This document shows, in pieces, positions 1 through 45,462 of a DNA stretch of 45,462 nt. Positions within the stretch are counted from its first letter, which is position 1. Each line of letters opens with the position of its first letter. The stretch spans positions 1 through 45,462 of the forward strand of contig JANNEA010000033.1 of assembly GCA_031388175.1 (NCBI GenBank), in the 5' to 3' direction. The stretch comes from Gammaproteobacteria bacterium. GTDB lineage: Bacteria > Pseudomonadota > Gammaproteobacteria > Natronospirales > JANNEA01. Under the pieces are notes generated by a model. The model was not told the origin of the DNA. It made no database searches and saw nothing but the letters and a program-made list of their open reading frames with translations. The position numbers and the translations under genes are program-made.

Positions 1-184
1 ATGGCGATCTCGTTTGCGGCGCTGAAAGCCACTCTCGACGCGCGAAGTCCAAGAAAATCCTAGGACAGCCGGCCCATCCGGGGGCAGGTCTGGGGGCAGC
101 GAAGTCGCCGAGATTCTTCGAGTATCCTTTGCATCAAGCACTTACGGTGGCGGTGCGTTAGACGCCGCCTCCACCATCCACCTG

Positions 185-213
185 CCCCGACCTTCGCGGT
201 CGGGGCTTCCTTT
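185..213 (+). terminator. GC-rich hairpin followed by a pyrimidine/T-rich tract; candidate intrinsic terminator or leader attenuator upstream of the TerC gene
   Basis: CCCCGACC (185-192) pairs with GGTCGGGG (198-205) around the loop TTCGC, followed by CTTCCTTTC. It lies between a short 3' ORF end (stop at 61-63) and the ATG at 261. Confidence 0.35.
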
Positions 214-260
214 CACTCGCTGAAGCGCCCGACGCCCCGCCATCAGGTAACTTCGAACCC

Positions 261-1280
261 ATGATGAGCGTCGGCACCCCGTTGATGTGGGCCCTGTTCC
301 TGGCCTTCGTGATCGCCGCGCTGGCGATCGACTTCCTCGCCATGGAAAAGCAGGGCGCGCACAAGGTCTCGATGCGCGAGGCCACGGTGTGGTCGCTGGT
401 CTGGATCGCGGTGTCGTTCGTGTTCGTCGGCTGGCTGTGGTGGCACCTTGGCGGCACGGGGACCGACCCCGCGGCGCGCGCCGCCGCCGACGAGAAGTCG
501 CTCGAGTTCATCACCGGCTACCTGATCGAGAAGGCGCTGGCGGTCGACAACATCTTCGTCTTCCTCATGGTCTTCACCTACTTCGGCGTGCCGGCCGAAT
601 ACCAGAAGCGGGTGCTGATGATCGGCATCCTCGGCGCGCTGGTGCTGCGCGCGCTGATGATCCTCGTCGGCGCCTGGCTGATCGCGCGCTTCCATTGGAT
701 CCTCTACCTGTTCGGCGCCTTCCTGGTCGTGACCGGACTGAAGATGTGGTGGGCGAGCGGCCAAGAACCCGACCTCGAGAACAACCCGGTGCTGCGCTGG
801 ATCCGCAAGCAGTGGCGGATTGCGCCGGATTTCGACGGCGAGAGGTTCTTCACCACCATCGATGGCCAGCGCGCGGCAACGCCCCTGCTGGTCGTGATTG
901 TGCTGATCGGCATCGTGGACATGGTGTTCGCCGTGGACTCGATCCCGGCGATCTTCGCCATCACCCTCGACCCGTTCATCGTGCTGACCTCCAACGTCTT
1001 CGCCATCCTCGGCTTGCGCGCGATGTACTTCCTTCTCGCCGGCATGCGGGAGCGCTTCCACCTGCTGCCCTACGGCCTGGCGGTGGTGCTGATGTTCATC
1101 GGCGCCAAGATGCTGCTGGTCGACGTCTACAAGATCCCGATCGGCTGGTCGCTGGCGTTCACCGGTCTGGTGCTGGTGACGACCATGCTGCTCTCACTCC
1201 GCAAACCGGCCGAGGCCAAGAGCGCGTTCCCCTTCTCCGCCAAGGCTCCGGACGACCGCGACGAGCGGCGCGAGGGCTGA
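261..1280 (+). CDS. TerC/Alx-family integral membrane protein
   Basis: 339-aa multi-pass membrane ORF. The segments 'YLIEKALAVDNIFVF' and 'AVDSIPAIFAIT..DPFIVLTSNVFAILGLRA' are characteristic of the TerC family. Confidence 0.9.
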   Translation: MMSVGTPLMWALFLAFVIAALAIDFLAMEKQGAHKVSMREATVWSLVWIAVSFVFVGWLWWHLGGTGTDPAARAAADEKSLEFITGYLIEKALAVDNIFVFLMVFTYFGVPAEYQKRVLMIGILGALVLRALMILVGAWLIARFHWILYLFGAFLVVTGLKMWWASGQEPDLENNPVLRWIRKQWRIAPDFDGERFFTTIDGQRAATPLLVVIVLIGIVDMVFAVDSIPAIFAITLDPFIVLTSNVFAILGLRAMYFLLAGMRERFHLLPYGLAVVLMFIGAKMLLVDVYKIPIGWSLAFTGLVLVTTMLLSLRKPAEAKSAFPFSAKAPDDRDERREG

Positions 1281-1355
1281 CCCGCCCCTCGCCTACCACA
1301 GGCGCATGCGGTCTAATGGCGCGCGCCGCGCACCGCGGCGGATGGGGGGTTACGG

Positions 1356-2732
1356 ATGAGCGCACCGCAGTCGCAGGGCGAAGGCAGCCTGCTCAAGATC
1401 CTCGGCTACGGTTTCGGCCTAGCGGTCGTGTTCGGCAGCACCGTCGGCAGCGGCATCCTGCGCGCGCCCGGCACCCTCACCGATTCGCTCGGCAGCGTTT
1501 GGGTCTCGCTCGCGGTCTGGGCGATCGTCGGCGTCTACGCGCTGCTCGGCACCATGCTGATGTGCGAACTTGGCGTGATGATGCCAAAGGCCGGAGCATG
1601 GTCGGTCTACGCGCGCCGCGCGTTCGGAGATTCGACCGGCTTCGCCATCGGCTGGACCAACTGGATGCTGCTCGCGGGCACCGGCTCGTCACTCGCCGCG
1701 TTCATCGCGACGCTGGTCGGTGAACTCGATCCGGCGCTGCAGGACGCGACCGCGCGCACCGGCATCGCGGTCGCGACCCTGGTGATGTTCACCGTGCTGC
1801 ATTGGACCGGCACCAAGTCGGGCTCGATGGTCCAGATTGTCACCAGCGTGATCAAGGCCGTCGCCTTCATCGCGCTGGTCGCGGCCTGCTTCATCGTCGG
1901 CGGCGACGGCGGCAATTCCTTCGATGCACCGGTCGCAGCCAACGCCCCGGTCGGCCTGGTGGCGCAGATCGCGGGCCTCGTGATCGCGTTGCAGATCGTG
2001 ATCTTCGCCTACGACGGCTGGTACGGCGCAATCTACTTCGCCGAGGAGGATACCGACCCGGCCCGCAACATGCCGCGTTCGATGATCAACGGCACGCTCT
2101 CGATCATCGCCATCTACCTGCTGATCGTGCTCGCGATCTACTGGGTGCTGCCGCTCGACCGGATCGCCGGCAACGCAGTAGCGGCGGCGACCGCGGCCGA
2201 TGTGGTGTTCGGCCGGGGCGGCGGCACCGTGATCCTGCTGATCTCGCTGATCGCGGTGCCGAGCGTGCTGAACGCGACACTGCTGCAGATGATGCGGGTG
2301 CTGTACTCGCTCGCGCGCGACGGGATGTTCGTGCCGCAGGCCGGCAAGGTCAACGCGGTCGGCACGCCCTGGGTCGCGATGCTGTTCGGCAATGGCGCGG
2401 CGCTCGGCATGCTGCTGATGCAGCAGGCCGCGTTCGACAGGCTCTCGGCAATCACGGCCTACTTCATGGTCACGATCTACCTGTCGGGCTTCTTCGCTTT
2501 CTGGCGGCTGCGCCTGAAGGAGCCGGCGGCCGAGCGCAAGTACCGCGCGCCCTGGCACCCCTGGTCGACGCTGTTCGTAATCGTGCTGAGCCTCGCGTTC
2601 CTCGGCGGTGCGCTCTACATCGATTGGGCGGCTGAGACCCGGCGCTGGGACGTGGTGTTGTCGCTGGTGTTGCTGGGCGCCGCCTACCCGGTCTACTACG
2701 TGCTGCGGCTGCTCGGCCGGATCAAAGGTTGA
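1356..2732 (+). CDS. APC-superfamily amino acid permease
   Basis: 458 aa with about 12 hydrophobic spans. The N-terminal 'GLAVVFGSTVGSGILRAPG' and the overall layout are typical of amino acid/polyamine/organocation permeases. Confidence 0.85.
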   Translation: MSAPQSQGEGSLLKILGYGFGLAVVFGSTVGSGILRAPGTLTDSLGSVWVSLAVWAIVGVYALLGTMLMCELGVMMPKAGAWSVYARRAFGDSTGFAIGWTNWMLLAGTGSSLAAFIATLVGELDPALQDATARTGIAVATLVMFTVLHWTGTKSGSMVQIVTSVIKAVAFIALVAACFIVGGDGGNSFDAPVAANAPVGLVAQIAGLVIALQIVIFAYDGWYGAIYFAEEDTDPARNMPRSMINGTLSIIAIYLLIVLAIYWVLPLDRIAGNAVAAATAADVVFGRGGGTVILLISLIAVPSVLNATLLQMMRVLYSLARDGMFVPQAGKVNAVGTPWVAMLFGNGAALGMLLMQQAAFDRLSAITAYFMVTIYLSGFFAFWRLRLKEPAAERKYRAPWHPWSTLFVIVLSLAFLGGALYIDWAAETRRWDVVLSLVLLGAAYPVYYVLRLLGRIKG

Positions 2733-2736
2733 TGCG

Positions 2737-4545
2737 TCAGAGCATCGCGCAGTAGTCCAGCGGCAGCGTGTGAAGTTTGGCGTCGAACGGACCGGGCAGC
2801 ACGAACAACCGCGCGCCGCGCGAGAACGAGAAGACCCGGTACACGCAAGCTTTCGTGCCATGCTCGAGCCCGATCGCGGATTCGCTGCGCCGTAGCGTGA
2901 ACGGCAGACGGGCCCCGAAGTTTGTGGTCTTGACGATGATGAAGCGCGGCTGCCCCTCCTCGTCGAACGAACGCACATGGAAGCCGAGCGCATCGCCGCG
3001 ATCGGCCGCCACCCACTCGATATTGCCGACCAGGTCCTTGTAGCCGGTCTCGCGCAGGCGCGAGCGCTCATAGGCCAGCACGAACCGCTGCCCTGCGGTC
3101 ACCAGTGCGTCGTCGCGGGCCTCCCGCGCACGGAAGTCGAGGTCGAGCGCCTCGCGTGGATGGAACGCGGGTGCGTCTGCTGGATCATGATCGCCGGCGA
3201 GCGGCGTCGGCATGAGGACCATCCGTGAATCGTCGAGCTCGACCGGCACGTTCACCTTCGACGCGTCGGCCCCGATCCACAGTTGATCGATGAGACCCGG
3301 GTTGTTCTCGAGATTCGAGTAGATCGCGTCGGCCAGAGCGCCGGTGTAACCGCCGAGCGGTCGGAAGCCGTCGACTACGGGCAATCCGAGCGCCAGCAAC
3401 ACCGCGCTGACCTGCTGGAACGCCACATCCACGAGATCGGGATCCTTGAGCCCGAGCTCCTTGGCCATCCGGTTGCGGTGGTCGGCCTTGCTGTACATGC
3501 CGGACGTGAGCTCGATGGTCAGCATGTCGAAGTAGTCGGCAACGATCGCTGGATACATCGGCGGTGTCGGCGCCAAGATCTCGCCAGTGTGATGGTGAGG
3601 CGCGGCCGGCGGCGCTGCGCTCGCGGGTGCCTTCGCCGCCGCCTTGGCGGCAGGCTTGGTGGTCGCGGCGGCTTCGGCGGCTCGCTTCTCCGCGGCGACC
3701 TTGTCGGCACGCGTCTTGTCAGCTGCGGCGCGCTGCGCCGATGCTTTCTCCGCCGCTGCGCGCGCTTCAGAAGCCGCTTTGTCCGCCACCGCCCGCTTCT
3801 CTGCTGCGGCGCTTTCAGCGGCCGCCCGCTCTGCTGCCGCCTTCCTGTCGGCTGCGGCTTGCTCTGCCGCCGCCTTGTCCGCGACGGCGCGGTCAGCCGC
3901 GACTCTTGCAACCGCAGCCTTTTCAGCGGCCGCCTTCGCGGCATGCTCAGCGTCAATTCGCTCGCGCTCGGCCTGCTCGGCCTCTGCTTGTGCCGCGGCC
4001 GCACGATCCTGCTCCGCGCGCACGCCCTGCTGCACCTGCTTCTCTTGGTCTGCCGCGACCTGGGCGCCCTGCGCGGCGGCGCTTCCGGCACCACCGGTGC
4101 CGCGCCCCGTCCAAGCAATCTCCAGCGCGCTCGAGACTGCGTCGGGAATCGCCGCACCCGATGCCTGGTTGTCCCAAGGGAAGGCGGCGAGCCCACCCTG
4201 ACCGAGCGCAGCACGCGGGATGCCCGCGTCCTGCCGTGGCTCGACGATGCTGTCGAACTTCACGTCGACGCATAGCGTGCCCTTGCCGCGTGCACCGTCC
4301 TGGAACTCGTTGGTCGGCGAGTCGTAGCTGCCGCGCGTAACGACGCCCGCAGCGATGATCCCTCGCGGCTCACGCCCGACGCGGAGGATGAACACCCGAT
4401 CACCGGGGAAGATGCGGCGCGAATTGCCGCAGGTCCAGGCGCGCGTGACCGGCTGCCCATGCAGCAAGGCCTCCGATTGTTCGCGGATGTTGCGCCAGTC
4501 CCAGCGCGTGGCATCCCACTTGAGCAGATAAGTCGGCATGGGCAC
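2737..4545 (-). CDS. Three-module protein: N-terminal PUA/EVE-like domain, Ala-rich charged repeat spacer, C-terminal DUF3883 (NOV_C) restriction-endonuclease-fold-like domain
   Basis: 602-aa ORF. N-terminus: 'TYLLKWDATRWDW..RAWTCGNSRRIFPGDRVFILRVGREPRGIIAAGVV..CVDVKFDSIV'. Residues ~175-300 are AAA[DE][KR]-type repeats. C-terminus: 'AYERSRLRETGYKD..IEWVAADRGDALGFHVRSFDEEGQPRFIIVKTT..CVYRVFSF', which follows the DUF3883 pattern. Confidence 0.75.
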   Translation of the reverse strand: MPMPTYLLKWDATRWDWRNIREQSEALLHGQPVTRAWTCGNSRRIFPGDRVFILRVGREPRGIIAAGVVTRGSYDSPTNEFQDGARGKGTLCVDVKFDSIVEPRQDAGIPRAALGQGGLAAFPWDNQASGAAIPDAVSSALEIAWTGRGTGGAGSAAAQGAQVAADQEKQVQQGVRAEQDRAAAAQAEAEQAERERIDAEHAAKAAAEKAAVARVAADRAVADKAAAEQAAADRKAAAERAAAESAAAEKRAVADKAASEARAAAEKASAQRAAADKTRADKVAAEKRAAEAAATTKPAAKAAAKAPASAAPPAAPHHHTGEILAPTPPMYPAIVADYFDMLTIELTSGMYSKADHRNRMAKELGLKDPDLVDVAFQQVSAVLLALGLPVVDGFRPLGGYTGALADAIYSNLENNPGLIDQLWIGADASKVNVPVELDDSRMVLMPTPLAGDHDPADAPAFHPREALDLDFRAREARDDALVTAGQRFVLAYERSRLRETGYKDLVGNIEWVAADRGDALGFHVRSFDEEGQPRFIIVKTTNFGARLPFTLRRSESAIGLEHGTKACVYRVFSFSRGARLFVLPGPFDAKLHTLPLDYCAML

Positions 4546-4595
4546 CCTGCGGCGATACCCGGCCGCTCAGTCCAAACGCCATGATACCGGAGCCT

Positions 4596-4883
4596 TCAGC
4601 TCGGCCAGAACGCGGCGACCAACAATGTGAAGGCGGTCACAGCCGCGCCCTGGGCCCGCCAGCGCCAAGGCCGCTCGCGCAGGTGGCCCACCGTCGCGAA
4701 CGCGAAAGCGACGGCGGCCAGCGCGAACAACACAGTCACCTTCAGCAATGGACGCCATTCGCTATCCAGGCGAGGGTGATCGGCGCTCAGCAGGCCGACG
4801 ATCAGCAGGGTCACGGCCGAGCTAATCGCAATCGCCGCGACCGACCCGAGCAGGACCCCATTCAATGCCGCGAGTGGGCGCAT
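4596..4883 (-). CDS. Small hypothetical membrane protein (95 aa, about 3 TM helices)
   Basis: Internal ATG of the 4596..5102 ORF. 'MRPLAALNGVLLGSVAAIAISSAVTLLIVGLL...LLKVTVLFALAAVAFAFATV...AAVTAFTLLVAAFW' gives three clear hydrophobic helices. It occupies an otherwise empty gap between two genes. No family recognised. Confidence 0.45.
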   Translation of the reverse strand: MRPLAALNGVLLGSVAAIAISSAVTLLIVGLLSADHPRLDSEWRPLLKVTVLFALAAVAFAFATVGHLRERPWRWRAQGAAVTAFTLLVAAFWPS

Positions 4884-4985
4884 CAGGCCGAGTATCCGCG
4901 CTGCTGCGCCCAAGCGGAACTCGCGCCCGGCGCGGTGTTCCAATATCCTGCCCCTGCACCCCTCGGCCCCCACGGACCCCGAAAA

Positions 4986-7124
4986 ATGAAGCGCAAGCTC
5001 CCGCTCCTCGCCGGAACCCTCGTTACTTTGCTGGTCGCCGCCTCGAGCGGCGTCCTGACGGCTGGCACGACCCCGGTGGCTGCGCTGCAGCCCGAACCCC
5101 AATTCGGCTATGCGGAGCGCCTAATCACGCGATTGCTTGCGACCTCGCACTACGCCAGGCGACCGCTCGACGACGCCCTCTCCAACGAGCTCTTCGACCG
5201 CTACCTCGAGGCGCTCGATGGCACCCGCAGCTACTTCAGCGCCGCCGACGTCGCACAGCTCCGCGGCCAGTTCGGCGTGACCCTCGACGACGCGTTGGCC
5301 AGGAACGATGTGCGTCCTGCCTATGCGATCTACAGCGTGTACGCCCAACGGCTGGAGGAGCGCGTCGCGCGGGCGATGCGCCTGCTCGAGCAACTCCCTG
5401 ATTTCACCGTCGCCGAAAGCTACCGCTTCGACCGCAAGGACGCGCCGTGGGCAGCCGACCCCGCCGCCCTCGATGAGTTATGGCGATTGCGCGTGAAGAA
5501 CGATCTCATCGGACTGATGCTCACCGGCAAGAGCTGGGAGGATTCTCGCGATGCCCTGCGCAAGCGTTACGAGAACTTCCTGCACCGTGCCCACCAGGTG
5601 AAGAGCGGCGACGTATTCGAGACCTTCATGAACTCGCTGGCATTGATCTACGACCCGCACTCGAGCTACCTGGGACCACGTGATTCCGAGGAGTTCGCGA
5701 TCAGCATGCGGTTGAAATACGAGGGCATCGGCGCGGCGCTCCAAGTGCAGGATGAGTACGTGCTGGTCGCGCGCATCCTGCCGGGCGGTTCTGCCGCCCG
5801 AACCGGCGAGCTCAAGGAGAACGATCGCATCACCGCGGTCGGGCAATCACCGGACTTCGCGATGACCGACGTCGTCGGCTGGCGGCTCGATGATGTGGTG
5901 CGCTTGATCCGCGGCGCGAAGGACACCCAGGTGCGCTTGCAGGTGTTGCCGGCTGGCGCAGCCCCAGGCGAGCCCGAGAAGCTGATCACGCTGGCACGCG
6001 GCGAGATCAAGCTCGAGGACCGTGCCGCGAAGAAGGAGATCACCGAGGTCAAACGCGGAGAACGCACCTACCGCATCGGCGTGATCCGACTGCCAACCTT
6101 CTACCAGGACTTCGAGGGGCGTCGTTCCGGTGCCCAGGACTACACCAGCACGACGCGCGACGTTAAGCGTCTGCTCGACGAATTGATCGCAGACAAAGTC
6201 GATGGCGTGATGCTGGACCTGCGTGACAACGGCGGTGGCTCGTTGCAGGAGGCAGCAGAACTGACCGGCCTGTTCGTCGATGTGGGTCCGGTGGTGCAAC
6301 TGCGGAGCCAGAGCGGCAAAGTCGAGGTCATGAGCGACCCGACTCCTGGGGTGAGCTACAACGGCCCGCTCGCGGTCCTGGTCAATCGGTTCAGCGCGTC
6401 TGCATCTGAGATCTTCGCCGGTGCGATCCAGGACTACGGCCGAGGCCTCGTCATCGGCTCGAACACGTACGGCAAGGGCACTGTGCAGAGCTTGGTGGAC
6501 CTCAACCAGTGGGTGCGGCCGGGTGCCGAACTCTGCGGCGAACCGCCCTGCGGCGCGCCGGACATCGGGCAACTGAAGCTGACCATCGGCAAGTTCTATC
6601 GAGTGACCGGGTCCAGCACCCAGCATCGCGGCGTCGCCCCAGACGTGGCCCTGCCTGCAGTGATCGACCCGGCCGAGTATGGCGAGAGCTCGCAACCGAG
6701 CGCCCTGCCCTGGGACAGCATCGACGCAACCGAACACCGCGCGCTCCAGGTCGCGCGCGGACTAGCTCCTGCGCTCAGCCGCGAGCATGACCGCCGCGCT
6801 GAGAACGACGATGAGTTCAGGTTGTTCATGACTGAGCTCGCTGAGGCCAAGGTGGCCAACGCCAAGGACTCCGTTTCGCTGGTCCTCACCGAACGAGCGG
6901 CCGAGCGTGACCGCCAGGAAGCCCAACGGTTGACACGCGAGAATCAACGCCGTGCATCGCGTGGGCTGGCGCCACTGGCCAAACTTGCTGATGAGACGAA
7001 GGCAGAGCGCGATACGGAACCCGATGTCCTGCTCGAAGAATCGAGCCAGATCCTGGTGGATACCCTGCAACTGACGGGCGGCAACCTTGCCCAGCTCAGT
7101 CCCAAGCGGCGGATCACGCCCTAG
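4986..7124 (+). CDS. prc: Carboxy-terminal processing (tail-specific) protease, peptidase S41
   Basis: Starts at the in-frame ATG 'MKRKLPLLAGTLVTLLVAASSG' (signal peptide). PDZ-like region present. 'LDLRDNGGGSL', 'RFSASASEIFAGA' and 'SNTYGKGTVQ' are Prc/Tsp motifs. The 135 codons upstream of this ATG do not look protein-like. Confidence 0.9.
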   Translation: MKRKLPLLAGTLVTLLVAASSGVLTAGTTPVAALQPEPQFGYAERLITRLLATSHYARRPLDDALSNELFDRYLEALDGTRSYFSAADVAQLRGQFGVTLDDALARNDVRPAYAIYSVYAQRLEERVARAMRLLEQLPDFTVAESYRFDRKDAPWAADPAALDELWRLRVKNDLIGLMLTGKSWEDSRDALRKRYENFLHRAHQVKSGDVFETFMNSLALIYDPHSSYLGPRDSEEFAISMRLKYEGIGAALQVQDEYVLVARILPGGSAARTGELKENDRITAVGQSPDFAMTDVVGWRLDDVVRLIRGAKDTQVRLQVLPAGAAPGEPEKLITLARGEIKLEDRAAKKEITEVKRGERTYRIGVIRLPTFYQDFEGRRSGAQDYTSTTRDVKRLLDELIADKVDGVMLDLRDNGGGSLQEAAELTGLFVDVGPVVQLRSQSGKVEVMSDPTPGVSYNGPLAVLVNRFSASASEIFAGAIQDYGRGLVIGSNTYGKGTVQSLVDLNQWVRPGAELCGEPPCGAPDIGQLKLTIGKFYRVTGSSTQHRGVAPDVALPAVIDPAEYGESSQPSALPWDSIDATEHRALQVARGLAPALSREHDRRAENDDEFRLFMTELAEAKVANAKDSVSLVLTERAAERDRQEAQRLTRENQRRASRGLAPLAKLADETKAERDTEPDVLLEESSQILVDTLQLTGGNLAQLSPKRRITP

Positions 7125-7178
7125 CCCCGCGACCCCGCGACGCATCTAATTCCTAGCAAAGCGGCTCGGCTGAGGGGA

Positions 7179-7206
7179 TTGCGTTCTAGTAGTTTAGTGT
7201 TATACT
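7179..7206 (+). promoter_or_regulatory. Candidate sigma-70 promoter of the efflux operon
   Basis: TTGCGT (7179-7184), 16-nt spacer, TATACT (7201-7206). It sits inside the only AT-rich patch of the prc/MFP intergenic region, about 115 nt upstream of the ATG at 7322. Confidence 0.5.
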
Positions 7207-7221
7207 CAACTACAACACTAA
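7187..7221. promoter_or_regulatory. Four-half-site operator-like palindrome overlapping the -10 element
   Basis: TTAGTGTT (7194-7201) and AACACTAA (7214-7221) are perfect reverse complements 12 nt apart. GTAGTT (7189-7194) and AACTAC (7208-7213) are also perfect reverse complements. The half-site TAGT(A)GTT therefore occurs twice direct and twice inverted. Confidence 0.55.
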
Positions 7222-7321
7222 CCCTATAGAGCAGTTTCAGCCGAAACATAGGCCGAAACCGTCGGTCCGAATCAGGAACCCAACCCGCGGGGGTACAGTC
7301 CCCGCCTCGAGGAACGCCAAG

Positions 7322-8428
7322 ATGCGCAAGTCCACTGCCACCCAAATCCTCCTGTTCGCCGCGATCGCGGCCAGCCTCGTCGGCTGCAAGAACGGCAGCG
7401 CCGACATGGCGGACAAGAAAGAAGAGACCCCAGCGATCCCGGTAGAGACAGCGGTCGCTGCCACCGGGTCGGTCAGCGCGGTCTACAGCGGCACCGCAAG
7501 CCTCGAGGCCGAGCAACAGGCGACGGTCGTCGCCAAAGTCAGTGGTGTCGTCACCAAGCTCCTGGTCGAGGAAGGCACGCGCGTTCGCGCCGGGCAAGTC
7601 CTGGCGAAGCTCGACGATGCCCGGATGAAGCTGGAACTCGACCGCGCTCGGGCCAACCTCGCCAAGCTTGAGCAGGAATACAGCCGCAACATGCAGCTGC
7701 ATGACAAGGGTCTGGTGAGCGCTGACGCCTACGAGCGAATCAAGTTCGACCTCGACGCCCTGAAGGCGCAGTTTGAGCTGGCGAAGCTGGACCTGGATTA
7801 CACCTCGATCCGTGCGCCGATCGATGGCATCGTGTCCGAGCGACTGATCAAGGTCGGCAACATGGTCACGGTGAACCAGTCGGTGTTCGTGGTCACCGAT
7901 TTCGACCCGCTGCTGGCGAGCCTGTTCGTGCCAGAACGCGAGCTCGACAAATTGCGCGCCCAACAGCGAGCGGCGGTCTCCGCTGATGCACTCCCGGGCC
8001 AGCGCTTCACCGCGACGATCGATCGGATCAGCCCCACCGTGGACCCGAAGACCGGCACCTTCAAGGTAACGATCGCCGTGGCTGATCCAACGCGCCGCCT
8101 CAAGCCCGGCATGTTCGGTCGCATCGACATCACCTACGATGTGCGCAGCAACACCTTGCTGGTGCCGCGCGCCGCAGTACTGCAAGAAGACGCCGAGTCT
8201 GCGGTGTTCATGGTCAAGGACGGTGTGGCAATTCGCCGCACCGTGACCACGGGCTACACCAACAACGGCAGCATCGAGGTCGTGTCGGGCCTGAGCGTCG
8301 GCGACACTGTCGTGACGGTCGGCCAGACCAGCCTCAAGGATGGCGCCAAGGTCATCCAGGTAGGCGCCAAGCCTGGTGAGACCAAGGTCGCTGCCGGTGA
8401 CGGCGCCAAGAAGGGCGGCCAGGCCTGA
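7322..8428 (+). CDS. RND efflux periplasmic adaptor (membrane fusion protein, HlyD/AcrA family), lipoprotein
   Basis: Lipobox 'AASLVGC'. Lipoyl/hairpin/beta-barrel pattern: 'VVAKVSGVVTKLLVEEGTRVRAGQVLAKLDD', a coiled-coil hairpin, and 'IRAPIDGIVSERLIKVGNMV'. Confidence 0.9.
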   Translation: MRKSTATQILLFAAIAASLVGCKNGSADMADKKEETPAIPVETAVAATGSVSAVYSGTASLEAEQQATVVAKVSGVVTKLLVEEGTRVRAGQVLAKLDDARMKLELDRARANLAKLEQEYSRNMQLHDKGLVSADAYERIKFDLDALKAQFELAKLDLDYTSIRAPIDGIVSERLIKVGNMVTVNQSVFVVTDFDPLLASLFVPERELDKLRAQQRAAVSADALPGQRFTATIDRISPTVDPKTGTFKVTIAVADPTRRLKPGMFGRIDITYDVRSNTLLVPRAAVLQEDAESAVFMVKDGVAIRRTVTTGYTNNGSIEVVSGLSVGDTVVTVGQTSLKDGAKVIQVGAKPGETKVAAGDGAKKGGQA

Positions 8429-8453
8429 TCACGAGCGTCCGGGGAACTGCGCC

Positions 8454-8987
8454 ATGCTCCTGCGAACCGCGTTGTTGATGGCCGCTGGCGCGGTCACGGT
8501 GAGCGCGGCGGCCGGGCCGAACTGCGACGCACTCGACCTGGGGCAGCGCGTCGAGCTGCGCGATACCGATATCGACCTGGACGGACGTGACCTCGTGCTG
8601 CGCGCTTCCGGCGCCGAGCTCGTGCATGTTGATGCCAAGGGCAAACTGTTCGTGGAAGGCCGTCCGGTCACGGTGCCCGCATCGGCGCAACCACATCTCG
8701 ATGCCTACGTCGACGGCTTCCATCGGTTGGGGGCGGACGCCACTGACGTCGGCCACGCCGGTGCCAAGCTGGGAGTCCATGCGCTGACCGGCCTGGTGAA
8801 CGTGCTGTTCACGGAATCGACGATCGACGACTACGAGCGTGACATGGAGCGAGCCGGCGAGCGCCTCGAGGGACGAACCGAGCAACTTTGCCAGGTCGTC
8901 GCCGATCTCCAGCGCACCGAGCGTGAGCTGCAGCAGCGCATCCCGGCCTTCCCCGCCTTCCTCTCCCCCGTTCAAACCGCGCTCTAG
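8454..8987 (+). CDS. Secreted hypothetical protein, DUF2884 (YggN)-like
   Basis: Starts at the in-frame ATG 'MLLRTALLMAAGAVTVSAAAG' (signal peptide). The layout is a Cys early in the mature part, then 'L..DG.L.V.G..V.....Q......Y', then a C-terminal helical part with a second Cys ('EQLCQVVADL') and 'PAFPAF'. This resembles the DUF2884 layout as I recall it. Confidence 0.5.
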   Translation: MLLRTALLMAAGAVTVSAAAGPNCDALDLGQRVELRDTDIDLDGRDLVLRASGAELVHVDAKGKLFVEGRPVTVPASAQPHLDAYVDGFHRLGADATDVGHAGAKLGVHALTGLVNVLFTESTIDDYERDMERAGERLEGRTEQLCQVVADLQRTERELQQRIPAFPAFLSPVQTAL

Positions 8988-9002
8988 ACCACAGGGATCA
9001 AC

Positions 9003-12000
9003 GTGGATCGCAACCAAACTCTGGGCATCGTCCGCCTTGCCACCGAACGCCGCGTCACAATCATGATGGTGACCATCGCGATCTTGGTGTTCGGCTTCGT
9101 CTCGCTGTCGCGACTCAAGCTGAACCTGCTGCCCGAGCTGTCCTATCCGACCGTCACCATCCGCACCGAGCTCGTAGGCGCAGCGCCAACCGAGCTCGAG
9201 AACCTGGTCAGCAAGCCGATCGAGGAAGCGGTCGGCGTGATCAAGGGTGTGCGCCAGGTGCGTTCCGTCTCGCGCTCCGGCCAATCGGACGTAACCCTGG
9301 AGTTCCAGTGGGGCACGGAGATGGACTACGCGGGCGTCGACATCCGCGAGAAGCTCGACGTGCTCAACCTGCCGCTCGAGGCGAAGCGCCCAGTGTTGCT
9401 GCGCTTCGACCCGTCGGCCGAACCGGTCGTCCGGATGGGCCTGTCGCTCGAGCAGAAGGAAGGCGCCGCCCCGCTCTCCGAGGAACAGCTGAAGGCGCTG
9501 CGTCGCTATGCCGACGAGCAGCTCAAGAAGGAGTTCGAATCGATCGAGGGCGTCGCCGCGGTCAAGATTAGCGGCGGCCTCGAAGATGAGGTCCAGATCC
9601 TGGTCGACCAGGAGAAGCTTGCGCGGCTGAAACTTTCGATCGCGACGGTGGCCCAGCGGTTGCGCGCAGAGAACGTGAACCTCTCAGGTGGCAGGCTTGA
9701 GGAGGGCAACCAGCAGTACCTCGTGCGCACGGTCAACGAGTTCAAGACCGTAGAGGAGATCGGCAACGCAATCGTGATGCTCTCCGACGGTCAGCCGGTC
9801 TACCTGCGCGACGTTGCGACGGTGCAGCAAGGTTACAAGGAGCGGCAGGCGATCACCCGCGTCGGCGGCCAAGAGTCGGTCGAACTGGCGATCTACAAGG
9901 AAGGCGACGCCAATACCGTGAGCGTCGGCGAACAGCTCGACGGCCGCCTCGAACGCATCCAGAAGGGCCTGCCTGCGAACTACAAGCTCAAGAAAGTCTA
10001 CGACCAGGCGAGCTTCATCTCCGAGGCTGTCAGTGAGGTCGTGCAGGCCGCTCTGTGGGGCGGTCTGTTGTCCGCGCTGCTGATCTATCTGTTCCTGCGG
10101 AACATCTGGGCTACGGTCGTGATCTCGATCTCGATCCCGGTGTCGGTGATCGCCGCGTTCAACGTGATGTACTTCAGCAACATCACGCTCAACATCATGT
10201 CGCTCGGCGGCATCGCGCTCGCCGTCGGCATGGTGGTCGACGATTCGATCGTGGTGCTCGAGAACATCGAGAAGCATCTCCACTCGGGTGCGTCAGCGCT
10301 CGACGCCGCGCTCAAGGGCACCAGCGAGATGGGCCTCGCGGTGATCGCGACCACTCTCACCACCGTCGCGGTGTTCTTCCCGCTGGTGTTCGTCAAGGGT
10401 GTCGCTGGCCAGCTGTTCCGCGATCAGGCGCTCACGGTCACCTACACGCTGCTGTTCTCGCTGCTGGTGTCGCTGACGCTCATCCCGATGCTGGTCGCAG
10501 CGCGGCAGCGCCGGGCTCCCGAACCACTGCCGGCCGATCCCGAACCGATGCCTGCATCCGAGCCCGTTGATCTCATTCAGTCGCCGCTGATGGGCGACCC
10601 GTCCCGCTTGGCCAAAATGCGCGCGATGACCTGGCACGGACTTGTCAGGCTCGGCGGCTGGCTCGCCATCGCCGGCAAGTACCTGCACATCGCCGGCAGC
10701 GCGCTGCTGCGTTGGGTGATGGCTGGGGTCGTGATTGCCGGCCGGGCACTGTCGATCGCCGGCAGCTGGGCCACCGATTGGCTCGTGATCCGCTTCCAGT
10801 CCAGCTACGCGAAGGTCGAGGTCGACTACGAGCGCCTGCTCGAATGGGCGCTCGGCCACCGCCAGAAGATCCTGCTGTTCGCCACTGGCGCCTTCGTCGT
10901 CGCGGTCGGCCTGGTGCCTCTGCTCGGCGTCGAGCTCATCCCCGCGCTGTCGCAGGGCGAGTTCCACGTGCAGGTGAAGCTGCCACCGGGCACGCCGATA
11001 GACCGCACCGACGCTGCCATCCAGGCGGTGCAACGCGCCGCCGCTGGCGTCGACACGATAGAGACCACCTACTCCGTCGCTGGCACTGGCAACCGCCTCG
11101 ACGCCAACCCGGTCGACTCGGGCGAGAACGCCGGAACGCTGAACGCAGTGATGCGCAGCGATGCCGGTCGAGTGGACGAGGAGCGTGCGATCGCCGCCTT
11201 GCGCGCGGCGCTCGCCGACCTGCCTGGCGTCGAGTACAAGTTCGGCCGTCCCGAGCTGTTCAGCTTCAAGACGCCGCTTGAGATCGAGATCGTGGGCTAC
11301 GACCTCGACAACCTGAAGCTCGCCGGCGACCTGATCGCCGGCCAGATGGCCGCCTCCGACCGCTTCGCCGACGTCAAATCATCGATGGAGGCCGGACATC
11401 CTGAGATCCAGATCCATTTCGACCAGGCGCGCGCAGCGCAACTCGGGTTGGTGGTGAGCGAGGTCGCCGATCGAGTGGTCAAGAAGGTCCGCGGCGAGAT
11501 CGCCACCCGCTATACCCTGCGCGACCGCAAGATCGATGTGTTGGTGCGCAACCTCGAGGAGCAGCGCTCCTCGGTTGAGGACATCCGCAAGCTCATCGTC
11601 AATCCGGAGAGCGATCGCCCGGTGACGCTCGATGCCGTAGCGGACATCGAGGTCGGCAGCGGCCCGAGCGAGGTCCGCCGCATCGCACAGGAACGCGTGG
11701 CAGTGGTGTCCGCGAACCTGAAGAAGGGCGATCTCGGTGCCGGCGTGACCGAGGTCAACCAGATCATCGCCCGCTCGACATTGCCCGCCGGCATCGTCAC
11801 GCGCATCGCCGGTCAGAACGAGGAGATGCAGAGCTCGTTCCGCTCGATGCAGTTCGCGCTGGCCTTGGCTATCTTCCTGGTCTATCTGGTGATGGCATCG
11901 CAGTTCGAGTCGCTGCTGCATCCGTTCGTGATCCTGTTCACGATCCCGCTCGGCGTGGTCGGCGCGGTCGCGGCGCTGCTGCTCACCAATACGACAATCA

Positions 12001-12365
12001 GCGTCATCGTGTTCATCGGCCTGATCATGCTCGCCGGCATCGTGGTCAAGAACGCGATTATCCTGATCGACGTCATCAACCGGATGCGCGTCCAGGGCGT
12101 CGAGGTGCATCGCGCGATCGTCGATGGCTCGCGCTCGCGACTGCGGCCGATCGTGATGACCTCGTTGTGCACCACGCTGGGGCTGCTGCCGATGGCGCTG
12201 GGACTCGGCGCCGGCGCGGAGATCCGTGCGCCGATGGCAATCACGGTGATCGGCGGCCTGACCGTCTCGACGCTGCTGACCCTGATCGTGATACCGGTCG
12301 TGTACTCGCTGCTGGAGCGTGATGTGCCAGAACCAACGCCCGGGACGGTCGAGGAGCTCGCCTGA
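9003..12365 (+). CDS. RND efflux transporter permease (AcrB/MdtB-type), long form with an enlarged central loop
   Basis: 1120 aa from a GTG start. 'RRVTIMMVTIAILVFG..LPELSYPTVTIRTE' is a typical RND N-terminus. 12-TM plus two-periplasmic-loop architecture. 'GMVVDDSIVVLENI' in TM4. Confidence 0.92.
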   Translation: MDRNQTLGIVRLATERRVTIMMVTIAILVFGFVSLSRLKLNLLPELSYPTVTIRTELVGAAPTELENLVSKPIEEAVGVIKGVRQVRSVSRSGQSDVTLEFQWGTEMDYAGVDIREKLDVLNLPLEAKRPVLLRFDPSAEPVVRMGLSLEQKEGAAPLSEEQLKALRRYADEQLKKEFESIEGVAAVKISGGLEDEVQILVDQEKLARLKLSIATVAQRLRAENVNLSGGRLEEGNQQYLVRTVNEFKTVEEIGNAIVMLSDGQPVYLRDVATVQQGYKERQAITRVGGQESVELAIYKEGDANTVSVGEQLDGRLERIQKGLPANYKLKKVYDQASFISEAVSEVVQAALWGGLLSALLIYLFLRNIWATVVISISIPVSVIAAFNVMYFSNITLNIMSLGGIALAVGMVVDDSIVVLENIEKHLHSGASALDAALKGTSEMGLAVIATTLTTVAVFFPLVFVKGVAGQLFRDQALTVTYTLLFSLLVSLTLIPMLVAARQRRAPEPLPADPEPMPASEPVDLIQSPLMGDPSRLAKMRAMTWHGLVRLGGWLAIAGKYLHIAGSALLRWVMAGVVIAGRALSIAGSWATDWLVIRFQSSYAKVEVDYERLLEWALGHRQKILLFATGAFVVAVGLVPLLGVELIPALSQGEFHVQVKLPPGTPIDRTDAAIQAVQRAAAGVDTIETTYSVAGTGNRLDANPVDSGENAGTLNAVMRSDAGRVDEERAIAALRAALADLPGVEYKFGRPELFSFKTPLEIEIVGYDLDNLKLAGDLIAGQMAASDRFADVKSSMEAGHPEIQIHFDQARAAQLGLVVSEVADRVVKKVRGEIATRYTLRDRKIDVLVRNLEEQRSSVEDIRKLIVNPESDRPVTLDAVADIEVGSGPSEVRRIAQERVAVVSANLKKGDLGAGVTEVNQIIARSTLPAGIVTRIAGQNEEMQSSFRSMQFALALAIFLVYLVMASQFESLLHPFVILFTIPLGVVGAVAALLLTNTTISVIVFIGLIMLAGIVVKNAIILIDVINRMRVQGVEVHRAIVDGSRSRLRPIVMTSLCTTLGLLPMALGLGAGAEIRAPMAITVIGGLTVSTLLTLIVIPVVYSLLERDVPEPTPGTVEELA

Positions 12366-12366
12366 C

Positions 12367-15300
12367 ATGAACATCACCGAACTGTCGATACGCCGGCCCG
12401 TCACCACGGTGATGCTGTTCGTCTGCTTCGCGGCGATCGGCGCGATCTCGGCCAGGCTGCTGCCGCTCGAGTACTTCCCGAGCATCGAGTTCCCGTTCGT
12501 CCAGGTGAACGTGCCCTACCAGGGCTCGACGCCCGAGGAGGTCGAGCGCCTGATCACCAAACCGATTGAGGAGGCGCTGGCGACGATCGGCGGCATCGAG
12601 GACATGCGTTCTGAGTCGAGCCAGAACGGCGCAAACATCGGCGTGTTCTTCGGCTGGGGCGCGGATCCCGCGGTGAAGGGGCTCGAGGTCCTGGACAAGA
12701 TCGACGCGATCCGCGGCACTTTGCCCAGCGACGTAGAGCGCGTGTTCGTGCGCAAGGAGTCGACCGCCGACCAGTCGATGCTGCGGATCCGCCTCTCGAG
12801 CAACCGCGACCTGTCCGACGCCTACGACATGCTCGACCGCAGCATCAAACGGCGATTGGAGCGCATCGACGGCGTCTCGCAGGTGACGCTCTACGGCGTC
12901 GAGAAGAAGGAGATCCGCATCCTGCTGCTGGCGGACCGGATCGCCGCACACAACGTCGACGTGACCAAGTTGTCGCAGGTGCTGCGCGACGCGAACTTCT
13001 CCGTCACCGCCGGGCAGATCACCGACGAAGGCTCGCGCTTCAGCGTCCACCCGCTCGGCGAGTTCCGCTCGCTCACCGAGATCGAGGATCTGATCATCGA
13101 CGGCACGCTGCGGCTGGGTGACGTCGCCAAGGTGACGCTCGGGTCGCCGGAGCGCGAGTACGGCCGTCACCTCGACCGCCGCTATGCGATCGGTCTCGAC
13201 GTGTTCAAGGAAACCGGCTCGAACCTGGTCGAGGTCTCGCGTCGCGTGTTCGTCGAGCTCGACGAGATCAAGAAGCTGCCACAGATGCAGGGCATCGTGT
13301 TGTTCTACATGGACAACCAGGCTGAGGGCGTCACCACCTCGCTCGGCGACCTCGCTGAGGCCGGGATGATCGGCCTGTTGCTCTCGATCTGCGTGCTGTA
13401 CTTCTTCCTGCGCAATTGGGCGACGACACTGATGATCGCGCTGGCGGTCCCGGCATCGCTGTCGGTCGCGCTCGCCGGCATGTACTTCATCGGCTTGAGC
13501 CTGAACATCCTGTCGATGATGGGCCTGATGCTGGCGGTCGGCATGCTGGTCGACAACGCCGTGGTCGTGGTCGAGAACATCCACCGCAAGCAGCTGCAGT
13601 TCGGTCTCAGCCCCTACCAGGCAGCGCTCGAGGGCACCCGCGAGGTCGGGCTCGCGATCACCGCCGGCACACTGTCGACCGTGATCGTGTTCGTGCCCAA
13701 CATCTTCGGCAGCCAGAACGAGATCACCATCTTCCTGTCGCACGTCGCCTGGGCGATCGTGATCTCGCTGCTTGCCTCGTTGTTCATCGCGCTGACCCTG
13801 ATCCCGATGCTGGTCGCGCGCTTGCCGCCGCCCAAGCCGATCGAGGGCGGCACGGTGATCGACCGGATCAGCGACCGCTACGAGCAACTGGTCGGTTGGA
13901 CCCTGCGTCACAAGGTGCGCACCAGCTTGCTCATCGTGGTCACCCTGCTGTCGGTGGCGTTGCCCATGGGCATGGTCAAGATGGACATGTTCCCGCAGGA
14001 GGGTTCGCGCCGGGTCTACATGAACTACCAGATCGAGGGGCGCTACAGCCTGGAGCAGGTCGAGGCCGCGGTCACCACGATCGAGAACTACCTCTACGCG
14101 CACCAGAAGGAATGGGAGATCGAGTCTGTCTACAGCTACTTCGACAAGGGCAGCGCCTTCACCGTCGCCCTGCTGGTGGATGACGACAAGGCAGAACGCG
14201 ACACCAACGAGATCCGCGAAGAGATGCGCAAGGACATGCCCAAACTCGCGATCGGTGCACCGAGCTTCGAGTTCAGGCGCACCGGTAGCGCCGAAGGCCT
14301 GAAGGTGTATTTGCGCGGCGACTCGAGCCAGGATCTCGTACCCCTGAGCAGGGAAGTCGCGCGCATCCTGGCAAAAGTCGAGGGCCTGACCGACGTGCGA
14401 TCGTCAGCGCGCGGCGAGGAACACGAGGTGCAGATCGTGGTCGATCGCGATCGCGCCCTGCTGCGCGGGCTCAGCACCCAGGCGGTGGCGAGCAACGTCG
14501 CCGTCGCACTGCGCGGCCAGAACCTGCGACAGTTCCGCGGCGCCGAGGGCGAGATCTCGGTCCGCCTGACCTATGACGCCGACGACAGCCAAACGCTCGA
14601 CCAGCTGGCCTCGCTGTCGCTGTTCGCGCCGAACGGCGAGCGGGTGCCGCTGTCATCGATCGCCGACCTGCGGGTCGTGCGCTCGCCGATGGCGATCGAG
14701 CGCGAGCAGCGCAAGACCTCCGTCGCGATCGACGCCGGTCTGGGCAAGGACGTCACCATGGACCAGGTCCGGCCGAGGATCGAGAAGGTCATGGACAGCA
14801 TCAAACTGCCTGCCGGCTACTCCTGGGGCTTCGGCCGCGGCGTCGAGAACGACGACGAGACCGGCAACATCATGCTGACCAACATGATGCTGGCGCTGAT
14901 GCTGATCTACCTGGTGATGGCCGCACTGTTCGAATCGCTGCTGTCACCGTTCGTGATCATCTGGACGATCTTCTTCTCGATCATCGGCGTGTTCTGGTTC
15001 TTCTTCGCTTCGCAGACCACGTTCTCGTTCATGGCGATGATCGGCATCCTGATCCTGATGGGCGTGGTGGTTAACAACGGCGTGGTTATGATCGACCACG
15101 TCAACCAGCTGCGGGCCAAGGGCATGCCACGCGACGAGGCGTTGCGGCGCGGTGCGCGCGATAGGTTGCGACCGATCTTGATGACGACGGCGTCGACCCT
15201 GCTCGGTCTGATCCCGCTGGCGATCGGCGACACACAGATCGGCGGCGATGGCCCGCCCTACTTCCCGATGGCGCGGGCGATCATCGGTGGGCTGCTGTTC

Positions 15301-15441
15301 TCGACCTTCGCCAGCTTGATCTTCCTGCCGACCATCTTCTGCTGGTACGAGGGGTTCGGCCGCTGGTGGCAAGGGAAGCTGGCTGCAGCGCGAGCGGTGC
15401 AGGTCCTCAAGCCGGCGACGGACGCAGTCGACGGCACCTGA
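12367..15441 (+). CDS. Second RND efflux transporter permease (MdtC-like partner)
   Basis: In-frame ATG 'MNITELSIRRPVTTVMLFVCFAAIG' one nt after the stop of the preceding RND gene. 'GMLVDNAVVVVENI' present. 1024 aa. Confidence 0.92.
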   Translation: MNITELSIRRPVTTVMLFVCFAAIGAISARLLPLEYFPSIEFPFVQVNVPYQGSTPEEVERLITKPIEEALATIGGIEDMRSESSQNGANIGVFFGWGADPAVKGLEVLDKIDAIRGTLPSDVERVFVRKESTADQSMLRIRLSSNRDLSDAYDMLDRSIKRRLERIDGVSQVTLYGVEKKEIRILLLADRIAAHNVDVTKLSQVLRDANFSVTAGQITDEGSRFSVHPLGEFRSLTEIEDLIIDGTLRLGDVAKVTLGSPEREYGRHLDRRYAIGLDVFKETGSNLVEVSRRVFVELDEIKKLPQMQGIVLFYMDNQAEGVTTSLGDLAEAGMIGLLLSICVLYFFLRNWATTLMIALAVPASLSVALAGMYFIGLSLNILSMMGLMLAVGMLVDNAVVVVENIHRKQLQFGLSPYQAALEGTREVGLAITAGTLSTVIVFVPNIFGSQNEITIFLSHVAWAIVISLLASLFIALTLIPMLVARLPPPKPIEGGTVIDRISDRYEQLVGWTLRHKVRTSLLIVVTLLSVALPMGMVKMDMFPQEGSRRVYMNYQIEGRYSLEQVEAAVTTIENYLYAHQKEWEIESVYSYFDKGSAFTVALLVDDDKAERDTNEIREEMRKDMPKLAIGAPSFEFRRTGSAEGLKVYLRGDSSQDLVPLSREVARILAKVEGLTDVRSSARGEEHEVQIVVDRDRALLRGLSTQAVASNVAVALRGQNLRQFRGAEGEISVRLTYDADDSQTLDQLASLSLFAPNGERVPLSSIADLRVVRSPMAIEREQRKTSVAIDAGLGKDVTMDQVRPRIEKVMDSIKLPAGYSWGFGRGVENDDETGNIMLTNMMLALMLIYLVMAALFESLLSPFVIIWTIFFSIIGVFWFFFASQTTFSFMAMIGILILMGVVVNNGVVMIDHVNQLRAKGMPRDEALRRGARDRLRPILMTTASTLLGLIPLAIGDTQIGGDGPPYFPMARAIIGGLLFSTFASLIFLPTIFCWYEGFGRWWQGKLAAARAVQVLKPATDAVDGT

Positions 15442-15447
15442 CCCAGC

Positions 15448-16524
15448 CTATTGCTGCAGGAAGCCCTTGATCCCGAAATAGTCACCTTCGACCACGTTGA
15501 CGAGCATGCGACCGCCTTCGAGGTCGAAGGTCTTGACCTCGCGGGTGCCGGCACCGACCGCGCCATCGATCGCCGCCAGCAGTTCGCGCTCCGGCAGCGG
15601 GTCCGTGCCGCTGGCATACCGCGCCTTCTCCTGCAGGTGGGCGTAGCGCTGCGACAGCTTCAACTGCCGCTCAGCGTCGTTGTTCAGGCGAGAATTGCCT
15701 TCGCTCACGTGCACCAGCATCTGCAGGCAGGTCTTGGTGTCACCGTAGACGTTCGCGTTCGGCTGCTGGCCGTGCGTGTTCTGTGTGTGCTGTGCCACCT
15801 GGTTGGTCATCAACGTCTGGTACAGGTACTGCGCCAGTGCGATGACGTGCAGGTTGATCGTGCGCTTGGCCTGCATGCTGAGGCCCTTGTACTCGGGCGT
15901 CGGCGCCTGCTTGATGCCGTCGACCTCTGCGTTCAACTCCTGGTGGCGGTTGGCGACCGGCTTGAGCGTGGCTTCCATGTTGGCCAGCTCGCCCACCAAG
16001 CGCTTGCGCTTGAAGTAATGCCAGAAACGCTGTGACGCGGCCATATCGGTCTCGATCTGGCGCTTGCGCAACAGCACCTCATCGAGCTGCGACTGGGCGA
16101 AGCGCAGCTTGTCCTCGGCCGCCGTGAACTTCTGCCGCTGCGCATTGGCGAACTCGACCAGCAACTGCTGCTTCTCGTCGGCCTCGTGCTTCTGCGCCAG
16201 TTCGTAAGCGCGCTCCGCCAGCAAACCGTTGCAGCGCGACCAGAGCTGCGCCAGCTGGTAGTGGACGATGACGCTCTGGCCCTTCTCCGGATCGCTGAGG
16301 AAATCGTCCAGCGCCATGAGGCGCTTGCCCATCTCCTCGGCCTGGTTGCGGATTGCGCCCGACTCGTCGCGCGTGCTCGCGAGCTCGGCCGCGTTCTTGT
16401 CGTAAGCCTTCTTTAGCAGCTTGTACCGCTGGAACAGGTCGACGAGGCGCTCGTCGGTCGGATCCTCGTCCGGCGTCGCGTCGCCCTTGCCGGTGAGTTT
16501 CTTGAACAGATCAGCGAGAGCCAT
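15448..16524 (-). CDS. Hypothetical coiled-coil protein (358 aa), no family recognised
   Basis: Long ORF with protein-like, K/Q/E/L-rich helical composition and an acidic N-terminus 'GKGDATPDEDPTDE'. Its ATG shares one base with the stop of the upstream Rieske gene (TGATG at 16522-16526). Confidence 0.65.
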   Translation of the reverse strand: MALADLFKKLTGKGDATPDEDPTDERLVDLFQRYKLLKKAYDKNAAELASTRDESGAIRNQAEEMGKRLMALDDFLSDPEKGQSVIVHYQLAQLWSRCNGLLAERAYELAQKHEADEKQQLLVEFANAQRQKFTAAEDKLRFAQSQLDEVLLRKRQIETDMAASQRFWHYFKRKRLVGELANMEATLKPVANRHQELNAEVDGIKQAPTPEYKGLSMQAKRTINLHVIALAQYLYQTLMTNQVAQHTQNTHGQQPNANVYGDTKTCLQMLVHVSEGNSRLNNDAERQLKLSQRYAHLQEKARYASGTDPLPERELLAAIDGAVGAGTREVKTFDLEGGRMLVNVVEGDYFGIKGFLQQ

Positions 16525-17678
16525 CAGCGAACGCTCCTCAAGCGCGGTGCGTGGCGGTCATCGTCGAAGTGACGACGGTACTCGGCGCGCAACGCATCGT
16601 GGAATCCCTTCAACGCAGGTTCGTGCTCCGGCGAGAGACGCCCAGGCCGGTAGGCGCCCGAGGCAAGGTTACGCTGGACCACGCTGCAGATGTCGGCGTC
16701 CTCCGCCTGGATCCGCGCGCTCACCGCGCGGTCCTCGGCCACCAGCTCCGGGGTCGCCATGCCGTCGTCGTAGTAATAGTCGAACAACACTGCACACCGC
16801 GTCGCGCTGAGTGGCCGGATGTGGTTCACCTGCACGCGCCCGGGCAGGACATTCAACGTCAGGTTGGGCCAGGCCCAGGCGTAGCAGGCGTCGGTGACCT
16901 TGGCGACGCCGGCCTCCCGCATCTCACCGTAGTACCCGGCCTCGGCGCCGAGCGGGGCGCGCTGCAGCGACCAGCGCCCGTGGACCTCGTAGCGGTAGGC
17001 CTGGAAATCGAGCGTCCGGAAGTAGATCGGGTGGATCGCGGGGAGGTGGTAGGCCTCCATGTAATTGTCGAGGTACGCCTTCCAGTTGCAATCGACTTCA
17101 AAGACCTCGCGCGCCGCGCGACGCTTGCCGTGCAAGCGGACTGGGAGCAGCGACTCCGCGATGCCGGCGAACGCCTCGTTGATCGGTTGGGGATCCGCCG
17201 CCTGGTTGACGAACAGCAGGCCCTGCCATTCAGCGACATGCATCGGCAACAACCCGTTGTCGGCCCGATCGAAGCCCTCGGCACCCTTGAACTGCGGTGT
17301 GCCGAGCAAGCGGCCATCGAGCCCGTAGGTCCAACCGTGGTACTTGCACTGCAAACGCGGCACGGTGCACGGCTCGCGCAGCAACGGTCCCGCCCGATGG
17401 CGGCAGACGTTGTGGAAGGCGCGCAGCACGCCATCGTCGCCGCGCGCGACCAGCACCGAGCGTTCCGCGACATCACCGACGGTGCACTGGCCGGGCGCCG
17501 CCACCTCGGCCGCGGGTCCGATGTACTGCCATGAGCCGGCGATCAACTGGCGATCGACCGCCTCGACCCGTGCGTCGGTATACCAGGACGCGGGTACGGC
17601 CCGAGCCTGTTCGAGCGGCAGCACCAGCGCCGTTGCATCGAAATCAGGGAAATCGACGACCTGCTTCATGACCACCAC
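16524..17678 (-). CDS. Rieske [2Fe-2S] non-haem-iron oxygenase, alpha-subunit type (choline-monooxygenase-like)
   Basis: Rieske motif 'CRHRAGPL..(17)..CKYHGWTY'. Mononuclear iron motif 'NYMEAYHLPAIHP'. 384 aa. Confidence 0.88.
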   Translation of the reverse strand: MVVMKQVVDFPDFDATALVLPLEQARAVPASWYTDARVEAVDRQLIAGSWQYIGPAAEVAAPGQCTVGDVAERSVLVARGDDGVLRAFHNVCRHRAGPLLREPCTVPRLQCKYHGWTYGLDGRLLGTPQFKGAEGFDRADNGLLPMHVAEWQGLLFVNQAADPQPINEAFAGIAESLLPVRLHGKRRAAREVFEVDCNWKAYLDNYMEAYHLPAIHPIYFRTLDFQAYRYEVHGRWSLQRAPLGAEAGYYGEMREAGVAKVTDACYAWAWPNLTLNVLPGRVQVNHIRPLSATRCAVLFDYYYDDGMATPELVAEDRAVSARIQAEDADICSVVQRNLASGAYRPGRLSPEHEPALKGFHDALRAEYRRHFDDDRHAPRLRSVR

Positions 17679-17730
17679 GCGACACCCAGGGCTCGCGCGA
17701 GTCTACCGCGCCGTCGGCGGCGGCCGGAAC

Positions 17731-18453
17731 CTAGTGGTGGGCGTGAGCCTCGGCGTAGCGGTCGGCCAGCGCCGAGGCTCTGGCGCGTGCGCTCGGGTCC
17801 AATTCCTTGGCGAGCACTGCGATCGCATCGCGGCTGTCGAGACCGTTGGCATCCGCGGTGGCGAACCAGGCATAGGCTTCGACCGGGTCGCGGTCGACGC
17901 CCTCACCCAGGTGCAGCAGCACCCCGAGCTCGTGCTGCGCCAGCGGGTAGCCGCCCTCTGCCGCCCGGCGATACCAAGTCGCCTCGGCCACCGCGTCGCG
18001 CGGAACGCCACGGCCATCGAAGTACAGACGCCCAAGCTGGTACTGCGCCTCCGGCATGCCGCGGTCAGCGCTGCGCTGCAGCCAGGTTGCTGCCTTGGAC
18101 TCGTCGCGGGGCTGGCCTTGGCCGTTGAGCAACAGCACGCCGAAGTTGTACTGGGCCTCACGATGACCCCGCAGCGCAGCCTTGCGGAACCAATGGGCCG
18201 CGGCCTCGTAACGCGCGTTGATCGTGTACATCACGCCCAGGTTGTATTGCGCATCGACCATGCCCAGTTCCGCGCGGCTCTTGGCATCGGTGATGTCACG
18301 GGCCGAGAACCGACGCTGCAGCTCCGGGTCCCGCATCCCCTGGTCGACCTTGCCGAGCGAGAACACGTGGCCACCCGGAACGCTGGTCGGCGCCGCGGCC
18401 ACCGCGAACTGCAACACGACGACCAACAAGGGAACTAGGCGATGGAGCAGCAT
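17731..18453 (-). CDS. Secreted Sel1-like (SLR/TPR) repeat protein
   Basis: Signal peptide 'MLLHRLVPLLVVVLQFAVAAA'. Repeated 'A..W..KAA..G...AQYNLG.....G.GV..D' units: 'AQYNLGVMY', 'AQYNFGVLLLNGQG', 'AQYQLGRLYFDGRG', 'AQHELGVLLHLGEG'. Confidence 0.85.
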   Translation of the reverse strand: MLLHRLVPLLVVVLQFAVAAAPTSVPGGHVFSLGKVDQGMRDPELQRRFSARDITDAKSRAELGMVDAQYNLGVMYTINARYEAAAHWFRKAALRGHREAQYNFGVLLLNGQGQPRDESKAATWLQRSADRGMPEAQYQLGRLYFDGRGVPRDAVAEATWYRRAAEGGYPLAQHELGVLLHLGEGVDRDPVEAYAWFATADANGLDSRDAIAVLAKELDPSARARASALADRYAEAHAHH

Positions 18454-18938
18454 GACGCTTTTGCCCCCGAATCAGCCCCAAGCACCGGCTGCGGCTGCCG
18501 GTGGCCGACTTCGAGGCAGTACTCCAGCCATTTGTTCAGCATGATGTTCATCAACCAGCGACGCTCGAGCTCGGTCGGCGCCTGGCGCGCATACGCCGAC
18601 AGCGCTCGGTGGTGCGGGCGCGCGGAACAGGAGCAGGCCTCGGCGAGCCGCGCATCGCGATAGACCCGCACCACGAGGTCGGGATCCGCGCTCGGCGCCA
18701 CGCCGGTCGCGAACCAATAGGTCATGCGCAGGGTGGTCGTGTACGGCGCGCGCTCCAGCACCTCGATGTGCAACGGCAGGTCGGCGCTGGCGCTCGAGAC
18801 TGAGCGATCTGCGAGCAGGGCCGGATCGCCGAGCAGGCGCCGCAGCCTGAGGTAGCTCGTTTCGTACAGCGTCATCAGTCCGGCGAAGCTGCGCGCTGGC
18901 GCGAGCCCGATGCGGTCACCGACGATGGTCACGAACAT
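18435..18938 (-). CDS. DUF1249 (YqiB-like) protein
   Basis: 'LMTLYETSYLRLRRLL', 'LRMTYWF' and 'VVRVYRDARLAEA' follow the DUF1249 pattern. Its 3' end overlaps the Sel1 gene start by 19 nt. Confidence 0.7.
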   Translation of the reverse strand: MFVTIVGDRIGLAPARSFAGLMTLYETSYLRLRRLLGDPALLADRSVSSASADLPLHIEVLERAPYTTTLRMTYWFATGVAPSADPDLVVRVYRDARLAEACSCSARPHHRALSAYARQAPTELERRWLMNIMLNKWLEYCLEVGHRQPQPVLGADSGAKASCCSIA

Positions 18939-19031
18939 GGTTTGAATATATCATCGGCTTCGAAAGTCGCCCGCGCGCCGCGCGGGTGGACGCAACCGCC
19001 GTCCCCCCAGCACGATCCGACGCACGCCTCG

Positions 19032-20666
19032 ATGTCCATCGCCATCGTCCCGACCCGCGCGTTCGCTGACCAGCGTCCGGGCACCGCCGGCCTGCGCAAG
19101 CGTGTGGCCGTATTCCGCCAACCGAACTACCTGGAGAACTTCGTCCAGTCGGTGTTCGATGCCGTGCCCGAACTGCGCGGCGGCAGCATCGTGGTTGGCG
19201 GTGATGGTCGCTTCTGGAATCGCGAGGCGATCCGCACGCTGCTCTGCATCGCCGCTGCCAACGGCGTCGTGCGGGCCAGCGTCGCGTGCGGCGGCTTGTT
19301 GTCCACACCGGCCGCGGCGATGGAGATCCGCGCCCGCGGTGCGACCGGCGGCTTCCTGCTCACCGCCAGCCACAACCCCGGCGGTCCCGAGGGCGACTTC
19401 GGCATCAAGTTCAACATCGCCACCGGCGGCCAGGCCTCCGAGTCGCTATGCGAGCGCATCCATGCGCGCTCGCGCGAGATCCATCGCTACAAGCTGCTCG
19501 AGAACGCGTCAGAGATCGAGCTCGACGAGCTCGGCCAACATCAGCTCGGCGCGATGTCGGTCGAGATCTTCGACCCGGTCCCGGCCTACGCCGATGTGCT
19601 TGAGCGGTTGTTCGACTTCGAACGCATTCGCGGCGCGCTGCGCGCCGGCCTCCGGGTCCACTTCGATGCGCTGAACGCCGTCGCGGGTCCGTACGCCGAG
19701 GAGATCCTGGTGCGCCGGCTCGGCGTCCCGGCCACGAGCGTGGTGCACTCGAAGCCGCTCCCCGACTTCGGCGGCAGGCATCCCGATCCGAACCCCCACA
19801 GCTGCGCCGCGCTGGTCGCGCTTGCCGGGCGCGCCGATGCGCCGGACCTGCTCGCCGCCACCGACGGCGACGGCGATCGCAACATGATCATCGGCAAGGG
19901 TGTGCTGGTCTCGCCCGGTGACAGCCTCGCGATCCTGGTGGCCAACGCGCACCGCATCCCGGGCTATGCCGACGGCCTCAAGGGTGTCGCGCGCTCGATG
20001 CCGACCAGCCGCGCGTTGGACCGCGTGGCGGCCAAGCGGGGCATCCCCTGCTACGAGACGCCCACCGGTTGGCGCTTCTTCTGCAACCTGCTCGAGGCCG
20101 GGCGCATCTCGCTCTGCGGCGAGGAGAGCTTCGGCACTTCGTCGGACCATGCGCGCGAAAAAGATGGGCTGTGGGCCGTGTTGTTCTGGCTCGACCTTCT
20201 CGCCGTGACCGGTCTGTCGGTGCGCGAACTGCTCGAGCGGCACTGGGCCGAGTTCGGCCGCGACTACTTCATGCGCGAAGACTGGCAGGTCCCGGATGCC
20301 AACCTCGGCAAGAGCGTGCTCGACGGCGCAGTCGCGGCGCTGCCGGGCTTCGCCGGACGCCAGTGCGGCGCGTTGGTGATCGAGTCCGCGGACAACTTCG
20401 CCTACACCGATCCGGTCGATGGCAGCCTGAGCCGCAACCAGGGCCTGCGCGTGCTGTTCGTGGGCGGGGCGCGCGGCGTGCTCCGCGCTTCGGGCACCGA
20501 CACTAGCGGCGTCACCTTGCGCTTCTACCTCGAGCGGCACGCGGCGCCGGATTCGGACCATGGCCAACTGCCGGCGCAGGCCTTGGCCGAGGTCGCCGCG
20601 GCGATGCATGAACTCACGCGGGTGCGCGAGCTCACCGGCCTGGTGGGCCCGCGGTCGGTCGTCTAG
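19032..20666 (+). CDS. pgm: Phosphoglucomutase, alpha-D-glucose-phosphate-specific (PGM1/ExoC type)
   Basis: In-frame ATG 'MSIAIVPTRAFADQRPGTAGLRKRV'. Active-site loop 'LTASHNPGGPEGDFGIKFN', Mg site 'ATDGDGDRNMI', 'CGEESFGTSSDHAREKDGLWA'. 544 aa. Confidence 0.95.
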   Translation: MSIAIVPTRAFADQRPGTAGLRKRVAVFRQPNYLENFVQSVFDAVPELRGGSIVVGGDGRFWNREAIRTLLCIAAANGVVRASVACGGLLSTPAAAMEIRARGATGGFLLTASHNPGGPEGDFGIKFNIATGGQASESLCERIHARSREIHRYKLLENASEIELDELGQHQLGAMSVEIFDPVPAYADVLERLFDFERIRGALRAGLRVHFDALNAVAGPYAEEILVRRLGVPATSVVHSKPLPDFGGRHPDPNPHSCAALVALAGRADAPDLLAATDGDGDRNMIIGKGVLVSPGDSLAILVANAHRIPGYADGLKGVARSMPTSRALDRVAAKRGIPCYETPTGWRFFCNLLEAGRISLCGEESFGTSSDHAREKDGLWAVLFWLDLLAVTGLSVRELLERHWAEFGRDYFMREDWQVPDANLGKSVLDGAVAALPGFAGRQCGALVIESADNFAYTDPVDGSLSRNQGLRVLFVGGARGVLRASGTDTSGVTLRFYLERHAAPDSDHGQLPAQALAEVAAAMHELTRVRELTGLVGPRSVV

Positions 20667-20801
20667 CGGGTTCGGCTAGGAAATTGGCCCGATTGATGCG
20701 GTGTGTCGTTTCCAATCAACGTGATACGCGGGTGTTTTGGCAACGATGCCCGCGCCTACCGCAGTCCCGCCGTTCACTTTGCGAGTCATGTTGCGAAGGT
20801 C

Positions 20802-21473
20802 CTATCGATTTTGAATCTTGCCGCACTTTCCGCGGACTTCTAGTTGCGAAGCGCTGGGCAGACCCGGCGGTTCATGTGCGTTCTGCAAGATCTGTGCAGA
20901 CTGTGCCAATAGCGCTGCGAGCTTGGGTGTCCGTTGCCACACGCAGGCGTCCTCGCCATATCGCGGCTCAACCAGGAAGCCGAAATCCCTCGCTTTGAGT
21001 TCTCTTGCAAACTCAAGCTGGTTGCTGTTCGTCGGCGAAAGCTTGAAGGGCTTCCTTGATTGCGGCACTTCGACTCGAGTGCCCGCATAGTCGCCAAAAG
21101 CATCTTGATCTGCGGAGATGACCAGCAGTTTGTAGCCTTGCTTGACGACTCGGATGGTGGGATCGGTTGCATTCGCGGCACCCCGAAACACTGGTCGATT
21201 CCATGCCGGGAACTTGTACGTCCCGGTCGCGTCCGTCACCGACTCCATCGCCACCACGTAGCCGATGACATCGCGGTGCAGACCGCCCATCTGCTCGACA
21301 TGCAGGAGCACCAGGGCTCCTTCCACGGGCCGCCCTGTCGTCGCATCCAGCACGACGCCTTGCACGGCATCCGACCGGTACGTTTTCGGAAGGCCGACAC
21401 ATCCGCCCGCGAGCGCTATCACTGACACGAGCAGCGCGAATCTACTGAGCGCGTTGAGCTGAAAACTCAACAT
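20802..21473 (-). CDS. Lipoprotein with a carboxypeptidase-regulatory-like (Ig-like) domain
   Basis: Start taken at 'MLSFQLNALSRFALLVSVIALAGGC' (lipobox). 'VQGVVLDATTGRPVEGALVLL...TDATGTYKF' is a CarboxypepD_reg-type pattern. The gene lies in a visibly less GC-rich stretch. Confidence 0.6.
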   Translation of the reverse strand: MLSFQLNALSRFALLVSVIALAGGCVGLPKTYRSDAVQGVVLDATTGRPVEGALVLLHVEQMGGLHRDVIGYVVAMESVTDATGTYKFPAWNRPVFRGAANATDPTIRVVKQGYKLLVISADQDAFGDYAGTRVEVPQSRKPFKLSPTNSNQLEFARELKARDFGFLVEPRYGEDACVWQRTPKLAALLAQSAQILQNAHEPPGLPSASQLEVRGKCGKIQNR

Positions 21474-21626
21474 CTCACATCCCCTCGATCCGCCACACGC
21501 CATCCTCGAGGCGCGAGAAGGTCACAGCATGCGCGCTACCCTTGCCCCGAATGACGTTGAGGACCAGGTAGTCCACGTAGTTCCGTGACACTTCGTGTGC
21601 TCAAGGGTCGATTCCTCAGAGGTTCC

Positions 21627-22448
21627 CTAGAAAAAGCGCCGGGTCAAGCCGCGCTGGTGCAGGATCGTGGTCGCCAACTCCTCGATCGACAGCTTCGACG
21701 AATCGAGGATCGGGATGCCGTGCTTCTGCATCATCGCCTGAGCCTCGTTCAGCTCGTAGCGCACCTGTGGGGCCGAGGCATATTTGCTGTCGGGACGGCG
21801 CTCGGCGCGGATGCGCATGAGGCGGTCGGGCTCGATGCTGAGCCCGAACAGCTTCTGCTTGTAACGCAGCAAGTCGGCCGGCAAGCCCTTGCCGCCGAGC
21901 TGTTCGTCGGTGATCGGGAAGTTCGCCGCGTAGATGCCGTACTGCAGGGCCAGATAGAGGCAGGTCGGCGTCTTGCCGGCGCGTGACACGCCGACCAGGA
22001 TCACGTCGGCGCGGTCATAGTTCTTGAGCGTCATGCCATCGTCGTTGGCCAGCGCGAAGTTCATGGCCTCGATCCGCAGCATGTACTTCGCGTAGTCGGC
22101 CACTCCGTGGGCGCGGCCCTTGGCGTGCGCCGAATCGATGCCGAGCTCGCGTTCGAGCGGCCCGAGGAAGGCGTCGAAGAAGTCGAGGAACAGACAGCGG
22201 GCGCCCATCACGATCTTGCGGGTCTCCACGCTGACCAGCGTCGAGAACACGATCGGCATCAGGCCGGTGGCCGCCGCCGCGTCGATCTTGGCCGCGGCCT
22301 CGCGCGCGCGCTCGACCGTGCCGATGAACGGGATGGTCTCCTGGCGGAAGCGCAGCCCATCGAACTGGGTCAGCAGGCTGTGCCCCAGCGTCTCGGCGGT
22401 GATGCCGGTGTGGTCGGAGACGAAGTAGACCTGGCGCTCTGCATCCAC
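21627..22448 (-). CDS. ppsR: PEP synthase regulatory protein (pyruvate, water dikinase kinase/phosphorylase, DUF299)
   Basis: '[23 protein letters not shown]' and the P-loop '[18 protein letters not shown]' align with PpsR. I prefer the GTG at 22448, which gives 273 aa and an 85-nt divergent promoter region. The ATG at 22517 would leave only 16 nt before ppsA. Confidence 0.88.
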
Positions 22449-22533
22449 GCGGCGGACCTCGCGGCCTTCCCGAGGCCGGCTTGCTGCCCCACAATACGCG
22501 CCCCCATCCCGTCCCATCCAGCACGAGGCTCGC

Positions 22534-24995
<2,462 letters not shown>

Positions 24996-24999
<4 letters not shown>

Positions 25000-25811
25000 C
25001 TGCGCTCGCCGATCGCGTCGTGCTCATCACCGGGGCCGCGAGCGGCATCGGCCACCTGCTCGCGCTCGGCGCCGCCGCACGCGGCGCGCGCGTGGTGCTC
25101 TGGGACCGCGACCATCACGGACTCGAGCGGGTCCGCGCCGAGGTCGCCGCGCGCAGCCGACACGCCCATTGCTACACGCTCGATCTCTCGGACCGCGAGG
25201 CGATCCGCACGACCGCGCAGCGCGTGTTCGACGAGGTCGGTGGCGTCGATGTGCTGATCAACAACGCCGGCGTCGTCACGGGCAAGAGCTTCACCGAAGC
25301 CAGCGACGACGAGATCCTGCGGACCTTCGCCGTCAACGCGCTCGCGCCGATCTGGGCCACCCGGGCGTTCCTGCCGCGGATGATCGCCGCCGGGCGCGGC
25401 CACGTCGTCACGATCTCCTCGCTCGCCGGCTTCGCCGGCACCGCCAAGCTCGTGGACTATTGCGCCAGCAAGCACGCCGCCGTGGGCTTCGATGAATCGC
25501 TGCGCATCGAGCTCCGGCGCCAGCGGCTGCCGATCCGCACCACGATCGTCGGCACCTTCTACATCGACACCGGCATGTTCGCTGGCGTGCGGACCCGTTT
25601 CAGCTGGCTACTGCCGATCCTCGACCCGCAGCGCGTGGCCGATCGCATCCTGCGCGCGATCGAACGCGACGAGCAGCGGCTGATCATGCCGTGGTTCGCC
25701 TACACCCTGTTCCCGGTGAAGCTGCTGCCGATCCCGCTGGTGGACTGGCTGCTCGACTTCTTCGGCATCAGCCGCAGCATGGACGAGTTCACCGGCCGGC
25801 GCGGCGGATAG
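24996..25811 (+). CDS. Short-chain dehydrogenase/reductase (SDR16C/retinol-dehydrogenase-like)
   Basis: GTG start overlapping the ppsA stop (GTGA). '[15 protein letters not shown]', 'NNAGV' and catalytic '[11 protein letters not shown]' are present. Hydrophobic C-terminal tail. Confidence 0.85.
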
Positions 25812-25902
25812 GCCCTGGCTAGCGACGGCCGAATCCGGCGAGCCATCCGCCGGGACCCGCCTTAGCAGGCGTATCACTCAACCTGACTCGTTGGATCACG
25901 GC

Positions 25903-28179
25903 ATGCGCTCCTGCACGTTCGCCAAGTTCGCCGCACTCAGCATCGCGCTCGCGCTCGGCGCCCTGCCCGTCGCCGCGCAGCCGACCGATGACCTCCGCCC
26001 GATCCGCACCAAGGTCACGCTGCAGCGCAGCGCGGCGCCGCCGGCCATCGCCGAGGTCGCCAAGGCGATGGAAGAAGGCCGCGACCCGATGCCTGGCATG
26101 GCGCGGGTCGAGGGCTTCATCACCCGCTACCCCTTCGACGGCGTGCCGGGCAGCGAGCGCACCGTCGTCTACCTCGGCTACGACGACAAGAACCTCTACG
26201 CGATCTGGTATGCCTACGACAGCGACCCCACGCTGATCCGCGCGCCGGTCAGGCGCCGCGACAACATCCCCGACGAGGACGACTCGGTCGCGCTGCAGCT
26301 CGACACCTTCCACGACCAGCAGCACCTGCAGGGTTTCCAGACCAGCGTCAATGGTGCGATCAACGACGGCACCTACACCGAAGGCCAGGGCTGGGACATG
26401 TCGAACGACTATGACTGGCACCGCGAGGGGCGCATCACCACGAACGGCTACACGATCGTGATGACGATTCCGTTCAACGCGCTGCGCTTCCCGCCGGGCG
26501 AGCGGCAAGAGTTCGGCTTCCTGATGTTCCGCGGCATGGGCCGGCGCAACGAGGCGGACTTCTTTCCCTGGTACTCGACCACCATCGGCAGCCGCATGCT
26601 GCAGACTGGCACGCTCGAGAACATCGTGATCCCGCCGCACAAGGTGCGCTGGCAGTTCACGCCGTTCGCGACCGCGCAGCAGACCAGCACGCGCGATGTC
26701 AGCGCCGGCGGCCCGTGGATCGACGATGACGGCGTCGAGGTCGGCATGGACGGCAAGCTGGTGTGGGACGACCGGTTGGTCTGGGACTTCACCCTCAACC
26801 CCGACTTCAGCCAGGTCGAATCCGACGAGCCGCAGGTACTCACCAACCAGCGCTTCGAGGTGTTCTTCCCGGAGAAGCGGCCGTTCTTCATCGAGAGCGC
26901 GGGCTACTTCAGCACCCCGCTCGACCTGCTGTTCACGCGCCGCATCGTCGACCCGAGCGCCGGCGTGCGGCTCACCGGCCAGAGCGGCCGCTGGGCGGTG
27001 TCGGGCCTGGCGATCACCGACGACACACCGCCGGAGAACTTCAGCACGCCCGGCGTCGGCGGCGCGATGCTCTGGTACTACGGCATGCGCCGACGCGGCG
27101 AGCAGGACTCCAACATCGGCGGCTCGGTGATGCACCGCGTGGGGCCGACCGAGACTTCCGAACTTGCCTCGCTCGATGGCCGCCAACGCCTCAACGACCA
27201 TTGGATAACGACGTTCCAGATCGCGGGCTCCTGGAACACGCCCGATGCCGTCGCCGCGCCGCGCAGCGATGGCCACGCGTTGTATGCGGCGCTGAGCGGC
27301 AGCGGTCGACTGTGGGCCTTCGACCTCGATGCGCAGGAGATCAGCGACGATTTCCACGCGCCGGTCGGCTTCGTGCCGCGGCTGGGCGTGCGCAAGGTCA
27401 ACCAGTACGCCAACTACCGCTTCGAGCCGAAGCTTACCTGGCTGCTCGCCGCGAGCCCCTACGCGGAGACCCATTGGACCTGGGACGAGGCTGGCCTGCG
27501 CCTCGACCAATGGCTTGAGCCCGGGGTGGTCTTCAAGTTCCCGCACGCGACCACGCTGACGCTTCACTCCATCGGCCTCGATGAGCGGGTCACACCGGCG
27601 GACTTCCCGGTGCTGGCGCAACCCGTTGACTTCGCCCAACAGCGACTCGGCGTCCACTGGCGCAGCGCATTCAGTGCGCTGGTCCTGCTCACCGGTAATG
27701 TCCACTGGGGCGATGCGGTGAACTTCGTGCCGGCGGCTGGCGATCCGCCGGTGGCAGGCCAGGGGCTCGATCTCAACATCGGCGCGACCTTCTTCCCGAC
27801 CAACATGCTCGAGCTCGACGCCTCCTACCTCATGTCGGCGCTCGATCTCGACGATGGCACGCCGGTGTTCGAAACGCGCATCGCGCGGCTCAAGACCAAC
27901 TACCACTTCGACCAGGATTGGCAACTGCGCTTGATCCTCGACTACGGCCAGACGCGCAGCAACGCGCAGGAGTCCTCGCTCACCACCGGCAGTGCGCTCG
28001 GTGGCGACCTGCTGCTGCAATGGCTGCCGACGCCGGGCAACGCGTTCTACTTCGGCTACTCCCAGCGCCAGGACGCGGTGCCGATCGTGCCTGCGCCCGG
28101 CGGGCTGGACGAACCCGGCGAGTTGGTGGCGTCCGGCCGCAGCTTGTTCATCAAGTACTCGCGGCGCTGGGACCGCTAG
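25903..28179 (+). CDS. Secreted/outer-membrane-type protein, CBM9-like N-terminus plus DUF5916-like beta-rich body
   Basis: Signal peptide 'MRSCTFAKFAALSIALALGALPVAAQ'. 'TVVYLGYDDKNLYAIWYAYDSDP..RRDN...DDSVALQLDTFHD' resembles the family-9 CBM/DUF5916 N-terminus. The remainder is long with alternating beta-strand-like sequence. Confidence 0.55.
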   Translation: MRSCTFAKFAALSIALALGALPVAAQPTDDLRPIRTKVTLQRSAAPPAIAEVAKAMEEGRDPMPGMARVEGFITRYPFDGVPGSERTVVYLGYDDKNLYAIWYAYDSDPTLIRAPVRRRDNIPDEDDSVALQLDTFHDQQHLQGFQTSVNGAINDGTYTEGQGWDMSNDYDWHREGRITTNGYTIVMTIPFNALRFPPGERQEFGFLMFRGMGRRNEADFFPWYSTTIGSRMLQTGTLENIVIPPHKVRWQFTPFATAQQTSTRDVSAGGPWIDDDGVEVGMDGKLVWDDRLVWDFTLNPDFSQVESDEPQVLTNQRFEVFFPEKRPFFIESAGYFSTPLDLLFTRRIVDPSAGVRLTGQSGRWAVSGLAITDDTPPENFSTPGVGGAMLWYYGMRRRGEQDSNIGGSVMHRVGPTETSELASLDGRQRLNDHWITTFQIAGSWNTPDAVAAPRSDGHALYAALSGSGRLWAFDLDAQEISDDFHAPVGFVPRLGVRKVNQYANYRFEPKLTWLLAASPYAETHWTWDEAGLRLDQWLEPGVVFKFPHATTLTLHSIGLDERVTPADFPVLAQPVDFAQQRLGVHWRSAFSALVLLTGNVHWGDAVNFVPAAGDPPVAGQGLDLNIGATFFPTNMLELDASYLMSALDLDDGTPVFETRIARLKTNYHFDQDWQLRLILDYGQTRSNAQESSLTTGSALGGDLLLQWLPTPGNAFYFGYSQRQDAVPIVPAPGGLDEPGELVASGRSLFIKYSRRWDR

Positions 28180-28209
28180 CGGCGAGCACAGCTCGTCTAC
28201 ACTGCCACC

Positions 28210-29766
28210 ATGCACGCGACTGTCCGCAACCCCGCTACCGGCGCGCTGATCGGCGAGTTCCCGTTCCTCGACGCCGAGGCACTGCGCGCGCACATCGCTG
28301 CGGCGCGGGCGGCGCAACCGGCGTGGGCTGCGCTGCCGCTCGCCCGGCGCCGCGCCTGCGTCGATGACGCGCGCCAATGGCTGGTCGAGCACGGCGACCA
28401 CCTGGCCGCCACGATCTCGGACTGCGTCGGCAAGACCCAGCTCGAGGCCTACGCAACCGAAGTGATGCCTTCGATCGCCGGCGCCGCCTGGTACGCGGCG
28501 CACGCGCGCGGCGAGCTCGCGCCGAAGCGACTGGCCGCCGGCTCGCTGCTGCTCATCTACAAGCGCGCCACGCTGCAGCGCCTGCCCTGGGGCGTGGTCG
28601 GCATCATCTCGCCGTGGAACTACCCGCTCGGCATCCCGATGCACGAGATCGTGCCGGCGCTGCTCGCCGGCAACAGCGTCGTGTTCAAGACGGCACCTGA
28701 GACGGTGACCGTCGGCACCCTGATCGAGGAGATGTGGGCCGCGGTCGGCCTGCCGGCCGGCGTGTTCCAGCACGCGAACGCTGACGGCCCCGTTGCGGGC
28801 GAGGTGTTCCTGGGCCAGGGCGGCGTGGACAAGCTGTTCTTCACTGGCTCGCCGCGCGTGGGGCGCTGGCTGATGCAGCGCGCCGCCGAACGTCTGGTGC
28901 CGCTGTCGCTCGAGCTCGGCGGCAAGGACGCGATGATCGTCTGTGACGACGCCAACCTCGAGCGCGCCGCGGCCTGCGCGGTCTGGGCAGGCATGTCGAA
29001 CGCCGGGCAGTCCTGTGCCGGCGTCGAGCGGGTCTACGTGGATCGCCGCGTCTACCCCGCGTTCCTCGCGGTGCTCAAGGAAAAGGTCGACGCGCTGCGC
29101 ATCGGCCCCGACCTCGGCGCGCACGCGGTCGACATCGGCGCGCTCTGCACCGCGCGCCAGGCCGACCTGGTGCGCGCCCACCTCGCCGAAGCCATGGCGG
29201 CGGGCGCGACCATCCACGCGCAGGCGACGCTGCCGCGTGATCTTGGCCCGCAGTTCGTCGCGCCGGTGGTGCTGACCGGCGTCGACCATTCGATGCGCGT
29301 GATGCGCGAGGAGACCTTCGGCCCGGTACTCGGCGTGATGCCGGTCGCCGACGACGCCGAGGCGCTCCGGCTCGCGAACGATTCGATCTACGGTCTGTCC
29401 GGTTCGGTCTGGTCACGCGACGGCAGGCGCGCTGCGCGGCTCGCCGCGCAGCTGCGTGCTGGCGCGGTGATGGTGAACGACCACCTGCTTTCGCATGGCC
29501 TGACCGAGACGCCCTGGGGCGGCTTCGGTGATTCCGGCATCGGTCGTGGTCACGGCCGCTTTGCCTTCGACGAGGTCACCGCATCGCGCGTGGTGGTGCG
29601 CGATTGGCTCGACTTCCTGCCGCGCCAACCTTTCTGGCAGCCCTATGGTCGCGCCACCTACGACGCGCTCAGCGGCATGGTCCACGCGCTCTACGGTCGC
29701 GGACTCTGGCGCCGGCTCGCGGGCCTGGTCCGCGGCATCAAATTGTTGCGTGGATTCCTGCGCTGA
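28210..29766 (+). CDS. NAD(P)-dependent aldehyde dehydrogenase
   Basis: 'FKTAPETV', 'FTGSPRVGR', catalytic Glu in 'LELGGKDA' and catalytic Cys in 'NAGQSCAGVERVYV'. 518 aa. Confidence 0.9.
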   Translation: MHATVRNPATGALIGEFPFLDAEALRAHIAAARAAQPAWAALPLARRRACVDDARQWLVEHGDHLAATISDCVGKTQLEAYATEVMPSIAGAAWYAAHARGELAPKRLAAGSLLLIYKRATLQRLPWGVVGIISPWNYPLGIPMHEIVPALLAGNSVVFKTAPETVTVGTLIEEMWAAVGLPAGVFQHANADGPVAGEVFLGQGGVDKLFFTGSPRVGRWLMQRAAERLVPLSLELGGKDAMIVCDDANLERAAACAVWAGMSNAGQSCAGVERVYVDRRVYPAFLAVLKEKVDALRIGPDLGAHAVDIGALCTARQADLVRAHLAEAMAAGATIHAQATLPRDLGPQFVAPVVLTGVDHSMRVMREETFGPVLGVMPVADDAEALRLANDSIYGLSGSVWSRDGRRAARLAAQLRAGAVMVNDHLLSHGLTETPWGGFGDSGIGRGHGRFAFDEVTASRVVVRDWLDFLPRQPFWQPYGRATYDALSGMVHALYGRGLWRRLAGLVRGIKLLRGFLR

Positions 29767-29769
29767 GCC

Positions 29770-30639
29770 TCACGCTGGCGGTGGCTTGATCTCGTCCTGC
29801 ACGATCAAGCGCAGCAACCAGTCACCCGCGACGCGCTCCCACACCAGCAAATAGACGAAACGCTGCTCGGTGGCGGCGTCGAGCCAGGCGCCACGCCCGT
29901 AGCTGAAGCCGAGATCGCCGCTCGCCGCGGCACGCAGGCCGTCCTTCGCCAACTTGAGCTTCGGATGATCGGCCAGCGCCTGGCGCACCGCGTCGGCGCC
30001 GATCACGGGCGCAACACCGGTGCGATGCAGGCGGGCCGCAGGATGGAGGCGCGCACCGAACGCCGCCGCCGCATCCGCTTCGGCCATGCTCGCGAGCAGC
30101 GCGTCGGCGCGCGCGAGGCCGCTGGTGAAGCCGGCCGCGCCGGCAAGCACTGGCGCGCACGGCGCCTGAGCGCCGCTCTCGACCCAATCTGGTTCGCGCG
30201 GAGCGTCGAGCGGGATGCCGATGCCGAGGTCGACCAACACCTTCCAGGGGCCGTCGGCGCCACGCGTCCAGATCGAGGAGTAATAGCCACGCCGAACGAC
30301 CTCACCGCCGGGCTGGCGGCGGTACTCGGCCGGACCCGTGGTCCAACCGAGGTCGCCGCTGCACGCAGCGCCTGCCACCGCCGGTCCCCAAACGATGTTC
30401 ACGCCCCAGGGCGGCCCTTCGGTGAGCGCGGGGAAGGCCGGGCTCGGCTCGGGCGAGAACAGGATGGCATCGGGCGCAAAGTTCTCCACGAACGCATCGC
30501 GGGCGTTGACCACCTGGGCGCGCGCCGAGAACGCGCGCTCGGCGGCGACCACCTCGGCGATCGGACGCGTGACCGGAGGCGGCGCCTCCGCGCAAGCGAC
30601 GGACAGGAGCAGCGGCAGCACGAGCGAGGCGTGTTTCAT
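29770..30639 (-). CDS. Lipoprotein with two NTF2-like (DUF4440/SnoaL-type) halves
   Basis: 'MKHASLVLPLLLSVAC' lipobox. 'AAERAFSARAQVVNARDAFVENFAPDAILF' and a second similar half 'ADALLASMAEADAAAAFGARLHPAARL' resemble DUF4440-type domains. Confidence 0.5.
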   Translation of the reverse strand: MKHASLVLPLLLSVACAEAPPPVTRPIAEVVAAERAFSARAQVVNARDAFVENFAPDAILFSPEPSPAFPALTEGPPWGVNIVWGPAVAGAACSGDLGWTTGPAEYRRQPGGEVVRRGYYSSIWTRGADGPWKVLVDLGIGIPLDAPREPDWVESGAQAPCAPVLAGAAGFTSGLARADALLASMAEADAAAAFGARLHPAARLHRTGVAPVIGADAVRQALADHPKLKLAKDGLRAAASGDLGFSYGRGAWLDAATEQRFVYLLVWERVAGDWLLRLIVQDEIKPPPA

Positions 30640-30739
30640 GCCACAACCCTAGCAGCGTGCCGGTATGGGCGAGTGGCGACGCGCCGGACCTGGCCGCGCG
30701 CACGGTCGATGGCTCCAGTCATGGGGTAGTCTGCCGGCC

Positions 30740-31174
30740 ATGCGTGCAGCCCTCCTCGTCCTCTGCCTTGCCCTCGGCGCCTGCCCCAGCACGAAACTCG
30801 CCGCTGGTCCCTTGCCGCTCATGCCGCTCGCGCAGGAGAACTACAGCGCCGCCAAGGAACAGCGGCGCGAGGTACTGCGCGACGCCACCACCTGGCAGAA
30901 GCTCTGGAGCGAGCTGCAGCAACAGCGACGGCTCGCACCACCGGTCGACTTCGAGCGGCAGATGGTGCTGTTCGCGGCGCTCGGCGAACGCCGCACCGGC
31001 GGTCATGCGATCGAGATCGTCCGCGCCGAAGTCGTCGAAGGCACGCTCATCGTGCATGTGCGTGAGACCAGTCCGACTCCCGGCGCGCGCGCCACCATGG
31101 CCTTGACCGCGCCACTGCACGCGGTCGCGGTCGCGCGCAGCGATCTGCCGGTACGCTGGTTCACCGTGCCTTGA
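30740..31174 (+). CDS. PrcB-like (protease complex subunit PrcB C-terminal domain) lipoprotein
   Basis: In-frame ATG 'MRAALLVLCLALGAC' (lipobox). 'GERRTGGHAIEIVRAEVVEGTLIVHVRETSPTPGA..TMALTAPLHAVAV' matches the PrcB_C pattern. Confidence 0.65.
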   Translation: MRAALLVLCLALGACPSTKLAAGPLPLMPLAQENYSAAKEQRREVLRDATTWQKLWSELQQQRRLAPPVDFERQMVLFAALGERRTGGHAIEIVRAEVVEGTLIVHVRETSPTPGARATMALTAPLHAVAVARSDLPVRWFTVP

Positions 31175-31769
31175 GTTTGGTCAGCTGGCGGTCGTGCCAG
31201 CGGCCGAGCAGCAGCTGCGACGCGATCGAGCCGCACAGCGCAAGGAACATGTCCCATTGCGTGTCCCAGGGGTCGCCCTGCGTGCCGAGGAAGGCCGCGG
31301 CGCCCTCCTCCGACAGCAGCGCCGTCCACCATTCCAGGAACTCGTAGACCGCGCTGATCGCGAGGCAGACGCAGCAGATCGTGAAGAAGCGCCAGGCGGC
31401 GCCGCGCACCACGTCTAGCCGCAGGAAAATCTCACGCGCGATCAGCGCCGGCACGAAGCCCTGCAGCAGATGGCCCAACCGGTCGTAGTGGTTGCGTGCA
31501 AAGCCGAAGGCGTCGCGCACCCAATCGCCGAGCGGCACCTCGGCGTAGGTATAGTGACCGCCGACCATCAGCACGATGGCGTGCAACGCGATCAAGCAGT
31601 AGACGAGATCGGTCAGAGGGAAGCGACGGTAGGTCCACGCCAACAGCGGCAGCGCGAGCACCACCGGAAACACCTCGAGCATCCAGGTCGGGACGTCCTT
31701 CGGGCCGATGCCGGACCAGACGAAGACTGCAGCGACGAGCGCGAGCAGGGCGAGATGGAGCGTCTTCAT
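31161..31769 (-). CDS. DUF2238 (YjdF-like) inner-membrane protein
   Basis: 'GGHYTYAEVPLGDWVRDAFGFARNHYDRLGHLLQGF' is the hallmark DUF2238 segment. 202 aa with multiple TM helices. It is the last gene of the overlapping operon. Confidence 0.8.
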   Translation of the reverse strand: MKTLHLALLALVAAVFVWSGIGPKDVPTWMLEVFPVVLALPLLAWTYRRFPLTDLVYCLIALHAIVLMVGGHYTYAEVPLGDWVRDAFGFARNHYDRLGHLLQGFVPALIAREIFLRLDVVRGAAWRFFTICCVCLAISAVYEFLEWWTALLSEEGAAAFLGTQGDPWDTQWDMFLALCGSIASQLLLGRWHDRQLTKLKAR

Positions 31770-32140
31770 GTGCTGAGGTGCGCCAGGTCGCCAGCCTGCT
31801 CCCAGTTGCGACCGTCGAAGGGCTTGAGCACCAACCGCTCGACCGTCGCCGAATCAAGGCAGCGCGCGTTGACGCTCCAGCCGTCGGGGTTCGAACGCGG
31901 CCGGTAGAACGCCTTCACGCCGCAGCGGCTGCAGAACAGGTGCTTCGCCACACCAGTGTTAAAGGTGTAGGTGGTCAGCGCGTCTGCGCCGGCCTGCAGC
32001 CGGAAGCGCGATTCGGCGACGATGAGGTGCAGGAACGCGGTCTTGGCGCAGATCGAACAGTTGCACTCGTAGGCCTCGATGACCGCCGGCGCCTCGACTT
32101 CGAAACGCACTGCGCCGCAATGGCAGCTGCCACGATGCAT
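31766..32140 (-). CDS. GFA-family (CENP-V/glutathione-dependent formaldehyde-activating-like) zinc protein
   Basis: Internal ATG 'MHRGSCHCGAVRFEV', 'CNCSICAK', 'HLFCSRCG' and 'VNARCL' give the conserved Cys pattern of the GFA domain. 124 aa. Confidence 0.85.
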   Translation of the reverse strand: MHRGSCHCGAVRFEVEAPAVIEAYECNCSICAKTAFLHLIVAESRFRLQAGADALTTYTFNTGVAKHLFCSRCGVKAFYRPRSNPDGWSVNARCLDSATVERLVLKPFDGRNWEQAGDLAHLST

Positions 32141-32604
32141 CACGGCTTCTCCCGCGCCCGCGTCCAACTGGTGCTGCGCCCGAGCAGCGCGAAGCCGATG
32201 TAGCCGCGGACCCGCAGCGTCTCGCCGTCGAACCACATCTTGCACTTGTAGGTCTTGCCGTTCTCCGGATCGTAGATGGTGCCCTCGCGCCACAGCTCGC
32301 CATCGAAGCGGAAGCCGGCGACGATGCGCAGACCGATGATCCGCTGCGCGCGCTTGTCCTGGTGCGGGTTCTCGCGATCGACCTTGATCCGGCCGGCCAT
32401 GCCCTGCTCATCGTCGGCGGGATACAGCGGCTCCTTCAGCCACACGATCGCGCCTTGATAGCGATCACCGACGCGCTCGATGCGCACCTGGGCGTCAGCC
32501 TTTTCGGTCAACCACAACCCGAGCACGCGATCGGCACCAGCGGTTGCGCCGCTCGCGGCCGCTGCGCCGAAGCACAGCAGCAGCAATAGCGCGAGCCGCG
32601 TCAT
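32140..32604 (-). CDS. DUF2147 periplasmic protein
   Basis: Signal peptide 'MTRLALLLLLCFGAAAASG'. 'GLWLTEKADAQVRI', 'GAIVWL', 'GTIYDPENGKTYKCKMWFDGETLRVRGYIG' match the DUF2147 signature. Confidence 0.85.
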   Translation of the reverse strand: MTRLALLLLLCFGAAAASGATAGADRVLGLWLTEKADAQVRIERVGDRYQGAIVWLKEPLYPADDEQGMAGRIKVDRENPHQDKRAQRIIGLRIVAGFRFDGELWREGTIYDPENGKTYKCKMWFDGETLRVRGYIGFALLGRSTSWTRAREKP

Positions 32605-33641
32605 GCGGCACCTCCGGCGGTCACTGGATGCGCAGCGCGATAGGCGCGCGTGCGCGGCCCCATCACCCGCTCCCACAGCGGTGGCAGCAATGCCAGCAGG
32701 ACCATCCCGGAGTATCCGGTCGGCAGCTGCGGGCTCTGCTCGAGATGCTGCAGTGTCTGATAGGGCCGCGCGTGGTCGATGTGGTGATGCGAATGACGCT
32801 GCAAGTTGAACAGGAACCAGTTGGTCAAGCGATGGCTGGCGTTCCAGGAATGCTGCGCCGTCACCGGCGCCCAGCCGCCGTCGGAGTGACGCGCACGCTC
32901 CAGTCCGTAGTGCTCGACGTAGTTCACGGATTCGAGCAGCGTGATCGCGACCATGGCCTGCAACGCCAGCAGGGCCAGTGCGGCGACGCCGCCAAGCACC
33001 GTGCCTACTGCGAACAAGAACGCAGTGAGCAGTCCGCCCAGCACCACACCGTTGCGCGGCAGGGGCGCGCGCTCGAACGCCCAGGCGCTGCGCAGACCGC
33101 CCGCCACTGTGCGTGGCAGGAAACGCCAGAAGCCCTCACCGAGGCGTGCGCTCGCCGGATCATCCGTCGTCGCCACGCGGCCGTGGTGACCACGGTTGTG
33201 CTCAATCAGGAAATGGCTGTACGCGACGCTGCCGAGCAGCAACCAGGCAAGAGTGCGGCCCGCGCGATCGCGCTTGTGCCCGAGCTCATGCGCCACCGTG
33301 ATGCCGATGCCGCCGGTCGCGATGCCGGTCGCCAGCGCCACGCCGACGAGTTCGACCGGAGCCAGGTTCGGTGCCAGCCAGGCGACGCCCGCGAGCAACG
33401 CGAAGTGCAAGGCGCCATAGGCGAACAGGACCGCGCGGTACCACACGGCCTGCGCCAACATCCGCTCCTGGTCCGCGGTGGGGTTCCATCGATCCGGGCC
33501 GAACGCGTGGTCGAGCACGGGGAGCACGCCGAACACGAACACCGGCGTCAGCAGGTTCCAGGTCCCGCCCGCGAACGCACCGAGGAGCGCCAGGATCGGC
33601 AGCCCGAGCGGCAGCACGAAGCCGGCGCCCCGCAGGTTCAC
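32601..33641 (-). CDS. alkB: AlkB-type integral-membrane di-iron hydroxylase (alkane 1-monooxygenase family)
   Basis: GTG start. His boxes 'HELGHK', 'EHNRGHH' and 'LQRHSHHH', plus the AlkB-specific 'NYVEHYGL' motif. 346 aa. Confidence 0.85.
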   Translation of the reverse strand: MNLRGAGFVLPLGLPILALLGAFAGGTWNLLTPVFVFGVLPVLDHAFGPDRWNPTADQERMLAQAVWYRAVLFAYGALHFALLAGVAWLAPNLAPVELVGVALATGIATGGIGITVAHELGHKRDRAGRTLAWLLLGSVAYSHFLIEHNRGHHGRVATTDDPASARLGEGFWRFLPRTVAGGLRSAWAFERAPLPRNGVVLGGLLTAFLFAVGTVLGGVAALALLALQAMVAITLLESVNYVEHYGLERARHSDGGWAPVTAQHSWNASHRLTNWFLFNLQRHSHHHIDHARPYQTLQHLEQSPQLPTGYSGMVLLALLPPLWERVMGPRTRAYRAAHPVTAGGAA

Positions 33642-34654
33642 CCGCGAATGCCCCGCGTGCGCTTCGGGTCATTGATCTCGACCACCATCGCCAAGTGCTT
33701 GCCGTCGCGGCTCACGGCCAGGCGCTTGATGTCACCCGGCAGGTCACTGAGCTCGGCGAGCGCGGTCCACCCGCTGCCCGGTTTGCCGTCCCAGCGCAGC
33801 AGCCACTTGCCCTTCGCCATCAGCAGCGTGCCATCCGGCAGCCAGCAGAAGTCCTCGCTGCGCGCGCCATCTGCTTCATCTGGCGGACCAGGTGGCGTCG
33901 CGATCAGCGCGTTCGGTTTGAGGTCGCCTGGTGCGAGCGTGGCCACCGTCCAGGCCTTGGCGTTGGACTTGTCGACGAAGGTCACCCGACCGTCAGGCGC
34001 GCGACTGAGCGAACGGCCGATGTCGTAGGCCAGCGGCGTGACCTTGCCGCTCGCGGAATCCACGATCACCAGTCGGTTCGGCAGCTTGGCGTCGCCGCCA
34101 CCGACGATGAACGCGGCGAAGCGCGTCGCGTCGATCCAGGCGTGGTAGCCGACGCGGTTCAGACTGGCGACGACCGCACCCTGCGCAACACCGTCCATGC
34201 CATAGCGGTACAGGTGCTGCGATTCGGTGTAGGCCTCACCTTCGGCCTTGGGCGACTCGACCCGCACCGCAGAGAAGCCGCCAGCAGCAAGCAGCGTCGG
34301 CGAGAACTCGGCCTCGGGCGTGTTGGTGACCTGCACGCGCGCGCCGCTGGCCAGCTCGTAGCGCCAGACATCGGTCTGGTCACCGTCGCCGTCGGCGACG
34401 TAGAGCACCGCGCTGCCGTCGAGCGTGAACGCCGGCTGGTTGTCGTACCCATCGCGGTCGGTGATGTTCACCGGCGGCGCAACCTTGCCGACATCGAGAT
34501 AAAGGTCGGCGACGAACACATCCGTGTCCGGCGGCGCTGACGTTGCAGGCGCAACCGCGGCCGGCACCGCCGGGCCGGCCGACGCAATCCCGGCGCAGGT
34601 GGTGATCAGCAGCAGCAAGCTTCGGCGCAACATGGAAGACCTCATGACAGTCAC
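33638..34654 (-). CDS. Periplasmic beta-propeller protein (TolB/PD40-like repeats)
   Basis: Signal peptide 'MLRRSLLLLITTCAGIASA'. Repeated 'D.QP.F..DG..L.Y' / 'EFSPTL' / 'SRDGKHLA' strands are typical of WD40-like beta-propeller (PD40) repeats. Starts at a GTG that overlaps the upstream stop, or at an ATG 9 nt further in. Confidence 0.6.
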   Translation of the reverse strand: MTVMRSSMLRRSLLLLITTCAGIASAGPAVPAAVAPATSAPPDTDVFVADLYLDVGKVAPPVNITDRDGYDNQPAFTLDGSAVLYVADGDGDQTDVWRYELASGARVQVTNTPEAEFSPTLLAAGGFSAVRVESPKAEGEAYTESQHLYRYGMDGVAQGAVVASLNRVGYHAWIDATRFAAFIVGGGDAKLPNRLVIVDSASGKVTPLAYDIGRSLSRAPDGRVTFVDKSNAKAWTVATLAPGDLKPNALIATPPGPPDEADGARSEDFCWLPDGTLLMAKGKWLLRWDGKPGSGWTALAELSDLPGDIKRLAVSRDGKHLAMVVEINDPKRTRGIRG

Positions 34655-35262
34655 TTGACGCGGCGCACCGCGATTGAACGCTTGGTCTCGACCAAACGCA
34701 GTTTGTAGCCGATCAGGCCCCGTTCGATCGTGACCTCCGGATCATTGGCCTTGTGGCGATAGACGCCTGGCGTCGATTGACGCCAGACCTGACCGTTGTC
34801 GAGCGTGAAGCGCGTCTTCCCGTCCCAGCCCGTGAACTCGCCCAGCACACGGGCGCGCAGCTCTTTCAGATCACCGTCGACCGCGTCCTGCTCCAGGCCG
34901 AACGCCGCCGTGGTGCCGATCGTCACGGGGGCGCGGGGCGCAGCCGCGGGCACGGACGCAGATGCCGCCGTCGCCGCAGATGCCACCGGCACCGCAGGTA
35001 CGATAACGGCCTGCACCGTCACGCCATCGGAGCTGAACTCGACCGTCGGCGACATCACCGGCACTGGCCTGCCGTCGATATGGCGCTCGATCCAGCGCGC
35101 GAGCTCCGCGCGCTCCGCGACGCTGAGCTTCTGCAGGCCCATGGCCTGCGCCTGATCTGCCCCGACCCTCTGCTCGAGTGGATCAGCCGCACTCAGCGGT
35201 GACAGTGCCAGCAGCAATACCAAAGGCACGCCACGCGCGCCGATCTCGATGGACCTTTTCAT
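34651..35262 (-). CDS. Secreted hypothetical protein (203 aa), no family recognised
   Basis: Signal peptide 'GARGVPLVLLLALSPLSAA'. Helical N-domain, A/P/V-rich linker, then a C-terminal beta-rich module 'GWDGKTRFTLDNGQVWRQ...IERGLIGYKLRLV'. Overlaps both neighbouring genes by 4 nt. Confidence 0.6.
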   Translation of the reverse strand: MKRSIEIGARGVPLVLLLALSPLSAADPLEQRVGADQAQAMGLQKLSVAERAELARWIERHIDGRPVPVMSPTVEFSSDGVTVQAVIVPAVPVASAATAASASVPAAAPRAPVTIGTTAAFGLEQDAVDGDLKELRARVLGEFTGWDGKTRFTLDNGQVWRQSTPGVYRHKANDPEVTIERGLIGYKLRLVETKRSIAVRRVK

Positions 35263-36224
35263 CCGTGGTGCTCCTGCGTTGTGATCCAGGGCAATGCGTC
35301 GAGGTCGACGTTGCCGCCGGAGATGATGATGCCGACGCGTCGACCGGTGGCCGAAATGCGGCCCTCGAACAGGGCCGCCAAGGGGACCGCTGCCGACGGC
35401 TCAACCACCAGCTTGGCGTGCTCCCACAGGAAGCGCATCGCACGGATGATCGCGGCGTCGTCGACCGTGACGATGTCGTCGAGCAAGGCCTTGAGGATCG
35501 GCAGCGTGTTGTGGCCCACCGTGGCGCGCAGGCCATCCGCGATCGTGTTCGGCTGTGCCACCGGCGTGACCGCGCCAGCGCGAAGCGAACGCAGCGCATC
35601 ATCGGCCCCCGCGGGCTCCACGCCGTAGAGCCCGATCCGCGGTCGCAGCTGGCGCGCCACCACGGCGCAGCCGCTCATCAGGCCACCGCCACCGATCGGC
35701 GCCAGCAGCAGATCGAGCTCGGGGACCTCATGCATCAGTTCGAGCGCTGCGGTGCCCTGCCCGGCCATCACCCGATGGTCTTCGAAGGGGTGCACGACCG
35801 CGGCGCCAGTGCGCGCCACCAGCGCGGCGAGCGCGGCCTCGCGGGCCGCCATCGTCGGCTCGCAGAGGATGATCTCCGCACCGTGGCCCGCCACCGCGGC
35901 CTGCTTGAACTTCGACACGTCATCCGGCATCACCACGTGGGCGCGGGCCCCGCGCTCGCGCGCCGCGCGTGCCAGCGCCGTAGCGTGGTTGCCCGAGGAA
36001 TGGGTCGCGACGCCGCGGGCCAACTCGTCGCTGCTGAGCTGGAGCACCGCGTTGCAGGCGCCGCGGTACTTGAACGCACCGATGCGCTGCAGGTTCTCGC
36101 ATTTGAGGAACACGCGGCCGCCGATGCGGCGGTCGAGCTCATCGTTGGTCAACACTGGGGTACGCAGCACCAGCGGCGCGAGCCGCGCAGCCGCGTCCTG
36201 CACGTCCCTATAGGTCAATCGCAT
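35259..36224 (-). CDS. PLP-dependent threonine/serine dehydratase (serine-racemase/TdcB-like)
   Basis: Internal ATG 'MRLTYRDVQDAAARL'. PLP-lysine motif 'ENLQRIGAFKYRGACNAV', 'SSGNHA' and the glycine loop 'PIGGGGLMSG'. 321 aa. Confidence 0.85.
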   Translation of the reverse strand: MRLTYRDVQDAAARLAPLVLRTPVLTNDELDRRIGGRVFLKCENLQRIGAFKYRGACNAVLQLSSDELARGVATHSSGNHATALARAARERGARAHVVMPDDVSKFKQAAVAGHGAEIILCEPTMAAREAALAALVARTGAAVVHPFEDHRVMAGQGTAALELMHEVPELDLLLAPIGGGGLMSGCAVVARQLRPRIGLYGVEPAGADDALRSLRAGAVTPVAQPNTIADGLRATVGHNTLPILKALLDDIVTVDDAAIIRAMRFLWEHAKLVVEPSAAVPLAALFEGRISATGRRVGIIISGGNVDLDALPWITTQEHHG

Positions 36225-36244
36225 GGCCGCGAGGATACTAGAAT

Positions 36245-37156
36245 GTGCGCCCCCGCCTGCGCCCCATCGGAGTTCCCGCATTGACCAAGGACGAACCAGC
36301 ACGCGGCGTGCTCTACGTGCTCGGCGCGGCGGCCGCATTCTCGACCATGAGCGCCCTGATCAAGTCCGCATCGGGCGATCTGTCGACCGAGATGCTGGTA
36401 TTCCTGCGCAACGGGTTCTCGCTGCTGTTCTTGCTGCCGTTCCTGGCGCGGCTGCGCATCGAGGGCTTGCGGACCAAGGTCTTCCACCTGCACTTGCTGC
36501 GCGCGACCTTCGGTGTCACCGGCATCTACCTGTTCGTCTACGCGATCACCCACCTGCCGCTGGCCGAGGCCGTGCTGCTCAACCACACTTCGGCACTGTT
36601 CGTGCCGTTCATCGCATTCCTCTGGCTCGGCGAACGCCTGACCCGGTTGATCGGCACCGCGCTGATCGTCGGCTTCATCGGCATCGCCTTCATCCTCAAG
36701 CCCGGCGGCGACCTGCAGTCGTTCGGCACGCTGGTCGGGCTCGCATCGGGGCTCACCACAGCGTTCGCCGTGGTCACGATCCGGCGCAACGCCCAGACCG
36801 AGCCCTACCAACGCATCGTGTTCTATTTCTTCACCCTGGCCACGCTGGTCTCGGCGGTACCCGCCGCGCTCAACTGGCAGTCACCGTCGCTGCGCCAGTG
36901 GTTGATGCTGGGTGCAGCGGGCTTGTTCGCCACGCTCGGGCAGCTCGGCGCGACCAAGGCCTATTCGCTGGCGCCGGCGACCCGCATCGGGCCCTACACC
37001 TACGTCTCGGTGGTGTTCGCCGCGGCCTGGGGTTGGGCGTTGTGGGGCGAGACGCCGGACCTGCTGTCGATCATGGGCGCGGTGCTGATCGCGATCGGTG
37101 GTGCGCTGGCGCTGCCGCGCAGCGTCATCGCCCCGCGCACGCCACCGGCGACCTAG
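36245..37156 (+). CDS. EamA/DMT-family transporter
   Basis: 10-TM protein with two EamA-like halves ('VLYVLGAAAAFSTMSALIK...', 'LGAAGLFATLGQLGATKAYSLA'). The start is uncertain: GTG at 36245 or TTG at 36281. A TAGAAT -10-like hexamer at 36239-36244 favours the later start. Confidence 0.8.
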   Translation: MRPRLRPIGVPALTKDEPARGVLYVLGAAAAFSTMSALIKSASGDLSTEMLVFLRNGFSLLFLLPFLARLRIEGLRTKVFHLHLLRATFGVTGIYLFVYAITHLPLAEAVLLNHTSALFVPFIAFLWLGERLTRLIGTALIVGFIGIAFILKPGGDLQSFGTLVGLASGLTTAFAVVTIRRNAQTEPYQRIVFYFFTLATLVSAVPAALNWQSPSLRQWLMLGAAGLFATLGQLGATKAYSLAPATRIGPYTYVSVVFAAAWGWALWGETPDLLSIMGAVLIAIGGALALPRSVIAPRTPPAT

Positions 37157-37164
37157 CGCAGCAC

Positions 37165-37761
37165 CTACTTCGAGACGCCCCCCTTCGGGGGCGTCGAAAC
37201 GGCGAGCGCGCGGGCGTCGAACAGATGTTCGCGGTAGTGCTTGAGCTCGACGATCGAATCGTGGATGTCGGCGAGCGCGAGGTGCTTGGATTCCTTGGTC
37301 ACGCTGGCCGCCACCGCCGGTGCCCAACGCCGCGCCAGTTCCTTGAGCGTCGAGACGTCGAGGTTGCGGTAGTGGAAGAAGCGCTCGAGCTGCGGCATCC
37401 AGCGCGCGAGGAAGCGGCGATCCTGGCAGATCGAGTTGCCACACATCGGTGACGCGCCCGCCGGGACCCACTTCGCCAGGAAGTCGATGGTCTGCCGCTC
37501 GGCCTCGGCGTCGTGGATCGCGCTCTCACGCACGCGCCGGGTCAGACCTGAGCCGCCGTGTTGCTTGGTGTTCCACTCGTCCATCGCCGCCAACGCCGCA
37601 TCTGGCTGATGGATCGCGATCATCGGTCCTTCGGCCAGCGGTTCGAGATGCTTGTCGGTCACGACGGTCGCGATCTCGATGATGCGGTCGTGTTGCGGAT
37701 CGAGCCCCGTCATCTCGAGGTCGATCCAGATCAGGTTGTCCGGGTGTGGCTGCAGGCTCAT
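37165..37761 (-). CDS. orn: Oligoribonuclease
   Basis: '[28 protein letters not shown]', '[12 protein letters not shown]' and '[18 protein letters not shown]' are near-identical in pattern to Orn. Start taken at 'MSLQPH'. Confidence 0.93.
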
Positions 37762-37799
37762 GCGTGGCATGATAGCAAAGCAATCCTCGAGCCCCGCGC

Positions 37800-39047
37800 A
37801 TGCACCCCGCCGCCCTCATCTTCCTCGTCGCGCTCCTGCTCGGCACCGCGCTCCGCGTCTGGCTCGCCGCGCGCCAGGTCGCGTTCGTGCGCGCGCATCG
37901 CGCGGTCGTGCCGCAGGCGTTCGCTGGCGCCGTCACCATCGAGGCGCACGCCAAGGCCGCCGACTACACCGTCGCACGCACCCGCTTCGGCATCGTCGTG
38001 CTCGTCGCAAGCACGCTGTTGACGCTCGCCTGGACGCTCGGCGGGGGCTTCGCCGCATTCGACGCTGCGCTGCGCGACTTCGGACTGGGACAGCTCGCCA
38101 CCGGCACGCTGGTGCTCGCCGGACTGGTGCTGATCGGAGAGCTGGTCGAGCTGCCCCTCAGCTGGTGGCAGGCGTTCCGGCTTGAAGCCGCGTTCGGTTT
38201 CAACCGCACCACGCCGGCGCTGTTCGTCCGCGACGCGGTGAAGAGCGCGGTGCTGAGCCTGCTGCTGACCACTGCGTTGGCGGCGACGGCGCTGGCAATG
38301 ATGCGGACCGCGCCGGCCGAGTGGTGGCTGTGGGTCTGGGCGCTGGTGGTCTCGTTCTCGCTCGGCATGACCTTCGCCTACCCGACGCTGATCGCGCCGT
38401 TGTTCAACCACTTCACCCCGCTCGCCGACGATGCCCTGCGCCAGCGCGTGGATGCGCTGCTGCTGCGCTGCGGCTTCACCAGCAAGGGCGTGTCGGTGAT
38501 GGACGCGTCGCAGCGCTCGGCGCACGGCAACGCCTACTTCACCGGCTTCGGCACAGCCAAGCGCATCGTGCTGTTCGACACGCTGCTCGAGCGCCTGCAG
38601 CCCGACGAGGTCGAAGCGGTGCTGGCGCACGAGCTCGGCCACTTCCGCCTCGACCACGTGCGCCGGCGGCTGATCGCCAGCGCTGCCGGCAGCCTGCTCC
38701 TGTTCTGGATCGCAGCGACGCTTGCCACGGATCCCGCCGTGCTCGCGGCGCTGGGCGCCCCGGTCGCCTCCGGTCACGCCACGCTCGCGCTGCTCGCGCT
38801 CGTCGCGCCGCCATTCCTGCTGCCGCTGAAGCCGCTGGCGGCCTGGTGGTCACGCCGCCATGAGTTCGAGGCCGACGACTACGCCCGGAAGATGAGCGAC
38901 GGCAAGGCGTTGGCGCGCGCGCTGGTGGTGCTCTACCGCGAGAACGCGAGCACGCTCACGCCGGACCCGCTGTACTCGGCGTTCCACGATTCACATCCGC
39001 CGCCGGCAAGGCGCCTGGAACGCCTCGCTCAGGAAGCTGCAGCATGA
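37800..39047 (+). CDS. M48-family (Ste24/HtpX-like) membrane zinc metallopeptidase
   Basis: Multi-TM N-terminal half, '[10 protein letters not shown]' (HExxH) and a downstream 'EFEADDYA' third ligand region. 415 aa. Confidence 0.85.
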
Positions 39048-39997
39048 GCCGCGACCGCGACCAGGCGCGTCCGCCACGCGAGCAGAAGCCACTGCGCGAG
39101 GGCCGCGTGATCGTCAACTTCTCGCGCCACGCACTGGTCGAGGAGGCCTCTGGCACACGGCTCGACTGCCAGGTGCGCGGCCGCAACCTGCAAGCGGTGT
39201 GCGGCGATCGCGTGAGGTTCCGCGCGCAGGGTTCGGGCTTCGGCGTGATCGAAGAGGTGCTGCCGCGGCGCTCGGTGCTCAGTCGGCATGACAAGGCCAA
39301 GGCGCTGCCGCCGCTCGCCGCCAACATCGACCGCATGTTCATCGTCAGCGCGCCGCTGCCCACCTTCCAGACGTTCCTGGTGGACAAGTACCTGGTCGCC
39401 GCGCATGCGCTCGGCATCGAGCCCGTGCTGGTGCTGAACAAGTGCGACCTGGTGCCCGCTGACGATCCGTTGCACGAACTGATCGCGGAATACGCTGCGC
39501 TCGGCATCACCACGCTCAGCCTCAGCGCGCAGCGCGGCGACGGCGCCGACGCGTTCCGCGCGATGCTCACCGCCCGCACCAGCATCGTGATCGGCGAGTC
39601 CGGCACCGGCAAATCCTCGCTGGTGCGGCTCGCGGTACCCGACCTCGAGCTCAAGGTCGGTGAGCTCAACCGCGCCACCGGCGAGGGCAAGCACACCACC
39701 ACACGCACCATGCTGTTCCACGTGCCGAGCGGCGGTGAACTAATCGATTCGCCCGGCGTGCGTGACTTCTACCTGTGGCCGATGGCGGTGCGCGAGCTCG
39801 CCGGACACTTCATCGAGTTCCTGCCGTTGGCGGCGGGCTGCAAGTTCGCCGACTGCACGCATCGCAGCGAGCCGATCTGCGCAGTGCGCACGGCGGTGGA
39901 CGAGGACAAGGTGCTGCTGCGCCGCTACGAGGCCTACCTCGGGCTCGCGCGGATCATGGAGAACCAGTTCGTGGGTTGGGCGAAGAAGAAATCCTGA
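39044..39997 (+). CDS. rsgA: Ribosome small-subunit-dependent GTPase A
   Basis: Circularly permuted GTPase order: 'VLNKCDL' (G4) comes before 'GESGTGKSSL' (G1). C-terminal zinc knuckle 'CKFADCTHRSEPICAV'. ATGA overlap with the M48 gene. Confidence 0.92.
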   Translation: MSRDRDQARPPREQKPLREGRVIVNFSRHALVEEASGTRLDCQVRGRNLQAVCGDRVRFRAQGSGFGVIEEVLPRRSVLSRHDKAKALPPLAANIDRMFIVSAPLPTFQTFLVDKYLVAAHALGIEPVLVLNKCDLVPADDPLHELIAEYAALGITTLSLSAQRGDGADAFRAMLTARTSIVIGESGTGKSSLVRLAVPDLELKVGELNRATGEGKHTTTRTMLFHVPSGGELIDSPGVRDFYLWPMAVRELAGHFIEFLPLAAGCKFADCTHRSEPICAVRTAVDEDKVLLRRYEAYLGLARIMENQFVGWAKKKS

Positions 39998-40012
39998 ACC
40001 GTCGTCGACCGC

Positions 40013-40369
40013 TCAGCCCGGCGGCCAATCCAGGCGCCGCCCGCCGAGCAGATGCAGGTGCACGTGGAACACGCTCTGGCCTGCGCCGGCGCCGCAGTTG
40101 ATCGCGACTCGATAACCCGACTCGACCAGGCCAGCGTCCGCTGCGACCTGCTTCGCCGCCAACAGCAGCTCACCCATCAGCGCGGCATCGCCCGCGACCA
40201 GGTCGTTGAGCGTCGCGACGTGGCGCTTGGGGATGATCAGCACGTGGGTCGGCGCCTGCGGGTTGATGTCCTTGAACGCGAGCACCGATGCTGTCTCGAG
40301 CACCACGGCCGGCTTTATCGCGCCGCTGGCGAACTTGCAGAACAGGCAGTCGTCGACAGGCTTGGTCAT
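40013..40369 (-). CDS. HIT-family (HinT-like) nucleotide hydrolase
   Basis: 'CLFCKF' and the histidine triad 'HVHLHLLGG'. 118 aa. Confidence 0.9.
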
Positions 40370-40965
40370 TGCTTAACCTCGCTGCGGCCGGTGAACGCGT
40401 GCGCGATCGTGCCACCGTCCACGAACTCGAGCTCGCCACCCACCGGCACGCCGTGGGCGATGCGCGACGGCGTGACGCCGTGCTCGCGCGCGTGCGTGGC
40501 GAGGTAATGCGCGGTGGCTTCACCCTCGACCGTGGGATTGGTGGCGATGATCAGCTCGTGCACCTCGCCGCGCGCAAGCCGCCGCTCCAGCGCGTCGAGG
40601 CCGAGCTCGACCGGCCCGATGCCGTCGAGCGGCGACAGATGGCCGGTCAGCACGAAGTAGAGGCCGCGGTAGTTGGTGGCCTGCTCGACCGCCACCACGT
40701 CGGCCGGCGATTCGACCGCGCACAGCAGACCGTGGTCGCGGCCGCTGGCGGCACAGATGCCGCAGAGCTCGCCATCGGAGAACATCCGGCACTCGCGGCA
40801 ACGCTGCACCAAGTCGTGCGCGCCGGTGAGCGCGGCTGCCAGGTGCTGCGCGCCCTGCGGGTCGCGATCGAGCAGGTGGAAGGCCATGCGTTGCGCCGAC
40901 TTTCGCCCCACGCCCGGCAGGCAGCGCAGCGCCTCGATCAGGGTCTCGACGTGCTTCGAGAACAT
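40366..40965 (-). CDS. recR: Recombination protein RecR
   Basis: '[24 protein letters not shown]' (HhH), C4 zinc finger '[16 protein letters not shown]' and a Toprim region. 199 aa. Confidence 0.95.
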
Positions 40966-42539
40966 CAGTCGTTCGGACGCACGCTGTCGGGGAGCAGTTG
41001 CGCGCCGAAGGCGTCGCCCATCGCACGCACCACCGGGTCCTGACTGAGCTGGTCGCGGGCCTGGGCGGTGCGCTCGGCCACGCCGCGCGCCGCGGCGGCC
41101 GCGGGCGTCTCGCCGCCCACGGTGCCGAGCTCGATGCGCAGCACGACTGCCTGGCCGAACACGCGACCGAGCGCGTCCTGGATGCGTTCGACCGAACGGT
41201 CGGAGAGCAACTGACGGTGCGCCGGCGCGAGGGTCAGGTCCACGCGTGCACCGTCGCGGCTACGCAGCGCGCAGTTCACCGCGAGCTCGCGGACCAGCCC
41301 CTTCAGCGCCATGCGCTCCACCAGGGTGACCCATTCATCGGGCGAAACGATCGGTGCGGACTTGGAAGAAGGCGCAGGCGTGGCCGCAGTCGCGTTTGCG
41401 CCGCCGCCCGCGCGCAGCGTCGCGCCGCTCGTCGCATCGGCGCCCCCTTGGGGGACGGCGCCCGGCCGGAACGCCAGCATGCGCAGCAGCGCCATCTCGA
41501 AACCGGACCGCGGGTCCGCGGCGAGCGGCAAGTCGCGCCGGCTGGTGATCGCGATCTGGTAGAGCAGCTGGACCTCGGCGGCGTCGAGCTGGGCGGCGAT
41601 CGGCGCGAGCGCAGCGCGGTCATCCCACTCGTTCGCCGCCGCCGGCACCGCCTGCATGATCGCCAGGCGCTGCAGCGTGGTCGCCAACTCACCCAGCACG
41701 CCCTCGTAATCGGGCGCCAGCTCGTCCAGCGCCGCGACGGTGGCCAGCAGGCCCGCCGCATCGGCTGCTGCGAGCAGACGCAGCAGTTCATGGATCCGCT
41801 TGCGGTCGACGGTGCCGAGCATCGCGCGGACCTCGACACCGGTGAGCGTGCCGCCGCCGTGGGCGATGGCCTGGTCGAGCAGCGACAACGCATCGCGCAT
41901 CGAACCATCGGCGGCGCGCGCGATCGCGTCGAGCGCGTCGGCGTCGCTGGTCACCTGCTCTGCCACCAGCACCTTCTTGAGGTAGGCCATGATCGACGGC
42001 TGTGGCAGGCGCTTCAGCCCGAACTGCAGGCAGCGCGACAGCACCGTGACCGGCAGCTTCTGCGGGTCGGTGGTCGCGAGCAGGAACTTGGCGTGCTCAG
42101 GCGGCTCCTCGAGCGTCTTGAGCAGCGCGTTGAACGCGTTCTTCGACAGCATGTGCACCTCGTCGATGAGGTACACCTTGTAGGCGCCGCGCGCCGGCCG
42201 GTACTGCGCGTTCTCGATTAGCTCGCGCACATCGTCCACGCCGGTGTTGCTGGCGGCATCAATCTCGAGCAGGTCGACGAAGCGGCCCTCGTCGATCTCG
42301 GTGCAGGCCGAGCAGACGCCGCAGGGGTCAGAGGTGATGCCCTTCTCGCAGTTCAGGCTCTTGGCCAGGATCCGCGCGATCGTGGTCTTGCCCACGCCGC
42401 GGGTGCCGGTGAAGAGGAACGCGTGGTGCAAGCGCTTGCTGTCGAGCGCGTTGATCAAGGCCCGCTGCACATGTTCCTGCCCGACGAGTTCGGCGAAACG
42501 GCGCGGGCGCCACTTGCGGGCGAGTGCTTGGTAGGTCAT
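40965..42539 (-). CDS. dnaX: DNA polymerase III subunit tau/gamma
   Basis: In-frame ATG '[24 protein letters not shown]'. Walker A 'GTRGVGKTT', zinc module '[10 protein letters not shown]', 'YLIDEVHML' and '[16 protein letters not shown]'. 524 aa. Confidence 0.95.
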
Positions 42540-42557
42540 CGGGGCCTCAGCATGAGC

Positions 42558-42662
<105 letters not shown>

Positions 42663-42687
42663 CGATGCGGATCACCATTGCATTGAG

Positions 42688-42779
42688 TGGCGGAGAGGGA
42701 GGGATTCGAACCCTCGAAACGCTTTTGGGCGTTTACACACTTTCCAGGCGTGCGCCTTCAACCGCTCGGCCACCTCTCC
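42688..42779 (-). tRNA. tRNA-Ser (anticodon GGA)
   Basis: The minus strand reads GGAGAGGUGGCCGAGCGGUUGAAGGCGCACGCCUGGAAAGUGUGUAAACGCCCAAAAGCGUUUCGAGGGUUCGAAUCCCUCCCUCUCCGCCA. It has a 7-bp acceptor stem, anticodon loop CUGGAAA, long variable arm, GGUUCGAAUCC T-arm and encoded CCA. Confidence 0.95.
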
Positions 42780-42790
42780 GGAGGGCGCGC

Positions 42791-42818
42791 AGTCTACCCG
42801 AGGGCTGCGGCGCGGCAA
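42791..42818 (-). promoter_or_regulatory. Candidate sigma-70 promoter for tRNA-Ser (and possibly ffs/dnaX)
   Basis: On the minus strand: TTGCCG (42818-42813), 16-nt spacer, TAGACT (42796-42791), then the GC-rich discriminator GCGCGCC. The tRNA 5' end lies 11 nt downstream of the -10 element. Confidence 0.5.
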
Positions 42819-42862
42819 AGGAAACGACGCCCGACGCGTGGGGCTCGACCATCGTCGGGACC

Positions 42863-43234
42863 CTAGTCCTCGTCGAACCAAGGCTCCTCGGCGTTCTCCT
42901 CATCCAGTTTGCGCTGGGCCGCGGCCCGCGCCGCCGCGCCAGATTCGTGCGTCTCCTCGTCCGGGGTTTTGACCAGCTGCGGCGGCTTCAGCAAACAGGC
43001 GCCGCCTTGGTACTCCTTGGGCGGTGCGCCACCCGGGATCTTGAACGCGTCACGAGTCACGACCGCGTCAAGCCCTGGCGGGTTCGCGAGCGGCGCGTGG
43101 AGCTCGGCGCCGATGTAGCGCGTCGGATCGTCGCAGTCGATGCTGGAGCAGCCCGCAGCACCAAGCGCAAGCAGGATAAGCAGCGATGCACGCAGCGTGC
43201 TTGGCGCGGGGTTCAGCAGATCATTACGTTCCAA
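42863..43234 (-). CDS. Small lipoprotein (123 aa) in the BamC position downstream of dapA
   Basis: Lipobox 'LLALGAAGC'. The mature part is proline-rich ('AELHAPLANPPGLDAVVTRDAFKIPGGAPP') with an acidic tail 'DEENAEEPWFDED'. It starts 13 nt after the dapA stop. Confidence 0.65.
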   Translation of the reverse strand: MERNDLLNPAPSTLRASLLILLALGAAGCSSIDCDDPTRYIGAELHAPLANPPGLDAVVTRDAFKIPGGAPPKEYQGGACLLKPPQLVKTPDEETHESGAAARAAAQRKLDEENAEEPWFDED

Positions 43235-43247
43235 GCAGGTGCTCCGT

Positions 43248-44123
43248 TCAGGTCAGGCCGGCGGCGCGCATCGCGCTGCGGACGCGCGGATGATACGCGG
43301 CGGCGAGCGGGGTGAGCGGCAATCGGATCCCGGCCGGGATCCTGCCCATCTCGGCCAAGGCCCATTTCACCGGAATCGGGTTCGGTTCGCAGAACAGCTC
43401 GCGATGCAGTCCAGCGAGCGGAGCGTCGAATCCGGCGGCCGCCGCCACATCGCCGGCCAGGGCCGCGGCGCACATGCGGTGCATCGCGGCGGGCACCAGG
43501 TTCGCGGTCACCGAGATCACGCCGCGGGCGCCGGCCAGGATGGCCTCGCGCGCGGTCGCGTCGTCGCCGCTGTAGACCTCGAAGCCGTCACGCGCCGCAC
43601 CCAAGATCGCGCTGACCCGTGCGACCTCGCCAGTGGCTTCCTTGATCCCCACGATCCCGGCAACCCGCGACAGCCTGGCCGCAGTCTCGGGCAGGAGATC
43701 GGCGACCGTGCGGCCAGGGACGTTATAGAGGATGACCGGCAACCCGCCCTCGGCGGCGACCGCGCTGAAATGCTGGAACATCCCGTCCTGGGTCGGCCGG
43801 TTGTAATAAGGCACCACGACCAGTGCTGCATCTGCGCCGGCGGCGGCGGCGGCACGGGTCGCCGCTACGGTGTGCCGTGTGGCGTTCGAACCGGTGCCGA
43901 CGATCACGGGGACGCGCTGCCGGACCACGCGGATCGTCTCGCGGACGACGCTGAGCTGTTCGGCGGGTTCCAGGGTCGGCGCCTCGCCGGTGGTGCCAAC
44001 CACGACCAGCGCGTCGGTGCCCTCGGCCAGGTGCCACTCGACCAACGCCGCCAGCGCGGCGAGGTCGACCGAGCCGTCAGTCGCCATCGGCGTGACGAGC
44101 GCAACCATGCTGCCGTTGAACAT
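43248..44123 (-). CDS. dapA: 4-hydroxy-tetrahydrodipicolinate synthase
   Basis: 'GSMVALVTPM', 'VVVGTTGEAPTL', 'VPYYNRPTQ' and the Schiff-base Lys region 'IVGIKEATG'. 291 aa. Confidence 0.95.
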   Translation of the reverse strand: MFNGSMVALVTPMATDGSVDLAALAALVEWHLAEGTDALVVVGTTGEAPTLEPAEQLSVVRETIRVVRQRVPVIVGTGSNATRHTVAATRAAAAAGADAALVVVPYYNRPTQDGMFQHFSAVAAEGGLPVILYNVPGRTVADLLPETAARLSRVAGIVGIKEATGEVARVSAILGAARDGFEVYSGDDATAREAILAGARGVISVTANLVPAAMHRMCAAALAGDVAAAAGFDAPLAGLHRELFCEPNPIPVKWALAEMGRIPAGIRLPLTPLAAAYHPRVRSAMRAAGLT

Positions 44124-44201
44124 AGGGGGCGTAGGTTACCGGCCCGGCTGCGGCCCCTCAAGGTTCCGCCTATCGGCCTGAGCGGCTACACTCGCCCCCA
44201 G

Positions 44202-44732
44202 ATGAAGCAACTGCTCGTCGTATCCGCCATCGGCGAGAACCGCCCGGACACCCTCCTCGCCTTCTCGAAGTCCGTGAGCGACTGCGGCTGCAGCATCGCC
44301 GAGAGCCGCATGCACCTGCTCGGCACCGACTTCGCGCTGCAGGCGCTGATCACCGGTGCCTGGAACATGGTCGCCAAGTTCGAGACCACGCTGCCCCGCA
44401 TGGAGAAGGATCTCGGGCTCAAGATCAGCGCGCATCGCACCCAGGAACGCCCGGCGCGCGACGAACTCGTGCCCTACTCAGTGGATGTGGTCTGCGCCGA
44501 CCAGCCTGGCATCGTGTTCAACCTCACCGACTTCTTCAGCAGCCGCTCGATCGGCATCGAGGAAGTGCAGACCCACACCTACCTCGCGGTGCATACCGGC
44601 GCACCGATGTTCTCGCTGTACATGGCGCTGAGCGTACCGGGCAGCATCCACATCCCGATGCTGCGCGAGGAGTTCCTCGATTTCTGCGATCACCTGAACC
44701 TGGACGCGATACTGGAACCCATAAAAGGTTGA
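44202..44732 (+). CDS. gcvR: Glycine cleavage system transcriptional repressor (tandem ACT domains)
   Basis: In-frame ATG 'MKQLLVVSAIGENRPDTLLAFSKSVSDCGCSIAESRM' and a second ACT half 'VDVVCADQPGIVFNLTDFF'. It shows the classic gammaproteobacterial arrangement: divergent from dapA and followed by bcp. Confidence 0.85.
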   Translation: MKQLLVVSAIGENRPDTLLAFSKSVSDCGCSIAESRMHLLGTDFALQALITGAWNMVAKFETTLPRMEKDLGLKISAHRTQERPARDELVPYSVDVVCADQPGIVFNLTDFFSSRSIGIEEVQTHTYLAVHTGAPMFSLYMALSVPGSIHIPMLREEFLDFCDHLNLDAILEPIKG

Positions 44733-44752
44733 TAGATGGGTATGAGGACTCG

Positions 44753-45268
44753 ATGAGCAAACCGAAGGTCGGCCTGAAGATCGCGCACCGCTCCCTCCCG
44801 CCCACGCCCACGGGCAAGTCACTCGTCCTTTACTTCTATCCCAAGGACCTGACCTCCGGCTGCACCGCCGAGGGCCTCGATTTCAAGGCGCTGCACGCTC
44901 GCTTCGCTCGCGCCGGCGCCGTGGTCCGCGGTGTATCGCGCGACTCTGCCGCCTCGCACGCGAAGTTCCGCAGCAAGCACGGCTTCCCGTTCGAGCTCAT
45001 CGCCGACGAGGATTCCGCGCTCTGCGATCACTTCGACGTGATCAAACAGAAGTCGTTGTACGGCAGGAAATACCTGGGCATCGAGCGCAGCACCTTCCTG
45101 ATCGATTCACAGGGCAGGCTCGCCCGCGAGTGGCGCAAGCTGAAGGTCGCCGGCCATGCCACCGAGGTCCTTGAGGCGGTGCGCGCACTCGGCGCCGCGC
45201 CGACGGCGAAGTCGATAGCGAAGTCCAAAAGCACAGCCGCGGCCAAGCGCCGCCGGAGCGCACGATGA
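44753..45268 (+). CDS. bcp: Peroxiredoxin Bcp (thiol peroxidase, AhpC/TSA family) with a basic C-terminal tail
   Basis: In-frame ATG 'MSKPKVGLK'. Peroxidatic Cys motif 'YFYPKDLTSGCTAE', 'VRGVSRDS' and 'RSTFLID'. Confidence 0.9.
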   Translation: MSKPKVGLKIAHRSLPPTPTGKSLVLYFYPKDLTSGCTAEGLDFKALHARFARAGAVVRGVSRDSAASHAKFRSKHGFPFELIADEDSALCDHFDVIKQKSLYGRKYLGIERSTFLIDSQGRLAREWRKLKVAGHATEVLEAVRALGAAPTAKSIAKSKSTAAAKRRRSAR

Positions 45269-45462
45269 GCCGTCGCCGCCCGCCGCCGACCCAGCACCGG
45301 TTGTTCGTGCTCGACACCAACGTGCTGATGCACGACCCCTCGGCGATCTTCAAGTTCCAGGAGCACGACATCTTCCTGCCGATGGTCGTGCTCGAGGAGC
45401 TCGACGCGCACAAGAAGGGCGTCTCGGAATCCGCGCGCAACGTGCGCCAGGTGTCGCGCTTC
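45265..45462 (+). CDS. PIN-domain plus PhoH-like ATPase (PhoH2/YlaK type), 5' partial
   Basis: ATG overlaps the bcp stop (ATGA). 'LFVLDTNVLMHDPSAIFKFQEHDIFLPMVVLEELD' is the N-terminal PIN region of PhoH2-type proteins. The ORF runs off the window end. Confidence 0.75.
   Translation, partial: MSRRRPPPTQHRLFVLDTNVLMHDPSAIFKFQEHDIFLPMVVLEELDAHKKGVSESARNVRQVSRF

What the first reader, a model, noticed from the sequence alone, without database searches (positions are those of the whole stretch)
2737..4545. Solitary reader / spacer / nuclease-fold protein with substituted catalytic core
The protein has three modules.

N-terminal module (residues 1-146, nt 4108-4545): 'TYLLKWDATRWDW...RAWTCGNSRRIFPGDRVFILRVGREPRGIIAAGVV...CVDVKFDSIV...FPWDNQASGAAIPD'. 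This has the look of the PUA-superfamily (EVE/ASCH-like) modules that I recall at the N-termini of McrA/HNH-type modification-dependent (type IV) restriction enzymes.

Middle segment: 'AFQQVSAVLLALGLPVVDGFRPLGGY' resembles a helper segment of the same enzymes (pattern QNISAVL...G.P.I.GY.P).

C-terminal module (about 115 aa): it follows the DUF3883/NOV_C layout (ER..L..G / WV / G-Y-D-I-x-S / I-E-V-K-T-T / Y-R-V), which is predicted to be a restriction-endonuclease-like fold. Here the D is H ('GFHV', nt 2974-2985) and the E is I ('IIVK', nt 2929-2940). Only the Lys is kept.

The gene stands alone. There is no methyltransferase, helicase or ATPase partner. It is wedged 4 nt from a convergent permease gene.

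One reading is a single-polypeptide modified-nucleic-acid sensor whose nuclease fold has become a non-catalytic binding or oligomerisation module. Another is that it uses non-canonical chemistry.
Basis: partly seen in the sequence, partly recalled or inferred. Interest (0 to 1): 0.7.

Follow-up and report, generated by a model that had tools for sequence, protein, structure and literature searches.

The report
Domesticated restriction-enzyme relative lacking catalytic residues
This gene encodes a modified-base "reader" domain joined by a long helical spacer to a restriction-nuclease module that has lost residues shown to be essential in a characterised relative, and it has been kept at one chromosomal spot, so it looks like a former defence enzyme reused as a non-cutting binding protein.

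Summary
ORF 2737..4545(-), with ATG 4539 the likelier start, encodes four parts:
- an EVE-fold reader (Pfam EVE; the predicted structure matches 2eve, THYN1 and VcaM4I);
- a roughly 180-aa Ala/Glu/Lys/Arg-rich spacer;
- a helical "helper" domain;
- a NOV_C/DUF3883 PD-(D/E)xK-fold domain with H523 and I537 where 221 of 230 relatives have D and E.

The helper plus NOV_C half is the PADLOC candidate PDC-S36 (E = 1.7e-63). The same module is fused to SBD, EVE, HNH and ScoMcrA-head readers. In the SBD-fused Hga enzyme, mutating the equivalent D, E or K cuts restriction more than 300-fold.

The window protein belongs to a monophyletic gammaproteobacterial clade (bootstrap 100/100). Every member has the EVE domain and a long charged spacer, and every member lacks the ExK glutamate (I, V, A, C, S or K instead). 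The clade also lost a polar cluster in the helper domain and gained new invariant residues.

All domains are under purifying selection (omega 0.10–0.20). The gene sits beside prc in seven loci, in housekeeping context. Canonical relatives sit in variable contexts that sporadically include defence or mobile genes.

Best reading: a domesticated type IV restriction derivative that no longer cuts and binds modified nucleic acid. Residual or relocated catalysis is not excluded. I rate it a new variant of a known kind.

The parts
2737..4545 (-). Whole ORF: 602 aa from GTG 4545, or 600 aa from the more likely ATG 4539. The stop codon is 2737-2739.
   Evidence: ORF list. Start-site reasoning comes from homologue N-termini and the upstream AGGG motif.
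4108..4545 (-). EVE-fold reader module, residues 1-146. Clade-invariant residues include W10, W17, W37, R43, R44, E59-P60-R61-G62, Y74, W124 and S129-G130.
   Evidence: Pfam EVE scores 24.5 bits against a cutoff of 23. The AF2 model has pLDDT 87.8. Top Foldseek PDB hits are EVE domains, including THYN1 with 5mC DNA and VcaM4I. The clade shares 44 invariant columns. Relatives are fused to HNH.
3571..4107 (-). Low-complexity spacer, roughly residues 147-325. It is 41% Ala with interspersed E, K, R and D, is close to net-neutral, and has almost no Pro or Gly in its core. Probably a long single alpha-helix or coiled coil.
   Evidence: Composition and clade comparison: the linker is 75-222 aa in clade members and 26 aa in the canonical P0126. 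Only weak DNA-level repeats were found. The histone-H1-like NCBIfam hit is far below its cutoff.
3136..3570 (-). Helical 'helper' domain, roughly residues 326-470. This is the N-terminal half of the PDC-S36 module. The family-invariant polar cluster (R367, K375, H376, N378, Y394, K395, N399, Q401) is replaced, and the clade-specific W423 and V-E-L-D-D-S (435-440) are gained.
   Evidence: PADLOC PDC-S36 covers profile positions 14-278 of 280 at E = 1.7e-63. Alignments. AF2 model of the C-terminal half has pLDDT 90.8. No relative by sequence in PDB or Pfam.
2740..3135 (-). NOV_C/DUF3883 PD-(D/E)xK-fold domain, residues 471-602. E493 is kept (nt 3067-3069). H523 replaces D (nt 2977-2979). I537 replaces E (nt 2935-2937). 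K539 is kept (nt 2929-2931).
   Evidence: Pfam NOV_C at E = 6.4e-10. Motif states across 230 relatives. Predicted alpha-beta-beta-alpha-beta-beta order. Hga mutagenesis of the equivalent D, E and K.
4596..4883 (-). Neighbour: a 95-aa predicted membrane protein, same direction as the gene and about 50 nt upstream of it. It is conserved beside prc in related loci.
   Evidence: Sequence. Homologues in L001-L003, L081, L082 and L084. Other genes separate it from the EVE gene in several of those loci, so no specific coupling is evident.
4950..7124 (+). Synteny anchor: tail-specific protease Prc, divergent from the gene.
   Evidence: Pfam TSP_NTD, PDZ, Peptidase_S41 and DUF3340. Prc lies upstream of the EVE-fused gene in L001-L003, L081, L082 and L084.

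Best explanation
The gene encodes a domesticated descendant of a single-chain, modification-dependent (type IV) restriction enzyme.

Ancestral plan. A modified-base reader is fused to a two-domain effector (helper plus NOV_C PD-(D/E)xK nuclease, the PADLOC 'PDC-S36' module). In the SBD-fused enzyme Hga, this type of module cuts modified DNA through a D...ExK site.

What happened in this lineage. In one gammaproteobacterial lineage, an EVE-fused version settled next to prc. It lost the ExK glutamate, and in this sub-lineage also the aspartate (now His). It lost a conserved polar cluster in the helper domain. It gained a 75-220-residue Ala- or ER/K-rich helical spacer and a new set of invariant residues.

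Proposed mechanism. The EVE pocket still binds a modified base in DNA (or RNA). The C-terminal half no longer cleaves by the canonical metal-dependent route and instead serves as a second binding or dimerisation module. The spacer holds the two ends apart. The protein would therefore mark, bridge or occlude modified nucleic acid instead of destroying it. The target may be a host modification, which would explain why nuclease activity was lost.

Shown: domain identities, homology, the pattern of residue loss and gain, monophyly, purifying selection and synteny.

Inferred: loss of activity, the ligand, helicity of the spacer, and the biological role.
For: Anatomy.

The family is a nuclease effector for modification readers. 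The same helper plus NOV_C module is fused to:
- SBD (match to 8h0l at E = 4e-47);
- a ScoMcrA-head-like module;
- HNH_2;
- EVE (P0032, P0061).

Experimental anchor. Hga (SBD plus PD-(D/E)XK, 436 aa) restricts phosphorothioate-modified DNA, and D355A, E370A and K372A each give a more than 300-fold loss. SBD-fused family members have D, E and K at matching positions with matching spacing.

Loss in this lineage. The canonical E-D-ExK is present in 77 of 80 and 144 of 150 relatives. Every protein carrying this EVE type plus a long linker lacks the Glu, which is I, V, A, C, S or K instead. The helper polar cluster is lost as well. The clade is monophyletic at 100/100.

The gene is not decaying. 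Omega is 0.17 for EVE, 0.18 for the linker, 0.10 for the helper and 0.20 for NOV_C. The EVE domain has 44 invariant columns. About 30 clade-specific conserved positions have been gained.

Context. Prc is the upstream neighbour in the window, L001-L003, L081, L082 and L084. The rest of the window is housekeeping. Canonical members have no conserved neighbour and sporadically sit near IS200, type I R-M, SoFic or MADS genes. The canonical EVE fusion P0126 sits in an island-like context.
Against: - No biochemical data exist for any clade member.
- E493, K539 and E555 are retained. D523 is retained in L001-L003, P0034 and P0056.
- New invariant acidic residues (E436, D438, E499) could rebuild a metal site, as happens in Cfr10I-type enzymes where the acidic residue has moved (the Cfr10I precedent is from my own knowledge). 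His523 is conserved within the sub-lineage and could bind metal.
- The equivalence of Hga residues to the query's rests on SBD-fused homologues.
- Fold searches of the C-terminal half were not significant.
- Helicity of the spacer is inferred from composition only.
- dS of 0.5-1.6 is partly saturated, so the omega values are approximate.
Confidence: 0.55

Rival explanations
1. It is still an active modification-dependent nuclease with a rearranged or non-canonical active site. For example, E493 and H523 (D523 in other members), E555 and K539 could act together with a recruited acidic residue such as E436, D438 or E499. The protein would then remain a single-gene defence enzyme.
For: E493, K539 and E555 are invariant, and D523 is kept in five clade members. 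The clade has gained invariant acidic residues. H523 is conserved across the query sub-lineage. The nuclease-fold domain is under purifying selection. From my own knowledge, PD-(D/E)xK enzymes with a relocated acidic residue are known (Cfr10I and NgoMIV type).
Against: The Glu position carries six different residues, including hydrophobic ones and Lys. That argues against a single new catalytic solution at that position. The equivalent E370A and D355A mutations in Hga each abolish restriction. The gene has a fixed housekeeping location with no island context, unlike canonical members. The helper polar cluster was lost at the same time.
Confidence: 0.22
2. It is a reader of modified RNA, not DNA. 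It would bind, for example, modified tRNA or rRNA in the way YTH domains and some EVE proteins do, with the dead nuclease fold acting as an RNA-binding platform in a housekeeping role.
For: After EVE domains, the next-best fold matches are YTH m6A-RNA readers. EVE and PUA domains were classically regarded as RNA-binding (PMC6765204). Many proteobacterial EVE proteins have housekeeping contexts (PMC7641849). The gene sits in a stable chromosomal location.
Against: The closest sequence relatives of this EVE subtype are fused to HNH or PD-(D/E)xK DNA nucleases and are named McrA-like. The C-terminal module's characterised relative acts on DNA. No RNA-metabolism neighbour is conserved.
Confidence: 0.15
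3. It is an ordinary, fully functional PDC-S36-type defence gene, and the substitutions are irrelevant; or, at the other extreme, it is a decaying pseudogene remnant.
For: The PADLOC PDC-S36 profile matches at E = 1.7e-63, so automated pipelines would label it a defence candidate.
Against: The two substituted positions are conserved in 221 of 230 relatives and are essential in Hga. The context is housekeeping. Against decay: intact ORFs persist across 45-86% identity, omega is 0.10-0.20 in every domain, and new invariant residues have appeared.
Confidence: 0.05

Closest known systems
Hga from Hahella ganghwensis (WP_020410240.1), a phosphorothioate-dependent SBD + PD-(D/E)XK type IV restriction endonuclease (PMC10602919)
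   Same: Single chain with an N-terminal modification reader followed by a C-terminal module of about 270 aa ending in a PD-(D/E)xK domain. SBD-fused members of the query's family match SBDHga at 46-58% identity. They have the same length and the same D/E/K spacing as Hga's D355, E370 and K372.
   Different: A spacer of about 180 aa is inserted. The residues equivalent to D355 and E370 are His and Ile. The helper polar cluster is lost. The gene sits in a fixed housekeeping locus.
EVE-HNH type IV enzymes (VcaM4I, TspA15I, CmeDI group; PDB 6yex; PMC6765204)
   Same: The N-terminal EVE reader is of the same subtype. Profile hits to EVE-HNH proteins of about 270 aa reach E = 1e-36 to 1e-20, and VcaM4I is among the top structural matches.
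   Different: The effector is helper plus NOV_C, not HNH. The catalytic residues are substituted. There is a long spacer where those enzymes have a short linker.
PADLOC candidate PDC-S36 (stand-alone helper + NOV_C proteins of about 283 aa)
   Same: Residues 333-601 match the profile end to end. The query shares 30-38% identity with canonical members.
   Different: Canonical members are stand-alone and have E-D-ExK and the KHQNIS...GYKP..NYQ cluster. They lie in variable contexts that sometimes include defence or mobile genes. The query is fused, degenerate at both sites, and syntenic with prc.
YenY4I and McaZI (PUA-superfamily and/or DUF3427 reader + DUF3883 nuclease; PMC6765204)
   Same: A reader module fused to a DUF3883/NOV_C PD-(D/E)xK domain in one polypeptide with no methyltransferase partner.
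   Different: Those enzymes have an intact catalytic domain and measurable modification-dependent cleavage. They use a DUF3427 specificity domain instead of the helper domain, have no long spacer, and often sit in prophage or defence-island contexts.

Membership tests
EVE domain (Pfam PF01878, PUA superfamily) | Sequence match to the family HMM above the curated cutoff | tested here: met
   The isolated N-terminus scores 24.5 bits against a cutoff of 23. The score is 21.2 bits, just below cutoff, when the whole protein is scanned. This pass is marginal.
EVE domain (Pfam PF01878, PUA superfamily) | Five-stranded pseudo-barrel EVE fold | tested here: met
   The AF2 model has pLDDT 87.8. Twelve of the first 14 Foldseek PDB hits are EVE or THYN1 structures, including VcaM4I (E = 3e-6 to 2e-3, TM about 0.55-0.64), with a YTH domain first appearing at rank 13.
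EVE domain (Pfam PF01878, PUA superfamily) | Binds a flipped modified base in a conserved pocket | not testable with these tools
   Only indirect evidence: Trp, Tyr and Arg residues are invariant across the clade and nearly invariant in EVE-HNH relatives.
NOV_C / DUF3883 (PD-(D/E)xK clan) | Sequence match to the family HMM above the curated cutoff | tested here: met
   39.4 bits against a cutoff of 22.1, E = 6.4e-10, residues 487-581.
NOV_C / DUF3883 (PD-(D/E)xK clan) | [quoted passage not shown] | tested here: inconclusive
   The confident model (pLDDT 90.8) has the expected order of helices and strands, with E493, H523 and I537-x-K539 on the expected elements. Foldseek hits to PD-(D/E)xK nucleases are all non-significant, with a best E of 0.07. 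The two-domain model could not be split.
NOV_C / DUF3883 (PD-(D/E)xK clan) | Catalytic D...(D/E)xK triad | tested here: not met
   The query has H523...I537-x-K539. The triad is canonical in 77 of 80 and 144 of 150 relatives.
PADLOC PDC-S36 candidate defence protein | Full-length match to the PDC-S36 profile | tested here: met
   E = 1.7e-63, profile positions 14-278 of 280, residues 333-601.
PADLOC PDC-S36 candidate defence protein | Family-invariant polar residues (helper KHQN / GYKP..NYQ cluster and nuclease D, E) | tested here: not met
   K375, N399, Q401 and E537 are kept in none of the 8-9 clade members. R367, H376, N378, Y394, K395 and D523 are kept in two or fewer.
PADLOC PDC-S36 candidate defence protein | Defence-island or variable genomic context | tested here: not met
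   The gene is fixed next to prc in seven loci, and the window is housekeeping. Canonical members show variable neighbours, sporadically including defence or mobile genes.
PADLOC PDC-S36 candidate defence protein | Anti-phage activity | not testable with these tools
   No paper mentioning PDC-S36 was found.
Type IV (modification-dependent) restriction endonuclease, single-chain reader-nuclease type | Modification-reader domain fused to a nuclease-fold domain, with no cognate methyltransferase | tested here: met
   EVE plus NOV_C in one chain. No methyltransferase among the neighbours and large ORFs scanned. ORFs shorter than 300 aa further away were not scanned.
Type IV (modification-dependent) restriction endonuclease, single-chain reader-nuclease type | Intact nuclease active site | tested here: not met
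   D->H and E->I. The equivalent residues are essential in Hga.
Type IV (modification-dependent) restriction endonuclease, single-chain reader-nuclease type | Modification-dependent cleavage or restriction | not testable with these tools
   Requires biochemistry or plating assays.

The most novel reading that the evidence does not exclude
A bacterial lineage converted a type IV restriction enzyme into a non-destructive epigenetic reader. In this reading, the EVE pocket recognises a modification present in the host's own DNA (or RNA). The dead nuclease module binds or dimerises on nucleic acid. A rigid helical spacer 10-30 nm long sets the distance between the two, so the protein bridges or marks modified sites. 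That would be a prokaryotic counterpart of eukaryotic readers such as THYN1 and YTH, derived from an immune nuclease.
Probability: 0.3. Interest if true: 0.75.

Novelty: new variant of a known kind. Interest (0 to 1): 0.5.

Why it matters
Reader-nuclease fusions are the standard design of type IV restriction enzymes. Automated tools would label this gene a defence candidate (PDC-S36).

The comparative evidence instead shows a whole clade that:
- discarded residues that are experimentally essential in a relative;
- added a long spacer;
- became a stable chromosomal gene.

If the protein is a non-cleaving reader, it would be a clear case of an immune nuclease being reused. It could also point to a dedicated reader of DNA or RNA modification in bacteria, of which few are known.

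The finding also links the uncharacterised PDC-S36 candidate to the validated enzyme Hga. It shows that the helper plus NOV_C module is a shared effector for EVE, SBD, HNH and ScoMcrA-head readers.

It is also a practical warning: defence-system annotation by profile match alone can include catalytically degenerate, domesticated members.

Tried and rejected
- Whole-protein search of PDB sequences gave only low-complexity matches to the linker.
- The NCBIfam histone-H1-like hit scores 21.5 bits against a cutoff of 80. It reflects composition and is not membership.
- The linker has only weak, short repeats at DNA level, so it is not a recent tandem expansion.
- The N-terminal profile search of PDB hit only the HNH parts contributed by fusion partners.
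- Fold searches of the C-terminal half found nothing significant in PDB or BFVD. The model could not be split, and coordinates are not exposed, so distances around the active site could not be measured.
- A profile of the helper domain alone found nothing in PDB. No Pfam model covers it. There is no PHROG match.
- No paper mentions PDC-S36.
- P0126 (EVE plus canonical module) was considered as the direct ancestor and rejected. It never groups with the clade (0/100).
- Functional coupling to prc or to the 95-aa membrane ORF was considered and judged unlikely. Unrelated genes (a Na+/H+ antiporter, a DUF1232 protein and a 155-aa ORF) are inserted between them in L001-L003, L081 and L083, and the orientation relative to prc is divergent.
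- Pseudogene decay was rejected on the dN/dS values and the conservation of intact ORFs.
- The full Hga sequence could not be obtained, because no supplement is held.
Full report
**1. Observation**

The window contains an ORF at 2737..4545 on the minus strand, 602 aa from a GTG start. Its stop codon is 4 nt from the stop of a convergent amino-acid permease gene (1356..2732). Homologues begin 'MPTYLL', and an AGGG motif lies 6 nt upstream of ATG 4539, so ATG 4539 is the more likely start.

**2. The modules**

*N-terminus (residues 1-146).* Pfam EVE scores 21.2 bits in the whole protein and 24.5 bits against a cutoff of 23 when this module is scanned alone. An AlphaFold2 model built on 69 homologues is confident, with pLDDT 87.8 and pTM 0.84. 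Its best PDB matches are EVE domains: 2ar1, human THYN1 bound to 5mC DNA, 2g2x, 2eve and the EVE-HNH restriction enzyme VcaM4I. YTH domains follow. A profile search with the clade's N-termini found 77 relatives. Beyond close partial copies from Gammaproteobacteria MAGs, most are proteins of about 270 aa in which the same EVE subtype is fused to HNH (PF01844) and which sources name '5-methylcytosine-specific restriction protein A'. A few are direct EVE-NOV_C fusions with an intact D...ExK.

*Spacer (about residues 147-325).* It is 41% Ala with interspersed Glu, Lys, Arg and Asp, and is nearly net-neutral. Only weak repeats are present at DNA level.

*C-terminal half (residues 333-601).* It matches the PADLOC candidate PDC-S36 end to end at E = 1.7e-63. 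Its last roughly 100 residues match Pfam NOV_C at E = 6.4e-10. The model of this half is confident, with pLDDT 90.8 and pTM 0.88. It shows a helical 'helper' domain followed by an alpha-beta-beta-alpha-beta-beta unit that carries E493, H523 and I537-x-K539 on the expected elements. Fold searches gave no significant match. The weak-hit lists are rich in PD-(D/E)xK nucleases. The helper domain has no Pfam model and no PDB relative by sequence.

**3. The family behind the C-terminal half**

- An exhaustive profile search found 8,154 proteins at E <= 1e-3, of which 1,118 are at E <= 1e-30.
- Most are stand-alone proteins of about 283 aa.
- The E...D...ExK residues are canonical in 77 of 80 genomic homologues and in 144 of 150 cluster representatives.

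The module is also fused to other readers or nucleases:

| Partner | Evidence |
|---|---|
| HNH_2 (P0004) | |
| Pfam-detectable EVE domains with an intact site (P0032, P0061) | |
| A module weakly similar to the ScoMcrA head domain (5zmm, E = 0.003) | |
| The phosphorothioate-sensing SBD (8h0l SBDHga, E = 4e-47) | |

The SBD link gives an experimental anchor. Hga (SBD plus PD-(D/E)XK, 436 aa) restricts phosphorothioate-modified DNA in vivo, and D355A, E370A and K372A each reduce restriction more than 300-fold (PMC10602919). Eight SBD-fused family members are 435-467 aa long, and their SBD is 46-58% identical to SBDHga. They carry D, E and K with Hga's +15/+2 spacing; in the six that are 435-444 aa long the positions (353-361, 368-376, 370-378) fall within a few residues of Hga's. 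I therefore equate Hga's D355, E370 and K372 with the query's H523, I537 and K539.

Lutz et al. 2019 describe reader-DUF3883 enzymes such as YenY4I. Bell et al. 2020 catalogue EVE-PD-(D/E)xK and EVE-HNH fusions.

**4. The window protein belongs to a distinct clade**

Searching all collected relatives with the query's N-terminus hit these strongly: P0006, P0007, P0034, P0056, P0078 and L001-L003. P0126 was a weak hit.

All of the strong hits that include the C-terminal half share the layout EVE, long charged or Ala-rich linker (75-222 aa), helper, NOV_C. P0006 is a 187-aa partial protein that ends within the linker. All of the others lack the ExK glutamate, as do P0001-P0003 and P0044, which are C-terminal fragments that group with them by sequence. 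The residue in its place is:

| Replacement | Members |
|---|---|
| Ile | query, P0001, P0003, P0007 |
| Val | P0002 |
| Ala | P0044, P0056 |
| Cys | L001-L003 |
| Ser | P0078 |
| Lys | P0034 |

The Asp is His in the query sub-lineage and Asn in P0078. It is retained in L001-L003, P0034 and P0056.

The clade also lost a family-invariant polar cluster in the helper domain: R367, K375, H376, N378, Y394, K395, N399 and Q401. It kept essentially all structural positions, as well as E493, S526, K539, E555 and R570.

It gained about 30 clade-specific conserved positions. These include W423, the V-E-L-D-D-S motif (435-440), R472, R487, E499, N542 and R546.

On the C-terminal half, the clade is monophyletic in 100 of 100 neighbour-joining bootstraps. 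P0126, which has a short Gly linker and a canonical site, never joins it and is an independent fusion. One stand-alone protein, P0120, has degenerated independently.

**5. Selection**

I compared the window gene with its relative in L084 (78% amino-acid identity) using the Nei-Gojobori method:

| Domain | omega |
|---|---|
| EVE | 0.17 |
| Linker | 0.18 |
| Helper | 0.10 |
| NOV_C | 0.20 |

dS is 0.5-1.6, so these values are approximate. Every module, including the substituted nuclease fold, is clearly being maintained. The EVE domain has 44 invariant columns across the clade.

**6. Genomic context**

In the window the gene is flanked by TerC and an amino-acid permease on one side. On the other side lie a 95-aa membrane ORF, the tail-specific protease Prc, an RND membrane-fusion protein, DUF2884 and two AcrB-type pumps. 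The rest of the window is core chromosome: PpsA, aldehyde dehydrogenase, a PLP enzyme, an HtpX-type protease, RsgA, DnaX, SRP RNA and tRNA-Ser.

Prc lies upstream and divergent in six further clade loci: L001-L003, L081, L082 and L084. L083 is too short to show whether it does. L082 and L084 also share the efflux genes beyond Prc. The downstream neighbours differ between loci, and unrelated genes are inserted between Prc and the gene in several. I therefore read the synteny as vertical inheritance and not as functional coupling.

By contrast, 120 neighbours of 20 canonical stand-alone members hit 127 different Pfam families. No partner recurs. IS200 transposases, type I R-M subunits, SoFic, MADS and PDC-S24 proteins and a Schlafen-type helicase appear sporadically. 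P0126 lies among DUF87, HTH/M78-peptidase, QueC-like, DUF6119 and kinase genes.

**7. Interpretation**

*Shown by the data:*
- The domain identities.
- Descent from a family whose characterised member is a type IV nuclease.
- Clade-wide loss of an experimentally essential Glu, and in this sub-lineage of the Asp.
- Concurrent remodelling of the helper domain.
- Gain of a long spacer and of new conserved residues.
- Purifying selection on every module.
- Stable chromosomal inheritance.

*Inferred:* The protein no longer cleaves by the canonical mechanism. It acts as a non-destructive binder of modified nucleic acid, with the EVE domain as reader, the C-terminal half as a second binding or dimerisation module, and the spacer as a rigid separator. 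A plausible driver is that the recognised modification became part of the host's own nucleic acid, which would make cleavage harmful.

*Main rival:* relocated or non-canonical catalysis. E493, K539 and E555 persist, D523 persists in part of the clade, H523 could bind metal, and new invariant acidic residues exist. The variety of residues at the former Glu position argues against this rival, but I could not test spatial proximity.

An RNA target is also possible, given the YTH-like fold neighbours. Pseudogene decay and 'ordinary active enzyme' are both poorly supported.

**8. Novelty and score**

Reader-nuclease fusions, EVE-PD-(D/E)xK architectures and the PDC-S36 candidate are all known. What is new is a monophyletic, vertically inherited, catalytically degenerate and spacer-bearing derivative, together with the link between PDC-S36 and Hga.

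I rate it a new variant of a known kind, with interest 0.5. It is a well-supported case of probable exaptation of an immune nuclease and gives a directly testable hypothesis, but there is no functional evidence yet.

Noticed in passing
window 4596..4883 (-): A 95-aa ORF encoding a predicted multi-pass membrane protein lies about 50 nt upstream of the EVE gene, in the same direction and divergent from prc. Homologues sit beside prc in L001-L003, L081, L082 and L084. Its function is unknown and it had no Pfam hit on record in those loci.
   Followed up: partly
window 4537..4545 (-): The annotated-style GTG start (4545) is probably wrong. ATG 4539 has an AGGG motif 6 nt upstream, and all homologues start at the equivalent Met ('MPTYLL').
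   Followed up: yes
window 4581..7124 (+): The longest prc ORF starts at 4581 and would overlap the 95-aa ORF on the opposite strand. The Prc domains and a signal-peptide-like 'MKRKLPLLAGTLVTLLVAASSG' begin near 4950, so the true start is probably there.
   Followed up: partly
window 7322..15441 (+): An RND efflux cluster consists of a membrane-fusion protein, a DUF2884 protein (8376..8987) and two tandem AcrB-family pumps (9003..12365 and 12319..15441, an MdtBC-like arrangement). The MFP-DUF2884 pairing next to prc recurs in L082 and L084.
   Followed up: partly
window 42570..42779 (-): Bacterial small SRP RNA (42570..42667) and tRNA-Ser(GGA) (42688..42779) lie immediately upstream of dnaX. 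The longest dnaX ORF (40965..42596) overlaps the SRP RNA by about 27 nt, so dnaX probably starts further downstream.
   Followed up: no
L029, L033, L040, L054, L055, L065, L073, L077 (gene ending near 10800 in most of these loci): Eight species carry SBD (phosphorothioate reader, 46-58% identical to SBDHga) fused to the canonical helper + NOV_C module. They are probable orthologues of the validated enzyme Hga. This ties the uncharacterised PADLOC candidate PDC-S36 to an experimentally proven type IV nuclease.
   Followed up: partly
P0120 (283 aa, stand-alone): This stand-alone family member has no EVE domain and has independently lost both catalytic carboxylates (Ala and Asn in place of D and E). 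Degeneration of this nuclease has therefore happened more than once.
   Followed up: no
P0034 / L082 10001..11896: The linker of this clade member is a near-perfect (KERAD/KERAE/KERVE)n pentapeptide array of about 150 residues. That is a textbook ER/K single-alpha-helix composition, and it supports the idea that spacer length matters more than spacer sequence.
   Followed up: partly
L085 5941..7305 and neighbours: The canonical EVE + PDC-S36 protein P0126 sits beside a QueC-like protein, an HTH/M78-peptidase protein, and DUF87 ATPase, DUF6119 and protein-kinase genes. This may be an uncharacterised defence island.
   Followed up: no
L001-L003, L081, L083 (148-162-aa ORF directly upstream of, and divergent from, the EVE-fused gene): A conserved small ORF (35-41% identity, no Pfam hit) lies directly upstream of the gene in five clade loci. 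It is absent from the window, from L082 and from L084.
   Followed up: partly

What the first reader, a model, noticed from the sequence alone, without database searches (positions are those of the whole stretch)
31161..36224. Seven-gene operon in which every junction is an overlapping stop/start, built around an AlkB-type hydroxylase
On the minus strand the gene order is:
1. PLP threonine/serine dehydratase (36224-35259)
2. orphan secreted protein (35262-34651)
3. periplasmic beta-propeller (34654-33638)
4. AlkB-family di-iron hydroxylase (33641-32601)
5. DUF2147 periplasmic protein (32604-32140)
6. GFA-family zinc protein (32140-31766)
7. DUF2238 membrane protein (31769-31161)

All six junctions overlap:
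- ATGA at 35259-35262, 32601-32604 and 31766-31769;
- GTGA at 34651-34654 and 33638-33641;
- TGATG sharing base 32140.

Such unbroken coupling argues for stoichiometric co-production. The combination is a cytoplasmic PLP enzyme, three exported proteins, two membrane proteins and a thiol-dependent aldehyde-handling-type enzyme. It does not correspond to any alkane (alkBFGHJKL-type) or lipid-modification cluster I know. It could be an envelope-spanning oxidation or lipid-remodelling system.
Basis: partly seen in the sequence, partly recalled or inferred. Interest (0 to 1): 0.65.

Follow-up and report, generated by a model that had tools for sequence, protein, structure and literature searches.

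The report
Variant AlkB hydroxylase operon with lipocalin partner
Seven tightly packed genes in an uncultured freshwater-sediment bacterium surround an unusual alkane-hydroxylase-type membrane enzyme, but only the enzyme and two or three small partner genes stay together in relatives, so the conserved unit is a small hydroxylase module of unknown substrate, not a seven-part machine.

Summary
Five of the six junctions are true stop/start overlaps. The g2/g3 "GTGA" junction is better read as a 17-nt spacer, with an ATG at 34633 preceded by GAGG.

Overlaps are common in this compact 68% GC contig and also join unrelated genes such as M48/RsgA and DnaX/RecR. They therefore say little about stoichiometry.

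All seven genes co-occur only in close relatives (AlkB at least 64% identical). In more distant relatives only subsets remain.

The conserved core is an AlkB clade that carries HSHHH instead of the canonical HSDHH in His-box 3. It always lies near orn. In 18 of 18 informative loci it is followed directly by a lipocalin-like DUF2147 protein or a GFA zinc protein, and in 16 of 18 the stop and start overlap. A TolB-like propeller often precedes it.

None of 80 canonical AlkB loci has these partners in that arrangement. No rubredoxin motif lies in any of the 14 variant loci scanned.

My best reading is terminal hydroxylation of a long-chain hydrophobic substrate, with a periplasmic carrier. The substrate and the electron donor are unknown. 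I rate it a new variant of a known kind, of moderate interest.

The parts
35259..36224 (-). g1: fold-type II PLP enzyme of the serine racemase / threo-3-hydroxyaspartate dehydratase type, 321 aa. It is a peripheral member. It is present upstream in 8 of the variant-AlkB loci but is separable from AlkB there.
   Evidence: Pfam PALP E=3.8e-72. NCBIfam BhcB scores 400 bits against a cutoff of 550, and 3-hydroxyaspartate ammonia-lyase 371 against 452, so both fall below the equivalog cutoffs. The best PDB match is serine racemase 6LUT, E=1.9e-90. The exact 321-aa product is in the public gene calls. In L092 an opposite-strand RND pump pair separates it from AlkB, and it is absent in the Steroidobacteraceae-type loci.
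34651..35262 (-). g2: small secreted protein, 203 aa. It has a signal peptide, a short helical motif, an Ala/Pro linker and a conserved C-terminal beta-barrel of about 75 aa. Function unknown. It is not an orphan, and it is a peripheral member.
   Evidence: No Pfam or NCBIfam family. 158 homologues with E<=1e-3. The conserved motif is GEFTGWDGKT..NGQVW. The AF2 model has mean pLDDT 79, with the C-terminal domain above 90. No significant PDB fold match; best E=0.23. It is present in the window, L002, L001 and L083 only. Homologue P0189 lies in an unrelated context.
33638..34633 (-). g3: periplasmic TolB-like (PD40) beta-propeller, 331 aa from ATG 34633. It is a recurrent upstream partner of AlkB.
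   Evidence: Pfam PD40 25.6 bits against a cutoff of 20.9. TolB 7MX5 E=0.0017. The 331-aa product is in the public gene calls; the 338-aa and 335-aa versions are not. Homologues lie directly upstream of AlkB, within a few nt, in L002, L001, L083, L088, L092 and L106. None is found in 80 canonical AlkB loci.
32601..33641 (-). g4: AlkB-family integral-membrane di-iron hydroxylase, 346 aa. It belongs to a variant clade with His-box 3 LQRHSHHH instead of LQRHSDHH. This is the core gene.
   Evidence: PDB 8F6T (FtAlkB-AlkG) E=5.5e-82. AF2 pLDDT 94.5 and pTM 0.92. Foldseek TM 0.91, rmsd 2.0 A to 8F6T. Motifs HELGHK, EHNRGHH, NYVEHYG and QRHSHHH are present. The nine His and one Glu that are the iron ligands in FtAlkB (PMC10113152) are all conserved. 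About six TM segments. The variant motif forms a nearly pure clade: 65 of 68 such sequences fall in a clade of 67. It is rare among 50%-identity cluster representatives, 8 of 150.
32140..32604 (-). g5: periplasmic DUF2147 protein, 154 aa, with a signal peptide. It belongs to the lipocalin-like HP1028 family. It is a core partner whose start overlaps the AlkB stop (ATGA).
   Evidence: Pfam DUF2147 E=3.5e-34. A profile of 7 orthologues hits HP1028 (4INN) at E=1.5e-7. A preprint describes HP1028 as lipocalin-like and proposes DUF2147 ('HpnT') as a periplasmic hopanoid shuttle (10.1101/2025.07.29.667474). It lies directly downstream of AlkB in 9 of 18 informative variant loci, each with a candidate start overlapping the AlkB stop (ATGA or GTGA in eight, TAATG in L107). 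It is found in 0 of 80 canonical AlkB loci.
31766..32140 (-). g6: cytoplasmic GFA/CENP-V-type zinc protein, 124 aa, with seven conserved Cys ligands. It is a recurrent partner of the variant AlkB, but it belongs to a very widespread and promiscuous orthologue group.
   Evidence: Pfam GFA E=9.3e-17. PDB 3FAC E=4e-20, with CHCG, CxCSxC and CxxC aligned. It is present after AlkB or after DUF2147 in 14 of 18 variant loci. More than 8000 homologues, many at 70% identity or more. Orthologues at 74-75% identity sit in unrelated operons, also with 4-bp overlaps. pI is 8.2.
31161..31769 (-). g7: DUF2238 (YjdF-like; 'Wok' family of the Lipocone superfamily) integral membrane protein, 202 aa. It is a lineage-specific last gene.
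   Evidence: Pfam DUF2238 E=7.8e-61. NCBIfam PRK09867 scores 241 bits against a cutoff of 353. Several hydrophobic segments. It is found next to the cluster only in the window, L002 and L001. A preprint predicts it to be a lipid head-group enzyme (10.1101/2025.01.14.632903). No PDB relative. It is convergent with, and overlaps by 14 nt, the PrcB_C gene at 30665-31174 (+).

Best explanation
The locus is a compact, co-directional and probably co-transcribed string of seven genes. It is an evolutionary mosaic rather than one seven-part machine.

The conserved nucleus is a distinct clade of AlkB-family membrane di-iron hydroxylases. In this clade His-box 3 reads HSHHH instead of HSDHH. The gene sits at a fixed chromosomal place near orn in a group of Gammaproteobacteria. 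Its stop codon overlaps the start of a small partner gene. That partner is either a periplasmic lipocalin-like DUF2147 protein or a cytoplasmic GFA zinc protein, and often both follow in that order. A periplasmic TolB-like propeller often precedes AlkB. The PLP enzyme, the small secreted protein g2 and the DUF2238 membrane protein were added in this lineage.

Inferred mechanism:
- AlkB hydroxylates the terminal methyl group of a long-chain hydrophobic molecule inside the inner membrane. The gating residue is a small Val, which suggests chains longer than C12.
- Electrons come from a donor that is not encoded locally.
- The DUF2147 lipocalin carries the hydrophobic substrate or product across the periplasm.
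- GFA plausibly handles a thiol-reactive aldehyde side-product.

Shown here: gene content, junctions, the AlkB fold and ligands, the clade and its conserved partners. Inferred: the substrate class, the carrier role, the GFA role, and co-transcription of all seven genes.
For: Gene content and junctions.

AlkB identity:
- 8F6T E=5.5e-82.
- Model pLDDT 94.5 with TM 0.91 to 8F6T.
- All FtAlkB iron ligands are conserved (one search read against PMC10113152).
- The residue equivalent to Ile54 is Val36.

The clade:
- QRHSHHH in 65 of the 120 best hits.
- It is a near-pure clade in an NJ tree.
- It is rare among cluster representatives.

Partners:
- 18 of 18 variant loci with enough downstream DNA have DUF2147 or GFA directly after AlkB.
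- 16 of 18 have an overlapping stop/start.
- In 80 canonical AlkB loci with +/-10 kb flanks, an iterative profile search finds 0 DUF2147, 0 propeller, 0 DUF2238, 0 g2, and only 2 GFA, both on the other strand.

DUF2147 relates to the lipocalin-like HP1028. Papers propose periplasmic hydrophobic-carrier roles for such proteins.

A rubredoxin motif is present in 0 of 14 variant loci against 22 of 80 canonical loci, Fisher p=0.035.

Metatranscriptome contigs from the same sediment study cover the locus. Single pieces span the g3/g4, g4/g5 and g5/g6 junctions.

The G+C content matches the flanks.
Against: - No function has been tested for any member of this clade, so substrate, carrier role and GFA role are all inference.
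- The whole region (dnaX-recR-rsgA-orn ... ppsA) is syntenic across the same relatives. Vertical inheritance alone could therefore explain part of the co-occurrence.
- GFA belongs to a huge, slowly evolving orthologue group that sits in many unrelated operons. Its adjacency may be incidental.
- The RNA evidence is weak. Depth is low and the contigs have no strand information. DNA carry-over is possible. No piece spans g6/g7. No listed piece spans g1/g2 or g2/g3, and 65 further pieces were not shown.
- Two of the six Arg residues that dock rubredoxin in FtAlkB are lost here (to Gly and Pro). The electron route is open.
Confidence: 0.5

Rival explanations
1. All seven products form one integrated envelope-spanning oxidation or lipid-remodelling machine, and the unbroken translational coupling enforces its stoichiometry.
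For: - Five of six junctions overlap and there are no terminators.
- The products are spread over cytoplasm, membrane and periplasm.
- All seven are kept in L002 and L001.
- A preprint predicts DUF2238 to be a lipid head-group enzyme.
Against: - The full set is limited to close relatives, and L001 has an inserted GNAT gene.
- At about 50% AlkB identity PALP, g2, the propeller, GFA and DUF2238 are each dispensable.
- Overlaps join unrelated genes elsewhere in the window and around GFA orthologues.
- A g2 homologue lies in an unrelated context.
Confidence: 0.1
2. An ordinary alkane-degradation alkB gene whose neighbours are functionally unrelated. The string would be a by-product of genome compaction plus inherited synteny. 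Rubredoxin and its reductase would be encoded elsewhere, as for alkB1 and alkB2 in Pseudomonas aeruginosa.
For: - 42-50% identity to bona fide AlkBs, with complete ligands and the AlkB fold.
- Many canonical loci also lack a local rubredoxin (58 of 80).
- The wider region is syntenic.
- An SDR and an aldehyde dehydrogenase lie 1.4-6 kb away and recur near the cluster in L001 and L085.
Against: - The AlkB stop overlaps the partner's start in 16 of 18 loci across lineages, even though the neighbourhood is otherwise reshuffled (PMT_2, GNAT, Nramp and CN_hydrolase come and go).
- The partners are absent from 80 canonical loci.
- The Asp-to-His change marks a separate clade.
- The fixed housekeeping location, with no regulator or catabolic island features, is unlike typical alk clusters.
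- The aldehyde dehydrogenase is generic; its best NCBIfam match is succinic-semialdehyde dehydrogenase, below cutoff.
Confidence: 0.25
3. The GFA zinc protein, which has a CxC...CxxC Cys4 site, replaces rubredoxin as the direct electron donor to the variant AlkB.
For: - No rubredoxin motif in 14 variant loci.
- GFA is present in 14 of 18 loci and overlaps AlkB directly in the Steroidobacteraceae-type loci.
- A Cys4 metal site is present.
Against: - GFA is basic (pI 8.2, 14 K+R against 12 D+E). The AlkB docking face is positive, and rubredoxin docks through acidic residues (PMC10113152).
- Four variant loci lack GFA altogether (L083, L085, L088, L107).
- The same GFA orthologue group occurs widely without AlkB.
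- The family binds zinc in solved structures (established knowledge; not tested here).
Confidence: 0.03

Closest known systems
AlkB alkane 1-monooxygenase (Fontimonas thermophila FtAlkB, PDB 8F6T/8SBB; Pseudomonas putida GPo1 AlkB)
   Same: Same fold: TM 0.91, rmsd 2.0 A, 42% identity. About six TM helices. It has the HELGHK, EHNRGHH and NYVEHYG motifs and all nine His plus one Glu iron ligands. Four of the six rubredoxin-docking Arg residues are kept.
   Different: His-box 3 is HSHHH rather than HSDHH, and this marks a separate clade. The protein is about 346 aa and has no fused or adjacent rubredoxin. Two docking Arg residues are lost. Its conserved partners are DUF2147, GFA and a propeller, instead of AlkF/G/H/J/K/L.
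alkBFGHJKL/alkST alkane-degradation operon (OCT plasmid type)
   Same: Both contain an AlkB hydroxylase as the first oxidative step. An aldehyde dehydrogenase and an SDR lie nearby, on the other strand.
   Different: The string has no rubredoxin, rubredoxin reductase, GMC alcohol dehydrogenase, acyl-CoA synthetase, AlkL or AlkS. It sits at a chromosomal, housekeeping-like location next to orn.
DUF2147 / HP1028 lipocalin-like periplasmic proteins ('HpnT' candidate hopanoid shuttle; compare the Blc lipocalin proposed for alkane uptake in Alcanivorax)
   Same: Pfam DUF2147 match, signal peptide, and a profile match to HP1028. Papers propose a role as a periplasmic carrier of hydrophobic molecules.
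   Different: Here the gene is coupled to an AlkB hydroxylase, not to shc/hpnN hopanoid genes. None of the 13 papers in the held library that mention DUF2147 (12 were listed) is about AlkB, judging from their titles and abstract openings.
GFA / CENP-V family (Paracoccus Gfa; PDB 3FAC)
   Same: Pfam GFA match, with the conserved Cys ligands of two zinc sites.
   Different: There is no formaldehyde-oxidation genes context. It belongs to a widespread orthologue group of about 125-135 aa found in many unrelated operons.
DUF2238 / E. coli YjdF-like, 'Wok' family of the Lipocone superfamily
   Same: Strong Pfam match and multiple TM segments.
   Different: The contexts published for the Wok family are phosphoesterases, cardiolipin-type reactions and carotenoid genes. 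AlkB is not among them. Here the link is confined to one shallow lineage.

Membership tests
AlkB (membrane di-iron alkane 1-monooxygenase) | Four conserved motifs (HELxHK, EHxxGHH, NYxEHYG, LQRHSDHH) that supply nine His and one Glu iron ligands | tested here: met
   HELGHK, EHNRGHH, NYVEHYG and LQRHSHHH are present. All ligand positions of FtAlkB align (ligand list from PMC10113152). The non-ligand Asp of box 3 is His.
AlkB (membrane di-iron alkane 1-monooxygenase) | Six-TM AlkB fold | tested here: met
   AF2 pLDDT 94.5. Foldseek against 8F6T gives E=1.2e-24, TM 0.91, rmsd 2.0 A. The hydropathy segments are consistent with six TM helices.
AlkB (membrane di-iron alkane 1-monooxygenase) | Rubredoxin (and reductase) as electron donor, fused, adjacent or elsewhere in the genome | tested here: inconclusive
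   No rubredoxin-motif ORF in the 45-kb window or in 13 related loci. The rest of the genome is not available. 58 of 80 canonical loci also lack one locally.
AlkB (membrane di-iron alkane 1-monooxygenase) | Terminal hydroxylation of n-alkanes | not testable with these tools
   This needs expression and an assay. Only the small gating residue (Val36, equivalent to FtAlkB Ile54 and GPo1 Trp55) hints at long chains.
alkBFGHJKL-type alkane operon | alkB together with rubredoxin, aldehyde dehydrogenase, GMC alcohol dehydrogenase, acyl-CoA synthetase and the AlkL porin in one cluster | tested here: not met
   None of these is among the seven genes. The window holds only an SDR and a generic aldehyde dehydrogenase, on the other strand 1.4-6 kb away.
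Operon (single transcription unit of seven genes) | Same strand, short or overlapping junctions, no internal terminator | tested here: met
   The gaps are -4, +17, -4, -4, -1 and -4 nt. The only terminator-like hits lie inside g2 coding sequence and are at chance level.
Operon (single transcription unit of seven genes) | One RNA spanning all junctions | tested here: inconclusive
   Metatranscriptome contig pieces span g3/g4, g4/g5 and g5/g6. None spans g6/g7. No listed piece spans g1/g2 or g2/g3. Depth is low, there is no strand information, and DNA carry-over is possible.
Conserved seven-gene system | The seven genes co-occur outside this genome across divergent relatives | tested here: not met
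   All seven occur only in L002 (92% AlkB identity) and L001 (64%, with an extra GNAT gene). At 43-54% identity only subsets are present.
DUF2147 / HP1028 lipocalin-like family | Match to the family profile and to the solved member HP1028, plus export signal | tested here: met
   Pfam 118 bits against a cutoff of 27. The profile matches 4INN at E=1.5e-7. An N-terminal hydrophobic signal is present. Ligand binding was not tested.
GFA / CENP-V zinc protein family | Family profile match and the conserved Cys ligands of the two zinc sites | tested here: met
   Pfam 61.6 bits against a cutoff of 24.3. The alignment to 3FAC keeps CHCG, CxCSxC and CxxC. Metal content and activity were not tested.
DUF2238 (YjdF-like; Lipocone 'Wok') | Family profile match and integral membrane topology | tested here: met
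   Pfam 204.5 bits against a cutoff of 26.4. Hydrophobic segments are present. The NCBIfam PRK09867 equivalog falls below its cutoff, 241 against 353. The active-site residues proposed in the preprint were not checked.
Threo-3-hydroxyaspartate / beta-hydroxyaspartate dehydratase (BhcB) equivalogs | Score above NCBIfam equivalog cutoff | tested here: not met
   400 against 550 bits and 371 against 452 bits. It is therefore only a member of the broader serine racemase/dehydratase group.

The most novel reading that the evidence does not exclude
The HSHHH clade of AlkB is not an alkane-catabolic enzyme. It would be a housekeeping hydroxylase of an endogenous envelope lipid, such as a long-chain, isoprenoid or hopanoid-like lipid tail. 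Its substrate or product would be handed to a dedicated periplasmic lipocalin (DUF2147) and a propeller. That would make it a previously undescribed lipid modification and trafficking pathway with a non-local or non-rubredoxin electron supply.

The varying neighbours are all envelope-lipid enzymes, which fits this reading:
- DUF2238/Wok in this lineage
- a PMT_2 GT-C glycosyltransferase and Lnt in Steroidobacteraceae
- a GNAT-CN_hydrolase fusion in Natronospira-type loci.
Probability: 0.2. Interest if true: 0.7.

Novelty: new variant of a known kind. Interest (0 to 1): 0.45.

Why it matters
AlkB is the main enzyme by which bacteria start to oxidise medium- and long-chain alkanes, and alkB is widely used as a marker gene for hydrocarbon degradation.

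A separate AlkB clade has an altered His box, no local rubredoxin, a fixed housekeeping position, and conserved translational coupling to a periplasmic lipocalin and a GFA zinc protein. This suggests that part of what is annotated 'alkane 1-monooxygenase' in Gammaproteobacteria from sediments and soils may do something else, or may use a different way of delivering substrate.

The finding also gives DUF2147, a family without a tested function, a concrete and testable partner.

For the scan as a whole there is a caution: in compact high-GC genomes, runs of overlapping junctions are weak evidence of a functional unit.

Tried and rejected
I used these as a negative control instead.
2. The sigma-70 promoter and terminator scan found no promoter. 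The two terminator-like hits lie inside g2 and are at chance level, so the scan is uninformative.
3. g2 has a confident C-terminal beta-barrel model but no significant PDB match, so no function can be assigned.
4. phmmer of g5 alone against the PDB found nothing. Only a 7-sequence profile reached HP1028.
5. Laying the RNA contigs on the g6/g7 junction found no spanning piece.
6. I considered GFA as a rubredoxin surrogate and rated it unlikely on charge and distribution.
7. I considered the nearby SDR plus aldehyde dehydrogenase as AlkJ/AlkH analogues. The aldehyde dehydrogenase is generic and below every equivalog cutoff. The pair follows ppsA as part of the general synteny. I left this as weak context only.
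8. I considered the high GFA identity (58-72%) in distant loci as a sign of co-evolution with AlkB. I rejected this because the whole GFA orthologue group is that conserved everywhere.
9. Rfam found only SRP RNA and a tRNA, and nothing in the operon.
10. The two structure papers say nothing about the role of the Asp in HSDHH.

Full report
**Source and context.** The window is a complete 45,462-bp contig of an uncultured bacterium from freshwater sediment. G+C is 62-73% throughout, and the finding's region does not differ from its flanks. The flanking genes are housekeeping genes:
- On one side: dnaX, recR, a HIT protein, rsgA, an M48 protease and orn, then a divergent EamA transporter.
- On the other side: a convergent PrcB_C gene, DUF4440, an aldehyde dehydrogenase, DUF5916, an SDR, ppsA and ppsR.

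| Gene | Family | Evidence |
|---|---|---|
| g1 | PALP | E=3.8e-72 |
| g2 | no family | none |
| g3 | PD40 propeller | weak, 25.6 bits |
| g4 | FA_desaturase/AlkB | E=2e-26 |
| g5 | DUF2147 | E=3.5e-34 |
| g6 | GFA | E=9.3e-17 |
| g7 | DUF2238 | E=7.8e-61 |

Reading the sequence confirms ATGA at g1/g2, g4/g5 and g6/g7, TGATG at g5/g6, and GTGA at g3/g4. Independent public gene calls on the same DNA give exactly these starts.

The sixth junction fails. The public call starts g3 at ATG 34633, not GTG 34654. That ATG has a GAGG 7 nt upstream, and the 92%-identical relative shows the same 17-nt gap. So five of six junctions overlap.

Overlap is common in this contig and joins unrelated genes: M48/RsgA (ATGA), DnaX/RecR (TGATG), and a Rieske oxygenase with its neighbour (TGATG). 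With a background rate of 0.35-0.5, at least five of six overlaps has a probability of 0.02-0.11 (rough). The string is tight but not exceptional, and overlap alone does not show stoichiometric coupling.

**The proteins.**
- **g4** is a genuine AlkB.
  - It matches FtAlkB-AlkG (8F6T) at E=5.5e-82.
  - The AF2 model has pLDDT 94.5 and superposes on 8F6T with TM 0.91 and rmsd 2.0 A.
  - All nine His and the Glu that bind the two irons in FtAlkB (PMC10113152) are conserved.
  - The chain-length gate (FtAlkB Ile54, GPo1 Trp55) is Val36, which is small.
  - Four of the six Arg residues that dock rubredoxin are kept, and two are lost.
- **g5** has a signal peptide. As a 7-sequence profile it matches the lipocalin-like HP1028 (4INN, E=1.5e-7). 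A preprint proposes DUF2147 proteins as periplasmic hopanoid shuttles. A review cites a lipocalin proposed for alkane uptake in Alcanivorax.
- **g6** keeps the Cys ligands of GFA-type zinc proteins.
- **g7** belongs to DUF2238, the 'Wok' family of predicted lipid head-group enzymes.
- **g1** is closest to serine racemases and falls below the cutoffs of all NCBIfam equivalogs.
- **g2** is not an orphan. It has about 158 homologues and a confident C-terminal beta-barrel, but no PDB fold match.
- **g3** is weakly TolB-like.

**A distinct AlkB clade.** The best hits all carry QRHSHHH where canonical AlkBs have QRHS(A)DHH; the count is 65 of the 120 best hits. In an NJ tree, 65 of 68 sequences with this change fall in one clade of 67. 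Among the 150 best representatives of 50%-identity clusters, only 8 carry His at this position and 137 carry Asp. The changed residue lies between two iron ligands. Its role is not discussed in the two structure papers.

**Conservation of the neighbourhood.** I collected loci through gene look-ups and through a metagenome scan for the clade-specific peptide FNLQRHSHHH. I mapped the seven proteins onto them with tblastn.
- All seven genes occur only in L002 (92% AlkB identity) and L001 (64%). L001 has a GNAT gene inserted between g2 and g3.
- At 43-54% identity the arrangements are:
  - PALP-g2-Nramp-propeller-AlkB-DUF2147 (L083)
  - PALP-propeller-AlkB-DUF2147-GNAT/CN_hydrolase (L088)
  - PALP-AlkB-DUF2147-GNAT/CN_hydrolase (L085 from Natronospira bacteriovora, and L107)
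  - GNAT-propeller-AlkB-DUF2147-GFA (L092, L106)
  - orn-PMT_2-AlkB-GFA(-Lnt) (L090, L099-L101, L111 and others; Steroidobacteraceae type)
- Of 18 distinct loci with enough downstream DNA, all have DUF2147 (9) or GFA (9) directly after AlkB, and GFA is present in 14.
- In 16 of the 18 a start codon overlaps the AlkB stop.
- DUF2238 occurs in 3 loci, g2 in 4, the propeller in 7 and PALP in 8.
- Nearly all loci lie beside orn, and the wider region is syntenic.

As a control I used 80 loci of canonical AlkBs from diverse genomes (39-50% identity, +/-10 kb flanks). An iterative profile search finds no DUF2147, propeller, DUF2238 or g2 in them, and only two GFA genes, both on the other strand. A rubredoxin motif is present in 22 of these 80 loci and in none of 14 variant loci (p=0.035).

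**Caveats on the partners.** GFA belongs to a very large, slowly evolving orthologue group, with more than 8000 hits and many at 70% identity or more. Members at 74-75% identity sit in unrelated operons: OsmC-GFA-flavoprotein, and a 2-oxoacid dehydrogenase operon. They again have 4-bp overlaps with their neighbours. GFA is therefore a frequent passenger, and its high identity is not a sign of co-evolution with AlkB. A g2 homologue elsewhere has an unrelated context. Because the whole region is syntenic, inheritance explains part of the co-occurrence. What argues for function is that the AlkB-partner junction stays overlapped while the other neighbours are reshuffled.

**Transcription.** No consensus promoter or meaningful terminator was found. 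Four metatranscriptome runs from the same sediment study hold contigs from related strains across the locus at low depth. Single pieces span g3/g4, g4/g5 and g5/g6. No piece spans g6/g7, and no listed piece spans g1/g2 or g2/g3. This fits co-transcription of the core but does not prove it.

**Interpretation.** The data support a small conserved module: (propeller)-AlkB(HSHHH)-DUF2147 and/or GFA. PALP, g2 and DUF2238 joined it in this lineage.

The most likely mechanism is terminal hydroxylation of a long-chain hydrophobic substrate in the inner membrane, with the lipocalin-like protein ferrying substrate or product through the periplasm. GFA may deal with a reactive aldehyde. Electrons must come from a donor encoded elsewhere.

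Whether the substrate is an exogenous alkane or an endogenous envelope lipid cannot be decided here. The fixed housekeeping position and the envelope-lipid enzymes that come and go beside AlkB (DUF2238, PMT_2, Lnt, GNAT-CN_hydrolase) lean towards an endogenous lipid. The 42-50% identity to proven alkane hydroxylases leans towards alkanes.

GFA as a rubredoxin substitute is unlikely. It is basic (pI 8.2), whereas the docking face of AlkB is positive, and four variant loci lack it.

**Novelty.** None of the papers in the held library that mention DUF2147 or DUF2238 is about AlkB, judging from their titles and abstract openings, and the 'alkB + lipocalin' search found only the Alcanivorax Blc proposal. 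The AlkB family, the lipocalin-like fold and GFA are all known. The clade and its conserved coupling appear undescribed. I rate this a new variant of a known kind, interest 0.45.

Noticed in passing
window 40366-42596 (-): ybaB is missing between dnaX and recR. The dnaX stop and recR start share a TGATG, and tblastn with a relative's YbaB finds nothing in the window. Relatives L001, L083, L085 and L090 all have dnaX-ybaB-recR.
   Followed up: partly
window 42570-42667 (-) and 42688-42779 (-): SRP RNA (68 bits) and tRNA-Ser(GGA). The longest dnaX ORF (to 42596) and a 216-aa ORF without a Pfam family (42665-43315, +) overlap them. The dnaX start must therefore lie further downstream, and the 216-aa ORF is probably spurious.
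   Followed up: partly
window 36224-36245: The start codons of the PLP enzyme (minus strand) and the divergent EamA transporter (plus strand) are only 20 bp apart by the public gene calls. Each promoter must therefore lie inside the other gene, or one of the starts is miscalled. EamA-PALP is a conserved divergent pair in L001 and L083.
   Followed up: no
window 24813-29766 (+): SDR, DUF5916 (762 aa) and an aldehyde dehydrogenase lie in a row. In relatives L001 and L085 the SDR and the aldehyde dehydrogenase are directly adjacent after ppsA, so the large DUF5916 gene is an insertion here. L092 has a 789-aa gene and a GMC oxidoreductase at the equivalent place.
   Followed up: partly
L114 6001-6384; L115 6001-6818: GFA orthologues 74-75% identical to g6 sit inside unrelated operons. 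One is OsmC-GFA-FAD protein-glyoxalase. The other is a tandem GFA pair between the E1 and E2 genes of a 2-oxoacid dehydrogenase operon, followed by glutathione peroxidase. Each has 4-bp overlaps with its neighbours. This hints at a general thiol or redox-stress role.
   Followed up: partly
L090 6185-11266 and L099-L101, L111: In Steroidobacteraceae-type relatives the variant AlkB lies between a PMT_2 (GT-C, ArnT-like) glycosyltransferase and GFA. In L090 a true Lnt (LNT_N + CN_hydrolase) follows. All of these are envelope-lipid enzymes.
   Followed up: partly
L002 4626-5951: In the 92%-identical relative an OprD-family porin gene follows DUF2238 directly, sharing one base with it. The window has the convergent PrcB_C gene at that place instead.
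   Followed up: no
window 15448-17678 (-): A Rieske/Ring_hydroxyl_A oxygenase is closest to the glycine-betaine monooxygenase GbcA but falls far below its cutoff. It is joined by a TGATG overlap to a 358-aa protein with no Pfam family. The same pair appears in L083 and L090.
   Followed up: no
window 2737-4545 (-): A 602-aa protein whose only hit is a C-terminal NOV_C (NO VEIN C-terminal) domain lies between an amino-acid permease and a tail-specific protease.
   Followed up: no
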